Shown: in pieces, positions 1-64,000 of the stretch
Layout: every line of letters starts with the position of its first letter
Position numbering within the stretch: the stretch's first letter is position 1
Origin: Macrostomum lignano
Lineage: Eukaryota
Length of the DNA stretch: 64,000 nucleotides
Assembly (NCBI GenBank): GCA_002269645.1
Contig: NIVC01001710.1
Coordinates: 135,071 to 199,070 of the forward strand
Reading direction: 5' to 3'
The notes under the pieces: model-generated
Told to the model about the DNA's origin: nothing
Database searches by the model: none
The model's input: the letters and a program-made list of their open reading frames with translations, nothing else
Made by a program: the position numbers and the translations under genes

Positions 1-807
1 TGAGAAAGCTCAGTTATTTTGCTATTAAATAAGCATTCACTAGTCACATAAATAACAATACATATATATATAATCTAATACATTCGATTAAATCCTGTAT
101 ATATTTAAAAGTACATTTATGCAATCACTGCTTAAAATGGGTCGCTTATTCGCCAAGTGCCATAAGCATGCAGAGGTGCAATGCTCAGAAACTTGATTGA
201 GTTAATTTAACATTCATTCCTTCACCCCGGACATAAAGTGCCACCAGCCAACAGCGGTGCAATTGTTGGGGAAATTGCATTCAAAACATTTAGCTAGAAA
301 TGTATGTTCAACTTCTTAAAAACAAGCCAAACAATTGGCGGTTTAAAAAAACAAACAAGCAACATTGCAGAAAGACGATAACTATACAGAATCCAACAAC
401 TGCTACTAATAGTATTATTAGTAATCAAATAAAATTAACAATAACAAGCTGAAGAGAATTGCAAATCAGAAATTTCATGTTATCTTCGTGTATCAGTTAT
501 GTGTGAGTGTCTAAATAACAGCGATAATGACAGTCAAGACAAGAGACAGAAAAGTCAGTAAGAGAAAAAAAGCAGAAATTCTGGGCAGTAGCAGCAGCAG
601 CAGCAGCATACCAAAGAGATTCTTTGCTGAGCTAAAATTGCATGTGTCAACTGTTAAAAAATATAATAAAAATGCGCCAAATTTAAACAAAAAGTAAAAG
701 ATATTGTTTGCACATTATATGAAAAAACCTGCACTGTTCTTCTACTTAAAGTAGCAACAACGACATTTTAAATGTTTTAAAATATAATTTATTAATTTGA
801 ATGTTGC

Positions 808-5656
<4,849 letters not shown>

Positions 5657-7073
5657 TTATGCTAGAACATAATCTGAGTGCTGATGTGTGATATATAGAA
5701 TCACATTGATGCAGATTATAAACTACAATGCATTGCAAAAACTTCAATTCAATAGATATTAGAATGTGGACAAAATGGGGCAAACTAAATAAAAGGTAAA
5801 ATTAGTTCTTCGACATTTTAGAATCAGAGTTTGATAAAGCATAGTATATTAAATAATCATTTATAAATAGACTTCAAGAAAATGTTCCTTTTCACATCCA
5901 GCCTTCTGTATTTTTTTAGATTTTCAAAGGTTATATTAAATCATTGAAATCATTCATTGAATGGTTGCTTAAGACAAAAAAAATCAGTTTAATACTTTAC
6001 TATGCAAAGTCTAATTACAGGATTATATTGATCAGGTTAAGTATATTAAATATTTCTTGTTTAAATAAAGAAAGAAACTATAATCTATAATAAAAGATGA
6101 TAGATTCCAATACTTTTGTGAATTTTTGTGAATTAAAATTGACACATAATTTGGGGAGGCAATCTTTGAATCCTAGGATTTGGCCTTTTTAGTCTGGGAT
6201 ATATGGGTATTAACCTCAGGGATCTCTAAATGAATATTATATGGTTTGTACAAAAGTTCTAGATTCTAAGATTTTAGTAAAAGAAAAGTTTGGGATTTCA
6301 ATTGAAGTCCCTAAGAGAAATATGCTATTTTAGTACTTATGCCTAAAGTCAAAATTGCAATAATAGCAAATAAAACTAATATTGTTTTATAATTAACTTG
6401 ATACATATAGGATTCAATACTTGGTTTTGAGTGCTTAAATGTCTAGGTCACGAGTGCACAGACAGATATTTAAACAAGAGAAACCAAGTATTGAGTAGTA
6501 TTATAACACAATATATATTTCTCGTGCATTAAATGACTCTAGCCAATATGCAATCACAAGCCATATAAAGCACACTTTTAGTGTTTAACTAGCATCTTAC
6601 AACCCCTTTGGAGGACTTTAACCAGCAGTGAAAAAACTCATTCTTGTCTGCAAGTTACTTACCATTACAATTAAGACATAGCTTTAAGATATTAATTCTT
6701 ACAGACCTTATCTTCTTTATAGAAAAAGCTTTTAAAAACCTCAAAATTCTCATAAATGATATTGTTGCATGATTTTTTTATAAGATAAATCCCCTCCAAT
6801 TGACTTTGTACCAGTTAAAAAGATTGCTACCCTCTCCCATAAGCATATGAACTTAAGGCAGAAGCATTGGCCATAAACAATAGGATTTGCATCTGCACAC
6901 CAAATTTTTATTTGTAGCTGTTATTTATTATATTATATTATAAAATAAATGCAAAACACATATGTACACAATGGTCTCAGCTTTAGTATATTTATAGATT
7001 ATAGAAGATTATATTATATATTATATCAGCAACACAAATAAAGCTCAGAAAATTCAGGACAATCGAAATCTGC

Positions 7074-7905
7074 CAGTCTTGGGCAAGTTACTCAAAAAAG
7101 TAACTTGCATTACTGTAACTTAAGTTACCAATTTTTTAAAAGTAACTTACGTTAGCCTAGTAACTTTAGACAAAAACCTGGTAACTTTTAAGTTACTGGC
7201 CATTACTCACTTCCGTTACCCATGTTATTAACTAAATTTTCTGCTTTTTTCACATTGCACATTTTTTCACATTGTTGTTACCGAAATTTGCCATTGGGAT
7301 TAATGGATTAACAGCCAGAGACAGGAATTGGCGTCACAATGTGAGGCAAGTAGAAGGACCAATGGGCAATGGCAATCAATAATTAAAATTATAAATGATA
7401 AAATAAACAAATATCAATAATTCAATAGAGTAAAATAAATAGAACTGTATAAAATGGTGTAGTGTACTGCAGTGCCAGTGGAGGGACTTGTGGAGGCTAC
7501 AGATGAATTTCTTTCTTTGGTTGTTTGTTTGAATCAAATTTGAAAATTTTTAGTAACGAAAATGAAAGGCGAAAATATTTTACCGAAATTAACAAGGTAA
7601 AACATGTTTCAAGTATTTCTTCATTAATTAAGCGCAATACCATATGATACTATTCACTTAATTTTGAATTTAGGAATGAAAAATGCAAAAACATGTGACA
7701 ACCGGCGTACTAGCTAAGCATTTGAGTTTTAAATTTAAATATTGTGATTGTTGCTAAGTAACTGTAATGGACTTCTGAAATTTCAATAACTTACTGTTAC
7801 TCCGTTACTAAAATAAAAAAGTAACTTCCGTAAGGAACACTTTTACGAAAAAGTAACTTGCGTTACCATTTGCAAGTTACTCGATAATGGAAGTGCCCAA
7901 CACTG
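7074..7905. mobile_element. Non-autonomous hAT-type DNA transposon (MITE), 832 bp
   Basis: TIRs CAGTCTTGGGCA / TGCCCAACACTG. Flanks AAATCTGC (7066-7073) and AAATCAGC (7906-7913) form an 8-bp TSD with one mismatch. Many subterminal AGTAAC/GTTACT motifs. Confidence 0.8.
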
Positions 7906-10544
7906 AAATCAGCCATGGGCTATGGGCTATATAGCCCATAATATATATGTCCAAATTACTACTCTATACTTTTTATCTGCCAATGTTCAGGAAATGAGTT
8001 GGTTCACTATACCAACTGTGCTCTTTTGCTTTCTGCGCAAAGCAGCAATTTGTTTGCGACTACTGTTTTTTCTCTTTACCTATTTCTGTCTGGGCACATT
8101 CGGAAACTTATTGCTTAGCCCTCATATAGTCAGATGTAGGTCTATCTTTAAGTGAAGTATATAATGACTCAAAGAATGTACACCAATATATACATAGGAT
8201 ATATGTATATATTCAAGTGTACAAGTGTACATATACAAGTTAGTTTGCCAGACATATACAGCACAGTATGTAGAGAGTGTAGCTTACAGGGTATAAGCTA
8301 GAGTGCAGTTTAGTACTGCAGTCTGCAATGCTATATAAGTGAATAAATGAATGATAAATTGGCAATCTTCTAGTTTGTTTGGTGATATTATTTTTGAGTT
8401 TGAAATGGTATGTCAATATAATGAAACAGCAGAAAACAATACCTACAGCTAAAAGGGATACAAAATAGAATCTGATAAGTAACAGTAATAGTTAAGGGGC
8501 AGAAAATAGAGTTACAGATAATAATGCGCTACCCAATATAGCATAGTGCCAAATGCTGCACCAGGGTATAGGCAATGCAACAGAAACTCTTCAAGATGCA
8601 GTTCAAACAGGGCATCAGATGTACTATGCATATTGTTAGTTTCTGGGTTGTTAGGTTCAACAGTTCTACCATAGGCCATATCTTGTTTGGTGGCACAATA
8701 AACTTGGTACTGCTGGTTGACCAGCCATGTTAAAGAAATTTGTGTGAATATGAGAGTGAGAGTCTAAGTGAAGTCAATGAAATTAGAATGTCTTTAATAA
8801 TGCTATTTTGCATCCTTTTTGGCCATAGACTGTTACTGTCACTGTTACTTGTCAGATTCTATTTTGCACCCCTTTTGGCCATAGTCCATAGACATCATTT
8901 TCTAGCATGTCATTACGTTGTAGCACCAATTCAAACTTGAAAATAATATTGCAAAAGAAACTGGAAGATCGCCGATAAATCAATTGGTAAAGACAAGAGA
9001 GTGAGAGCAAGAGAAAGGGAAAAGAAATGAGATACTTCCATTTTTTTAATAAGCATGCTACCCCTCCCTAGTCCTTCAGTGTGGTGGTGCATAGGTAAGT
9101 TGTAAATCTGGACAAAAGTAAGTCATACTAGATGGGTAAAATTTTGAGGTTGGGCATGTATGAGTAGCATTTTAGGTCAAAAAGTAAGTCACATAGTCAG
9201 TGTAAATCAGGGGAATTGTGTATGCATATGTGCCAGTATCTATATTTCAGGTTACACAATAGGTATGCAAAAAATTAGGACTTATATACTTATGTTATAA
9301 TATTAATAGTATTCAAATTAGGCCCTAGAAAAAAACATCAAAATTAGGCCTAACCAAATTTATATGAACAATTTAGACAAAAATAATTATTAAAAAGCTA
9401 AATATAATCTAATATTATATATATATGCTTATATATCATGTAATCATTATTGTGACTAAAAAAATCTAATGGCCAAACTAATTAGTGGGTATAATAGTCA
9501 CTATAGATGAAATACTTTGGGACAAAACATCTATGGTCAGAAAGGATTTAGGATAAAACAACTAGGCCTTAGAATTCATATTTTTTAATATAGATAAAGA
9601 CAGACAGACAGACAGAGTTTTGATTTTTATAGGTAGAGATTAACATTTATATCTAGTATAGATTAGATTCCCCCCCCCTCAAAAATGTTCTGGATCTGAG
9701 CCAGGCCTAAAATACTAGCAGAGATTGTTCATAATTCATAAAGGGCCTAGGCTTAGGCCTATTGGCCTAACCTAAGCATTGAAAAAAATACTGCAGATCT
9801 TAATTATCCATACGAGTTATAGGCCTAGACTAGGCTACACGCTAGTCTTAGATCCTACCGCCTAACCGAGGTAGCGAGCGATGGTGTGAGACTGAGAAAT
9901 TTTAGTCAATTGCCATTGATCGTGAGCGACGAGCGTCTACCTACTAACGTCTTATTGAGGACGACGACGCGCGGGTTAAGATTATGATTATGGTTTAGAG
10001 TAAAAATGGAAGTTCAGAATGAATGATAAACAACCAATTTTTTTAAGTTAGCAATAACACACATTACAATTTTAATTTTTTTGAAAGTTAAATAATATTG
10101 TTTTATTTGTTATATTAATAATAAAAACTATTTTAAATCTGCTAACTATAACTTCATTCAGCCTCGGGAATGACCCCCCAAATTTAAGTCCAGCCTTAAG
10201 CTTATTTTCTGTGGCTTAATAATGCATTTAGACTATGCTATAAAAAATTACAAAATTAGAGGAGACTGCGATCGATCATTAATTTGTGTAGCTACCAAAA
10301 TAAATTGCTCATATTACAAGAATTTTTACGGATTGCCAGGATCGGATATGTAATGTAATGAAAAAACTGTCTTACATGTATCGTCGGGTCGCCTGCCAGG
10401 TTTACATGTAGCTGAATGGGTCATGGAGGCGACGTCTCCCCGCTAATCTGAACCGAGGAGATTTATACGGGCCGCGTAGTAGCCTGCAACTACGCGGTCC
10501 TGTCAACGGTCAGAGTAGAGTAGTCGATCTTCTGGCAACTAGTA

Positions 10545-11160
10545 GCTTGTCAACGGGAGAAAAACCGAAATGATGCACATCGGCACCAGCACCGCGCCCG
10601 AGCTGAGCCTGCCGAGCGGCGAAGCGATCTCAACCTGCCAATGCAAGACTTCCGCTACCTGGGCGCGCTGATCTTGAATCCTGAAGATATCATCATGGAC
10701 CGGAAAGCACAAGCCTGGCGTGCTGCAGTCAAGATCAGCCCTATCTTCAGCTCCGCAGCGCCCGACGCCCTCAAGATCAAGTTGTTCCGCGCCACAGTCG
10801 AACCGATCCTGCTCTACGGACTGGAAGCCGTACCGGTGACTACCACCCGGGAAAACGCGCTAAAAGGCATCTACCGGGCGCTTCTCCGCTACAAACTCGA
10901 CATCCGATTCCCCGAGACCATCTCGAACCGCGATCTCGACCGGCGCACCGGCCCTCCACCTCTCAGCGTTATCCTGCGGCGGCGAAAAACCCTCGCCGGC
11001 CACGTTTCACCCACCGCGAGAACGGCTTCGACGCGGCCAAGGCCGTGCTGCCACGCTGATCCAGACTCTGACTGACGACCTCAGCGACCTTGACCTGACC
11101 CCGAGTGACACTGCTGATCTCTGCCCCTCTGAGCTGTTTCGCGAACGCGTGCGCGGATTC
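10545..11160 (+). mobile_element. 5'-truncated, frameshifted non-LTR retrotransposon (RTE/L2-like) fragment, C-terminal part of the RT ORF
   Basis: Reads ...EKTEMMHIG...[frameshift]DFRYLG...KAQAWRA...KIKLFRATVEPILLYGLEA...ISNRDL...LSVILRRRK, the usual thumb and post-RT region of LINE ORF2. Confidence 0.75.
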
Positions 11161-11754
11161 TGTAACCCAAATTCTATTCCTCTATTCTATAGTAGCCTGC
11201 AGCAAAGTCAACCATCTGTATACTTGGTATACATGTAAGTGTCTTGAACTAAATTTGTGACCGAGATGACAATTATAGGGCTTCCGTGCTACTTTCACCG
11301 ATCTGAGGCACGTACTATTTTCATAGATTCTGTATGTTTGAAAAGCTATATTTCCTACATGTATTTCATTTACTCGGAACTCGATTACTCGCCGACCAGG
11401 ACTCGTACAGTATCGTCGTTTAAAATCATTCAAAATTAATATGTATTTTTTGATATCCTCTATATCAATTCTGATACTGTACCTATGTAAAAGGCAATTG
11501 CAGAATGCTTCATATACGATAGCTTGAGGAAATATCACATTGAAAAGTTTTAAAATGTTACTTGAGAGAGTACATAATTAATGTATAAAAACGTGTAAAA
11601 GTTCTTCGCCAAGTCGAACAGCTCTTTGAGCCTTTATAGTTTACGAAGGCGTCCACGAGTAAATGTACGTTCAAGGACCACTATGACGATACGTACGTTA
11701 CGAGTAAACTCCTAGTAAAAGTTGCGTTAGGGTCTTTTATAAATTTCAATTTTA

Positions 11755-12472
11755 TCAACTGAACACAACATCTTTGTCCATCTTTTGTCGCCTGTTGCTA
11801 GCCTCGCTACGATTCTGCAGATTCGCGATCAGCTGACCAGTCTGGCTACCGACCTTGTTGCCATAGTTACCAGCCTCCGTGCTGGGCACCGTGACTGCAC
11901 ACCTGTCAGAGGTGTCCAGTAGACTTCGTTCAGTTCCCCCTTCGGAGCCATGCTTAGCTGCCGTCTTTGGTTGGCCCTGAAATTGAGGCAAACTTCTAAA
12001 ACTGTACCAGATACAAGCATGTACATGCGCCGAAATACATATGCCATGTACGCGCTGTAGAGCTAACACTTACGCGTTGATCGTAGTTGGCTAGAAATCC
12101 CCACTGCTCATCTCTACAAAAAGGAATGCATGAATTTTCATCATTGATTAATTTATGCATGCTAGTACATATGGCGTGCGCACAGCTAGCAGGCCCCAAA
12201 GCCCCCAAAGGGTAACCAAGCTCGACAAATGACAGGAGCTCAACTTTTGGGCCTCTTGGGCGCGGCATCTACCGGCCGAAGGCAAGGGTAGGGAGGCACT
12301 CACCAAGAGTCATAGGCGCCCACCATGATACCAAATGTTCGCGTCCCTAAAGCATGCTAAACTAAAGTATGCTAAAATTTTCGAATCGAACTCGCCTCTG
12401 CCGATCAAGACGCGCCTCGCGTATCAAATTTTGGCGCCAAATTTCGTCGCGCAATGCCGGATCAATCGCCAT
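11755..12472 (-). CDS. C2orf50/CIMIP5-like ciliary microtubule inner protein, 112 aa; exons 12472-12396, 12113-12074, 11976-11755
   Basis: Spliced product MAIDPALRDEIWRQNLIREARLDRQRDEQWGFLANYDQRGQPK...AVTVPSTEAGNYGNKVGSQTGQLIANLQ...RRQKMDKDVVFS. It matches the remembered C2orf50/C20orf85 pattern D(E/Q)xW...NW(S/G)FL..YD..G..K...TVPS...G. Phases sum to 339 nt; the first donor is AG|GCGAGT. Confidence 0.75.
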
Positions 12473-12478
12473 GGAAAC
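12465..12478. promoter_or_regulatory. X-box (RFX-binding) motif ATCGCCATGGAAAC overlapping the start codon of the CIMIP5-like gene
   Basis: Exact match to the nematode X-box consensus RTHNYYWTRRNRAC, at the 5' end of a predicted ciliary gene. Confidence 0.45.
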
Positions 12479-13189
12479 TGCGACGCGAGATGACCAACTC
12501 GCAACTTGAGTCTTTATAAGATTGAGTCTAGACAATGCTCCGCGGTAGTTACTGCAGTGGGAGGGCAACATGCAACTGCTTACTAGTTTTACAGTGAAGT
12601 CTGGTCGAACTAGAGGAGTGCAGCAACCAAACAGCTTTCTCTTAGCTACCGACTCCGCATCCAGTCGCATTGAAGCCACAACTGCTGTACAGGTACCCCA
12701 TCGGGGGGGGGGGGAGGATCAGGCGAATCCCAACAACAGCTCTTAAAGCTATAACGCTTCTTCCCCTCTGCCCAAAAGCAGATGTATTTAGCAGCGGAGA
12801 AGTCGCGCAGACAGCCTATTGTTCTCAAACGGAATGGATCGATATAGTCGCCTGCTCTCATCTCTAACCGCTGTCTGTCTGCATCTCTCTTACCCTCTCG
12901 TCTATCTCTCATCCCCCGAAAATGGTTTTTTTCCTATGCGACACTTAATTAAATTGGAAATGGCATTTTTCATTTGGAATTTTTTTCATTACCCCGCGGT
13001 TGGTGCGGGACTAGCTTGTAGACTGATGGAGTAAGGAGTGGGTGCAGTACCGCTGTATGGGGCCAACTATGCAATTGGGAATTATATTGCCTAATCATGG
13101 GGATTTTAGTAATTATTTTATTATATGTTTAGCCAAAAAACATCTTCATTAGACTTCCATACGGAACCTTCTCATGGATAACTATAATC

Positions 13190-13748
13190 GACTTGGCAAC
13201 CTTCCAGTCTACAATCATCCAATCGGCAACCTTCCAGTCTACAATCATCCAATCGGCAACCTTCCAGTCTACAATCCTCAACTCGGCAACCTTCCAGTCT
13301 ATAGTCATCCAATCGGCAACCTTCCAGTCTCCAGTCCTCCACTCGGCAACCTTCCAGTCTATAGTCATCCAATCGGCAACCTTACAATCTACAATCATCC
13401 AATCGGCAACCTTCCAGTTTACAATCATCCAATCGGCAACCTTCCAGTCTACAATCATCCACTCAGCAACCTTCCAATCTACAATCATCCAATCGGCAAC
13501 CTTCCAGTCTACAATTATCCACTCGGCAACCTTCCACTCTACAATCATCCACTCGGCAACCTTCCAGTCTACAGTCATCAACTCGGCAACCTTCCAGTCT
13601 ACAATCATCCACTCGGCAACCTTCCACTCTACAATCATCCACTCGGCAACCTTCCAGTCTACAGTCATCAACTCGGCAACCTTCCAGTCTACAATCATCC
13701 AATTGGCAACCTTCCTGTCTACAGTCATCAACTCGGCAACCTTCCAGT
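13190..13748. repeat. 30-bp minisatellite (GGCAACCTTCCAGTCTACAATCATCCAATC) between the divergent CIMIP5-like and CLCA genes
   Basis: About 19 tandem units; the length is a multiple of 3, which explains the repetitive ORFs 13129-13870. Confidence 0.95.
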
Positions 13749-14228
13749 AGACGAAAATATTCATCCAGAAACCAATCCACTTTCCAGCATGTACCAGGGT
13801 ACCGTCCCCATCCAAAAGATAAAAAAGAGCTCAGCCCCTGCCTGAGCAATATTCGACATAGTATAAGCATTCCGTCAGTTCAAGGCAGGATGGAATCTAA
13901 AAAATAAAAAAGTTGAGCTCACGCGGACAATAATTTCTAGATAAGCAATGATGTACACTCCTACCAGCATTGGTTTAGCAATATTCTCTATCTAGGAATG
14001 TTAAATTGCCTGCAGGAAAAATTGAAAGTCTCAGAGCCAACTACTGCTGACTTTGTACGCTTTTTGTTTTAAAAATAAAATTCTTATCAATTAAAAAGTG
14101 TTGTTGCTCAAGCTTGCAACACACTTGAGAACATTTATTATCTTTAGTAGCTGCAGATATTTGAGACCATTGGTCTGTCTGAAAATATCATGCTGCACCT
14201 GTCAGTTTGAAGTCTTCTGCTATTTCTG

Positions 14229-17200
14229 ATGAAGCTCATGAATTGTGAATTGATTTGGATTATTCTATCAGCGCTGCTGTGCTGCGGTCAGCTGGGATCA
14301 TCCGGCATTGAATTGGGATCGGACGGCCGATTCAGCGGTATTCGAGTGTCCATCGATTCTGGCGTACCTGTCAACAGGACTGCGTTAGGGAAGCTGAAGG
14401 TGAGTGAGGAATGCGATTATATGAAAATGACCGATTTAGATAATTAGGTAAATAGTATACGAAGATTAATTAGTCTGTCTAAGTTTTGTTACCGAGGTGA
14501 GGTGGGTACGTGAGATGGGCTATGTGAGGTTAGGCTAGGTTGGGTAGTGTATGTGTGATGGACTAATGGTGGTGGTGGGGTGTCCCGAAGTTGGGTGGTC
14601 TGAAGGTGCGGTGAGCTGAAGGTGCTGTGAGCTGAAGGTGCGGTGAGCTGAAGTTGGATGGTCTGAAGGTGCGGTGAGCTGAAGGTGCGGTGAGCTGAAG
14701 GTGCGGTGAGCTGAAGGTGCTGTGAGCTGAAGGTGCTGTGAGCTGAAGGTGCGGTGAGCTGAAGGTGCTGTGAGATGAAGGTGCGGTGAGCTGAAGGTGC
14801 GGTGAGCTGAAGGTGCTGTGAGATGAAGGTGCGGTGAGCTGAAGGTGCGGTGAGCTGAAGGTGCGGTGAGATGAAGGTGCGGTGGTCTGAAGGTGCGGTG
14901 AGCTGAAGGTGCTGTGAGCTGAAGGTGCGGTGAGCTGAAGGTGCTGTGAGCTGAAGGTGCGGTGAGCTGAAGGTGCGGTGAGCTGAAGGTGCGGTGAGCT
15001 GAAGGTGCGGTGAGCTGAAGTTGGATGGTCTGAAGGTGCGGTGAGCTGAAGGTGCGGTGAGCTGAAGGTGCGGTGAGCTGAAGGTGCTGTGAGCTGAAGG
15101 TGCGGTGAGCTGAAGGTGCGGTGAGCTGAAGGTGCAGTGAGCTGAAGGTGCGGTGAGCTGAAGGTGCAGTGAGCTGAAGGTGCGGTGAGCTGAAGGTGCG
15201 GTGAGCTGAAGGTGCGGTGAGCTGAAGGTGCGGTGAGCTGAAGTTGCTGTGAGCTGAAGGTGCGGTAAGCTGAAGTTGGATGGTCTGAAGGTGCAGTGAG
15301 CTGAAGGTGCGGTAAGCTGAAGTTGGATGGTCTGAAGGTGCTGTGAGCTGAAGGTGCAGTGAGCTGAAGGTGCGGTGAGCTGAAGGTGCGGTGAGCTGAA
15401 GGTGCGGTGAGCTGAAGGTGCTGTGAGCTGAAGGTGCGGTGAGCTGAAGGTGCGGTGAGCTGAAGGTGCAGTGAGCTGAAGGTGCGGTGAGCTGAAGGTG
15501 CAGTGAGCTGAAGGTGCGGTGAGCTGAAGGTGCGGTGAGCTGAAGGTGCGGTGAGCTGAAGGTGCGGTGAGCTGAAGTTGCTGTGAGCTGAAGGTGCGGT
15601 AAGCTGAAGTTGGATGGTCTGAAGGTGCTGTGAGCTGAAGGTGCAGTGAGCTGAAGGTGCAGTGAGCTGAAGGTGCAGTGAGCTGAAGGTGCAGTGAGCT
15701 GAAGGTGCGACGGGCTGTGCACTGAATAACAGAATCCCAATAAAAATTGTTCCAGGCAGCATTTCAGCTGGCTTCGGAACTCTTGGCCGTGGCCACGAAG
15801 CCCGTAATGAACGGCAGGAAGTCTTACGCGTTCGGCTCGGTGAAATTTCTGCTTCCGGACAGCTGGAGCAGCGCCGGATTGCCGAGTCGCTTTGGAACCA
15901 GTGGCAGGCAGGACGAGTTGGCGCACTTCCGGGTGCACAACGCACAGGATGGGAGCCAGGAGCCGTGGACGCCTCAGCCGTTGGGCTGCGGGAGGCCCGG
16001 CCTGTTCACCCTGCTGCCCTGGCCGGCTGTGACTGCGCTGGACAAGGAGACTCGTGAGTGGCGAGACTTGCTCTCGATCTCGTACACCTCAATCGAATCT
16101 CAGGACTCAGTCTCATCTTTGAGCTGTCAATCTCACCTTAGGACTCGATCTCACGTTAGGACTCGATCTCTCACTTTAAGAACTCAATCTCACCTTAGGA
16201 CTCGATCTCACCTTAGGACTCAATCTCACCTTAGGACTCGATCTCACCTTAGGACTCAATCTCACCTTAGGACTCGATCTCTCACCTTAAGGACTCCATC
16301 TCACCTTAGGACCCAGTCTTACCTTAGGACTCCAAGTCTCATCTTTGAGCTCTCAATCTCACCTTAGGACTCCATCGCACCGTAGGACTCAATCTCACCT
16401 TCGGACTCGATCTCCCCTCAGGACTCAATCTCACCTTAGGACTCGATCTCCCCTCAGGACTCAATCTCACCTTAGGACTCGATCTCACCTTAGGACTCAA
16501 TCTCACCTTAGGACTCGATCTCACCTTAGGACTCAATCTCACCTTAGGACTCGATCTCTCACCTTAAGGACTCCATCTCACCTTAGGACCCAGTCTTACC
16601 TTAGGACTCCAAGTCTCATCTTTGAGCTCTCAATCTCACCTTAGGACTCCATCGCACCGTAGGACTCAATCTCACCTTCGGACTCGATCTCCCCTCAGGA
16701 CTCAATCTCACCTTAGGACTCGATCTCACCTTGGGACTCAATTTCTGAGTGTCTGCCACAGCGAGCTACAGGGAAGCGGGTTTTCTTTTGTTTCAGTCAG
16801 CCGCGTCATCCTGCGCGAGTTCAGCCGGCTCCGCTGGGGCGCATTCGCCGAGTTCAACGGGCACGCCGGGCCGCACGGCTACGTGAGCGGCAACCGGCTT
16901 CACCCGGTGCGCTGCTCGGCCGCCCTGAGCGGCATATTCGCTCACAACGAGACCTACGGCAGGTGCAAAATCGACCGGGAGACGCTGACTTTGGAGCCTA
17001 ACTGTAGATTCTTTCTATACCCCGATCAGCCCACAGCCGAGGCGTCGCTTATGTACACCGTCTACATTGGCGCGGTGCGGCACTTCTGCGCCAGCGTCAG
17101 CCAAAGCGGCCTGGCGCACAACCCGGACGCGCCGAACCCGCACTACCGGCACTGCCCGGCCGGAGCCAGCGTGCGAGACGTGCTAGCGGGCCACGAAGAC

Positions 17201-20200
17201 TTCCGGTTCGGGCCGGAGATAACTGACCCCGACACGAAGATCAACTTTACGGAGGTGACGCCGATAATCGATCGTCGACTTGTCGTAGTCATGGACGTGT
17301 CGCGGAGCATGCGGGTAAAATTGCTGGGAAAAGGCCTTTTTAAGCACGCTCGTACTTATACATGAGGGTTGCAGGTTGCAGGCACCCTGGCCTAGCGCAA
17401 CTCCTTCGACGACACTGTCCCATTAAAATGTTGAGGCAATTCTGCCCATTCCGCTGGCTCCTGAGCACACACAAGCGCGCCAATGCTGTATGCGGCACAG
17501 CACTCATGCACACGCTAACACACTCTTTGTGCCTTGTGGGTTGGTCCTCATGGGTGTGAATCGGCCAATTTTAGACAATTGCTTTTGGCCATAACGTATT
17601 GCCATTTGAAAGTGGCAAAGGCTCTTCTATTCATCCAAATGCTACGGGCTGCACAATATTGCATAGAATTGTTCAGTCATTCTATCTTTAATGCGTACTT
17701 GCCGTACTTAGAAGTGAAATCGCTTACTAATTAGTAGAAATCAAGGATTTGAATTGAATACCTTGTCGTTCATGCAGAACTCGCGGCTCTTAAAACAAAG
17801 AAGAGCAGCTGAACCAGAAGAACCAGCAAAAGTGCCCAATCTACTAAAATGCGACTCACCAAAGATCTCCCAAGGTCTATCCAGCTGAGGATGAATGCTA
17901 CTGAATGGATCCTGGGAACCAGTACATCAAAATCAGACCCTCATATCGGTTACTTTCACTTCAGGGCCAACCGTTGGACAAGATGAAGCAGTCGATGCAG
18001 AACCTGTTGAGCCAGCAGCTGGCAGACGATGTGCAATGCGCCCTGATCTCATACTCCACGTCTGTGCACATCCTGGCACCGCTCAGGCAGCTCAACAGCT
18101 CGGAGGCTCGGCAAGCTCATTGGGGGCTGGTGAGGAGTCTGACTGCAAGCGGCGTCACCGCCACAGGCGATGCGATGGCAGCTGCCCTGGAGGTAAAAAC
18201 ATTACAATAGCATTGACGACGGGCCTGCAGCTCTTGCTGAGATTTACTCGTATGATCATGCGTGACTCGATTTTTCGATTTAATGCTAGACGAATTTCAT
18301 TTTTTATTTAAGTCCAGATTTTAAGGCGTATTTACGATCCGTACTCCGAAATGCACGAAATTTAAATCGATTTTATAAAGGCAGTTTCATCAACAACAAC
18401 AACAACACAAGATACTGTCAAAATGTTTCAAGTGAAAAAAGATAGAACGGTCACAAAATATGTGCCGCTGCGCTGTCGACTGAATGCAGCCAGCAAGCAG
18501 TCGACGAAATGCCGAGTGTGCACCTGTCCTCGCCGGTAGGGTGCCTGCAGCGTCAGCAACAGCATCCCCTGCACCGGCTGCTGGCAGTACAACTCTGCGA
18601 CCTGCTAGCTGGAGTCGCCGACGGTGCTTGGACGGACTAGACCGGCGGTACTTCACACTCGCAGCCAACCAAGTCTTATTGGCCTTCAAAACTTTCTCTC
18701 TAAGCCTCTTAGGATTCCTACTTAATTATATTGAAGCTGTGATCTCCCCTTCATCTCCCACCGCAGCTGCTCGGCTGCAACCTGACTCAGCCGTCCCGTT
18801 CCAACACCGGCCAAGTCCTGCTGATCACCGATGGCGAGGAGAACCACCAGCTGCGCTACAGCCTGAGCGACATCGTCCGGATCGCTGCTCAGACGTCCGT
18901 GACTGTGGACACTGTGGCCTTCGGCCGGCTGGCCGACACTCGTCTAGCCCGACTGTCCGCAACTACTGGAGGCACAGCGCACTTCTCCAGATTCATGGGC
19001 CCCGTTAACGATATGGTGGAGAGTCTCGGACAGGTGGCCGGCCGAATGGCCGACAGTCCGGATGCCTGGGTCAACGTGAGTACTAGCCGCCAGTAGCAGA
19101 GATAGCCAGTAGCCAGTGGCCAGTAGCCAGTAGCCAGTGGCCAGTATCCAGTAGCCAGTGGCCAGTATCCAGTAGCCAGTGGCCAGTAGCCAGTAGCCAG
19201 TGGCCAGTAGCCAGTAGCCAGTAGCCAGTGGCCAGTGGCCAGTAGCCAGTAGCCAGTAGCCAGTAGCCAGTAACCAGTAGCCAGTAGCCAGTAGCCAGTA
19301 GCCAGTAGCCAGTGGCCAGTAGCCAGTAGCCAGTAGCCAGTAGCCAGTGGCCAGTAACCAGTAGCCAGTAGCCATGCAGTGGCCAGTAACCAGTAGCCAG
19401 TAGCCATGCAGTGGCCAGTAACCAGTAGCCAGTAGCCAGTAGCCAGTAACCAGTAGCCAGTAGCCAGTGGCCAGTAGCCAGTAACCAGTAGCCAGTAGCC
19501 AGTAACCAGTAACCAGTAGCCAGTAGCCAGTCCCCAGTAGCCAGTAACCAGTAGCCAGTAGCCAGTGGCCAGTAGCAGCGATAGCCAGTGGCCAGTAGCT
19601 AGTAGCCAGTAGCCAGTAGCCAGTGGCCAGTAGCCAGTAGCCAGTAGCCAGTAGCCAGTAGCCAGTAGCCAGTGGCCAGTAGCCAGTAGCCAGTAGCCAG
19701 TAGCCAGTAGCCAGTAGCCAGTAGCCAGTAGCCAGTAGCCAGTAGCCAGTGGCCAGTCTGATTCCAGCCTTCACAATGCCCTTTCCACACAGCTGATTTC
19801 AAGCCAGCTCCGAAGCAGCCGCAACGCCACACCAGCGGCGCTCAGTTTTACAGTCGACTCTTCAGTGAGCGGCGCCGGTCTGCAGGCTTTCGTTATTGGC
19901 GCAGTCAGGCCGGCGCGGGTTCTGCTGCACCTGGCGCCAGTTGGCGACGCCCTCGACGCTGCAGTCGAGGAGGATCTGCAAGGCGATGTGCAACTGGGCA
20001 GCGGGCTGCTGCGGCTGAAAGGAAGAATTCGGGTGAGGAGCGACTCACCGTGCTGCTCAGCTCACAGGCTAGTCTAGCAATCCATTCTGTTCCTAAATCT
20101 AAAGATAGCCTTAGACTCTAGAATTACCTGTCAAACAAAAGAGACTCATGGGGGAATTTCTAAGACGTCAAGGTTCATGGAGGGAATTGCTGAGATGTCA

Positions 20201-23200
20201 AGGCTCATGAGGGAATCGATGAGATGCGAAGGCTCATGGGGAATTGCTGAGATGCCAAAGCTCATGAGGAATTGCTGAGATTTCAAGGCTCATGGGGGAA
20301 TCTATTGATTAGACTAGCAATCCATTATGCTGTTTATCAAGTAGTTTATAGAATTATGGTATTAAAAGTACAAGATAATTACTCTAAGTAGCTTAACAAG
20401 CTGTAAACGCTGTACATTATCACTGTTAATCTGGGCAGGTAACTCGAAATCGAGTGTATTAACCAGAATGATTTTGATAAGCTTTCTACTCTCTATCCAC
20501 CTATGTATGCACAACGCATTTCTGCCATAATTCAAGCCTTTAAATGCGGATAATTGCAGGAATTCCTATAGCAATGGCGTTGGAATGCAACAAAAATTAT
20601 TGCTTCTGCTAGACAGCCTGTCCCCTGTTCTTCCCAGCTTCACTTTTTATCATCATCGCAAGCATAAACTCGGACGGCCCAGGGCCGTTCCTTATCGAAT
20701 TTGCAAGAACAGCCATATTTGCTGGCAATTATAATTATTTACCGAAACTCCTGCAGTTTTCACATGAAAATCTTCTACCTGATAGCTATAGAAATTCTCG
20801 TTCAAGCGGTTGCTCGCCGTCTGCGGCCACACAAAAAGTGCATCGTGTCCTTACTAAATAGGCCTTCAGGTTCCTATAGCAACCATTTCCCATGACTTTG
20901 AAGTCCCAGCTCCTTGAAGAGTCAAGAGCATCTTTTAGCACGGGGCTCTGATCTCTGATTCTCTCTGGCGGTAAACCCATGCGGTCCCGTGAGAGTTGAC
21001 ATCAGGTCGGCTTTGGTCTTGGGTTTGGAGTCGCAATGCCCTCCTTAGTCCTCGGGTTCGATGCCTCAATAATTTTAGACTCGGAAACTGGCCCACACCG
21101 CCAAGGCACAGAGATTGTACACATGCGTGACGACGAGAAAGTGAGAGCCACTGCCCACCCTGTGTGAGCGTGTGCCTGCGTACTTTTTCAACTCAGCCTC
21201 CTTGCAAACTTTTCATGCTGACGGAGTGGAGCCCAAAAGCTTTATTTTCATGCCTAATCTCAGCTCAACCAGCTTGAACTCTTTTCCAACCGAACTCCAA
21301 CGCAGCCGGGCCGGTGGAAGCTGTACGTGTCTGTGTTGCCCACTGCCAGCCAATCGGAGGCCGCCACGTCACTCTACCATTCTGTCCTGATCTCGGGCCA
21401 GCCGGCCGCCTCTGATTGGCCGCCAGTCAGACTAACCGGCTTTCTCAGCCAATTGGAGGCGAGGCTCGACTCGAGCAGCCGGCATTCGGTGCACGCGTAC
21501 TTGCACCGCGGCTCCGCTGACGGATTCGTGCGTCCGGCCGAGCTCTGGGCCAGCGTCGAATCTGACGATGGCACCGTCGCCAACTTTCAGCTGTTCGATC
21601 ACGGAGCTGGTGAGTGAAATCTGTGCAGCCTGGAGATTTTGCAAAGATTATTGATTTTTAAACAGCTCTGAACGGGGTTTCGCCATAGACAAATAAGATT
21701 GGAGTAACTAAAAAGCCACCGCTGCCATTTTATTAAAACGGTAGCATTATTTGTACACGAAGACAATTTTCCTTTCACAGTCAATATCATCAGCCTTGCA
21801 GTCGTCTGTTAGCGCAAATCGTAAAGCCAAACTCTGTGCACCTGTTGTCAGGCGCTGACGTGTCACCCAACGATGGCATTTATTCTGCCTACCTGCCGCT
21901 GCACCGGATGTCCGGGCCGCCGCAGGACTACAGCGTCCGCCTGCGGAGCCTCAGCCCAGTTGACCGAGTCGCCTCCGCTGGCAAGTTCACCGTCACCGCG
22001 GTCGACTCAGTCGATTTGGCCCGTCTGCCGCCGGCTCGCGTCACCGACTTCGGCTGCACTGTCAATGCCACCAGCGGCCGGCTGCGGATGCGCTGGACCA
22101 CCGTTGGCGACCAGCTGGACAGTGGCGCTGGTAGGTTCTGTGTGGATTGCGCATGGCTGCTGATTGGGCATTGTGTGTCTCAGTAGTCTCAGTAGTCATT
22201 TGTCTTTTGTGTCTGCGTGCCCTTCGATTCTACCTTGAAATTCTACTCTTACTTTTACCTCTATTTGTGTTGAAAACTTTTTGCCGATGGTGTCTCCAGT
22301 GCTTGTGTTGTCGGGCTGTATTCCTTTTATGTCTTCAAGAATTTTCTTCTTGTGTCCTATTATGTGTCTTTACCATGTGTCTTCCGGTCTTCCAATTGTT
22401 TCTTTCTGTGTTCTCGAGTCTTCCAGTTGTGTCTTTAGTATGTGTCCTCCGGTCTTCCAATTTTTTCCAAGGACTACTTAAGTAGATATATACGTTACTT
22501 TAGTCGTCCTTGATTTTGTCTTTATGTATTCTCTCTTTAATTTGTCTTCTAGTCTTCCAATTGTGTCTTTAATTTGTGTCTTCCGGTCTTCCAATTGTGT
22601 CTTTAATTTGTGTCTTCCGGTCTTCCAATTGTGTCTTAAATGTGTCCTCCAGTCTTCCAATTGTGCCTTTTGTGTCCTGCAGTCTTCCAATTGTGTCTTA
22701 AATGTGTGTCCTCCAGTCTTCCAATTGTGTCTTGAATATGTGTCCTCCAGTCTTCCAATTGTGTCTTTAATTTGTGTTCTCCGGTCTTCCAATTGTGTCT
22801 TGAATATGTGTCCTCCAGTCTTCCAATTGTGTCTTGAATATGTGTCCTCCAGTCTTCCAATTGTGTCTTGAATATGTGTCCTCCAGTCTTCCAATTGTGT
22901 CTTGAATATGTGTCTGATTGTATCCGCCTGCCATCTCTCCAGCAAGCCGCTACTTGGTTCGGGCATCCGCCAACCGCAGCCTGCTGGAGCTCAACTTCGC
23001 ATCAGCAGACGACGTAGGGGCGGCCGCCCAGCTGCCCTCGGTGCCCTCCGGGCAGCCCATGACCCTGGAGGTTGCAGCTGCCGACGAGCTGCCCAGCTAC
23101 CCATCCGTCACATTCTACCTGGCAGTGCGGGCGAACAACTCAGCAGGTGTGCTCAGCCAGCTGTCCAATGTGGCTGCCGTGCAGCTGACCATGCCTGACA

Positions 23201-23949
23201 ATCTGGCTGAGATTGGCGTCGACGTTGGGGGCGAAAGCTCAACATCTAGCACAGAATCCAGCACGACATGTAGCACAGGATCCAGCACGGCATCTGCTCC
23301 AGAATCCAGCACGACATCTAGCACAGAATCCAGCACGGCATCTACTCCAGAATCCAGCACAGCATCTAGCACAGAATCCAGCACGGCATCTACTCCAGAA
23401 TCCAGCACGACATTTAGCACAGAATCCAGCACGGCATCTACTCCAGAATCCAGCACGACATCTAGCACAGAATCCAGCACAGCATCTAGCACAGAATCCA
23501 GCACGACATCTAGCTCAGAATCCAGCACAACATCTAGCACAGAATCCAGCACGACATCTCGCTCAGAATCCAGCACGACATCTAGCTCAGAATCCAGCAC
23601 GACATCTAGCACAGAATCCAGCACGACATCTCGCTCAGAATCCAGCACGACGTCTAGCTCAGAATCCAGCACGACGTCTAGCTCAGAATCCAGCACGGCA
23701 TCTCGCTCAGAATCCAGCACGACGTCTAGCTCAGAATCCAGCACGGCATCTACTCCAGAATCCAGCACGACATCAGGGCTGGATTCTAGTAAACACAGTC
23801 AGAGTTGGTGGTCATACATGGTAATTGTTTTGGCCCTAATTTTCGCACCTTCAATTGCAGCATTATTAGGGTTGTTCTTACTATTTGTTCACTCGAAACT
23901 CCCGAGCAGAAGCCTTCATCTACGCAATAAAAAAGTATATCCAATCTGA
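14229..23949 (+). CDS. clca: CLCA-family (calcium-activated chloride channel regulator-like) type I membrane protein, ~1117 aa; exons 14229-14399, 15756-16053, 16797-17314, 17965-18192, 18767-19075, 19793-20032, 21306-21609, 21852-22130, 22943-23949
   Basis: Domain order: signal peptide; CLCA N-terminal domain (PWTPQPLGCG, RLRWGAFAEF, FC...HNPDAPN...C); vWA with MIDAS (DVSRS, TATG, LLITDGEE); FTVDSSV; LFDHGAGADVSPNDGIYSAY; FnIII (LPPARVTDF...WTTVGDQLDSG); Ser/Thr stalk; C-terminal TM helix. All introns are GT-AG with consistent phase (3354 nt). Confidence 0.9.
14588..15708. repeat. 16-bp minisatellite (GTGAGCTGAAGGTGCG) in CLCA intron 1
   Basis: About 70 tandem units; explains the minus-strand ORFs 14535-15945. 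Confidence 0.95.
16120..16740. repeat. 18-bp minisatellite (AATCTCACCTTAGGACTC) with a 277-bp higher-order duplication, CLCA intron 2
   Basis: The block CCAAGTCTCATCTTTGAGCTCTCAATC recurs 277 bp apart. Confidence 0.9.
19084..19757. repeat. 7-bp tandem repeat (AGCCAGT)n in CLCA intron 5
   Basis: Long direct array; explains the LATGYW ORFs. Confidence 0.95.
20147..20300. repeat. Degenerate ~30-bp tandem repeat (GGCTCATGGGGAATTGCTGAGATGTCAA) in CLCA intron 6
   Basis: About 5 diverged units. Confidence 0.7.
21000..21180 (+). mobile_element. Degenerate tRNA-derived SINE-like copy (same family as 50600-50785)
   Basis: B-box-like GGTTCGATGCC, and shares GGCACAGAGA and CACCCTGTGTGAGCGTGTG with the 50.6-50.8 kb copy. 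Confidence 0.45.
22370..22915. repeat. ~34-bp minisatellite (GTCTTCCAATTGTGTCTTGAATATGTGTCCTCCA) in CLCA intron 8
   Basis: Direct tandem array. Confidence 0.9.
23240..23775 (+). repeat. Coding 24-bp tandem repeat giving a mucin-like (STESSTTS)n stalk in the last CLCA exon
   Basis: About 22 units of TCTAGCACAGAATCCAGCACGACA in frame, between the FnIII domain and the TM helix. Confidence 0.9.
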
Positions 23950-24240
23950 TTGCTACCTGATCATTGGATTCCTAAACTCACTATATTTTTTCTAGTCTGT
24001 ATGTTTGTAAATAAAAGTGAATATTTTACTGAACCGTTTCTCGAAGTGCGAAAGCTCCGCAGAAAATCCAAAAGTCTGCCATGTCAGAAGTGAAAAAAAT
24101 CTATCAGACAGACCCGATTTTTTTAAATTTTACTATTCTTTAACTGTGTCCTTGTTTTGTATTTGGAAGTCCTTGCTAGTAAATTCCTAGTCTAAAAGTC
24201 TACTCGTCTGGAAGTCCTTGCATCCAATATACACGCAGGC

Positions 24241-24439
24241 GTGAGGTGGGTGTCGTGAGGGTCGGAATGAGTCCCTTACCCCACAGGAAATTTTCAGCAA
24301 TGTACATTCAATACTGCATGCGCGGGGCGTGAGGTGGGTGTCGGGAGGTTGAGAATGTGTCCCTTACCCCACTGATAATTTTCAGCCATGTACATCCAAT
24401 ACTGTACACATGGGGCGTGAGGTGGGTTTCGAGGTGAGG
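24241..24439. repeat. 88-bp tandem repeat interrupted by the LTR retrotransposon (continues at 31186-31260)
   Basis: Units begin GTGAGGTGGG at 24241, 24329 and 24417; the third unit resumes after the 5' LTR. Confidence 0.85.
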
Positions 24440-24725
24440 TGTACTATAGAAATGAAAAGACCGATGGTCCGCCAATAACTATTTTGGAGCTGAGGCTCAA
24501 GCGAGACGCTAACAAAACGAAAAGCGTAAACCGTACACAGGGCTAATAAGCCCTCTCGATGATATATTTATTGCAGTCAGTCAGAATCAGCCAGCGTGGA
24601 GGGGGGTGGGTGAGATGGGCCTGGGCTAAATCAGCGTACATAGAAAATTGAATAATAAACACGTACATTAAATCACGCAGTGGAATTGGAAAGAAAATCA
24701 ATGCTACTAATCTACCTCCCAAACA
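24440..24725 (-). repeat. 3' LTR of the BEL/Pao element
   Basis: Identical to 30900-31185; preceded on the minus strand by the polypurine tract GGTGGGGGGG (24737-24728). Confidence 0.97.
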
Positions 24726-25452
24726 TACCCCCCACCTTGGCATAACAATGACAAAAACTATTCGAGGGATGAAACAATGAAAACGAATACGGTAATAGGA
24801 AAATATTCGAAAACGATGCGTGATACAAAATCGAACTCAAAAAGCAAAAAAACAACGTTGCATGAAACATTGATGGCGACATTGTGAATGGTAGAAAAAT
24901 AGAGCAAAAGGTGAAGATAAGTACGCAGATCGTAGATGACAATCGAAAATTTTGCAGAAGTACGTCAGCTATCATATAAAATTTCAAAATTGAACACGAA
25001 CGCAGACTTCCGCCACCAAACGCAACTGAAACAAAAACTGAAACAACAATTGTAAGCATTGGGCTATCAAAAGGTCGGAACTGGCGCATAAACTATGGTA
25101 CTTCTAAGCGCAGAAAATCAAGCAATATTAAGTAGAGCTCAAATAATGCAAACATCGCTCGTAAAAAACTCAAAAAACGCAAAAGACAAACTTGCCGACA
25201 AATTCACTAAACCGTAACGACTGCTATTCAGCAAAAATTCACGCAAGAAAATAAATAGCTAAATAATGAATGTTAATCGCGTTGAACACTGAAAGCGAAA
25301 ATTGGGTTAAGACGGCAAAAACAGGGTGATTCCTATTAGCATGAAAGGGAAAGAAGACTTTACGAACAATGCAACAAACAGGAAAATTGAACAACTCATC
25401 AGAAAAATTGCGAAACCTGACAAAGTCTAATTCTCTAGCAAAGGTTCGCAAA

Positions 25453-28400
25453 CTAACCTGCAGATATTGGACACAACTTTGTTATTGGTCTCGTCATTGT
25501 GCGATCACCGACTCTGATTGAGGCGACTCTCACGTGACCGTCCGAACCGCGCATGACCTCCAGCACGCGAGCCAGCGGCCAGTGACCCCGAGGCGAGTCC
25601 GGGCTCACCAGCAGCGCCACGTCTCCAGGTTGTAGGTCAGGCAGCTCGCGGCGCCACTTGCTCCGCGGTGCGAGTCCCGGCAGCCACTCGCGCAACCACC
25701 GGCGCCAGATCTGCGACACCAGCTGCTGGACGTGACGCCATCTTCTTGAAGGACTGCGGGCGATGGCAGCGTCGACCTCCGGTGCAAACTTCCCGCCGAC
25801 TTGCCCGATGAGGAAGTGATTCGGCGTCAGCGGCACATCATCACTCGGATGCGCCGTCTGGTACGTCAACGGCCTTGAATTCAGAAGTGCCTCCGCTCCA
25901 GCAAACGCGCTTAGCAGCTCCTCATCCGTGACGTCCGCCTCCTTCAGAATTGCCCAGATTGCCTTCTTCGCTGCTTTGATCATGATTTCGTGCACCCCAC
26001 CGAAGTGCGGCGCAGCGGGCGGGTTGAAATGCCATCGCAACTGCTGAGAAGCCGTTCGCTGTTGAAGCTTCTGGGTATCCAAGACGTCGACTAGTTCTCG
26101 AAGCTCGCGCGCCGCACCGACGAAGTTCGTGCCGTTGTCCGAGAACAGCTCGATCGGTTGGCCTCGTCGACTGATCATCCGCTGTAGAGTCCGTAGGAAG
26201 GAATCGGTATCCATGCCGAATGCCACTTCCAGATGTACAGCTCGCGTTGCCAAGCAGGTGAACAATGCCAGGTACCTTTTCTGCCGAGCCTTGCCACGGC
26301 CCTGCTTAGTGATGAATGGACCGGCAAAGTCGACAGCGACACGAGCGAAGGCACGAAGCGGCTCCTTGAATCGGCAAGCGGGCAAGGGGGCCATAATCTG
26401 GCTGGCTGGTCTGGCTTTCCGTCGGCGACATTCGGCGCACTTTGCTTCCCAAGACTTAATGGCTTCTCTGGCCGAGACGATCCAAAATCGGTTTGACAGT
26501 GCCACCAGAGTTTGGTTTGTGCCTAGATGTTGGACACTTTCGTGGTGATGCTTCACGATGAGCTCCGTCACGCGGTGTGATCGTGGCAGAATGATAGGAA
26601 ATCGAGTGCTAAACGGTAGCACATCGGCGAACTTTAGTCTCCCATCAGCGCGAAGCAGGTCGTTGACGTCGAGCTTCGGGTTCAAGTTAGAAATCACACT
26701 GCGTCCCGGCAACTGCTTTCCTGCTCGCAGACAAGCGATCTCTTCCGCAAACGTTTCTTGCTGGGCTCTCTGGATGATCTTCGATTCAGCTGCTTCAATC
26801 TCTGCTGGTGATAGCTCGCCAGTATCTCGGTGCTCCTTCATCAAACGGCAGTTGTTAGCGAACCTGGCCACCCAAGCGTGAACACGGACAGCTCTGATCC
26901 AGCTGGAGAAGCGCTCTGGCTCCAGTCGATGATTGCGCTCTAGCACATCGGTGACATACGTTCTCTGGCTCTCACCGGCCGGCGACTGATCCTCGCATCT
27001 GCGTCTCTCTTCCACCTGCTCAGGAACCTGCACTTTGTTCTTTGGCCAATTCTCTGCCTCTTCTAAGAGAAACTGAGGTCCATGCCACCACAACTGGCTA
27101 GCCGCCACTGCCTTGATCGATAGTCCTCGAGAGAGCAGATCTGCTGGATTCTTTTCCGTCGAAACATATCTCCACTGGTTCGGCTCTGTTGAAGCTTGGA
27201 TCTCGCCCACTCGAGAGGAGACAAACGGCTTGAACATTTTTCCTCGGCCACGAATCCAGTACAACACGTTTAAGCTGTCAGACCAAAAAACTGCGTCACG
27301 AAGCGGCACTTGCAATGACTGCGCGACTTTGCTTGCGAGTTGGACTCCCAGAACTGCTGCCATCAGCTCCAACCTCGGTGTACTCATGGTTGTGATTGGA
27401 GCTACTCGAGTCTTCGAGATGATAAGTCGAACGGAACGTTCACTGTCAGTTGCCGTTTCACTTCTCCAGTAGCATACAGCTCCGTAAGCTTTCTCGGATG
27501 CGTCAACGAACACGTGCACACTACCCGACAGGGAATTTTCTCCTTCAAGCGCCCTGGAAAGCCGAATCTCGCTTAAATGCTTCAGGTCAATGCACCAGGC
27601 GCTCACTTTTGCACTAAGTTCTGCATTCAGCGGTTCATCCCAATCAAGACCTGTCTGCCAAAGCTCCTGCATCAGAATCTTCGCCTGCACGACAAATGGA
27701 GAGATCAGTCCAAGTGGATCAAAGACGCTCGCTAGCTTCTTCAGCAGACCTCTTTTTGTGGTCACCTGACGCGACTCGTTTTCATCTTTAAAGGTAAATT
27801 CGTCCTGCTCACTCTGCCACGTGACACCCAGTGTCTTGGTGCTTGGTAGTTCTTTGCTGTCCAAGGTAACTTCGGCTGCACGGTCTTCAGGTGGGATTCT
27901 ATCGAGCACAGCTCTCGAGTTCGAGACCCACTTGCGCGCGTGCATGCCGGCGCGCCTCCAGAGCTCACTGAGTTGATCGTACAGCCTGCAGGCGGCTGCC
28001 TCGGTGGGCGCAGAGTCCAGGCTGTCATCCATATAGGTAGAGTGCAGTACTGTCTCGGCCGCCTCTGGAAGCTCACCTTTTGACTTTTCAGCATGGCAGC
28101 GGGTAACGAACTGTGCCAAGAACGGAGAGCTGGTGACGCCGAACACCACTCTGTTGAACTCGTAGACATCCGGCTGCTTTGAAGGATCGGCGTCCCGCCA
28201 AAGGAAACTGTGCAGCGGCCTGTCCTTCGGGTCCATCTCGATCTGGAGATACATTTCCGCTACGTCGCATGCGATCGCAATCGGGTGTCGGCGGAACCGA
28301 AGCAGCACGTCAACCAAATCCCTCTGCAGTTTGGGGCCCTGGAGGATCTGGTCGTTCAATCTGGCAGCCGATGCATCAAAGACTATTCGCACTTTTGTCG

Positions 28401-30813
28401 TAGCCTTGTCTGGCCGCAGCACTGGGAAGTGCGGCAGGAAACAGCGGCCTTCAGTCTCAGCTTGCGACACTTTTCGGATATAACCTTGCTGTTCATACTT
28501 TTCAAGGATCTCCTGATACTGCTTGCAGACGTTCATATCCTTAATCAGCCGCTGTTCGGTGTTCTTTAGTCGCTTCAAGGCCATTGAGAAAGTGCCTGCT
28601 GGAGCCAGCCGATCCTTTTTCCATGGAATCCCGATCTGGTAACGGCCCTTCGTGTACTTTAGCGACGACTTGGCTTGCTGGACGGCTCTCTCCTCATCGG
28701 CGGTCAGCGGACTTCGATTGGCACCTTCTGAGACGTTCTCGATCTCCCAAAACTGCCGCAGGATCTTAGCCACCTGACCAGATTCGGAATCGCAGCTGAA
28801 GAAAGTGGCAGCAAAATGGGCGTTCTGCATCTCAGAATTGTCCTGCTCTGTGCGACCGATGCACGTCCAACCCAGGGGAGTCAGGCGCGCCTTTGGCTCC
28901 AGCGGCTGTCCGACGATTTCTTTGAGAGACACGTGAAGATCCGGGTGATCAGCACCAATCAGCAAGTCCACTACTGCAGGCTCACACAGCTTCGGAAACG
29001 GCACATTTCTCAGATGAGGCCACTGCTGCGCTTCTTCGTGCCAGTCGACGCCTTTGAGGGACCCAGTCACGTGATCAGCGGTGAAGGCGACGATCATTGA
29101 GCTGGTCTGACCATCCAGACTTTCCAAGCTAAAGCAGACTGGGGCTGTCATGAAGGTCTCTGTTTGGCCATTGATGACTCCGACTTTCACCTTTTCGAGC
29201 GCTCCATGCACTCCAAGCGCTTCTGCTATCCCGATGTTGACGTAGCTCCTGGTACTGGCATCGTCGAGCAAGGCATTCACCTTCAGCTTCCGGGACCCGT
29301 TCCGTAGGACTACAGGTACCGTTCGTAGCGAGATTGCCGTTTCACCAGCCGACAGAAGCGTCACCGGTCCAGTCTTTCCTGAACTGGAAGCGGATTTAGC
29401 GTCCTTGGATGCAGTCTGCTTCGCTTCACCAGACTTGGCCAACACTTTTTCTGCATGAAGCAGGCGATGATGGAACTTTGTGCAGCTGCTGATGCCGCAC
29501 CGACGACCACGCCGACATTGGCTACCAAGATGTCCTTGGCCCAAGCACCGGAAACAACACTTCGAGCTCTGCGCCGCGTCCCAGCGTTTTTCCACCGGAA
29601 GCTCCTTGAACTCACTGCAGGACCACAGCTCGTGATCACCTTGACAAACAATGCAAATCTTTCGCTGTACCTTCTTGTCACTGTCCGTAGTAACGAAAGT
29701 CTTTGGTCGCTGCTCTCGCTTTTGACGCTCCTGCTGCATGGTGGCAACGCCCTGCACAATCTCTGACGCTTCAGTCTGAAACTCTGCTTCTTGCAGCACC
29801 CAAATTCTCAGATTTCTAACACTCTCCGGCTTCCGCTGCTCAAAGATCCACCTCCGGTAGCTGGCAACCATCTGCTCAGGCAACTTTTTCTGCAGCCTCA
29901 CATACAACATCCCATCTTGAAGCTCTGCCTCTTTACCCGCATCCTCAAGGTTAACGACAGCCACATCCAGTAGATTAGCAAAGCTTTTCAGATCCTTGGC
30001 GTTTCCATTTCGCACGATCGGGAAGCTGTCCAGCTCTTCCAAGTGCAGAGCAAGTTGCCTACGCTGTCCACCAAATTCTCTCTCTAATCTCTCTTTTGCA
30101 GCTTCATATGCCGCAGCAGAGTGTCCTAGATGTTCTATAACCTTCAAAGCTTCACCGCTGAGGTACTGCCTAAGCTGCAGCAACTTGAATTCTGGTGTTG
30201 CAGGGGCGCTGTCGATGCACGCAACAAAGGCTGCCTTCCAGTTTTCATACTTCTGCTTTTCTCCACTAAACGTTGGGATTTCAACACGCTTCAGCATCTT
30301 CCACAAATCCTTTGAAAGCTCCTTCGGGTTGGATCCTTTGCTGGACGCAGCACTGCCAGAAAGTTTGTGTAACTCACCAGCTGCTTCTTCTTGGTCACCC
30401 GCAGCGTTCTCACCGCTTGAGCTCGCGGCAGGAGGAGCTTCTTTGGCGCGCTGCAATCTCCGGTTTCTGGCGCTTTCGACGCGCTGCATGGCAGCTTGGT
30501 AGTCGCGCTCCGTCTCCTCCATTTCGTCTAGTAGGCGCTGTCGCCTCTCGTTGTCCTTGGCGTCGGCGTAGCCTTCATGCAGTTCTTCCTGGATGGCGCT
30601 GACCAGATCTTGCAGGTCTGACAGAGCGTCACAGGCAACTTGCACTTCGTCATCAGAGGCGTGCGTCTTTAACAGCCAAGACAGCTTGTTTTTGCAACGA
30701 GTGAACGCTGCTTTTTTTCGGGATTTCTCGAAGCGCAGCTTCTCTAAACGTAGGGCGCCGGCATCGTCTTGGGCTTCCTGCTGCTGCTGCTCATTGGCGT
30801 CGTCACTGTCCAT
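25453..30813 (-). CDS. BEL/Pao Gag-Pol polyprotein, 1786 aa from the first ATG (MDSDDANEQ)
   Basis: Gag with three zinc knuckles (CIVCQGDHELWSC, CFRCLGQGHLGSQC, CGISSCTKFHHRLLH), protease ALLDDAS, RT YMDD, RNase H FVDASEKAYGA, integrase HHCC plus DFAGP/SDNGTNF/HEIMIK. The order PR-RT-RH-INT is that of BEL/Pao. Confidence 0.97.
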   Translation of the reverse strand: MDSDDANEQQQQEAQDDAGALRLEKLRFEKSRKKAAFTRCKNKLSWLLKTHASDDEVQVACDALSDLQDLVSAIQEELHEGYADAKDNERRQRLLDEMEETERDYQAAMQRVESARNRRLQRAKEAPPAASSSGENAAGDQEEAAGELHKLSGSAASSKGSNPKELSKDLWKMLKRVEIPTFSGEKQKYENWKAAFVACIDSAPATPEFKLLQLRQYLSGEALKVIEHLGHSAAAYEAAKERLEREFGGQRRQLALHLEELDSFPIVRNGNAKDLKSFANLLDVAVVNLEDAGKEAELQDGMLYVRLQKKLPEQMVASYRRWIFEQRKPESVRNLRIWVLQEAEFQTEASEIVQGVATMQQERQKREQRPKTFVTTDSDKKVQRKICIVCQGDHELWSCSEFKELPVEKRWDAAQSSKCCFRCLGQGHLGSQCRRGRRCGISSCTKFHHRLLHAEKVLAKSGEAKQTASKDAKSASSSGKTGPVTLLSAGETAISLRTVPVVLRNGSRKLKVNALLDDASTRSYVNIGIAEALGVHGALEKVKVGVINGQTETFMTAPVCFSLESLDGQTSSMIVAFTADHVTGSLKGVDWHEEAQQWPHLRNVPFPKLCEPAVVDLLIGADHPDLHVSLKEIVGQPLEPKARLTPLGWTCIGRTEQDNSEMQNAHFAATFFSCDSESGQVAKILRQFWEIENVSEGANRSPLTADEERAVQQAKSSLKYTKGRYQIGIPWKKDRLAPAGTFSMALKRLKNTEQRLIKDMNVCKQYQEILEKYEQQGYIRKVSQAETEGRCFLPHFPVLRPDKATTKVRIVFDASAARLNDQILQGPKLQRDLVDVLLRFRRHPIAIACDVAEMYLQIEMDPKDRPLHSFLWRDADPSKQPDVYEFNRVVFGVTSSPFLAQFVTRCHAEKSKGELPEAAETVLHSTYMDDSLDSAPTEAAACRLYDQLSELWRRAGMHARKWVSNSRAVLDRIPPEDRAAEVTLDSKELPSTKTLGVTWQSEQDEFTFKDENESRQVTTKRGLLKKLASVFDPLGLISPFVVQAKILMQELWQTGLDWDEPLNAELSAKVSAWCIDLKHLSEIRLSRALEGENSLSGSVHVFVDASEKAYGAVCYWRSETATDSERSVRLIISKTRVAPITTMSTPRLELMAAVLGVQLASKVAQSLQVPLRDAVFWSDSLNVLYWIRGRGKMFKPFVSSRVGEIQASTEPNQWRYVSTEKNPADLLSRGLSIKAVAASQLWWHGPQFLLEEAENWPKNKVQVPEQVEERRRCEDQSPAGESQRTYVTDVLERNHRLEPERFSSWIRAVRVHAWVARFANNCRLMKEHRDTGELSPAEIEAAESKIIQRAQQETFAEEIACLRAGKQLPGRSVISNLNPKLDVNDLLRADGRLKFADVLPFSTRFPIILPRSHRVTELIVKHHHESVQHLGTNQTLVALSNRFWIVSAREAIKSWEAKCAECRRRKARPASQIMAPLPACRFKEPLRAFARVAVDFAGPFITKQGRGKARQKRYLALFTCLATRAVHLEVAFGMDTDSFLRTLQRMISRRGQPIELFSDNGTNFVGAARELRELVDVLDTQKLQQRTASQQLRWHFNPPAAPHFGGVHEIMIKAAKKAIWAILKEADVTDEELLSAFAGAEALLNSRPLTYQTAHPSDDVPLTPNHFLIGQVGGKFAPEVDAAIARSPSRRWRHVQQLVSQIWRRWLREWLPGLAPRSKWRRELPDLQPGDVALLVSPDSPRGHWPLARVLEVMRGSDGHVRVASIRVGDRTMTRPITKLCPISAG

Positions 30814-30878
30814 CCTGGTCCTTCGTTTCACAGTAGGGTTCTATTGCTTGCCACGTCAGTGGTAAGTTAGGCTTGTCC

Positions 30879-30896
30879 AACCACGCTCTGCTACCA
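30879..30896 (-). promoter_or_regulatory. Primer-binding site TGGTAGCAGAGCGTGGTT, complementary to the 3' end of initiator tRNA-Met
   Basis: Lies 3 nt inside the 5' LTR end; animal tRNA-iMet ends in ...CTCTGCTACCA. Confidence 0.8.
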
Positions 30897-30899
30897 AAA

Positions 30900-31185
30900 T
30901 GTACTATAGAAATGAAAAGACCGATGGTCCGCCAATAACTATTTTGGAGCTGAGGCTCAAGCGAGACGCTAACAAAACGAAAAGCGTAAACCGTACACAG
31001 GGCTAATAAGCCCTCTCGATGATATATTTATTGCAGTCAGTCAGAATCAGCCAGCGTGGAGGGGGGTGGGTGAGATGGGCCTGGGCTAAATCAGCGTACA
31101 TAGAAAATTGAATAATAAACACGTACATTAAATCACGCAGTGGAATTGGAAAGAAAATCAATGCTACTAATCTACCTCCCAAACA
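30900..31185 (-). repeat. 5' LTR of the BEL/Pao element
   Basis: Identical to 24440-24725; followed on the plus strand by the TSD TGAGG. Confidence 0.97.
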
Positions 31186-31890
31186 TGAGGGTTGGAATGA
31201 GTCCTTTACCCCACAGGTAATTTTCAGCAATGTACATCCAAAACTGTACACGCGGGACGCGGAGTGTGAGGTGGCTGTAAGGATAATTGGAGCCTGTCAT
31301 ATAGTCTTGAATGTACATGTACGAACGTATGCAGTATCAATATAAAGACTCCGAATAATACAAAGTACGAAGGCGGAGATTAAATTTTCCTGATGGTAGA
31401 AAACTTTTTTACACGCGAGTGAGCGTGTCAGGAATGCCCTGCACCCGAGGCCTTGCCAATTGATTTCAGTGCGGTGGACAAAATCGGCTCCCGTGTTGTC
31501 TCGATAAATTATTAACAGAAGCCTATATCGCATTTAAGCAAAGTTCAAGGGTGTGAAGTTAATTCGATGCATTCTAAGGGGGGCTTGTGTCTTGTTTAAA
31601 AAACCTAGATGTAATAACACGTAGTTATGCGATGGGACAGTGCCGCAGGTGAAGGATGCAGCATGCACCATTATATGGCCCTGTGGATGCCAAGTGTTAT
31701 CTTCCCTACTTTTAGTGTAATTATTAGCGCTGGTAGGTGATAATTACATGTAGACTATGACACATATCATTCTTTTTACTGCGCTTTGTTCAAATAATAC
31801 GGATTTAGAAGGAATAGAATGAATTAAGAGCGAACTACTAGGAGAAACAGATTATAAATAAGATGGGAATACCAGAATTAAAAGTGAAGG

Positions 31891-31921
<31 letters not shown>

Positions 31922-33877
31922 CAACGAGATTGAGAGTGACAGTGAGATTGAGAGTGAGGGTGAGAGTTGAGAGAGCAAAAGGCGAGCAAAAGGCGAGCTA
32001 AAAGTGGCAATAAGCAAACACGGGCAGAAAGCAAAAGTTGTATTTGCAAAGTTGAATAAAAGTTTCCAAAGATGCAAAGCAGACCAGCAATGCGACTTCG
32101 GTGCTACCAGGAGCTCGTATCCTGCATTGCAGTGACGAACCTCTATTGGGAGTGGAGCATGCGGTGCTGTTTGTGTTTTTGGCGCAAATTCAAATTGACG
32201 CAGCGGCAAAATCAGCAGCCAGAGAGAGAGCGTGAGACAGAGAACAGAAAAAATTGAAATCCCACGCAAGCGTGACAGGCGAACGGCGCAGGATGTCGGC
32301 TAGGAAATCAATCCTCATCACGATGTGTCGCGGCGGGGAAAGGAAGAGAGGCCGGCATGGCGGAATCCGTATGCAAGTCAAGTCTCCAGTCTGGGCCAAA
32401 ATCTCTCCATGCTCTGGCCGAGATCAAAATCGAGTCTTCAATTTTCTGCCAACAGGAATTCGGCTGACCGATTGGGGGCCGAGAGCAGCAGATGGACTGG
32501 CGGTTGTCTGCCCGCTAGCTGAAGTAGGCGCTGCTCACTTTGAGTACAATGGCCCCCTGGGGCGCACGGGGCTCAAGACTGAAGAAATATTCTTTACTCA
32601 CTCGCCAACTAAAATATTCGGTTGGTTTTTGAACGGTAGAGGATTTTTAGCAGGATTGAATAAATCCCCTCTCAGGAGAAAGTTCATCTCAGTTATTTTT
32701 GTAGCGTCCCCCAAGTTGCCAGCGTCTGATCGCCGCTGATTAATATTCATGTCAACTTTTAATGGAAATCTACACGATGTTAGAAATTATCTGAGCGAGA
32801 TCCGGTTGGCTTGCATTAATCTTTAAAACCAGTTAATTGTTGCCAAAATGTACAGTTAGATGCACTGGGACTTATTCTGTTTGTTTCCTGGCATAGTCTG
32901 GTTTTGGACGAGCCATTCGGATGGCTGATCCTTCTGAGAGGGGGTTGAAACGGAAAAATTAAAACGGCTAAAAAGAGAGAAATCCCAAGGGATGAGGCTA
33001 AAACAGCAGGTCCACCTTGAGAACACTGAATTTAAATCTTGCCCTACAAAGCACCGCACCATACGGGAGCCAAGGTTTTGTTTTTACGGGGCTCAAATAT
33101 TCGCACTGCAACGGTGGCAATTCAGCCGTGACCAAATTACGTATGCATGTGATCATGCTTAATGTTTTGTTTATCCAGTGCCATGCAGTTGCCCCGTGAT
33201 AGAAGATGACATTGTGGACTTTTAAATGAGTATTTACTATCGGGCTGGCGTTCTTAGTCACTCGGGCCACCCCCGCAACGGGATGATGGTCAAAGGCTGG
33301 ACGGGTCCTCACTGGCCCCCTTGCCCATGGCCTCAACCCCTACTGACGTTTTCACGACTCGGATCAACCAGTGGGTGGCATCCAAGCACAGGAAGAGGCG
33401 GACTAAGGTCCCGACTGTCGGCAGTCCCGCGCTGCTGTCCCCTGTCCCTCTTCCGTCCTCGGACTCAACATCAGGGCTGTAAGTAGCCTCCTTGGGACCA
33501 CCCTTACCTTCCAAAGAAAAATCCGTAGTGAGGAATACCCATTCTGCCTCTTCGGTGTTGAGAATCTGCAATCGTCTTGCCTTTACTCAAGACAGGCTCG
33601 CCTTCCTCGGCCCAAACCTGGACCTCTCCGACGTTTTCAGGCCCAACAATTTCTGCCATTTCCTCCGCTACCTAAGGGAGCCCCCCTTCTGAGAGAGAAC
33701 TATTACAACTTCCATTTGAAGCAGCAGGACAGTCGAAAAATGTCTTATTCGCCATCGCACCCGATTCCAACTGCCTGTGGTCTGTGGGCGGCTGGAGTAG
33801 CCCATCTCGGGGTGTGCGGTATGTGTGGTTTTGAGTGCGTAATTATCTTAACCATAGTTCTATAGAGAGCGCGAGTT

Positions 33878-34890
33878 CCATAGACAGCGCGAGTTTCATA
33901 GACAGCAGAGTTCCATAGACAGCAGAGTTCCATAGACAGCACGAGTTTCATAGACAGCGCGAGTTTCATAGACAGCACGAGTTTCATAGACAGCACGAGT
34001 TTCATAGACAGCAGAGTTCCATAGACAGCACGAGTTTCATAGACAGCGCGAGTTTCATAGACAGCGCGAGTTTCAAAGACAGCGCGAGTTTCATAGCCAG
34101 CACGAGTTTCATAGACAGCAGAGTTCCATAGGCAGCACGAGTTCCATAGACAGCACGAGTTCCATAGACAGCACGATTTCAATTGACAGAAAGTGTTTCA
34201 TAGACAGCGCGAGTTTCATAGACAGCAGAGTTCCATAGACAGCACGAGTTTCATAGACAGCAGAGTTCCATAGACAGCACGAGTTTCAAAGACAGCGCGA
34301 GTTTCATAGCCAGCACGAGTTTCATAGACAGCAGAGTTCCATAGACAGCACGAGTTCCATAGACAGCACGAGTTCCATAGACAGCAGAGTTCCATAGACA
34401 GCACGATTTCAATTGACAGAAAGTGTTTCATAGACAGCACGAGTTTCATAGACAGCAGAGTTCCATAGACAGCACGAGTTTCATAGACAGCGCGAGTTTC
34501 ATAGACAGCGCGAGTTTCAAAGACAGCGCGAGTTTCATAGCCAGCACGAGTTTCATAGACAGCAGAGTTCCATAGACAGCACGAGTTCCATAGACAGCAC
34601 GAGTTCCATAGACAGCACGAGTTCCATAGACAGCACGATTTCAATTGACAGAAAGTGTTTCATAGACAGCGCGAGTTTCATAGACAGCAGAGTTCCATAG
34701 ACAGCACGATTTCAATTGACAGAAAGTGTTCCATAGACAGCACGAGTTTCATAGACAGCAGAGTTCCATAGACAGCACGAGTTTCATAGGCAGCACGAGT
34801 TCCATAGACAGCACGAGTTCCATATACAGCACGATTTCAATTGACAGAAAGTGTTCCATAGACAGCACGAGTTTCATAGACAGCAGATAC
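33878..34890. repeat. 17-18-bp minisatellite (CATAGACAGCACGAGTTT / CATAGACAGCAGAGTTC) upstream of the DEG/ENaC gene
   Basis: Direct array with higher-order blocks punctuated by ATTTCAATTGACAGAAAGTG. Confidence 0.95.
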
Positions 34891-35536
34891 GAGTACAACA
34901 TATACAGCACACGTAAGCAATACTATTCAATAAAAATGTAAACAACTAGTTAACAACGTCTGTGAACTACGAGCGTATAATGTAAAACTTTGTAGTCTTT
35001 AATACTAACTCATCAATTCTTTTGCTACGTTTCGACCGTGCTTCTCATTGTTTCACTAACGGACGCTAGATTGACCTTTCTAAACTCAAGCCCAAGCCAG
35101 TCTCAGCTGCTCGAACGCCCCCAATAAATTGCAGCTAAACTGATGCACTTCAGAACAATGAGAAGCGCGCGCCCGAGACCGCTGCCGGAGCAGCCAGCCT
35201 CGGTTGCCTCAGCCCCGGTGCAGGCAGCGAGGCAGCCAATCCTTGCCTAGCTGGGAAAGAGGAGGGGATCGCGGATCGGGAATTCGCTGGCCAAGGGTTG
35301 GCCATCGATTTAGCCTGGCTGACGGCGAGCACTGCGGGCTCAGGCCTGGCTGAGAGAGACAGAGAAAGTTGCGAGTATAGCCTGCGCTTACAGGTAACTG
35401 GTCGCATATTTTAACAAACCTGCATAGTAACAGGAGTTGATCGGGTCAGCACGGGAGATACGCTGTGTTTGGATAGCTTGAATAGCAAGCTTGTTAAAGG
35501 AGCGAGAGATCAGGAAGGAGAGAGGCACAGCGGACA

Positions 35537-38500
35537 ATGGACCCGAAAAGCGATATGCTGGAGAGGGCGCTGGAGGAGGCGGACGATTCCGACTGGCGCA
35601 CCGATCTCGGAGGCGACCCTGTTGAGCAGCGGCGGCAGCTAGGTAGTAAGTCGAAAAGCCGGCACAACTATCGCAGGCGGATGCTGTGCGCCAATCTGCA
35701 GAGCTTTGCGCACAGGACGTCCGCGCACGGGCTTGGCAGATTCTTCTCGCAGCAGGTGCCCTGGCTGCGGGGGCTGTGGGCTCTGGTGGTGTTCGGAGCC
35801 ATGACTGGCCTCACGCTGCACACCTACAAGCAGATCAGCCTGTTTCGAGCCTATCCGGTGTCCAGCACGACCAGGCTGCTCACCAACCGGTTTACCTTCC
35901 CGGATGTGACATTCTGCGATCCGCTGATGAAGAAATTCTTTACCATAGGCTCCAGACAGCTGCGCAGCGACGTGAACAGAAACAATTACTTTGTGGCCAA
36001 CTACATGCTGGGCTACCTGGTGTCGGATGAGGAACGAGACGACGAGGCCAGCAGCCGCGTCAAAGCCATCAAACTGGCCTACGCAACCTTTGAGCACGCG
36101 GTGCACACCTGGCCAAAGTTCAACATGACAGCCGCCAGCGCCAGGATATTCGACATGCTGCTGTACTGCCAGTACAATCAGGAGCGATGCACAGGTAAAA
36201 ATTTCACAGTGTTCTACCACCGGGACTATGGCAACTGCTTCTCGTTCAAGGCTACTAACAGGTTTATTCGGTCCAGCGGAGTGGAGAAAGGCCTCGTCCT
36301 GGTATTGTACAGTCCCAGCGTCGACGTCAAGCAGAGCATCGACTATTACAGCGACACCGTGACGACGGGACTGGAGACCGGCGGGCTCAGGGTGGCCGTG
36401 CACCAACAGGTGAGTTCCTTAATTTCCTGACCCAGACTTTCCAGCCCTGTCTCTTTGATTCCTTCTTCCTTCCTGCCTTCGAGGACAGCATTAATAGCTT
36501 GTAGCCTAGCAGAAACGCAATCTTTCAAAACGCTTTGTTCCCGACATCGGCTTTTGGACGGGATCCCGTCTGAGCACTGAACTCAGTTCACTGGTGGTCA
36601 AAACTTTGTACGGCACCCGTAGTTGTCTGGTATAAGGTTGTCGTTTGACCCCAGCGCGTGCAAGGATGCTCTCATTGTGCAGTGCAAGCACACAATGAAA
36701 AACGACAATTACATATTCATCGGACTTTCGCCTTTGACCTTGCCTTTGACTATTCCAGTGTACACTCCTACTTGCTAACTTTTGGAAAACCCCTGATGAC
36801 AAAAGTACATCTGGGGTGTAGATGGGTGATAGTTTGGTTTGCGGGCCCAAAAGGGGCTTGATAAGGGACAATGATAGCTTGTGTCAATGGTTTTGGAGAA
36901 AGAAATGGTAGATTGTGTCAATGGTTTTGGAGAAAGAAATGGTAGATTGTGTCTATTGTTTTGGAGAAAGAAATGGTAGATTGTGTCGATGGTTTTGGAG
37001 AAAGAAATGGTAGATTGTGTCTATTGTTTTGGAGGTAGACAATGGTAGACCGTGTCTATGGTTTTGGAGGCAGACAATGGTAAATTGTGTCTATGGTTAT
37101 GGAGACAGACAATGGTAAATTGTGTCTATGGTTATGGAGACAGACAATGGTAGATTGTGTCTATGGTTTTGAAGGCAGACAATGGTAGACCGTGTCTATG
37201 GTTATGGGGACAGACAATGGTAGATTGTGTCTATGGCTTTGGAGGCAGACAATGGTAGATTGTGTCTATGGTTTTGGAGGCAGACAATGGTAGATTGTGT
37301 CTATGGTTTTGGAGGCAGACAATGGTAGATTGTGTCTATGGCTTTGGAGACAGACAATGGTAGATTGTGTCTATGGTTTTGGAGGCAGACAATGGTAGAT
37401 TGTGTCTATGGTTTTGGAGGCAGACAATGGTAGATTGTGTCTATGGCTTTGGAGACAGACAATGGTAGATTGTGTCTATGGCTTTGGAGACAGACAATGG
37501 TAGATTGTGTCTATGGTTTTGGAGGCAGACAATGGTAGATTGTGTCTATGGTTTTGGAGGCAGACAATGGTAGATTGTGTCTATGGTTTTGGAGGCAGAC
37601 AATGGTAGATTGTGTCTATGGTTTTGGAGACAGACAATGGTAGATTGTGTCTATGGTTTTGGAGGCAGACAATGGTAGATTGTGTCTATGGCTTTGGAGG
37701 CAGAAAATGGTAGATTGTGTCTATGGTTTTAGAGGCAGACAATGGTAAATTTTGTCTATGGCTTTGGAGACAGACAATGGTAGATTGTGTCTATGGTTTT
37801 GGAGGCAGACAATGGTAGATTGTGTCTATGGTTATGGAGACAGACAATGGTAGATTGTGTTTATGGTTTTAGAGGCAGAAAACGGTTAATTTTCAGGAGT
37901 GGTGAAGAAAAGAGTGACTGAAGTTAATCATTGCCTATAATAAAACCATGTGCTTAAGCACATTGTCTCATCAAATCATTTTTAGTAGCCGTACGCAATG
38001 ATTTCGAAGCTTTGAATAATGAGCGTACTGAGAGAGATGCTATGACCAATGCGTCCCTATGACAGCAGTTGGTTTCTCAAAAAGGTGTTCTACTTACCTA
38101 AGCTGGGTCCACAACTAACTCCTAAAATCTTTGATCCAATACACAGTTGCAGAAGCAGCCGTGTCCAATTACTCATACAAGTGCTCTTAATTACTAAACT
38201 TTCCTGACTAAAGCTGCATATATAGATTTCGGTCATTAATTGGTGTTGGTAAAGTGGATAATCTGACGGGGAACACGATGGAACAGCGGACACTACTGAC
38301 GCCAATGCAGCTCGGGGGGGGGGGCAGTCCCAGATCACTCTCTCCCTGGCAACCTAATCGATGCCCGAGCTTTGAACCGAACTCCCAGTCGTAAAAACGT
38401 TTCAACTTGAAATTAGCGATTTCATTTACTCGCTTAGGAAGCGAGCAAGAGGGAGAAACACAAACTTAGCAAATTGTCGTCACAAAATCGAAGCCTGTCG

Positions 38501-41500
38501 TGTTTCGCGGCAAATTTTATAACACAGCGTTTACTGAGAACCGCATGCCGACTAAATTGTCGGCATTTGGCCGCAACAAGCGGATCAAATAGTGCCGGCA
38601 CGAGCAGCAGCTCCCAGCATGATTGCTGCGGCCTCGGCTTGCCGACGCCGGCGCTTCCCAATGTCCGGATTGGAGGCCAGAATGCTGGCCTCACTGTCAC
38701 GCCCCAATGCCTAATTTGACTTCTATTATGACTCAATGAATTTTTATGTACGCTCGTAGATTAACGCGAAACTTTCAAACAAGAACAAAATGTAGTTTTT
38801 TTAAGGCTGATCGAACCCCTTTCTTCCTCATGCCCAGTTTTCTGAACAATAATAATAACTGAGTACACCTGACCAAATTGGGCCAGACGTGCAACCGACA
38901 GCTCAGCCGCAGCTATTGCGCGGTGCATCTGAAAGCTGCGTACGGCTGTTCAGTCCAAGGACTGGGGGTCGCCACACACTGTCAATTCCATGTACCCCAT
39001 CTGGCACCCATTTTACTGCTGGGTTAACTGAAGCAATGCAGAGTTTAGTGTCTTGCTCAAGGACAAAAATTGTTCTGACTGGGTTGAGATTCGAACCCCC
39101 GACCTTTCAGTCGTGAGTTCGACGCTCTTACCACTAGGCTACAACCCCCTATTGTTCATAGTTTTTTAAAATCTTATTGGCTATTGTTTATTCTAAACAA
39201 TAAACTTTCCAAATCTAAACTGAAATGCCATTGAAAAGCCTGTGTACAAGCTGTCAGGTACGAGCAGCTATGTTTTCACATTTTCATACTCATATACCAT
39301 GCACAGCTGAGGCAGAAGGCCCCTGCACTCGTCAGTCGTGCAATTTCACGCTGCAAAATGCATCAGCGAGATTATTTTATTGTTAGATTAAAAGTACAAT
39401 CCTATTTAATAGTCCAGTTTGGTAAGTAAAGTACTGTATAATTACTAGGGGGGTATAAATCTTTTCCAGAAACAGACATAAAATAGTGTTTGTGCCGCAA
39501 CCGGTTTGAACATAGAATAGACTCATAAGATTCATAATCGGATAAAGTCGCCGATTGTCTTGGGACGTATTTCTCTCCTGCTCTTTAATCTCATTCTTCT
39601 CCCGTAACCGTTCAATCCTTCTGATCTAGCGGTCCTGGTTGATCATCTTGCTAACCAGTTTGCGTGAGTAGTGAGCAGTCACTCAAATCCGCAGCCTAAT
39701 CCGTTAGCCGTTTTCCAACAACTTTAATTGTTCCGATTGGCTTCCTAAAGACTTTTTAACGCCGCTGTCTGTTTCTCGATTTTGCCGGAGAAAAGCTGGC
39801 TGTGGAAGCGGAGGGCATAAATGAGTTAATTAATTTGGAATTCTAAAATCCTAGGCTTATAATAGAGTGGGAATTACGAGATTTTAATTCAGTCATTTTA
39901 GCTCGTGCTGTCAGTCCATTGCGACTCTAGATCGTAAAGTTTTAGGGCAGAAATTCCCCTAGTCTTGGTTGGTTGGTTGATGGATGGGACAAGTGGCCAT
40001 AGACAGTTGGTGGATGGGACAAGTAGCCATAGACAGTTGATGGATGGGACAAGTGGCCATAGACAGTTGGTGGATGGGACAAGTAGCCATAGACAGTTGA
40101 TGGATGGGACAAGTGGCCATAGACAGTTGGTGGATGGGACAAGTAGCCATAGACAGTTGATGGATGGGACAAGTGGCCATAGACAGTTGGTGGATGGGAC
40201 AAGTAGCCATAGACAGTTGATGGATGGGACAAGTGGCCATAGACAGTTGGTGGATGGGACAAGTAGCCATAGACCATGGACAGTAGATAGGACAAGTGGC
40301 CATAGACAGTCGGTACATGAGACAAGTAGCCATAGACAGTTGGTAGATGGGACAAGTGGCCAGAGACCATGGACAGTAGATAGGACAAGTGGCCATAGAC
40401 AGTTGGTACATGAGACAAGTAGCCATAGACAGTTGGTGCATGGGACAAGGGGCCATAGACAGTTGGTGGATGGGACAAGAGGCCATAGACAGACGAAAAC
40501 CGGTAACTGAATGCCTTACTATAACTTTTGTCTGCGGTCAAGCGGTCAAGCGAGTAAGTGGCATCGAAAGTATTGGAGATTTCCAAGTTCAGCTAAAGCA
40601 GCAAAATTGTTGCAGAAATCGCAAGGCACCTTCCTTTGGTCCAGCCAAAAGATTAATGGCATGCAGGTCTGGTCCGCTTTGCGCAGGCCGCCGCAACGCA
40701 ATCAACTATCTGTTTTGGGATAGCATTCGTGTACCAAGGAACGTGTAGTTAGATTAACATTTGCGAAGAAAACACTGGAAGCAGGTCCGTTGCCAAGGGC
40801 TTGCATTGCAGGCGGCATAGCCACCAGTGCAGATACTGATAGGTGGGGCAGACGGTCAGAACGTATGTGAGCGAAGCCGAGACGACTGGCGCTTGCACTT
40901 CCATAAATCAGGGGAAGTTTAGGCAAATAATTCGGTCGGTCAGAGTTATACACCAATTCATCGCGACGGACTGGAAACCCAATGCTGATTACCCTAGTAA
41001 TAGGCACTGTGTAGACTGTATTGAGTAGAATATAATGGAGATACTCGTAAGAATATGAAATTGCAAATTATAATACAATACATTAGACTCCAGTAGAATT
41101 AAAGGTAATATCAGAGAAAACTAAAACCCTTAGTTCTAGTTGCACCTTGGTTTTATTGCTGGGTAGAGCTTGGTAGAGTAGAAATATAATATTTTAAGAA
41201 ATAATGATGAGTGAAGAAGAGCGGATAAGAATGAAGTACAAGCGCAGTAGAGTAGACTAAAATAGGGTGAAGTAGAGTACAGCAGAGTAAAGCCGAGTAG
41301 AGTAAAGTTGCTCGTAAAATAGAGAAGAGCAGAGTAGAGTAGATTAGAGTAGAGTAGAGTAGAGTAGAGTAGAGTAGAGTAGAGTAGAGTAGAGTAGAGT
41401 AGAGTAGAGTAGAGTAGAGTAGAGTAGAGTAGAGTAGAGTAGAGTAGAGTAGAGTAGAGTAGAGTAGAGTAGAGTAGAGTAGAGTAGAGTAGAGTAGAGT

Positions 41501-44500
41501 AGAGTAGAGTAGAGTAGAGTAGAGTAGAGTAGAGTAGAGTAGAGTAGAGCAGAGTAGAGTAGAGTAGAGTGAAGTATATAAATGGGCCTACATGTGCCCA
41601 AGACAGTTCAGTCTGAACCAGCTTCCCAAACAGGTAAGCAATTTCAGCAAGTGCAGCAAATCTCTTTACTGAAATCGCTGTGTTTGGTAGAAGAAAAATT
41701 CTAGAGAATTCCGCTGGACGATAAGCAAAAATAGATTGAAGTAAGTAGAACGGATTTAAGGCCAGCAACCAATCTCTGCAACACTATAAGCTATCTGCTG
41801 AGCCCTCAATGTGAGGATTGGGGGTGCGGAACTCAGCCGAGCCAGAAGCAGGATCAGAATATTGCTAAAGCAACAGAAACTAACTTGAAATCGGCGGCCA
41901 GAAGAAGATTGGGAAGGGGGGCAGTGAAAGCAGCATGAAGGAAATGGAGAGAGAGAGAGAGAGAGAGGGGGAGAGAAAGAGAGGAAAAACAGCTGGGGTT
42001 TCGGCACAAAAAATCAATCCCTTAAATGTGTCTTCCCCAGCGATCTACTCTCTACTATGGAGCGACCAGCCCATGGTGTCAGGTTGAGGTCCGAGCGCTC
42101 GTCCCTCGGTCTTCATTTATTATTTCTCGGCACGGAGGCGAGACTTTTGTCGGCATTTTTGGAGTTCGAGAGGCCGATGCAAGAGAGGCTGGGCAGTGTT
42201 TGGACAGTTTCATAGAAGTAGGAACAAATTGGCTTTTATACGTTTTCTTTACTCAAATCATCCTTGATAAGACCTTTGATGGCCATAGACAGTTGGTGAA
42301 TGTAGGGACAAGTGGCCATAGACAGCTGGTGAATGTAGGGACAAATGGCTATAGACAGTTGGTGAATGTAGGGACAAGTGGCCATAGACAGTTGGTGAAT
42401 GTAGGGACAAGTGGCCATAGACAGCTGGTGAATGTAGGGACAATTGGCCATAGACAGTTGGTGAATGTAGGGACAAATGGCTATAGACAGCTGGTGAATG
42501 TAGGGACAAATGGCCATAGACAGTTGGTGAATGTAGGGACAAGTGACAACGAACATACTGTGTTATAGGTTGTGTTTAGTGGTTAATCACTTTTTGTTGC
42601 ATATTTTGTCTGCACCTCAGATGATTCCTACTGTGTTTTCGCACCATTGTCTAGTCTCTTCTTGTGGTTGTAACACACAGACTGCAGCTTCTTTCAAAAA
42701 AGCAGGTCGCGGGATAAGCTTCACTCTGCTCAGGTTCGAATAGATCTGCCTTCTTGCTCCGAGGCACAGTTAAGTACTAGTATATTGCTGTGTCAACATC
42801 AATAGGGAAGTGCTCCGACTCCTGTAGCCTTGTACGGTCCCTGTGTTTTGCATTGCTGTGTTGGAACATTTTCTAACACCAAATTTTTCACTCTGGGATC
42901 AGTTAAGGTCACAAAAATCAAGTGCTTCAATAGCTATGCTCGGTCCATGGTTGCTGCATCATTTCACGAGTCAGCACAGTGAGTCATCGCTTGGCCATCA
43001 ATTATTAGCGACTCTTTTACTGCCCGCAAACCGATTGTGACTTTGCTGTAGAGAGGGCTGCCGCAACTTCCAAAGACAGTCGATCCGCAGCCAGCATATT
43101 CCGCACAGCGACCCCGACTATTCTCATCGTCAGGAATGTACACCTGGGCGGTTGACCCTCCAAGTCGCAGGTCAATAGCGACTGCGCACGAAGCCGATCC
43201 CGAGAACTTTGGCGTGAGCCAGACGCGTTACCCGCTCGGAGCGACTCGTCACCCCTCAGGACCGTACGAATCCGGGGTAGCAATAAGTAGAAAAGCACAC
43301 TTAATATTTTGAACCCGAGAACAACCGAAGGACTTTAACAGTAGGAATACCAAGCCATTTTTCCGCCCGTCGAACTACCAAGAGGGGGGGAAAAATTTCC
43401 CCCCCCCTGACAATTTTTTTTGCTGCGCCGGAACGGAGCAACGCAGGCACACGAAATTCAAGAACACGGGCTAACTTCTTGTTGCGCACCTTCTCAAACA
43501 AGAATCAAGTCGCCAACCCTCCGGACCGTCGAGATATTCGACGATTCTGCCAGAAGGTCGGATTTTTCCCATAAGCGCTAGTGTATTCAGTACACCCCTG
43601 TGCGCCAATTAGCACTGCGCCTCAGTGCAGCCTTGCCAAGTCTCCAAATTTCATCAGCACGTCGACCAAATGTGTCTGCATCAGCTCTGACTTCGTTGGT
43701 TACTGGCCTTCACCGAGACGGAGCTTCTAGACCTTCAACAGGTGGCACCAGGTGACTATGAACACCTTGATGCGAATTTCTCGAGTTTCACCGATCAAGC
43801 CTCGACAGTAGGCAAGCCTCAACTGCCGGACACCCTCAGCTAGTCTCCTGAGCATTCCGTCATCATCCCGACACCGTCGGCTCCTTCAACAGGTGGCATC
43901 AGGTGACTATGGACGTCCTTTTGCAACTATGTCAGGTCTTTCTTATCAAGCTTCAATAATGAGCAAACCTCAACCGACGGACATTGTCAGCTAGTCTCTC
44001 AAGCATTCCGTCATCATCCCGACGCCGTCGGCTCCTTCAACAGATGACACCAAGTGACTATGGACACCCTGATGCGAATTTCTCTAGTTTCGCCGATCAA
44101 GCCTCGACAGTAGGCAAGCCTCAACTGCTCGACACCTTCAGCTAGTCTCCTAAGCATTCCGTCATCATCCCGACGCCGTCGGCTCCTTCAACAGATGACA
44201 CCAAGTGACTATGGACACCCTGATGCGAATTTCTCTAGTTTCGCCGATCAAGCCTCGACAGTAGGCAAGCCTCAACTGCTGGACACCCTCAGCTAGTCTC
44301 CTGAGCATTCCGTCATCATCCCGACACCGTCGGCTCCTTCAACAGGTGGCATCAGGTGACTATGGACGTCCTTTTGCAACTATTTCAGGTCTTTCTAATC
44401 AAGCTTCAATAATGAGCAAACCTCAACCGACGGACATTGTCAGCTAGTCTCTCGAGCATTCCGTCATCATCCCGACGCCGTCAGCTCCTTCAACAGATTA

Positions 44501-47500
44501 CACCAGGGACTATGGACAGCCTGATAAGAATTTCTCTAGTTTTGCCGATCAAGCCTCGATAGTGGGCAAAAATCAACTGCTGGACATCCTCAGCTAGTCA
44601 GTCAAGCATTTAGCCATCACCCCGACGCCGTCGGCACCTTCAACAGGTGGCACCAGGGGAGTAAGGACACCTGAGCGTGATTTTTCATCATGCTCTTAAC
44701 ATTTCTGAATCATTATAAAATAAAAAAACGGATTGAATTTACTGGCTTCTTATAAGCATAACCCTTTCTGCATAAAAATTCGGTTCAATATTATAGTTGA
44801 ATAAACTAAACAGCTTTTCGAATAAAATATGTATGTAGCTCGTATGCATAAAAGTATGTGTAATAATAATATAAATATACAGCAACATGAGTTCAAGCTT
44901 AACTATAGCAATTTCCGTGCTTTAAAAATTTTGAGAGCTTCAGAAATGTTAAGAGCATGATGAAAAATCACGCTCAGGTGTCCTTACTCCCCTGGTGCCA
45001 CCTGTTGAAGGTGCCGACGGCGTCGGGGTGATGACAGAATGCTTAGGAGACTAGCTGAAGGTGTCCAGCAGTTGAGGCTTGCCTACTGTCGAGGCTTGAT
45101 CGGCGAAACTAGAGAAATTCGCATCAGGGTGTCCATAGTCACTTGGTGTCATCTGTTGAAGGAGCCGACGGCGTCGGGATGATGACGGAATGCTTAGGAG
45201 ACTAGCTGAAGGTGTCGAGCAGTTGAGGCTTGCCTACTGTCGAGGCTTGATCGGCGAAACTAGAGAAATTCGCATCAGGGTGTCCATAGTCACTTGGTGT
45301 CATCTGTTGAAGGAGCCGACGGCGTCGGGATGATGACGGAATGCTTGAGAGACTAGCTGACAATGTCCGTCGGTTGAGGTTTGCTCATTATTGAAGCTTG
45401 ATAAGAAAGACCTGACATAGTTGCAAAAGGACGTCCATAGTCACCTGATGCCACCTGTTGAAGGAGCCGACGGTGTCGGGATGATGACGGAATGCTCAGG
45501 AGACTAGCTGAGGGTGTCCAGCAGTTGAGGCTTGCCTACTGTCGAGGCTTGATCGGCGAAACTAGAGAAATTCGCATCAGGGTATCCATAGTCACTTGGT
45601 GTCATCTGTTGAAGGAGCCGACGGCGTCGGGATGATGACGGAATGCTTAGGAGACTAGCTGAAGGTGTCGAGCAGTTGAGGCTTGCCTACTGTCGAGGCT
45701 TGATCGGCGAAACTAGAGAAATTCGCATCAGGGTGTCCATAGTCACTTGGTGTCATCTGTTGAAGGAGCCGACGGCGTCGGGATGATGACGGAATGCTTA
45801 GGAGACTAGCTGAAGGTGTCGAGCAGTTGAGGCTTGCCTACTGTCGAGGCTTGATCGGCGAAACTAGAGAAATTCGCATCAGGGTGTCCATAGTCACTTG
45901 GTGTCATCTGTTGAAGGAGCCGACGGCGTCGGGATGATGACGGAATGCTTGAGAGACTAGCTGACAATGTCCGTCGGTTGAGGTTTGCTCATTATTGAAG
46001 CTTGATAAGAAAGACCTGACATAGTTGCAAAAGGACGTCCATAGTCACCTGATGCCACCTGTTGAAGGAGCCGACGGTGTCGGGATGATGACGGAATGCT
46101 CAGGAGACTAGCTGAGGGTGTCCGGCAGTTGAGGCTTGCCTACTGTCGAGGCTTGATCGGTGAAACTCGAGAAATTCGCATCAAGGTGTTCATAGTCACC
46201 TGGTGCCACCTGTTGAAGGTCTAGAAGCTCCGTCTCGGTGAAGGCCAGTAACCAACGAAGTCAGAGCTGATGCAGACACATTTGGTCGACGTGCTGATGA
46301 AATTTGGAGACTTGGCAAGGCTGCACTGAGGCGCAGTGCTAATTGGCGCACAGGGGTGTACTGAATACACTAGCGCTTATGGGAAAAATCCGACCTTCTG
46401 GCAGAATCGTCGAATATCTCGACGGTCCGGAGGGTTGGCGACTTGATTCTTGTTTGAGAAGGTGCGCAACAAGAAGTTAGCCCGTGTTCTTGAATTTCGT
46501 GTGCCTGCGTTGCTCCGTTCCGGCGCAGCAAAAAAAATTGTCAGGGGGGGGGAAATTTTTCCCCCCCTCTTTGTAGTTCTACTGTTAAGCGACCGATGTA
46601 AAAAAGCGAACAGGTCAAGCATGATGGCAACCCATGCAGCGGGGCGCGACCGAGCACATGAGACCATGCCTGCAGTAGCCGAGATCCAGCTTGATTTACA
46701 GCCAATTCAACAGTGCAGCCCGCGGAGCCGTCCCCGGTCTCCTCAACTAAAAGAAACTCGACTGGCTCTGTTTAACTGGCCTTCTGCCCTCAGCCCAGCT
46801 CAGTATTAATCATGCGGCCATGCCGGTCCTAATCGTGCTTCGCAGGCGGCATCTGGTTGCGATGCCGAAGGGGACCAGAAGCCGATCCCAAGGGGGCCGC
46901 CCTCGGGGCTGTCCCTCTGCAGCTCCTCCTCAGCTCCCTCACTTTTTCTCTGCCGCGTCTCTGTCTTCTCGGCTTCTGGCTTCTCTTGTCCGTTTGGTTG
47001 GGCCAACTGTTCTGAGAGGGAGCTGGGGTGAGAAAAGGAGAACAGAGAGACTGCAGGGGCATCACGGATACAAAATACTTTAAACTACTAATGAATTATG
47101 TTTGTCTGGTGCCTAGAAGTGCCTGAGTAATTTGATATCCTGACAGACACTGTTGGAGGAAAGCTTTAAAGCCCTCAACCCAGCTAAAGTGACTGACTGA
47201 CTGACTGACTGACTGACTGACTGACTGACTGACTGACTGACTGACTGACTGACTGACTGACTGACTGACTGACTGACTGACTGACTGACTGACTGACTGA
47301 CTGACTGACTGACTGACTGACTGACTGACTGACTGACTGACTGACTGACTGACTGACTGACTGACTGACTGACTGACTGACTGACTGACTGACTGACTGA
47401 CTGACTGACTGACTGACTGACTGACTGACTGACTGACTGACTGACTGACTGACTGACTGACTGACTGACTGACTGACTGACTGACTGACTGACTGACTGA

Positions 47501-50500
47501 CTGACTGACTGACTGACTGACTGACTGACTGACTGACTGACTGACTGACTGACTGACTGACTGACTGACTGACTGACTGACTGACTGACTGACTGACTGA
47601 CTGACTGACTGACTGACTGACTGACTGACTGACACTAAGACAGACATGAGGCGGCAAAAATAGACACAGCTAGGTGAGAAAGGAAGATGTGGCAAGGGCA
47701 GCCCGCAGATGAAGGGCATCAAGGCAGCATCCGGATGAGCAGAAAGCAGGGAGAATGTGAGCTCAGCGAGTGGCTGCAGGCCGCATCCCCTGTATCAGGG
47801 CGTAGGCTGTGCTGGCAGCCCTTGAGTTTGGCAGCAGCAGCGCGAGGACCTGGCAGGGGCCAGGTGTAATTCGCGGAAGCGGCAGAGACCACCGCCCCCA
47901 CCTGTTTTCCACTTCCTGCGACTGCAGCACCGGGCGGATAGGGAAAAAATCGCACACCCTCTAACCACACCGGGTCTCCGCTTCCGTCAATATCTCCCAG
48001 TTCTGTTCCCGACTCTGCCCTTGAAGCTCTCTCCGCCTGCATGCCGCTCCGCTCTGCGCAGAGGCAACATCTAAACAAGTGCCCTCGGTCCTCCGGGAGG
48101 GCCAAACTTTCTGATGGCATTGTGTTCCTGTAAACACATCGAAATGTCATACTAGCTCGTAGAGGCAGGAGAGAGAGATTAGACAGAGAGTGGGAGACGC
48201 ACCAGCACAGATTGGGGTGGTTGGTGGATGTTGGGGGGGGGACAAGACCCTGTCTGGGGTACGGGGTGGGAGAACATTTGATGCTGAGGTGGCACCCAGG
48301 ACTGAAGACACCCTCACAGCAGTGCTTGGGGAATTCCAGCTGGCTGGCGTAGCCGACCACCCCAAAACCGGCCAAAGTGAAAGGCTGCGGCGCAAACCTG
48401 CAGCCCCACCCCATCCTCCGGAACGGCGGGGGGTCAAGCAGCTGCAGGTTGGCCGAACTACAAAAATGAATAAATTGTTGCACAAGAAATCACTCTGTAA
48501 AATCGCGCACTGCAAAAAACTAACAGGCTGCGGCAGCTGCAGGGAGTGAAGCGAATGAGTGACAAGCGGAGTGCCGCTGAAATATTAGAGCTGACCGATC
48601 GTGGCTTAATCGTTCAAAATCATAAACACTTTCTAGCGTAGAATTTAGACTGAAATATTTCCAAAATGCATTCATTTATGGCTATAGATTAGCAATCCAT
48701 TCTATTCCTTCAACCCTGATGGCTATAGATTAGCAATCCATTCTATTCCTTCATCCCTGATGGCTATAGATTAGCAATCCATTCTATTCCTTCATCCCTG
48801 ATGGCTATAGATTATCAATCCATTCTATTCCTTCATCCGTGATGGCTATAGATTAGCAATCCATTCTATTCCTTCATCCCTGATGGCTATAGATTAGCAA
48901 TCCATTCTATTCCTTCATCCCTGATGGAGCTATAGATTAGCAATCCATTCTATTCCTTCATCCCTGATGGAGCTATAGATTAGCAATCCATTCTATTCCT
49001 TCATCCCTGATGGAGCTATAGATTAGCAATCCATTCTATTCCTTCATCTGCGATGGCTATAGATTAGCAATCCATTCTATTCCTTCATCCCTGATGGAGC
49101 TATAGATTAGCAATCCATTCTATTCCTTCATCCCTGATGGAGCTATAGATTAGCAATCCATTCTATTCCTTCATCTGCGATGGCTATAGATTAGCAATCC
49201 ATTCTATTCCTTCATCCCTGATGGAGCTATAGATTAGCAATCCATTCTATTCCTTCATCCCTGATGGAGCTATAGATTAGCAATCCATTCTATTCCTTCA
49301 TCTGCGATGGCTATAGATTAGCAATCCATTCTATTCCTTCATCCCTGATGGAGCTATAGATTAGCAATCCATTCTATTCCTTCATCCCTGATGGAGCTAT
49401 AGATTAGCAATCCATTCTATTCCTTCATCTGCGATGGCTATAGATTAGCAATCCATTATCTTTCTTTATCTATCTGTTGGCTAGATTAGCTTAACAATCC
49501 CCAATTTGTTTCAATTCAGACTGAAGCCCATGCTCCATCATTCAGCTGAAGCTGCGCCAACCCGCAGGACACGATCCCCTACCCAAGCGAGTACGGCATC
49601 AACTCTCCCAGCGGCATGCAGACGGTGCTGGCACTCAACCAGGTGCAGACCAGCCTGGCCAACACGCCCACGAAACGGTGCGAGCCGAAGGGCCGATTCC
49701 ACGCCTTCGACCACCTGCTGGGGTAAGTGGCATTGTGAATGCCCCCCTCGACTGATATGTGAGCCCCGGACTGATATGTGACCTTTCAGATAGGTCGAAT
49801 GTCGCCTACTTCCAAATCGATGTGACTTCACTCGGTGTGACTTCACTCCCCAGACCAACGTAGCTCCACTTCCCATCTGATTGGCTTAGATAGGATTTTC
49901 CCACTCATATTCGACTCAAACTGTTCTCTGCATCTCACAGTCCCTGACTCCTCTTGCTGAGACAAAAATGCAGTATTATAGAAGAAGACTCGAAACAGGC
50001 TTTCTCTATCAACCGGGGCAGCCGAGGTTGTCAGACGAGAGGCTTGTTCATCGGCGTGAAAGTCCGCAGCAATGAACTGGGGCTGCCCAAATATGGCACA
50101 GCTCGTGGGATGAGCTGCGCCTGCTCGTGCGTTGAGCAGAATAACACACTTAAATAACACTTGGAGTGGGCTGGCCGCTCTCAACTGGAGGGTGCAAACA
50201 GACGGCGGAGCGACTTGCAATCCATATTTTTCCCCACACTCTTAGCCACAACCTCTTGAGCGGCCTTGAGGGCAAGTGCAGCGGACCTTAGCCAACTAAC
50301 TCAGCAGGTTGGGCTCTGACTGCGGCCGCATTGCAATCGAATTCAAATAGAGAGTGTTTAGAATTGGCGTGCGTTGCGCCAAATTTGAAAGATCTTTATG
50401 CCCAGTTCTGACGAGTAGTTATACCCCATTTTGCTGACCCTGATCACGCACACAGGGTGAATAGTGGTCCTTGATTTTCTCTTCGTCAGGCAGTTGTACA

Positions 50501-52791
50501 CTCTCCTCTGTGCTACGGCTTTTGGAACTAATGGACGTTAGTTGCACGAAAAGCCCGTGCTCGAATCCCTAACAAGTTCATCGCTACCAATGGGGGGAGG
50601 CGCAGAGCAGCTCAGCGGTAAATGCATTTGACTCTTCCAAAACGACCCCTGGTTCGATTCCGTGCGCGAAGTTGGCCGGAAGGTTTTCGTGCGATTCACG
50701 CCCATGAGGGCACAGAGAGTGTACATGTCTGCCGATTAGAAAGTCAGGACCGCTGTACACCCTGTGTGAGCGTGTGTGAGTGATAGAAGATGTCGCGCAT
50801 TTTGTTACACAGTCAATAAGCTAAGAATGAAAAATTTGATTCCTAAAACCAATGAGTCGAGCTGTGCCATTTCTATGATATTCAGAGACAGTACATGTAC
50901 GATTGCACGTAGGATATAAAATTAACATAGAATCCTAGTTTTCTAAACGAAAAGCTTTATAAATATCAATAGAGATATAAGAGAGGCAAGACACATCAAA
51001 AGATGAACATTGGATCTGCCTCCTATCAAAAACAATAGCAATTTTTTGCTGAAAAATGAAAACCTGCGCTTGTATCTCCGTAGTGTATTTCTTCGGTAAA
51101 ACCAGCCTCCTAAAATTTTCTCAGAAACGTAGTTTCCCGTCCTTCTACTTGAGTAGTCCTAGCTCACAATGTTGCTCAATAGTCGGTGCAAAAATTGCTC
51201 AAAAGCCTGCTCAGAATCAATACACCAATCCCAATTTCAGAAGCGTCACCAGCTACGAAAACCAGCTAGCTGACTGCACCACATTCGAGTACCTGAAGCT
51301 GATTCGGGACAACTGTAAATGCACGGTCGAAGGCCTCGTTAAGTCCGAGCCAGATGGTCAGCCGCAGCTGGAATACTGCCACGACCTCCTTGGCGCTCAG
51401 AACAAGCCAGACCTGCTCAGCCTGCTGCAGCGAATCCGCGAGTTCTTTGAAACTGACCCAAGCATCGCCAACTACAGCCTGCTGGACCGCAGCACCGGCA
51501 GGATGCGCACAGACATCTTCGACCGGCTGCACCTGCCAGACAGATTCGACGCCGCTCAGCTGCTGGCCGACCGATTCCCGGAGATTCAACGCCGTCTGAA
51601 TCGCCTGAAATGCGCCATGCCTTATTTGAAGTCCGGCCGCAAGCAGTCCAGTTGCCTGAATATCTGCAACTACACCACCTACGACTTCTCGGTGTTCCAG
51701 AGCCGCTGGCCGGATCACAATTTCCAAATTCGCGGCGCCCGAATCCGCTTGGCCCGCATAGCCGGCATGCTCAAGTCGCGAGTTGACGAAATCAACAAGA
51801 TGATGCAGAGGAAGCTGGACAATTATGCCAGCACCGAGCATGCGCTCAACTTTTCTATCACGCATCACAGAGTGAACCTGAGTCGCTGTCTGGACACGGA
51901 GCTGGACAGGAAGTCAGACCTGTTCGAAGATGACGAGCACTGTGTCCAGGTGCATAACATCATCAAGCAGAGCTTCCTGCAGCTGCGGGTTTATCCGAAA
52001 ACCCTTACCGTGCGGCAGCTGTTTGAGGAGCGCAGCTACGAGTTGGTGAATCTGTTCTCCGACCTAGGAGGCATCATGGGTGAGTAGCCACTGCTCTGGG
52101 TTGAACGCTGCTAGTAGCTCGTATGTACATGTAGGTTGCGGGTGACGGAATAGAATGGATTGCTAATCTATGGATGAATGAATGCGATGGATCGCTAATC
52201 TATAGCCCTATCATGGATGAGGGAATAGAATGGATTGCTAATGTATAGCCTGTGGGTGCAGGGATTTTAACTACACCACGTAACCCAATTGTTATGAACT
52301 CAGACATCTAGGAGTCGTGCAAAGTTACAAAAGGCCATTAAATCGCTGTCAATACAGGCCTCTGGATCGGCGTTTCCATGGTAACGCTATGCGAGTTCGC
52401 CGAAATCTCTCTGATCCTCTGCTCCTACTATGCCCTGTCGGTGGTGCGCCGAGTCTCAAATGCGCTGAGCTCTCGGAGAACCAACGAAGACGAAGATTAC
52501 GACTATCCAACTGATTGCCATGGAAACCATTGCGAAGCCGCCGACAAGGGCCAGCAGCGCTCGTTCGCAGCTGCCAATTCCGATCCCTGGACGGAGCTCC
52601 AATCACCGCTGCTGGTTGCTCGGCCAACTGCCGAAGGTCGGGCGGCATCGCAGAGTCCGAGCGACCGATCGGACCTCCACAGACACGACGTTGCAAGCGA
52701 GCCGCAGCTGCAGCAGTCGGCCGCGTCGGCGCCGTCTAGCCGTGCCGCCTCTCCGGACAGCCGATCGGACGGCAAAGAGACCCGACTGTGA
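35537..52791 (+). CDS. DEG/ENaC (amiloride-sensitive sodium channel family) subunit, ~766 aa; exons 35537-36409, 49568-49722, 51241-52079, 52358-52791
   Basis: TSAHGL pre-M1 motif, M1, FPDVTFC, YGNCFSF, GLRVAVHQQ|DTIPYP, Cys-rich thumb, Y...WP, LFSDLGGIM|GLWIGVSMVTLCE (GxS filter). GT-AG introns with consistent phases (2301 nt). Confidence 0.93.
36880..37880. repeat. 35-bp minisatellite (TGGTAGATTGTGTCTATGGTTTTGGAGGCAGACAA) in DEG/ENaC intron 1
   Basis: About 28 tandem units. Confidence 0.95.
38848..39148 (-). mobile_element. tRNA-derived SINE with a MetaSINE-like central domain
   Basis: The minus strand has an A box (TAGCCTAGTGGT), a B box (GGTTCGAATC), the body CCTTGAGCAAGACACT...AACCCAGCAGTAAAATGGGTGCC and a (TTA)n tail. 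Confidence 0.75.
39972..40490. repeat. 30-bp minisatellite (GATGGGACAAGTGGCCATAGACAGTTGGTG) with a 60-bp dimer period
   Basis: Sequence lines repeat exactly every 60 nt. Confidence 0.95.
41338..41570. repeat. (AGAGT)n microsatellite
   Basis: About 45 perfect units. Confidence 0.98.
42278..42545. repeat. 33-bp minisatellite (AATGTAGGGACAAGTGGCCATAGACAGTTGGTG), related to 39972-40490
   Basis: Shares a 27-nt core with the 30-bp array. Confidence 0.93.
43339..46584. mobile_element. Foldback-type element: long inverted arms (43339-44709 and 44939-46584) built from 151-bp tandem subrepeats, a 229-bp AT-rich spacer, and TTAA on both flanks
   Basis: The outer ~360 bp of the two arms look identical as reverse complements. 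CCTTCAAC recurs at 43732, 43883, 44034, 44185, 44336, 44487 and 44638. The left arm has 6 units and the right arm 8. No transposase ORF. Confidence 0.88.
47189..47632. repeat. (GACT)n microsatellite
   Basis: About 110 perfect units. Confidence 0.98.
47930..48150 (-). mobile_element. Possible decayed LINE 3' end (Cys/His knuckle region)
   Basis: The minus frame reads RCVYRN...PEDRGHLFRCCLCAER...GVRFF, resembling the ED..HL...C motif at the end of non-LTR ORF2. Nothing else supports it. Confidence 0.3.
48678..49460. repeat. 41-43-bp minisatellite (GGCTATAGATTAGCAATCCATTCTATTCCTTCATCCCTGAT) just upstream of DEG/ENaC exon 2
   Basis: About 18 units; degenerate inverted copies at 52135-52250 and fragments near 20075 and 20314. 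Confidence 0.95.
50600..50785 (+). mobile_element. Degenerate tRNA-derived SINE-like element
   Basis: A-box-like AGCTCAGCGGTAA and B box GGTTCGATTCC. The body is shared with 21000-21180 (+) and 17500-17570 (-): GATTCACRCCCATGAGG, GGCACARAGA. Confidence 0.5.
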
Positions 52792-53139
52792 AATGGACAG
52801 CTCTTTCATGACAGCCCCGCTTCCTTCCAAGCTTGCGATTGTAATCCAATAGCTCGTATACTAAAAATCTTTAACTCATATTTTAATTAAGAAGCCAGAT
52901 TTTGTTCCAAGGCTCAACCTTGTGGTAGAATAGGCGCTCGGCAACTGAAGCTTCCAACTGTAAAAAGCTCGCCGCCGAACTGTCACGCACTAACTTGAGT
53001 GTTTGCGCGTTTGCAAGGCTACGAGTATTGTGCTAATTGGGGATGCTTAAATCCATGTACGAATTTCTGAATCGACCCCATTTGTTCGGCTGTCGAACTC
53101 CTTATTAAAGTCGCTCTCTACCCTTAATAAACTCTCTAC

Positions 53140-53440
53140 CCTCAATCACGCCTCTCTCTATACCCTATCAGTACACCTCTCTACCCTATCAGTACACCTC
53201 TCTACCCTATCAACAAACCTCTCTCTCTACCTTATACCGGTAGCACACCTCTCTACCCATCAACACACTTCTCTACCCTATCAACACACCTCTCTCTCTA
53301 CCCATAACACACGTCTCTACCCATCAATACACCTCTCTCTATATAGTCTATATCCTATCAACACACCTCTCGATCTCTATACCCTATCAACACACCTCTT
53401 TCTAATCTACGCCTCTCTACCATATCAACACATCCATGTA
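53140..53440. repeat. Degenerate CT-rich repeat (TCTCTACCCTATCAACACACC)
   Basis: Loosely periodic units of about 21 bp. Confidence 0.7.
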
Positions 53441-54044
53441 TACACAAAGTTTTTTACTTCAATCGGCTAGCCTTCTCAAACCCTCAAGCGCTTCTTAAAC
53501 CTCATTAATCACCTCACCTTACTAGCAACTAACACGTCTCAAAGCCAACCATGCCATCCCTGGTGTCCAAAGCAAATTGTGACAGCTAAAATGCTCAGTA
53601 GGTAGCGTCTCTGGCTCGCTCAGACTGTCATCTGAACAACTTTTTTGCTTTTCCTTTACCCTATGCGTTCGCATGAACTCCTACTCTGACCAGCAGAGCA
53701 AGAAGTCAAGGTCTGCTTTGATTTAAACACAAGCTAGCAACCCAGTTATTGTCTGTTGGAGGGGTGTCAGCATCAAAAAGCAGCGCTGCGTTGCATGGCA
53801 GGCCAACAATTTTCTGATTGATAAATCTCTGTTCAATTTAACTGCGTCTGTATTGAATATGTTTGAAGTTGCATACTGAGCTATGTACACTAATTATATT
53901 TCTGTTGAATTTTACGCATCACAGCTCAAAAATAAAAACTTAACAAGGTAGCGTTCTTCATAAAGTCTAATTCTTTCTAAAAAATTTCATCGACGACTGT
54001 ACCGGTAGATACTGGCAAAAACAGATAAACAGGATGACAGGATG

Positions 54045-54110
54045 ACAGAGAGACAGAGAGAGAGAGAGAAAGAGAGAGAGAGGGAGAGAGAGAGAGCGAG
54101 AACGAAAGAA

Positions 54111-54160
<50 letters not shown>
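54045..54160. repeat. (GA)n / (GACA)n compound microsatellite
   Basis: Direct inspection. Confidence 0.9.
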
Positions 54161-54162
<2 letters not shown>

Positions 54163-54936
54163 GTGAGGAAAGTAACCTGAAAGAAAACTTCTCAGAGCTT
54201 TATGGAAATTTGTTGCAGTTTTTCAATCCCAGAAATCTTCTTCAAAAAGCAAAAAACGCAGAAAACAGCAGTGTTTTCGTCTCTCCAAATTAATGAGAGC
54301 CAAGGGTGTGCCTCAAATTTCTTCTCAAAAAATTAATTGCAAGTCGGACAAAATGCCGTTTTGACTGAAAAGTCATGCGTTGTAACCGAACGAGCCGCCG
54401 AAGATAAAGCAGACAGCAACTTGCTACGTAAAACTTCCTCTGCGGCCGTACCGACAGTAAAATTGCAATCGAAAGAAAGAAAGAAAATGGCAGCAGCCAG
54501 AAAGTGGATCCGGGTCAATTAATCACCGAGCTTATCGATTTGGGGAATCTGGCGGGTTCGACAGCCCCCTTCCAGTAGCCTGCAGCACTCCTACCTCAGG
54601 GGGACCCGACGAGCCAGTGCAGCACATGCAAGGAGAGGAAACTCGACTAAAGCTAACAAGGTATTTCAGGAATATGACTATACGCTTGTACCGCCATCGC
54701 GGCAGCACTAAATCCGCTATATCCCCTATAGGGGAGATAGGGAATCCAGCTTGACAGGTGGACTCGTGCACTGCATGGATTTCGGCAACTGACACTTGTC
54801 AGCGAGGAGGGTGGGCGGGTCAAGTCGTGCTGGTCTGTTCAGTATACGGGGGGTCGCTTTTCGGCTTTTCTCTTTCGGATCTTTTTGTTTAAACTATTAA
54901 AATTATTAAATTGTTTTAAATTAGAATGGTCAGGGC

Positions 54937-55119
54937 CAGGGGCGTAGCCAAGGGGGGGTCATGGGGGTCATGACTTCCCCAGCCGGCTGACCCAGGCCAA
55001 ATTTTCAGCACCCCCTCCCCCGTTGCAGAGGCCTAGCACCCCCTGCCCCCGGTTGCTGCCGTGAGCCTGTGACTGTGACCCCCCCCCCCCCCAGAAGGAA
55101 ATCCTGGCTGCGCCAACTG
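54937..55119. mobile_element. hAT-type MITE, 183 bp, TSD GTCAGGGC
   Basis: TIRs CAGGGGCGTAGCCA / TGGCTGCGCCAACTG with a perfect 8-bp TSD; paralogue at 62014-62195. Confidence 0.92.
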
Positions 55120-55769
55120 GTCAGGGCTCAAATCATAGGGAATTTGTTCGTTGGGATTCTAACACGGTGTCTAGTGCTTACGAAGCGAGTTGGGACATTT
55201 ATTAATCACGGAGAGCGTTTTTGGACGCTAAAAGTAGGATAATTGCAGGAATGCAGGGCTAAATTTGGTGTATCATCTTAATAGGACAACTTCAGGGAAC
55301 GTAGCCAGTGGGGGAGAGGGGGCCCTTTGTTTTAAAAAAATATAGCTCCCGCCTTGCCAGCTGATTTGGACTCTTCAACTATTCTACAAACCTGAAAATT
55401 TCATGCTAACGTAAACTCTGAAATGTGCAAACTTTGAACAACATTTGCTATTTCGACAGTACTTGTAGTAGAAACAGTACGGGTAGCAAACGAGAAATTG
55501 AATTAAGCGTAGTACGATTTTTTTAATTATTTAAACTTCTATCGATTCCGTTCAAAATACAATCTGACTGCATCTTGAAATAAACTAATTTAAACACGAA
55601 GTTTTTAATGAAATTATCTAATTTAACTCCTATCTAATAAACTATTGATTAAAAATGATCTAATAAACTATTTATTAAAAATGAAACTTACTAAACTTCG
55701 GACTGCGCACAATCGGACTACAACGCAGAACGCGCCGATAAAGGTCTCAATTAGTTTATCGTCTGGCTG

Positions 55770-55960
55770 CTTTACGCTGATTGGCCGCTTGGTTTGGCAA
55801 GTTTAGATTACCCCCACTAGAATTGTTTGCACCCCGCTGTGCGCAAAACTCAACTAGCCCACCATTTCACACCCCTAGGCCTACGCTCTCGACTTTTCTC
55901 GTCACTGATTGGCGCTTACCGACCCTGCGACTTTGGTCAGCCCAAACCAATTGGCTTAGA
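55770..55960 (+). promoter_or_regulatory. Candidate promoter with three CCAAT/ATTGG boxes upstream of the 56215 gene
   Basis: CTGATTGGCC (~55779), CTGATTGGCG (~55905) and CCAATTGGCT (~55948), in a GC-richer island 250-450 nt before the ATG. Confidence 0.35.
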
Positions 55961-56214
55961 CCGCCCTGCCACCCACATCGCCTCCATTTTCACCACACCA
56001 CAGACAACCCCATTCCTATATAGCTCTTTTTATCATTCTAAAACAGTATAAGAAGAGATTTAGTATATTTAGAAGATTTACAGCCGACTTTTTTATCAGT
56101 TAGAAAATCGTTTACCAGACAGACCGCCCCACCTACGATCCACCGCGCTGACACTTGGACTTTCACTGCTCTCTCCTCTCCCCTAAGATAAGATACGAGC
56201 GTAATTAGATAACC

Positions 56215-57927
56215 ATGGTCATCGTCAACAAGAACAAAGGCAACGCCGCCAGTGGCAGCGAAGCATCTTCTTCAACAAGGGCTAAAACTGTCGCAGGTCA
56301 GAACTTTGACGATGCCGACGAAGTCGAAGTCCCACGAGCGGCTGGCGAGCAATACTATGAGGAGGCCGACGATCCCACCGAAGCCTACGCTGTTGGGCGC
56401 AACGATTACCAATATGATGCAGCCGAGGCAGAAGAGGAAGCGGGGGCCGAAGAGGAGGCTGAAAACGAGGAAGAGGTTGTTGAATACTATGAAGAATACC
56501 ATGAAGAGGTAGTTGAATACCATGAAGAATACCACGAAGAGGCTGTTGAATACCATGAAGAATACCATGAGGAATACCATGAAGAGGTAGTTGAATACCA
56601 TGAAGAATACCACGAAGAGGGAGCTGAAGCCGAGGAGGAAGCCGCTGAATACGAGGAAGAGGAAGCCGCTGAATATGGAGAAGAGGAAGCCGCTGAATAC
56701 GGAGAAGAGGAAGCCGCTGAATACGGAGAAGAGGAAGCCGCTGAATACGGAGAAGAGGAAGCCGCTGAATATGGAGAAGAGGAAGCCGCTGAATATGGAG
56801 AAGAGGAAGCCGCTGAATATGGAGAAGAGGAAGCCGCTGAATATGGAGAAGAGGAAGCCGCTGAATATGGAGAAGAGGAAGCTGCTGAATACGGAGAAGA
56901 AGAAGGTGAATACGAAGAAGAAGAAGGTGAATACGGAGAAGAGGAAGCTGCTGAATACGGTGAAGAAGCAGAATACGAGGAAGAGGAAGCTGTCGAATAT
57001 GAGGAAGAAGAGGCTGAAGAATACGCAATCGAAGCCGCCCCCATCGCCGGACCAGATGGTGATGGAGCAACTCCGGTTTCCCCTGTGCAGCAGGCTCCTC
57101 TTGTCGTCAGATTTAACTACAGCGAGAAAAAGCGCATCGTGATGAGCCAGCTCAACTCTGTTCTGGACAACCGGGCTGAGCAGATGAGGCAGCTACAGTG
57201 TGATGAAGAGTCTCTATCTGGCCTGACCCGAGCCGTGCACCGCATCAACCGGGCCCGACTGTGCCACGTCGGTTGCAAGCCGGTCACCTGTCGTGACGAA
57301 TATTGCATGGCAGCCCAGAGGCTCGCCCAGCGATTCGCCAACTACGAAGCTCAGTACGGCTTTAACTCTAGGCTGCAGACTGAACTGCAGAGCTACTCGG
57401 CTGTGTTGATGCTTGACAACGAATACGAGCAGCCGATGCTAATCCTTGACGAGGAAGAGGACGGCGACGAGACTGTCGGCCTGGTGGCCAGCCGCATCGA
57501 GTTCGAGGACTTCGATCAGCTGCCTGTGGAATCTGTCAACATGTGGTACCAAATTGAGTGAGTTTTTTATGCAAATCCCTAAACGCTAGTTTATCTGTCT
57601 CGATGTATAATTCAGTATGTCTAATATCCTTATTTCTATATTCTACTTAAAACCTAAAACAGTGTACGCACACTACTCTCTACCTGCAGGACCCCAATCG
57701 AATTCCTGGTTGCCTCGCAGGACGACGAGCAGAGGAAGTGCGCCTTCCACTACATGCAGCTGCTAGACTGCGCCAGCAAGCGAGTCGGCTGGTCGGCCGT
57801 CCATGTGGGCCCGGACACATCGTCCGGAGTAGCTTACGCCGTGGCCGTGTTTGACCACATGATCATGAACGTGGCTGACCCTCTGGCGGCTGTGCCGCGC
57901 AAGGTGGACTCGACAACCTTTGAGTAG
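56215..57927 (+). CDS. Glu/Tyr-rich acidic repeat protein with a C-terminal divergent CAP/SCP (GAPR-1/GLIPR2-like) domain, ~526 aa; exons 56215-57557, 57690-57927
   Basis: The ORF-track stop lies inside the donor site ATTGA|GTGAGT. The acceptor CTGCAG|G restores the frame and adds ETPIEFL...AFHYMQLLDCASKRVGWSAV...GVAYAVAVFDHMIMNV...TTFE*. INRARLCH, AAQRLAQRFA, NMWYQIE and FHYMQL align with the CAP motifs HNEYRQKH, AQQYSEALA, DRWYSE and GHFTAM. No signal peptide. Confidence 0.72.
56480..57025 (+). repeat. Coding repeats (EEYHEEVVEYH)n and the 24-bp unit (EEEAAEYG)n
   Basis: About 10 near-perfect GGAGAAGAGGAAGCCGCTGAATAY units in frame. Confidence 0.9.
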
Positions 57928-59317
57928 GCGCTGGAGCGTTGAGCTCACAAGCGTAAAATACCCCCGAACTTTCAACCAATATACCAGAGCTTGGCATTTA
58001 GCCCCCCCCCAATCCTACTGTTCAACATTTTGCACTGTTTTTACTCCAAAAATATTGTTTATTGATTCAACAGTTTTAATGCCACAAGTTTTCAAATATA
58101 AGTTTGACGCATCGAATCACGAGAAAATTACTGCTTCGTTAAATATTGCACTGCCGCTGGATTTCAAGTCCTGATCGTTTTTTTCGAGATTATATAGGAC
58201 TAAGAAAAAGCGAAAACGATTACAATTCGAAATTAACTTCAAAAGGAGTGTCCCAAAACTTTGTACGAGCATAAAGCTTTTTGTGTATTTTTTTACAATA
58301 AAAATTGCAATACAGTGCGCGACGGACAAGCCTTTTTATAACTGTACTTTCTTGAGGACAAAATCAGCTTGGAAAAATAAGGAAAATCAAAGTTGATCGC
58401 GCATGCGCGATCGCGAGGCTAGTTATATAGTACTAGTAGTTCGCTATAACAGATCAATGCTAAATTAGAGTTTAATTATAAAGGCAGCTCTGGACGGAGA
58501 AAATCGCATGTAAAAAACTCTGTGCTTAATTCTGAAATTAATCGCCTCTCTCGCGGTGAACTCGAAAGTATCTCTTACTAGTTAAAGGCCTCTATAAATG
58601 AGTAAATATAGAAAAAGAAAATAAAAAGTATCAGATAGATTCTCCTATCGAATGGAGCATCGATCAGCAGCGTATATTCACTCCACTAGACCATCTAAAT
58701 TCTGAAAGTAAGCACTAAAATATTTGTGTTACGAAATAAAACTTTGGGTTGTGATTCTTGTTACTGAAACACATTGACCCTTAAATCTTTTATTGATAAT
58801 GAATATACCACACTAGTCCTAGGTCCTAGCTGCACCATTAAGAATATCACAGTGGTCCGGCCCAGCTGTTCTGTTGAAAACTATCGCACAGTTGCGGATA
58901 TGGAAAATTGAAGTATAGAAGGAAGCGCGTCATACTCGAAATTTTCCTAGGAATAAGCTGCATCGAGGCCGGTAAGGAAATTGTATTTGTCGTATCTCCA
59001 ATGCTCTGGAGAACGCTCAGCGCTGAATGGATATAGGGTTTCGCCATAGACAAAATTCGGTCGGAAAAAAACCGCACCATCCTTGCATTCCATGCCGCGG
59101 CCTCGGTGCAGCTCATTTCTAAGAAAATCGAGTGCAGCTGTCCATGGTTGCGGATCGTCAAGAATCTTGTCCTTAATTGCGTAGAATTAATCTCACATTC
59201 ACCCAGCCAAATAACAAGAGACGCGATAAACTACAGCTCATTAGTCATAAATTAATCATTGCGTGCAGGAAAACTCGGAGACTAAAAATAATCAAATATT
59301 GAATGCTGTCTAATAGC

Positions 59318-62300
59318 CTAGGCCAGACCCAGCAGGGTGTCCAGCTCGCTAGCGTCCAGATTGCCGTCCACCCATTCCTCCTGCTCACTATGCAAAATCG
59401 GCGACGGAGTGGCGCCCCTGCCGCCGCCGCTGCTGCCACCGGCGCCGCCACCGCCTCCGCCGTCGACCTCGCCGATGCTGCTGACCCACCAGCTCGGCGG
59501 ATTCAGCGCTGTGCCGTGCAAAGTCAAATCCAGCAGGCTGGCTGGGTTGGACATGTCCAGAGCCGCCTGGCCGCTCTCGCCAAGCAAGCCGTCGTCCGGT
59601 TCAAACAGCCAGCGCTCATCGTCGGCAGGACCGGTGGTGCTGGCTGCTGCTGCTGTAGACGACGACGCCGTCGAGACGGAGCCAACGGCCGCTACAGCTG
59701 GCCGGGGGTCGGATGCTGGCAAAAATTTTGTTTACAGATGATAGCATGCATTTATTCTTGTAAAATATCTGCACGTTTAATGCTCATGATCCCAGATCAC
59801 CAAGATCCCACCCTCCCAGATTCTCAGTTTCTGGGCCAACCTCCCAGATCCTCAGTTGCTGGGCCAGCCTCCCAGATCCTCAGTTGCTGAGATGCCAGCC
59901 TCCCAGATCCTCAGTTTCTGAGCCAGCCTCTCAGATCCTCAGTTGCAGACTTCTTGTAAGCAGTTGGCAATCTAATAAAAAACGAATTTTCGAGCTACCC
60001 TCAAGCGAATCTGATTGCTTCATGGCCTACCGTTTTTCAAGCTGACGCCCGACAGAGTCGGGTCATGGCTCCGCATCGAGTTCTCATCCAGGATGTTTGC
60101 GCTCAGCCAATCAGATCCAGGCATCGGGTGCCCATGCTGCAGGTGGTGGTGGTCACCATAGAAACTCCGTCTCTCATCCTGGAAATCCGGCAGGCTGAGC
60201 TGCGTCTGATAGGTGGCGTGCATCGTCTGCTGGCTGCCATAGAACAGGTTGCCATGGTTACGCCGTTTCACGGTGGCCGCCATCTCCTTGCTGGCGCTGG
60301 CAGCCTGCGGCCCGCCTGGTCGCTTGAAACCCGCCGTCTGGGCGAGCGACGTGACAGGGGCGGTGACGGGCCCCGTTGCCAGATGGTTGCTATGCGGCAT
60401 CTCCAAATAGCTGGCGTGGTCGGGATTGAGCCTCCAGAAGCCGCCCTTGTTCCCGGCCTCGTCTTTGCGCCGCGGAACCCGTTGAAAGCAGCGGTTTAGG
60501 GTGAGGTTGTAGCGGACCGCGCTCTGAAAAGATGCCATGCTAAATGCAGCTGTGGCGACCTTGGCGCTCCTGGTGACCTTGGCGCCCCTGACGACCTTGG
60601 CGCCCCTGGTGACCTTGGCGCCCCTGACGACCTTGGCGCCCCTGGCAACCTTGGCACCCCAGACATTTTTGACATCCATGATATTTCTGACAACTCTTGC
60701 GCCTCTGGCCCTCTTGGCACTCCTGGCACTCCTGGCACCCCTCACCCCTGGCACCCCTGGCACTCCTGGCACTCCTGGCACCCCTCACCCCTGGCACCCC
60801 TGGCACTCCTGGCACTCCTGGCACCCCTCACCCCTGGCACCCCTGGCACTCCTGGCACTCCTGGCACCCCTAGCACCCCTGGCACCCCTGGCACTCCTGG
60901 CACTCCTGGCACCCCTGGCACTCCTGGCACTCCTGGCACTCCTGGCAGCCCTTGGCACTCCTGGAACCCCTGGCACTCCTGGAACCCCTGGCACTCCTGG
61001 CACCCCTGGCACTCCTGGCACCCCTGGCACTCCTGGCACCCCTGGCACTCCTGGCACCCCTGGCGTCCCTAGCATGCACTCTGTATGACTACATGTCGGT
61101 AAAACAGTAGAAACTGACCCAAAGAAAATCCAAATTATTAATATTTAACAACGATTTTCGCGAAGCCACCTTTGAACTCAATTGGTAGCTTGTTACTTGT
61201 AGTAGCCAGTTCGAAACATCTCTAGTTTAGCTCCTATTGACAGCTACTTTTAGCGCAATTTTGCACAAGACTAATCTAACTAACCATAATTGTCTTTCTT
61301 GGAAAGCAGAGTCTCTCAATGGTGATGCTAAAATTAGGCATCTGACTGTTGACTAAAGGATACTAGCTAAAGAGAATTAAAGTACAGTTGCACTTTGCAC
61401 TTTCCCCTGCTTCTGGCTTCTAAGCGCCCCTCACTCATCCCCAGTCCTGAAGGGGAGAATTAAGGCCCACGGCGAGATCGATGCAAAGAGTCTGTCTGTC
61501 GTGTACGCGCCGGGGGAACAATGGAGCTGAGAGCCGGGATGTGAATGTTGAGAAAAAAATTGGGAATGGGAAGGACGGGAAACAGAGCCGAGACCTGCGC
61601 GCTGGGGGCACCGATGTTTGGGATACAAAATTTTTGGATGCAGCTTTTCCTAACAGAATCCCAAGTAGCAAGCTCCCAATATGGAATGCGGGTGACCTCT
61701 CTTCTCAGCTGCGATGTTTTTTTGGTGTAGGGCGAGAGATTCACGCTGGGCCTGCCATTCTTTTGTGGAGAACGATTTTTAGTGTCTGCGCACGGGTCGT
61801 AAATATTTTATTGTGCCAAGAACTGCACAGAAACTGGGGAGCTGGGGCTGTCATGGAGGTGGGTTACGGGCAACCAGTGCCACGTGAATTGAGATCAATC
61901 GTATTTTTAGTTCGCACTCGTATAGTAGCTGACAGGCGTGCAAATGCAACAGGGCCAGCCCCATAAAATTGACTAAAATGTTGCTCTGGACTTCTACAGG
62001 ATGACAGCACTAACAGGGGCGTAGCCAACGGGGGGTCATGGGAGCCATGACCCTCCCCAGCCGGCTGATCCAGGCCAAATTTTCAGGCCCCCTCCCCCGT
62101 CGCAGAGGCCTAGCACCCCCTGCCCCCGGTTGCCGCTGTGAGCCTGTGACTGACTGTGACCCCCCCCCCCGAAGGAAATCCTGGCTGCGCCACTGAGCAC
62201 TAACAAAGACTTAGACTTGTAGAGGATAGTAGCACTAGCAAAGACCTGGACTTCTACAGTATGGTAGCACTATAGCAAAGACCTGGACTTGTACAGGATG

Positions 62301-63329
62301 GTAGCACTAGCAAAGACCTGGACTTGTACAAAATAGTAGCACTAAGCAAAGACATGGACTTGTACAGGATGGTAGCACTAGCAAAGACCTGGACTTGTAC
62401 AGGATGGTAGCACTAAGCAAAGACCTGGACTTGTACAGGATGGTAGCACTAGCAAAGACATGGACTTGTACAAAATAGTAGCACTAAGCAAAGACATGGA
62501 CTTGTACAGGATGGTAGCACTAGCAAAGACCTGGACTTGTACAGGATGGTAGCACTAAGCAAAGACCTGGACTTGTACAGGATGGTAGCACTAGCAAAGA
62601 CATGGACTTGTACAGGATGGTAGCACTAGCAAAGACATGGACTTGTACAGGATGGTAGGACTAACAAAGACCTTGGACTGGCGCTGGATCGGACGCAGAC
62701 AAAGTCATGGGCTGGTGGACAGGAATCAAACAAACATTGCGCAGTCAAGCCTATAGTTATTCTCACCTGCCAGCTCTTGTCTCCTGAGCAGCGATAAAAG
62801 GCGAACTTGTCGCCTATCCAGCCGCAGATTTCCTGCAGAGTCATGCGGGAGCGGCTCTGGCTGGTCAGGGCCATGAAGATCAGAGTCGAGAATGAGTATG
62901 GCGGCTTCAGGCTGGGATCGGACGCGAACTCGGCAGCGGGCAACGGCGGGACGGGCGCGGCGCCGACGGCGGCAACTGGATGGCACCGTTGGCGGCCGAG
63001 TGGCTGGCCGGCACTGAGAGAGCTCTGGCGGCCAAGAATGCAGCGCTTCGATCCAACTGATGCGGCCTCTGCTGCGTGCCGCCGCTGGGACTGACTTGAG
63101 AGGACAGCTGCTGCGACTGCAGCAACGGCGGCGGCATGAGCAGCAGCGGGCCCGGCGAAACTGGCGGGGACGCTGGCGGAGTTGGCGGAGTCAGCTTCAT
63201 CAAATCCATGTTCTGCAGCCAGCCAAGGTTGGTGAGGTCAGCATCGCCAAACGAGGGCCTAGAGTCGAGCTCGGTGTCCCTTGTTGCCCAGTTGTGACGC
63301 AGCTTCTGAGCCAGCTGATTGCGATTCAT
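59318..63329 (-). CDS. foxj1: FoxJ1-like forkhead transcription factor; coding exons 63329-62767 (one frame change needed), 60523-60031, 59715-59318
   Basis: N-terminal DLTNLGWLQ motif; forkhead domain [15 protein letters not shown]...[10 protein letters not shown]...SWQ|[34 protein letters not shown], split by an intron after WQ. Downstream phases are consistent. The ATG frame and the forkhead frame differ within the first coding exon. Confidence 0.82.
59800..59948. repeat. 28-bp minisatellite (CCCAGATCCTCAGTTGCTGGGCCAGCCT), reverse complement of the array at 1250-1496
   Basis: About 5 units in the last FoxJ1 intron. Confidence 0.9.
60550..61075. repeat. GC-rich 9-bp-based repeat (CCTGGCACT/CCTGGCACC) next to the FoxJ1 exon acceptor
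   Basis: Direct array; explains the PGV/GAR ORFs. Confidence 0.93.
62014..62195. mobile_element. hAT-type MITE, 182 bp, TSD AGCACTAA
   Basis: Same TIRs and body as 54937-55119, with a perfect 8-bp TSD. Confidence 0.92.
62200..62665. repeat. 35-36-bp minisatellite (AGGATGGTAGCACTAGCAAAGACCTGGACTTGTAC) in a FoxJ1 intron
   Basis: About 13 units; a degenerate first unit at 61985-62013 is interrupted by the MITE. Confidence 0.93.
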
Positions 63330-64000
63330 GCTGATCTCGCTGAAAATATTGCAATATCCATTTACTTTTTAATATGAATTAAAATGTAAATTTGTTGCAA
63401 ATCAATTTGATTTTGAATAGATAGCTAAATTATGAGCAGTTTTATTCAGAAAATCTTAGACTAAGTGGAAATAATGTAAAAACTTTTTTTTTCAAACACG
63501 CAACTGTAATTCTACATTTGTTAATCCAAAGTTCTGTACGAATCAGAACTTCAGACGCAATAAATTTATTTGAATTTTTTTGCTTTTAATCAGGTGAATT
63601 TACCTTTATCATAAGATATGCTATCTTGATAGTGGGACATAGAATTTGACAGTTTTATGATAAATTATTTCTTGTAATTCTTGGTCGGTCGCTACCTTAA
63701 GGCTAAGTTCTTAGCTTTTAAGAGTTTGAGTGCCCCTATTAGTAAAGCTAGTTAAACACATAGTCTTGGTATTAAAACTGACATGAATAATTATTGCTTT
63801 AAGTAAAAAACAAAATAAAAAACAGTCAATCGACAACGCAATTTTACTTTTATGAACGTTGATGAAAGCACTTGCAAGCTGAAGCTATATACATGTATAA
63901 CATGAGACTAAATTTTTCCCATATCGAATGATTGTTATATATTATAACTATGTTAGTAAGATATTATATATATTCATTTAATGAATTCCACAGTCACAGT

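What the first reader, a model, noticed from the sequence alone, without database searches (positions are those of the whole stretch)
11755..12472. Hidden three-exon ciliary gene (C2orf50/CIMIP5-like) not represented as a unit in the ORF track
Three short pieces scattered over unrelated ORFs splice into one 112-aa protein with D(E)IW...QWGFLANYDQRGQPK...TVPST...G, the pattern I recall for C2orf50/CIMIP5 and the related C20orf85 axonemal microtubule inner proteins. It includes a 40-nt exon and a non-canonical donor, so automated annotation may miss or mangle it. A flatworm homologue would be testable by RNAi on motile cilia.
Basis: partly seen in the sequence, partly recalled or inferred. Interest (0 to 1): 0.7.

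Follow-up and report, generated by a model that had tools for sequence, protein, structure and literature searches.

The report
Flatworm CIMIP5-like ciliary gene, three exons
The three fragments do splice into a real small gene of the C2orf50/CIMIP5 (Pfam LLC1) cilia-protein family in a Macrostomum flatworm genome, but a near-identical copy with the same splicing is already in GenBank, so it is an ordinary new family member.

Summary
On the minus strand, 12472-12396 (77 nt), 12113-12074 (40 nt) and 11976-11755 (222 nt including the stop) join in frame through a GC-AG and a GT-AG intron. The product is 112 aa.

- **Family:** it passes Pfam LLC1 (PF14945; 34.1 bits, cut-off 27.3). It scores 84.8 bits against a family HMM built without it.
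- **Source:** the window is Macrostomum lignano-type DNA, about 96% identical and collinear over more than 13 kb with GenBank scaffold NIVC01000452.1.
- **Existing annotation:** on that scaffold an RNA-seq-derived model (PAA82759.1, "hypothetical protein, partial") uses exactly the same junctions. The window's own copy is not in the protein collection.
- **Gene structure:** the 40-nt exon (phase 2 to 0, encoding xxxWGFLxxxDxx) followed by a last exon starting G-x-(P/K)-K is also found in a mammalian C2orf50 homolog, an annelid, an octocoral and a second M. lignano paralog. This ties the gene to the CIMIP5 type.
- **Paralogy:** it is the fast-evolving, N-terminally short paralog (25-37% identity to relatives), not the canonical copy.
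- **Function:** a role as a ciliary microtubule inner protein is inferred from homology only. CIMIP1, solved in the B-tubule lumen, matches just the N-terminal helix, and only through a profile.

Verdict: a real gene and a new member of a known kind, of low interest.

The parts
12396..12472 (-). Coding exon 1 (77 nt). ATG at 12472-12470. Encodes MAIDPALRDEIWRQNLIREARLDRQ plus the first two bases of R26. Holds the D-x-I-W part of the N-terminal helix.
   Evidence: Identical structure in the homeolog model, L001 10067-10143. Aligns to the family D-x-(I/V)-W helix.
12114..12395 (-). Intron 1, 282 nt, GC-AG (GAG|GCGAGT ... TTTTGTAG|AGA). Ends exon 1 in phase 2.
   Evidence: The same GC donor and acceptor occur in L001, with a 283-nt intron. 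The nearby GT donor, tried with two acceptors, gives a stop codon (read). An intron at the same position and phase occurs in Capitella, Dendronephthya, Mlig028872 and the Perognathus C2orf50 homolog.
12074..12113 (-). Coding exon 2, a 40-nt microexon. Completes R26 and encodes DEQWGFLANYDQR. Holds the invariant W-G-F and D residues.
   Evidence: 100% identical in L001. A 40-nt exon of the same phase is present in the five other gene models examined whose structure resolved cleanly.
11977..12073 (-). Intron 2, 97 nt, GT-AG (CGC|GTAAGT ... CAATTTCAG|GGC), phase 0.
   Evidence: Position and phase are conserved in all homolog gene models examined, including Lamellibrachia.
11755..11976 (-). Coding exon 3 (219 nt plus TGA stop at 11757-11755). 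Encodes GQPK, a lineage-specific 10-residue insertion (TAAKHGSEGG), TVPSTEAGNYG (the SNYG-like motif) and the C-terminal helix.
   Evidence: tblastn with P0002 gives E = 3e-11 on this exon alone. AlphaFold predicts a helix at residues 84-108.
12473..12538 (-). Probable 5' UTR, taken from the 5' end of the homeolog's transcript-derived model. The annotated end follows an AG dinucleotide (12539-12538), so it may be a trans-splice acceptor. That last point is inference.
   Evidence: The L001 gene starts at 10001, which corresponds to window 12538. The upstream frame is open, but extending the protein adds only about 1 bit to the family HMM score, and all three differences between the copies there change the amino acid. 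SL sequence from PMC8629364.
12465..12478 (-). X-box-like (RFX-type) element GTTTCCATGGCGAT overlapping the start codon. It has one mismatch to GTHNYYATRRNAAC. This is a weak hint only.
   Evidence: The paralog Mlig028872 has GTTGCCATGCCAAC at -201 from its ATG. No functional test was made.

Best explanation
This is a real, spliced, protein-coding gene of a Macrostomum flatworm. It has three coding exons on the minus strand and encodes a 112-aa member of the LLC1 family (PF14945) of the C2orf50/CIMIP5 type.

By homology, the protein is most likely a small, mostly extended microtubule inner protein of motile cilia. The inferred mechanism has two parts:
- An N-terminal helix (residues about 5-35, D-x-I-W...W-G-F) lies on the inner wall of the doublet microtubule. 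The matching segment of CIMIP1 is seen doing this in the B-tubule lumen.
- A C-terminal SNYG-like motif (T-x-x-G-N-Y-G) with its following helix (residues about 84-108) contacts a tubulin dimer.

The gene is a fast-evolving, N-terminally shortened duplicate of a more canonical M. lignano paralog (Mlig028872).

Shown here: the gene structure, the family membership, the conserved intron positions and the paralogy. Inferred: transcription of this particular copy, ciliary localisation and tubulin binding.
For: - In-frame three-exon CDS with consensus-like splice sites.
- Pfam LLC1 34.1 bits against a cut-off of 27.3, E = 4.9e-8. Independent family HMM 84.8 bits.
- An exhaustive HMMER scan of 1.84 billion representatives returned 16 hits. 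The full-length matches I looked up are an M. lignano paralog, Capitella, Ciona 'C2orf50-like', Bugula, Dendronephthya and Lamellibrachia.
- BLASTP against a mammalian 'C2orf50 homolog' gives E = 6e-10.
- All family-invariant residues are kept: W30, G31, F32, D37, G40, P70, T72, Y77, G78.
- The 40-nt phase 2-to-0 exon and the following phase-0 intron are conserved in the Perognathus C2orf50 homolog (218/40/192), Dendronephthya (242/40/183), Capitella (44/180/40/189) and Mlig028872 (47/162/40/189).
- The homeolog PAA82759.1 has identical junctions. The GenBank annotation that holds it was made from an RNA-seq-guided transcriptome assembly (PMC5730564).
- Both copies keep an intact ORF and intact splice sites. 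The four amino-acid differences avoid the invariant positions.
- A profile search of the PDB hits bovine C20orf85 homolog in 8OTZ (E = 2.4e-7), CIMIP1 in 9V10, and weakly the sea-urchin protein in 8SNB (E = 0.45), over the D-x-I-W...W-G-F helix.
- In sea-urchin sperm doublets, CIMIP1 residues 11-68 are built in the B-tubule at protofilaments B07-B08 (PMC11834534).
- C2ORF50 carries a SNYG module and localises along motile cilia of human bronchial cells, with the antibody checked by knock-out (PMC10973386).
- The AlphaFold model shows helices at 5-35 and 84-108 around a disordered middle, as expected for an extended inner protein.
Against: - No expression, junction-read or localisation data exist for this copy. 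The window's exact protein is not in the 15-billion-protein collection.
- No selection signal was found between the two copies. pN/pS is 0.36 with p = 0.11, and exons differ as much as introns (9/339 against 5/379).
- The protein is the most divergent member seen, at 25-37% identity. It lacks the N-terminal 40-90 residues of its relatives, has a 10-residue insertion, and ends VFS instead of the common V-C-Y.
- The strict SNYG pattern [ST]-N-x-x-[ILVY]-G is not met.
- As a single sequence it does not hit CIMIP1 in the PDB.
- CIMIP5 itself matched no solved chain by sequence.
- Foldseek found nothing. Model confidence is modest: pLDDT 65.5, pTM 0.28.
Confidence: 0.82

Rival explanations
1. The gene is a relaxed or decaying duplicate. 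It is a real LLC1-family locus, but this fast-evolving copy has lost the ancestral ciliary role. It would then be either on the way to becoming a pseudogene or recruited to another microtubule structure, while Mlig028872 does the canonical job.
For: - It sits on a long branch and has the lowest identities in the family.
- It has lost the N-terminal region and the C-terminal V-C-Y, and gained a 10-residue insertion.
- Exons are no more conserved than introns between the homeologs, and pN/pS is not significantly below 1.
Against: - Both copies keep the ORF, the start codon, the stop codon and all four splice sites.
- Every family-invariant residue is retained, and the four replacements avoid them.
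- The homeolog model derives from transcripts.
- Only nine differences exist, so the selection test has almost no power.
Confidence: 0.13
2. The gene model is incomplete at its 5' end. The protein would start further upstream, for example at the in-frame ATG at 12571-12569, giving 145 aa, which is close to the family's usual 146-151 aa. Alternatively there is an undetected N-terminal exon.
For: - The frame upstream of the ATG at 12472 is open for 70 codons in both copies.
- GenBank flags the homeolog CDS as 5'-partial.
- Relatives carry 40-90 more N-terminal residues.
Against: - The 33 extra residues add only about 1 bit to the family HMM score.
- All three differences between the copies in that stretch change the amino acid, as expected for non-coding DNA.
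- The transcript-derived model starts at 12538, downstream of that ATG.
- tblastn finds no N-terminal family motifs elsewhere in the window.
- Ciona and Clavelina isoforms of 124 aa also lack most of the N-terminus.
Confidence: 0.08
3. The match is a chance concatenation of unrelated ORF fragments, and there is no gene.
For: None beyond the fact that the pieces were chosen by eye from short ORFs.
Against: - Pfam score above the curated cut-off and 84.8 bits against an independent HMM.
- Junctions identical to a transcript-derived GenBank model.
- Intron positions and phases conserved from cnidarian to mammal.
Confidence: 0.01

Closest known systems
C2orf50 / CIMIP5 (ciliary microtubule inner protein 5), Pfam LLC1 PF14945
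   Same: - Full-length similarity: the D-x-I-W helix, W-G-F, D-x-x-G-x-P-K, (V/L)-P-x-T, the Y-G motif and the C-terminal helix.
- Pairwise E = 6e-10 against a mammalian C2orf50 homolog. Hits to tunicate 'C2orf50-like' and 'CIMIP5-like' proteins.
- The same exon-intron structure, including the 40-nt microexon.
   Different: - Only 25-37% identical to relatives.
- Shorter: 112 aa against about 146-151 aa in typical relatives (121-192 overall), with no N-terminal R-T-T-S-A-G-Y-R region.
- A 10-residue insertion after G-Q-P-K.
- C-terminus VFS instead of the V-C-Y common in invertebrates.
- The first intron uses a GC donor.
- It is a second, lineage-specific paralog rather than the canonical flatworm copy.
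M. lignano BOX15_Mlig021624g1 (PAA82759.1) on NIVC01000452.1
   Same: - 96% identical protein with identical exon boundaries and the same GC donor.
- Collinear neighbourhood, with a CLCA/VWA gene head-to-head.
- It is the homeolog or duplicated-chromosome copy of the window's gene.
   Different: - Four amino-acid and nine CDS nucleotide differences.
- It carries a 4.3-kb insertion flanked by long terminal repeats about 200 nt downstream of the stop. The window lacks this insertion.
- Its deposited CDS is 5'-partial, with 22 extra in-frame residues.
M. lignano BOX15_Mlig028872g1/g2 (PAA72521.1, PAA53651.1), the canonical paralog
   Same: - It is the nearest non-self relative: 39% identity over the matched stretch, 37% over aligned columns, E = 4e-14.
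- Same family and the same 40-nt exon.
   Different: - 146 aa with the usual N-terminus and the C-terminal I-V-C-Y.
- 42-48% identical to other spiralian members, against 28-34% for the window protein.
- All of its donors are GT.
C20orf85 / CIMIP1 (LLC1), solved in doublet microtubules (8OTZ, 9FQR, 9V10, 8SNB)
   Same: - It shares the N-terminal D-x-I-W...N-W-G-F helix. A profile search gives E = 2.4e-7.
- In sea urchin, residues 11-68 are built in the B-tubule at protofilaments B07-B08 (PMC11834534).
- This is the only structural anchor available for the mechanism.
   Different: - Similarity is detectable only through a profile and only for about 40 residues. The single sequence gives no hit.
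- After W-G-F, CIMIP1 lacks the D-x-x-G-x-P-K motif, and the C-terminal half is not alignable.

Membership tests
Pfam LLC1 (PF14945), the family of C20orf85/CIMIP1 and C2orf50/CIMIP5 | Whole-protein score above Pfam's gathering threshold | tested here: met
   34.1 bits against a cut-off of 27.3, E = 4.9e-8, covering protein residues 8-87 and profile positions 12-94 of 119. Controls scanned the same way: Perognathus C2orf50 homolog 60.1 bits, Mlig028872 58.4 bits, Ciona 48.9 bits.
C2orf50 / CIMIP5 subfamily | Full-length alignment to named C2orf50/CIMIP5 proteins, including the D-x-x-G-x-(P/K)-K motif after W-G-F and the (V/L)-P-x-T...Y-G segment, which did not align in CIMIP1 | tested here: met
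   - BLASTP E = 6e-10 against the Perognathus 'C2orf50 homolog', query residues 8-92.
- Invariant W30, F32, D37, G40, T72, Y77 and G78 in A1; G31, F32, D37, G40 and G78 in A2.
- The family HMM covers model positions 54-150 of 152.
- CIMIP1 chains align only up to W-G-F.
C2orf50 / CIMIP5 subfamily | Conserved gene structure: a 40-nt exon entered in phase 2 and left in phase 0, followed by a last exon starting G-x-(P/K)-K | tested here: met
   Exon lengths by gene:
- Window: 77/40/222.
- Perognathus C2orf50 homolog: 218/40/192.
- Dendronephthya: 242/40/183.
- Capitella: 44/180/40/189.
- Mlig028872: 47/162/40/189.
. The CIMIP1 gene structure was not examined, so this feature supports membership of the family but was not shown to exclude CIMIP1.
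C2orf50 / CIMIP5 subfamily | One-to-one orthology to CIMIP5 of other animals | tested here: not met
   A neighbour-joining tree and the identity matrix place the window gene with Mlig028872, on a long branch. Mlig028872 is the copy closer to other species' proteins. The window gene is therefore a lineage-specific co-orthologue (in-paralog). The tree rests on about 110 columns and is weak.
SNYG-module microtubule inner proteins (Andersen et al. 2024, PMC10973386) | SNYG motif [ST]-N-x-x-[ILVY]-G followed by an associated alpha-helix | tested here: inconclusive
   The strict pattern is absent from the window protein and from most invertebrate members. It is present in the Perognathus (SNQVVG) and Dendronephthya (SNGHYG) proteins. 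The window has T72-E-A-G-N-Y77-G78, with Y-G in the aligned columns and a predicted helix at 84-108.
Ciliary microtubule inner proteins (functional class) | Located in the lumen of axonemal doublet microtubules; expressed in cells with motile cilia | not testable with these tools
   The evidence is by homology only. CIMIP1 is solved in the B-tubule and human C2ORF50 stains motile cilia. No expression data were found for Mlig021624 or Mlig028872 in the supplements searched.
RFX-regulated ciliary genes | X-box promoter motif near the transcription start | tested here: inconclusive
   One match with one mismatch overlaps the ATG (12465-12478). The paralog has a one-mismatch palindrome at -201. 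Capitella, Dendronephthya and Lamellibrachia have none within -1000 to +200. Such motifs are frequent in this window: 20 found against 8.4 expected.

The most novel reading that the evidence does not exclude
Macrostomum keeps two CIMIP5-type genes. The window's copy is short, fast-evolving, carries an insertion and has lost the V-C-Y end. On this reading it has specialised. It could serve one class of cilia (for example protonephridial or sensory rather than epidermal). It could also serve a non-axonemal microtubule array, which is conceivable because, from my own recollection and not checked here, macrostomid sperm lack axonemes. That would be a case of a doublet-lumen protein being re-used.
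Probability: 0.12. Interest if true: 0.45.

Novelty: new member of a known kind. Interest (0 to 1): 0.18.

Why it matters
The stakes are modest.

- CIMIP5/C2orf50 matched no solved structure here, and its only functional evidence I found is antibody staining of human cilia.
- M. lignano offers RNAi, transgenesis and ciliary gliding, so it could give a first loss-of-function test for this family. Because of the homeologs and the canonical paralog Mlig028872, that test would have to target all copies.
- The 40-nt microexon conserved from an octocoral to a mammal is a handy diagnostic for repairing gene models of this family. One annotated model examined (Lamellibrachia) lacks the upstream coding part, and two unnamed predictions look truncated at the same acceptor.

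Tried and rejected
- **Single-sequence PDB search.** It gave no relevant hit, only a spurious E = 0.25 match to a glycoprotein chain. A profile was needed.
- **Foldseek of the AlphaFold model against the PDB.** No matches. This is expected for two isolated helices at pTM 0.28.
- **Word-index homolog search.** It found only the homeolog and few others even with a profile. The exhaustive HMMER scan was what revealed the family.
- **Selection test between the two copies.** Underpowered and non-significant.
- **Longer protein or a missing N-terminal exon.** I found no support in the HMM score or by tblastn.
- **Alternative GT donor four bases downstream of the GC donor.** With acceptors at 12113 or 12111 it runs into a stop codon (TGA or TAG), so it was rejected (read).
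- **Expression data.** 'Mlig021624', 'Mlig028872' and 'C2orf50' are absent from the searchable text and held supplements of the M. lignano papers. No paper links C20orf85 to planarians.
- **X-box as evidence of ciliary regulation.** Too weak and too frequent in this window to count.
- **Bacterial promoter and terminator scan.** Irrelevant for this eukaryotic locus, and at background level.

Full report
**1. The observation**

Reading the minus strand of 11500-12800 and the mechanical ORF list shows the three pieces in three separate short ORFs: 12362-12679, 11996-12268 and 11755-12069. Joining 12472-12396 (77 nt), 12113-12074 (40 nt) and 11976-11755 (222 nt with the stop) gives a 339-nt open frame. 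It encodes MAIDPALRDEIWRQNLIREARLDRQRDEQWGFLANYDQRGQPKTAAKHGSEGGTERSLLDTSDRCAVTVPSTEAGNYGNKVGSQTGQLIANLQNRSEASNRRQKMDKDVVFS.

The splice sites are as follows:
- Donor 1 is GAG|GCGAGT. It is a GC donor that fits the donor consensus at +1 and +3 to +6, which in my experience is typical of GC donors.
- Acceptor 1 is CCTTTTTGTAG|AGA.
- Donor 2 is CGC|GTAAGT.
- Acceptor 2 is CTCAATTTCAG|GGC.

The GT four bases downstream of the GC donor cannot be used. Joined to an acceptor at 12113 or 12111, it runs straight into a stop codon (read).

**2. What the window is**

The only close database protein is PAA82759.1, 'hypothetical protein BOX15_Mlig021624g1, partial' of Macrostomum lignano. It is 96% identical over all 112 residues.

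Its scaffold is NIVC01000452.1, fetched as L001. L001 positions 1-16949 are collinear with window 23774-9968 at about 92-97% identity outside the tandem-repeat tracts, apart from one 4.3-kb insertion in L001. A CLCA/VWA gene lies head-to-head with the LLC1 gene in both.

The window is therefore Macrostomum DNA (Platyhelminthes, Macrostomorpha). It is most simply a homeologous or duplicated-chromosome copy. The Mlig_3_7 assembly is reported to contain 180 Mb of duplicated blocks at least 95% identical (PMC5730564). The window's exact protein is not in the 15-billion-protein collection.

**3. Is it a gene?**

Solving the exon chain that reproduces PAA82759.1 on L001 gives exons of 143 (66 + 77), 40 and 219 nt. 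The donor (GAG|GCGAGT) and both acceptors are the same as in the window.

According to PMC5730564, the GenBank annotation of that assembly was derived from a genome-guided transcriptome built from RNA-seq and a de novo transcriptome, using StringTie and TACO plus boundary evidence. The junctions, including the GC-AG intron, are thus transcript-derived for the homeolog. That is indirect but real support.

The deposited CDS is flagged 5'-partial and carries 22 residues translated from upstream of the ATG. I see no evidence that this extension is coding:
- Extending the window protein to the next in-frame ATG (12571-12569, giving 145 aa) adds only about 1 bit to a family HMM.
- All three differences between the two copies in that stretch change the amino acid.

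The annotated 5' end corresponds to window 12538. It sits right after an AG dinucleotide, and the M. lignano spliced leader ends in ...GCATG (PMC8629364). A trans-splice acceptor there is plausible, but that is my inference.

**4. Family**

- Pfam places the protein in LLC1 (PF14945) above the curated threshold: 34.1 against 27.3 bits, E = 4.9e-8.
- An exhaustive HMMER scan of 1.84 billion representatives returned 16 hits at E <= 0.001. Among those I looked up were:
  - a second M. lignano gene, Mlig028872 (146 aa, 39% identity, E = 4e-14);
  - Capitella teleta;
  - Ciona intestinalis 'C2orf50-like';
  - Bugula;
  - Dendronephthya;
  - Lamellibrachia.
- Searching with the Ciona protein reached tunicate 'ciliary microtubule inner protein 5-like' proteins and a mammalian 'C2orf50 homolog'.
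- The window protein aligns to that mammalian homolog directly with E = 6e-10.
- An HMM built from 17 relatives, excluding both Mlig021624 copies, scores the window protein at 84.8 bits over model positions 54-150 of 152.
- Every invariant or near-invariant column is kept: W30, G31, F32, D37, G40, P70, T72, Y77, G78.

**5. Gene structure as an independent test**

I solved the exon chains of five homolog gene models on their own contigs. The 40-nt exon is entered in phase 2 and left in phase 0. It encodes (W)-x-x-x-W-G-F-x-x-x-x-D-x-x and is followed by a last exon beginning G-x-(P/K)-K.

| Gene | Coding exon lengths (nt) |
|---|---|
| Window | 77/40/222 |
| Perognathus C2orf50 homolog | 218/40/192 |
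| Dendronephthya (octocoral) | 242/40/183 |
| Capitella (annelid) | 44/180/40/189 |
| M. lignano paralog Mlig028872 | 47/162/40/189 |

The window's 77/40/222 layout is this same structure with a shorter first coding exon. It also shows the locus is an old, vertically inherited member of the CIMIP5 type and not a retrocopy.

In the Lamellibrachia model, the coding part upstream of the W-G-F exon is replaced by a 94-nt exon that extends that exon on its 5' side, so the D-x-I-W segment is missing. Two unnamed predictions (P0012, P0013) begin with ...ILFIFR and ...LLLFFR directly before N-W-G/S-F. These read like a translated polypyrimidine tract.

**6. Position within the family**

In an identity matrix and a neighbour-joining tree over the columns the window protein occupies, the two Mlig021624 copies group with Mlig028872 but sit on a long branch.
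- Mlig028872 is 42-48% identical to other spiralian members.
- The window protein is only 28-34% identical to them.

It also differs from its relatives in these ways:
- It lacks the 40-90 N-terminal residues.
- It has a 10-residue insertion (TAAKHGSEGG) after G-Q-P-K.
- It ends VFS, where most invertebrate members end V-C-Y.

I read it as a fast-evolving lineage-specific duplicate, so not the one-to-one orthologue. The tree rests on about 110 columns and is weak.

Between the window and L001 there are nine CDS differences: four synonymous and five non-synonymous nucleotide changes, giving four replacements (R21L, C65L, Q103K, V109F). pN/pS is 0.36 with p = 0.11. Exons (9/339) are no better conserved than introns (5/379). 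The comparison is too shallow to show constraint or to exclude it.

**7. How it most likely works (inferred)**

A profile of the family hits three kinds of solved chains:
- bovine 'C20orf85 homolog' (8OTZ, 9FQR), E = 2.4e-7;
- 'Ciliary microtubule inner protein 1' (9V10), E = 1.5e-5;
- weakly, the sea-urchin C20orf85 protein (8SNB), E = 0.45.

All three matches fall over the D-x-I-W...N-W-G-F helix. A review table lists sea-urchin CIMIP1 as a B-tubule inner protein with 48-nm repeat at protofilaments B07-B08, with residues 11-68 built (PMC11834534). That is the segment homologous to the window's exon 1 and exon 2.

Andersen et al. (PMC10973386) group C20ORF85 and C2ORF50 among proteins with a 'SNYG module'. 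This is a motif that sits at the alpha/beta-tubulin interface, with a following helix on the next beta-tubulin. They also show C2ORF50 antibody signal along human bronchial motile cilia, with the antibody checked by knock-out.

The AlphaFold model of the window protein has two helices, 5-35 (block-mean pLDDT about 70-88) and 84-108 (about 65-79). They flank a disordered middle that holds the insertion and the T-E-A-G-N-Y-G motif.

My best account is a small extended protein lying on the inner wall of ciliary doublet microtubules. It would be anchored by the N-terminal helix and by the SNYG-like motif with its helix.

Several caveats apply:
- The strict SNYG pattern is not met here or in most invertebrate members.
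- CIMIP5 itself matched no solved chain by sequence.
- The single sequence does not reach CIMIP1.
- Foldseek found nothing.
- No expression data could be found.

**8. Regulation**

An X-box-like element with one mismatch overlaps the start codon (12465-12478). The paralog has a near-palindromic one at -201. Such motifs are over-represented across the whole window (20 against 8.4 expected) and are absent from three other species' promoters. I give this no weight.

**9. Verdict**

It is an ordinary result: a small gene of a known, Pfam-defined family. Its near-identical homeolog is already deposited as an unnamed hypothetical protein with the same splicing.

The points of some interest are:
- the microexon conserved from cnidarian to mammal, which is useful for repairing gene models;
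- the existence of a canonical and a divergent paralog in Macrostomum;
- the fact that CIMIP5 is still poorly characterised, so a tractable flatworm could give a first loss-of-function test, provided all copies are targeted.

Noticed in passing
L001 10993-15339 (M. lignano NIVC01000452.1); empty site in window at about 11518-11522: The homeolog carries a 4.3-kb insertion about 200 nt downstream of the gene's stop. Its terminal direct repeats (10993-11217 and 15091-15339) share 100%-identical blocks and have TG...CA ends. It contains ORFs of 848 and 367 aa. It looks like a young LTR retrotransposon that the window lacks.
   Followed up: partly
window 25453-30831 (-): A single uninterrupted 1792-aa ORF carries Pao/BEL retrotransposon domains: Peptidase_A17, RVT_1, Integrase_H2C2, DUF1759 and DUF5641. 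It is probably a recently active LTR element.
   Followed up: partly
window about 14800 to beyond 23774 (+): A CLCA/VWA-domain gene lies head-to-head with the LLC1 gene, judged by collinearity with the 1109-aa gene on L001. The stretch it spans is packed with minisatellites, for example units of 16 nt at 14600-15709, 18 nt at 16127-16742, 7 nt at 19089-19757 and 24 nt at 23242-23774.
   Followed up: partly
window 35537-36430 (+) and 51056-52087 (+): Two long ORFs match the amiloride-sensitive sodium channel family (ASC, DEG/ENaC). One covers the N-terminal part of the profile (E = 1.3e-27) and the other the C-terminal part (E = 1.1e-8). They could belong to one gene with a large intron or to two genes.
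   Followed up: no
window 11857-11870, 20870-20883, 52372-52385, 52514-52527, 60152-60165, 60248-60261: X-box-like (RFX) palindromes are over-represented in the window: 20 matches at up to one mismatch against 8.4 expected, and only 1 of 100 shuffles reached 20. The perfect match at 11857-11870 is simply the coding sequence for G-N-Y-G-N in exon 3. The pairs near 52.4 kb and 60.2 kb are unexplained.
   Followed up: no
window 12529-12521 (-), in the probable 5' UTR: AGACTCAAT, followed by a TTAT, is shared with the 35-nt M. lignano spliced leader (...GAAGACTCAATTTATTGCATG). By a rough estimate of my own, a 9-mer match in so short a stretch has a chance of about 1 in 100. It was noticed post hoc and its meaning is unknown.
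   Followed up: no
window 47190-47633: A perfect (TGAC) microsatellite of 111 copies, 444 bp at 100% match. This is unusually pure for its length.
   Followed up: no
L003 (Dendronephthya gigantea) intron 2; L005 (Lamellibrachia); proteins P0012 and P0013: The octocoral homolog also uses a GC donor (AAG|GCAAGC), but at the second intron rather than the first. The Lamellibrachia model lacks the D-x-I-W segment and extends the W-G-F exon upstream to 94 nt. Two unnamed predictions begin with residues that look like a translated acceptor tract. These gene models appear mis-built at the conserved microexon.
   Followed up: partly

What the first reader, a model, noticed from the sequence alone, without database searches (positions are those of the whole stretch)
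16814..16828. CLCA pseudo-protease: the zinc motif HExxH is replaced by REFSR
Seen: spliced exon 3 reads LSRVILREFSRLRWGAFAEF. Known: mammalian CLCA1 has AFVHEWAHLRWGVFDEY, whose HExxH forms a zinc metalloprotease that self-cleaves the protein. Here both zinc-binding histidines are arginines while the Glu and the flanking LRWG are kept. The gene is otherwise intact (3354 nt, consistent phases, full MIDAS). Inference: a catalytically dead CLCA kept for a non-proteolytic role such as adhesion, mucus or channel binding.
Basis: partly seen in the sequence, partly recalled or inferred. Interest (0 to 1): 0.72.

Follow-up and report, generated by a model that had tools for sequence, protein, structure and literature searches.

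The report
Flatworm CLCA with a dead protease site
This is an intact, selectively maintained flatworm (Macrostomum lignano) CLCA gene. It has lost all three catalytic zinc ligands and the loop that active CLCAs cut in themselves, so it is a real but not unprecedented "pseudo-protease", because CLCAs with substituted active sites were described in 2013.

Summary
Bases 16814-16828 (+) encode REFSR at the position where CLCAs carry HExxH. The 9-exon, 3354-nt gene translates exactly to GenBank PAA64837.1 (Macrostomum lignano BOX15_Mlig010877g1, "hypothetical protein").

- The third catalytic zinc ligand is also lost (human CLCA1 Asp167 is Ala174 here), and the neighbouring Tyr is Phe.
- The segment that carries the self-cleavage and inhibitory loop is 16 residues, against a median of 53 in active-type homologues.

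Other parts are kept: the general-base Glu, the Gly-turn, the Met-turn, the four residues of the second (structural) zinc site, and a complete VWA MIDAS. AlphaFold models the fold confidently.

Four genomic copies carry the same motif. Against one of them dN/dS is 0.26, and exons diverge 0.9% against 2.3% for introns, so the gene is under purifying selection. The same genome keeps an intact paralogue (HEWGH...DE).

Novelty is limited. Lenart et al. 2013 reported that about 28% of CLCA_N domains lack HExxH, with His-to-Arg typical, and my sample shows at least 7 separately placed substituted groups. Verdict: a new member of a known kind. The loss of the loop and the invariant structural zinc site are modest additions.

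The parts
14229..14399 (+). Exon 1: start codon, signal peptide (aa 1 to about 24) and the start of the CLCA_N domain
   Evidence: ATG plus a hydrophobic leader and a GT donor. Identical to PAA64837.1.
15756..16053 (+). Exon 2: N-terminal beta-sheet and backing-helix part of the metallohydrolase-like (CLCA_N) domain
   Evidence: AG/GT borders, phase 0 in and phase 1 out. Pfam CLCA_N covers aa 33-293.
16797..17314 (+). Exon 3: active-site helix, Cys-rich C-terminal subdomain of CLCA_N, and the start of VWA with the MIDAS DxSxS
   Evidence: Used as the query.
16814..16828 (+). REFSR (R163-E164-F165-S166-R167), in place of HExxH. Both His zinc ligands are Arg; the general-base Glu is kept.
16847..16855 (+). 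A174-E175-F176, in place of the D-E-Y of HExxHxxxGxxDEY. The third catalytic zinc ligand Asp is Ala and Tyr is Phe. The Glu (second-zinc ligand) is kept.
   Evidence: Alignment columns. Ligand assignment from the cryo-EM preprint.
16913..17119 (+). Retained structural elements: C196 (16913-15), Met-turn M242 (17051-53), C254 (17087-89) and H264 (17117-19). These correspond to human CLCA1 C187, M238, C250 and H255.
   Evidence: These columns are invariant or nearly so: 101/101, 97/101, 100/101 and 100/101. Roles.
17294..17308 (+). VWA MIDAS motif D323-V-S325-R-S327. T394 is at 18157-18159 and D427 at 18830-18832.
17965..18192 (+). Exon 4 (VWA)
18767..19075 (+). Exon 5 (VWA C-terminal half)
19793..20032 (+). 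Exon 6 (beta-sheet-rich region)
21306..21609 (+). Exon 7 (beta-rich region). An in-frame alternative acceptor lies 42 nt upstream, at 21264.
21852..22130 (+). Exon 8: domain equivalent to the CLCA1 'inhibitory domain'
21929..21982 (+). YSVRLRSLSPVDRVASAG: a tight hairpin at the place where active CLCAs carry the autocleavage and inhibitory loop. It has 16 residues between the anchors, against a median of 53. It lies wholly inside one exon, so a missed exon cannot explain it.
   Evidence: AF2 strands 714-724 and 728-740.
22943..23949 (+). Exon 9: FnIII-like beta domain, Ser/Thr-rich mucin-like repeat (23233-23778; 24-bp unit x22), TM helix (23806-23889), short cytoplasmic tail and stop codon

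Best explanation
The window carries Macrostomum lignano gene BOX15_Mlig010877g1.

SHOWN, the protein's layout: a type-I membrane protein of the CLCA family, made of a signal peptide, a CLCA_N metallohydrolase-like domain, a VWA domain with a complete MIDAS, beta-rich domains, a mucin-like Ser/Thr repeat stalk, a TM helix and a short tail.

SHOWN, from sequence and alignment:
- The catalytic zinc site is abolished at all three ligand positions. In human CLCA1 numbering, H156, H160 and D167 are R163, R167 and A174 here, and Y169 is F176.
- The general-base Glu, the Gly-turn, the Met-turn and the second (structural) zinc site (E175, C196, C254, H264) are retained.
- The 35-40-residue loop that in active CLCAs carries the self-cleavage site and plugs the cleft is missing.
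- The gene is under purifying selection.
- The genome also holds an intact paralogue.

INFERRED:
- The protein cannot bind catalytic zinc or cleave itself. It therefore stays a single-chain, membrane-tethered pseudo-protease.
- The folded protease-like domain serves as a scaffold or binding surface. Ligand binding goes through the MIDAS of the VWA domain, on a mucin-like stalk at the cell or mucus surface.
- It arose inside a flatworm-specific CLCA expansion, by subfunctionalisation of one duplicate.
For: - Motif and gene model. Identity to PAA64837.1.
- Pfam CLCA_N and VWA. MIDAS alignment to 6pyo.
- Zinc-ligand assignment (His156, His160, Asp167; Tyr169 nearby; Met238 turn; second site Cys187, Cys250, His255 with the motif Glu): cryo-EM preprint.
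- Column counts over 101 homologues: H 93, E 90, H 88, D 83. The window protein reads R, E, R, A. E168, C187, C250 and H255 are invariant in 100-101 of 101, and the Met in 97 of 101.
- All 13 sequences that lost the second His also lost the Asp.
- Loop length is 16 against a median of 53. Loops of 25 or fewer occur in 6/15 substituted and 1/72 intact-motif proteins. Direct comparison with the intact M. lignano paralogue P0009.
- Selection: 13 synonymous and 10 non-synonymous differences, dN/dS 0.26, p=0.0016. Introns differ 2.3% with 9 indels; exons differ 0.86% with no indel.
- Four copies share the motif.
- AF2: ectodomain mostly pLDDT >90, pTM 0.80. MH domain alone: pLDDT 90.5, pTM 0.89.
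- The NJ tree puts it in an M. lignano clade whose sister, P0009, has HEWGH...DE.
Against: - There is no biochemical or direct expression evidence. I could not map RNA-seq; the gene model matches a GenBank annotation but no reads were inspected.
- AlphaFold gives no metal positions and I had no coordinates. I therefore could not exclude that His179 and His183 (NGHAGPHG, just after the motif) approach the former zinc site.
- The association between a short loop and a dead site is not corrected for phylogeny: four of the six short-loop cases are flatworm relatives.
- The dN/dS estimate rests on only 23 substitutions against one very close copy.
- Foldseek gave no significant structural match for the MH domain (best E=0.02). 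The fold assignment therefore rests on Pfam, on the family alignment and on the published CLCA1 structure.
Confidence: 0.8

Rival explanations
1. A decaying, functionless gene copy. On this reading the active-site loss is the first step of pseudogenisation in a highly duplicated genome, and the open frame survives only because the duplication is recent.
For: M. lignano carries many near-identical copies, four of this gene alone. Divergence between copies is low (dS about 0.02), so there has been little time to accumulate disabling mutations.
Against: - dN/dS is 0.26, significantly below 1, and exons have no indels against 9 indel events in 2.7 kb of intron.
- The dead motif predates the copy divergence. 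The closest relative on the tree outside the near-identical M. lignano copies, P0007, is only 39% identical over the exon-3 query region. It is also substituted (YEFGQ...PE) and is a complete 907-aa ORF on an intron-less 2973-nt contig assembled from a public sequencing run, which looks like a transcript.
- Every structural residue is still conserved: Cys, Met-turn, second zinc site and MIDAS.
Confidence: 0.06
2. Still a hydrolase. It would use a different metal-ligand set (for example His179 and His183 with Glu164 or Glu175), or a metal-independent mechanism, and act on other substrates rather than on itself.
For: The general-base Glu164 is retained here and in the sister protein P0007. Two His residues lie 3 and 7 positions after F176. 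The cleft would be unplugged because the inhibitory loop is absent.
Against: All three ligands defined structurally are replaced at once, by residues that do not bind zinc (Arg, Arg, Ala). No zincin is known to me that works with such a set (own knowledge). Glu retention is not general among substituted CLCAs, which show Q, A, L, T, F and Y at this position.
Confidence: 0.05
3. A decoy or partner of the active paralogue. The dead CLCA would bind the same ligands or oligomerise with the active M. lignano CLCA (Mlig024754), regulating it or being processed by it in trans.
For: An intact paralogue exists in the same genome (HEWGH...DE with a 53-residue loop). CLCA1 forms oligomers. Lenart et al. 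propose decoy or accessory roles for inactive zincins.
Against: The canonical cleavage loop is missing, so trans-cleavage at the usual site is unlikely. There are no co-expression or interaction data.
Confidence: 0.15
4. An artefact: a sequencing, assembly or gene-model error creates an apparent REFSR.
For: None found.
Against: The codons lie inside a 518-nt exon with clean AG/GT borders. The same 15 bases occur in an independent contig, and the same peptide occurs in four annotated copies.
Confidence: 0.01

Closest known systems
Human CLCA1 (self-cleaving metzincin-like metallohydrolase and TMEM16A regulator; cryo-EM preprint 10.1101/2025.10.18.683246; VWA crystal structure 6pyo)
   Same: Same domain order: CLCA_N, VWA, beta-rich domains, FnIII-like domain. 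Also shared are the Gly-turn, the Met-turn, the second zinc-site residues, the Cys pattern and a complete MIDAS.
   Different: The catalytic ligands H156, H160 and D167 are R, R and A here, and Y169 is F. The autocleavage and inhibitory loop is absent. The window protein has a mucin-like stalk and a TM anchor, whereas CLCA1 is secreted.
CLCA_N proteins with substituted active sites (Lenart, Dudkiewicz, Grynberg, Pawlowski 2013, PLoS One 8:e62272)
   Same: This is exactly the phenomenon described there. Only 72% of CLCA_N domains have HExxH, first-His-to-Arg is named as frequent in CLCA_N, and the loss arose independently several times.
   Different: That paper had no flatworm sequences (0 mentions). 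In the passages I read, it does not mention the loss of the cleavage loop or the invariance of the second zinc site, whose structure was solved only in 2025.
Diadema (sea urchin) CLCA1-like XP_072166784.1 (P0134, REWGR...FPE) and the ENA fragment P0060 (REWAR...FPE)
   Same: The same RExxR pattern, with the Asp also lost and the Glu kept.
   Different: They come from a different phylum, so this looks like convergence rather than orthology. Neither is in the tree, because both are partial sequences. For the same reason the loop could not be checked.
M. lignano paralogues: Mlig024754 (P0009, HEWGH...MDE), A0A1I8F7L8 (P0006, HEFAH...FNE), A0A1I8G1G6 (P0132, LYFSQ) and A0A1I8GWG2 (P0126, LFFSQ)
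   Same: Same species, same clade on the NJ tree and same architecture.
   Different: P0009 has the full motif and a 53-residue loop. P0006 keeps HExxH but has Asn for the Asp and a 23-residue loop. P0126 and P0132 are dead with other residues and loops of 16-17 residues.
Non-catalytic ADAM family members (own knowledge; also cited in Lenart 2013)
   Same: Membrane-anchored metzincin-fold ectodomains that lost HExxH and act as adhesion or receptor proteins.
   Different: A different metzincin family with different accessory domains (disintegrin and Cys-rich instead of VWA). The resemblance is an analogy in how they work, not family membership.

Membership tests
CLCA family (Pfam CLCA_N PF08434 + VWA architecture) | CLCA_N domain above the Pfam gathering score | tested here: met
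   89.5 bits against a cut-off of 25.6, E=3.3e-25, aa 33-293.
CLCA family (Pfam CLCA_N PF08434 + VWA architecture) | VWA domain with a complete MIDAS (DxSxS, T, D) directly after CLCA_N | tested here: met
   PF00092 E=2e-16, aa 318-478. D323, S325, S327, T394 and D427 align with the human CLCA1 VWA domain 6pyo.
CLCA family (Pfam CLCA_N PF08434 + VWA architecture) | Second (structural) zinc site and Met-turn (CLCA1 E168, C187, C250, H255; M238) | tested here: met
   E175, C196, C254, H264 and M242 are present. The columns are 97-100% conserved in 101 homologues. This is by alignment only; no metal was modelled.
CLCA family (Pfam CLCA_N PF08434 + VWA architecture) | C-terminal beta-rich and FnIII-like domains, with a TM anchor in most paralogues | tested here: met
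   AF2 gives confident beta domains at aa 507-863. The TM helix at aa 1071-1098 is read from the sequence. There was no Pfam FnIII hit.
Active CLCA / metzincin-type zinc metalloprotease | Zinc-binding motif HExxHxxxGxxD(EY) with three metal ligands | tested here: not met
   The motif reads R-E-x-x-R-x-x-x-G-x-x-A-E-F. Ligand identities.
Active CLCA / metzincin-type zinc metalloprotease | Internal autocleavage and inhibitory loop in the domain that follows the beta-rich region | tested here: not met
   16 residues between the anchors, against a median of 53 in 72 intact-motif homologues. The region lies within one exon.
Active CLCA / metzincin-type zinc metalloprotease | Metzincin fold of the N-terminal domain | tested here: inconclusive
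   The model is confident (pLDDT 90.5). Foldseek against the PDB gave no significant hit (best E=0.02). The weak hits are mostly metzincins: BF3526 peptidase, ADAM10, venom metalloproteinases and MMPs. No full-length CLCA structure turned up in either search of the PDB copies.
Active CLCA / metzincin-type zinc metalloprotease | Proteolytic activity or self-cleavage | not testable with these tools
   Needs recombinant protein.
Pseudoenzyme (inactive homologue kept by selection) | Catalytic residues lost, fold-defining residues kept, purifying selection | tested here: met

The most novel reading that the evidence does not exclude
The Arg-Glu-x-x-Arg site may not be mere debris. It could be a convergently evolved, metal-free, positively charged pocket. 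RExxR with loss of the Asp recurs in a sea urchin CLCA and in an unassigned ENA fragment. Together with deletion of the autoinhibitory loop, this would turn the former substrate cleft of a glycoprotein-directed metzincin into a permanently open binding site for anionic ligands, such as sulfated or sialylated mucin glycans. The protein would then be a membrane-tethered lectin-like mucus receptor. As a corollary, the loss of the loop together with the site would be a general rule for how CLCAs become pseudoenzymes.
Probability: 0.12. Interest if true: 0.55.

Novelty: new member of a known kind. Interest (0 to 1): 0.3.

Why it matters
It adds a clean, well-supported flatworm example to the known set of CLCA pseudo-proteases, in a laboratory model (M. 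lignano) where RNAi and transgenesis are available. An active paralogue in the same genome offers a natural comparison.

Two side results could be useful to people working on CLCA structure and function:
- In 101 homologues the second zinc site is invariant whether or not the catalytic site survives. This argues that it is structural.
- Loss of the catalytic ligands tends to go together with loss of the Asp ligand (13 of 13 cases) and, in several lineages, with loss of the autocleavage loop.

None of this changes how the family is understood. It is an incremental finding.

Tried and rejected
- My first gene model used the exon-7 acceptor at 21264 and gave 3396 nt.
- The word-indexed homologue search with the 894-aa ectodomain returned only 5 proteins. 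Repeating it with an 18-sequence full-length alignment returned 6; I suspect, but did not check, that low-complexity words from the mucin-like tails filled the candidate list. That second search was wasted. The exhaustive HMMER search with exon 3 gave the usable set: 192 hits, of which 150 were listed.
I used the exon-3 translation instead.
- Foldseek with the full-length model was dominated by VWA-domain hits and said nothing about the protease-like domain. A separate model of the N-terminal domain gave only non-significant metzincin hits.
- A tblastn of the protein against the window found no second CLCA gene.
- Literature searches for the gene identifiers and for Macrostomum plus CLCA found nothing specific. 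One 2012 catalogue lists CLCA1, CLCA2 and CLCA4 homologues in the M. lignano transcriptome.
- I considered a sequencing error, a missed exon as the cause of the short loop, and pseudogenisation. I rejected all three for the reasons given under the rival explanations.
- I ran no further search on looking for orthologues in other Macrostomum species. One search had already found no protein between 25% and 97% identity.
Full report
**1. Observation**

The bases at 16814-16828 on the + strand are CGC GAG TTC AGC CGG, which encode REFSR. They lie in a 518-nt exon (16797-17314) that follows a polypyrimidine tract and an AG.

I rebuilt the whole gene as nine + strand exons between 14229 and 23949, all with GT-AG borders and compatible phases. 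My first choice of acceptor for exon 7 (21264) gave 3396 nt. With the acceptor at 21306 the CDS is 3354 nt (1117 aa) and the translation is identical to GenBank PAA64837.1, [quoted passage not shown]. So the window is flatworm DNA and the gene is already annotated, though not functionally.

**2. What the protein is**

Pfam gives CLCA_N (E=3e-25, aa 33-293) followed by VWA (E=2e-16, aa 318-478). The only solved structure found by sequence is the human CLCA1 VWA domain, 6pyo. In that alignment and in the family alignments the MIDAS residues D323, S325, S327, T394 and D427 are all present.

The C-terminal exon encodes a beta domain, a 24-bp x22 Ser/Thr-rich repeat that looks like a mucin stalk, a hydrophobic helix (aa 1071-1098) and a short tail. 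There is a typical signal peptide. The protein is therefore a type-I membrane CLCA on a mucin-like stalk.

AlphaFold2, with a 101-sequence alignment and the 97%-identical copy P0001 as target, models the ectodomain confidently: most 10-residue blocks have pLDDT >90 and pTM is 0.80. The repeat is disordered. The N-terminal domain alone gives pLDDT 90.5 and pTM 0.89.

**3. The active site in detail**

The 2025 cryo-EM preprint on human CLCA1 (10.1101/2025.10.18.683246) assigns the following:
- The catalytic zinc is bound by His156, His160 and Asp167.
- Glu157 is the general base, and Tyr169 lies next to the metal.
- Met238 forms the Met-turn.
- A second zinc site is formed by Cys187, Cys250 and His255 together with the Glu of the extended motif HExxHxxxGxxDEY.

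I ran an exhaustive HMMER search with the exon-3 translation against 1.84 billion representatives. It gave 192 hits at E<=1e-3. I aligned the 101 near-full-length ones. The column counts are:

| Human CLCA1 position | Conserved residue, count of 101 | Window protein |
|---|---|---|
| H156 | H, 93 | R163 |
| E157 | E, 90 | E164 |
| H160 | H, 88 | R167 |
| G164 | G, 101 | G171 |
| D167 | D, 83 | A174 |
| E168 | E, 101 | E175 |
| Y169 | Y, 78 | F176 |
| C187 | C, 101 | C196 |
| M238 | M, 97 | M242 |
| C250 | C, 100 | C254 |
| H255 | H, 100 | H264 |

Everything that looks structural is kept. Across the sample, every one of the 13 sequences that lost the second His also lost the Asp. The second zinc site never varies, whatever the state of the catalytic site.

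**4. The self-cleavage loop**

In CLCA1 the autocleavage site sits on a beta6-beta7 extension of the "inhibitory domain" that occludes the active site. In the alignment, this extension lies between two conserved anchors: the Tyr of GRY and the Gly of the following strand.
- The 72 non-redundant homologues with an intact H-E-H-D set have a median of 53 residues between the anchors (10th percentile 48).
- The window protein has 16 (YSVRLRSLSPVDRVASAG). AF2 models this as a tight hairpin, with strands at 714-724 and 728-740.
- The stretch lies entirely within exon 8 (21929-21982), so a missed exon cannot explain it.
- The intact M. lignano paralogue P0009 has 53 residues at this place.

Short loops (25 residues or fewer) occur in 6 of 15 proteins with a non-canonical site against 1 of 72 with a canonical one (Fisher p=6e-5). 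This test is not corrected for phylogeny, and four of the six are flatworm relatives, so it counts as suggestive only. For this protein the conclusion stands: it lacks both the catalytic centre and its own intramolecular substrate.

**5. Real and maintained**

Four annotated copies (Mlig010877g1 and Mlig010312g1, g2, g3) carry REFSRLRWGAFAEF. I fetched the locus of Mlig010312g2 (L001, contig NIVC01002797.1). It is collinear with the window, introns included.
- Over 2673 aligned coding bases there are 13 synonymous and 10 non-synonymous differences and no indel. dS is 0.019, dN is 0.005 and dN/dS is 0.26 (binomial p=0.0016).
- Four non-repetitive introns differ by 2.3% and carry 9 indel events.
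- The number of substitutions is small, but both contrasts point to purifying selection.
- The closest relative on the tree outside these near-identical M. lignano copies (P0007, 39% identical over the exon-3 query region) is also substituted (YEFGQ...PE) and also has a 16-residue loop. It sits as a complete 907-aa ORF on an intron-less 2973-nt contig assembled from a public sequencing run. That looks like a transcript.

**6. Evolutionary setting**

A neighbour-joining tree on 861 well-occupied columns, without bootstrap, puts all M. lignano CLCAs in one clade:
- The intact Mlig024754 group (HEWGH...DE) forms one branch of the clade.
- The other branch holds P0006 (HEFAH but Asn for the Asp, loop of 23), then the window protein with P0007, and a pair with LYFSQ and LFFSQ.

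This looks like a lineage-specific expansion in which duplicates progressively lost the loop, the Asp and the His residues.

Elsewhere, substituted sites occur in several other animal groups:
- holostean fish (bowfin and gar)
- the hemichordate Saccoglossus
- a pearl oyster
- the sea squirt Ciona
- an acoel
- a sea urchin (REWGR...FPE, the same RExxR pattern)

On the tree alone the substituted sequences fall into at least seven separately placed groups.

**7. Comparison with what is known**

Lenart et al. [quoted passage not shown] They report the following:
- HExxH is present in 72% of CLCA_N domains.
- First-His-to-Arg is frequent in CLCA_N, and second-His-to-Lys also occurs.
- Loss happened about five independent times.
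- They suggest decoy or accessory roles, by analogy with non-catalytic ADAMs.

That paper mentions no flatworms. I found no paper on this gene or on Macrostomum CLCAs beyond a 2012 catalogue entry.

The window protein is therefore a member of the CLCA family by domain content. It fails the tests for an active metzincin-type protease (see the membership table). It works like other membrane-anchored pseudo-metalloproteases.

Foldseek could not independently confirm the metzincin fold. The best E-value was 0.02 and the weak hits were mostly metzincins. No full-length CLCA structure turned up in either search of the PDB copies.

**8. Mechanism proposed**

Shown: loss of the three zinc ligands, loss of the loop, retention of the scaffold, the MIDAS and the membrane anchor, and purifying selection.

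Inferred:
- There is no catalytic zinc and no self-cleavage, so the protein remains a single-chain surface protein.
- The VWA MIDAS, and possibly the now unplugged Arg-lined cleft, bind partners.
- The mucin-like stalk projects the head away from the membrane.
- Which partner it binds (mucus components, a TMEM16-type channel, matrix or another CLCA) is unknown.

The rivals are neutral decay, residual hydrolase activity with other ligands, decoy for the active paralogue, and artefact. They are weighed in their own sections.

**9. Verdict**

It is a new member of a known kind, of low to moderate interest (0.3).

Noticed in passing
window 25453-30831 (-), with repeated flanks near 24300-25100 and 30900-31500: A single uninterrupted 1792-aa ORF with the look of an LTR-retroelement polyprotein: gag-like zinc knuckle, protease, reverse transcriptase (YMDD), RNase H and integrase. 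Short ORFs on either side encode the same peptide, which suggests two LTRs. It lies about 1.5 kb downstream of the CLCA gene, on the opposite strand. I did not extract, assemble or analyse it further, by instruction.
   Followed up: no
window 13187-13748, 14600-15709, 16127-16742, 19089-19757, 22534-22914: Long minisatellites sit upstream of the CLCA gene and in introns 1, 2, 5 and 8. Their units are 30, 16, 18, 7 and 34 bp, with 11 to 96 copies. Copy numbers differ between the window and the paralogous locus L001. They create long spurious ORFs on both strands.
   Followed up: partly
window 35537-36430 (+) and 51056-52087 (+): Two ORF pieces hit the Pfam ASC family (amiloride-sensitive sodium channel, DEG/ENaC). 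One matches profile positions 1-236 (E=1e-27) and the other positions 351-439 (E=1e-8). They are probably exons of one gene, or of two, downstream of the CLCA gene.
   Followed up: no
window 60020-60781 (-): An ORF with a partial Forkhead domain (PF00250, E=1.6e-9). It is probably an exon of a Fox transcription factor gene.
   Followed up: no
window 3208-4386 (-): A 392-aa ORF matches the Cornifin/SPRR profile (E=4e-19, three stretches). This may be a Pro/Gln-rich repeat protein, or just a translated tandem repeat.
   Followed up: no
window 21264 versus 21306 (exon 7 acceptors): Two in-frame AG acceptors lie 42 nt apart. The upstream one would add 14 residues (LNQLELFSNRTPTQ). The GenBank models use the downstream one. 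Alternative splicing is possible but was not tested.
   Followed up: partly
alignment A2 (101 CLCA homologues); window codons 16847-16849, 16913-17119: There is a family-wide pattern. All 13 sequences lacking the second His of HExxH also lack the Asp ligand. The four residues of the second zinc site are invariant whatever the state of the catalytic site.
   Followed up: yes
L001 (NIVC01002797.1), locus end: The paralogous copy Mlig010312g2 (P0001, 1067 aa) runs into the end of its contig. Its odd C-terminus (…SWCHTW, no TM helix) is therefore probably a truncation artefact rather than a secreted isoform.
   Followed up: partly
L002 (Logan SRR30276804 contig, 2973 nt): A contig that looks like a transcript, from a run whose organism I could not identify, encodes the nearest non-lignano relative (907 aa). 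It has YEFGQ...PE and the same short hairpin. The dead lineage is therefore older than the M. lignano copies.
   Followed up: partly
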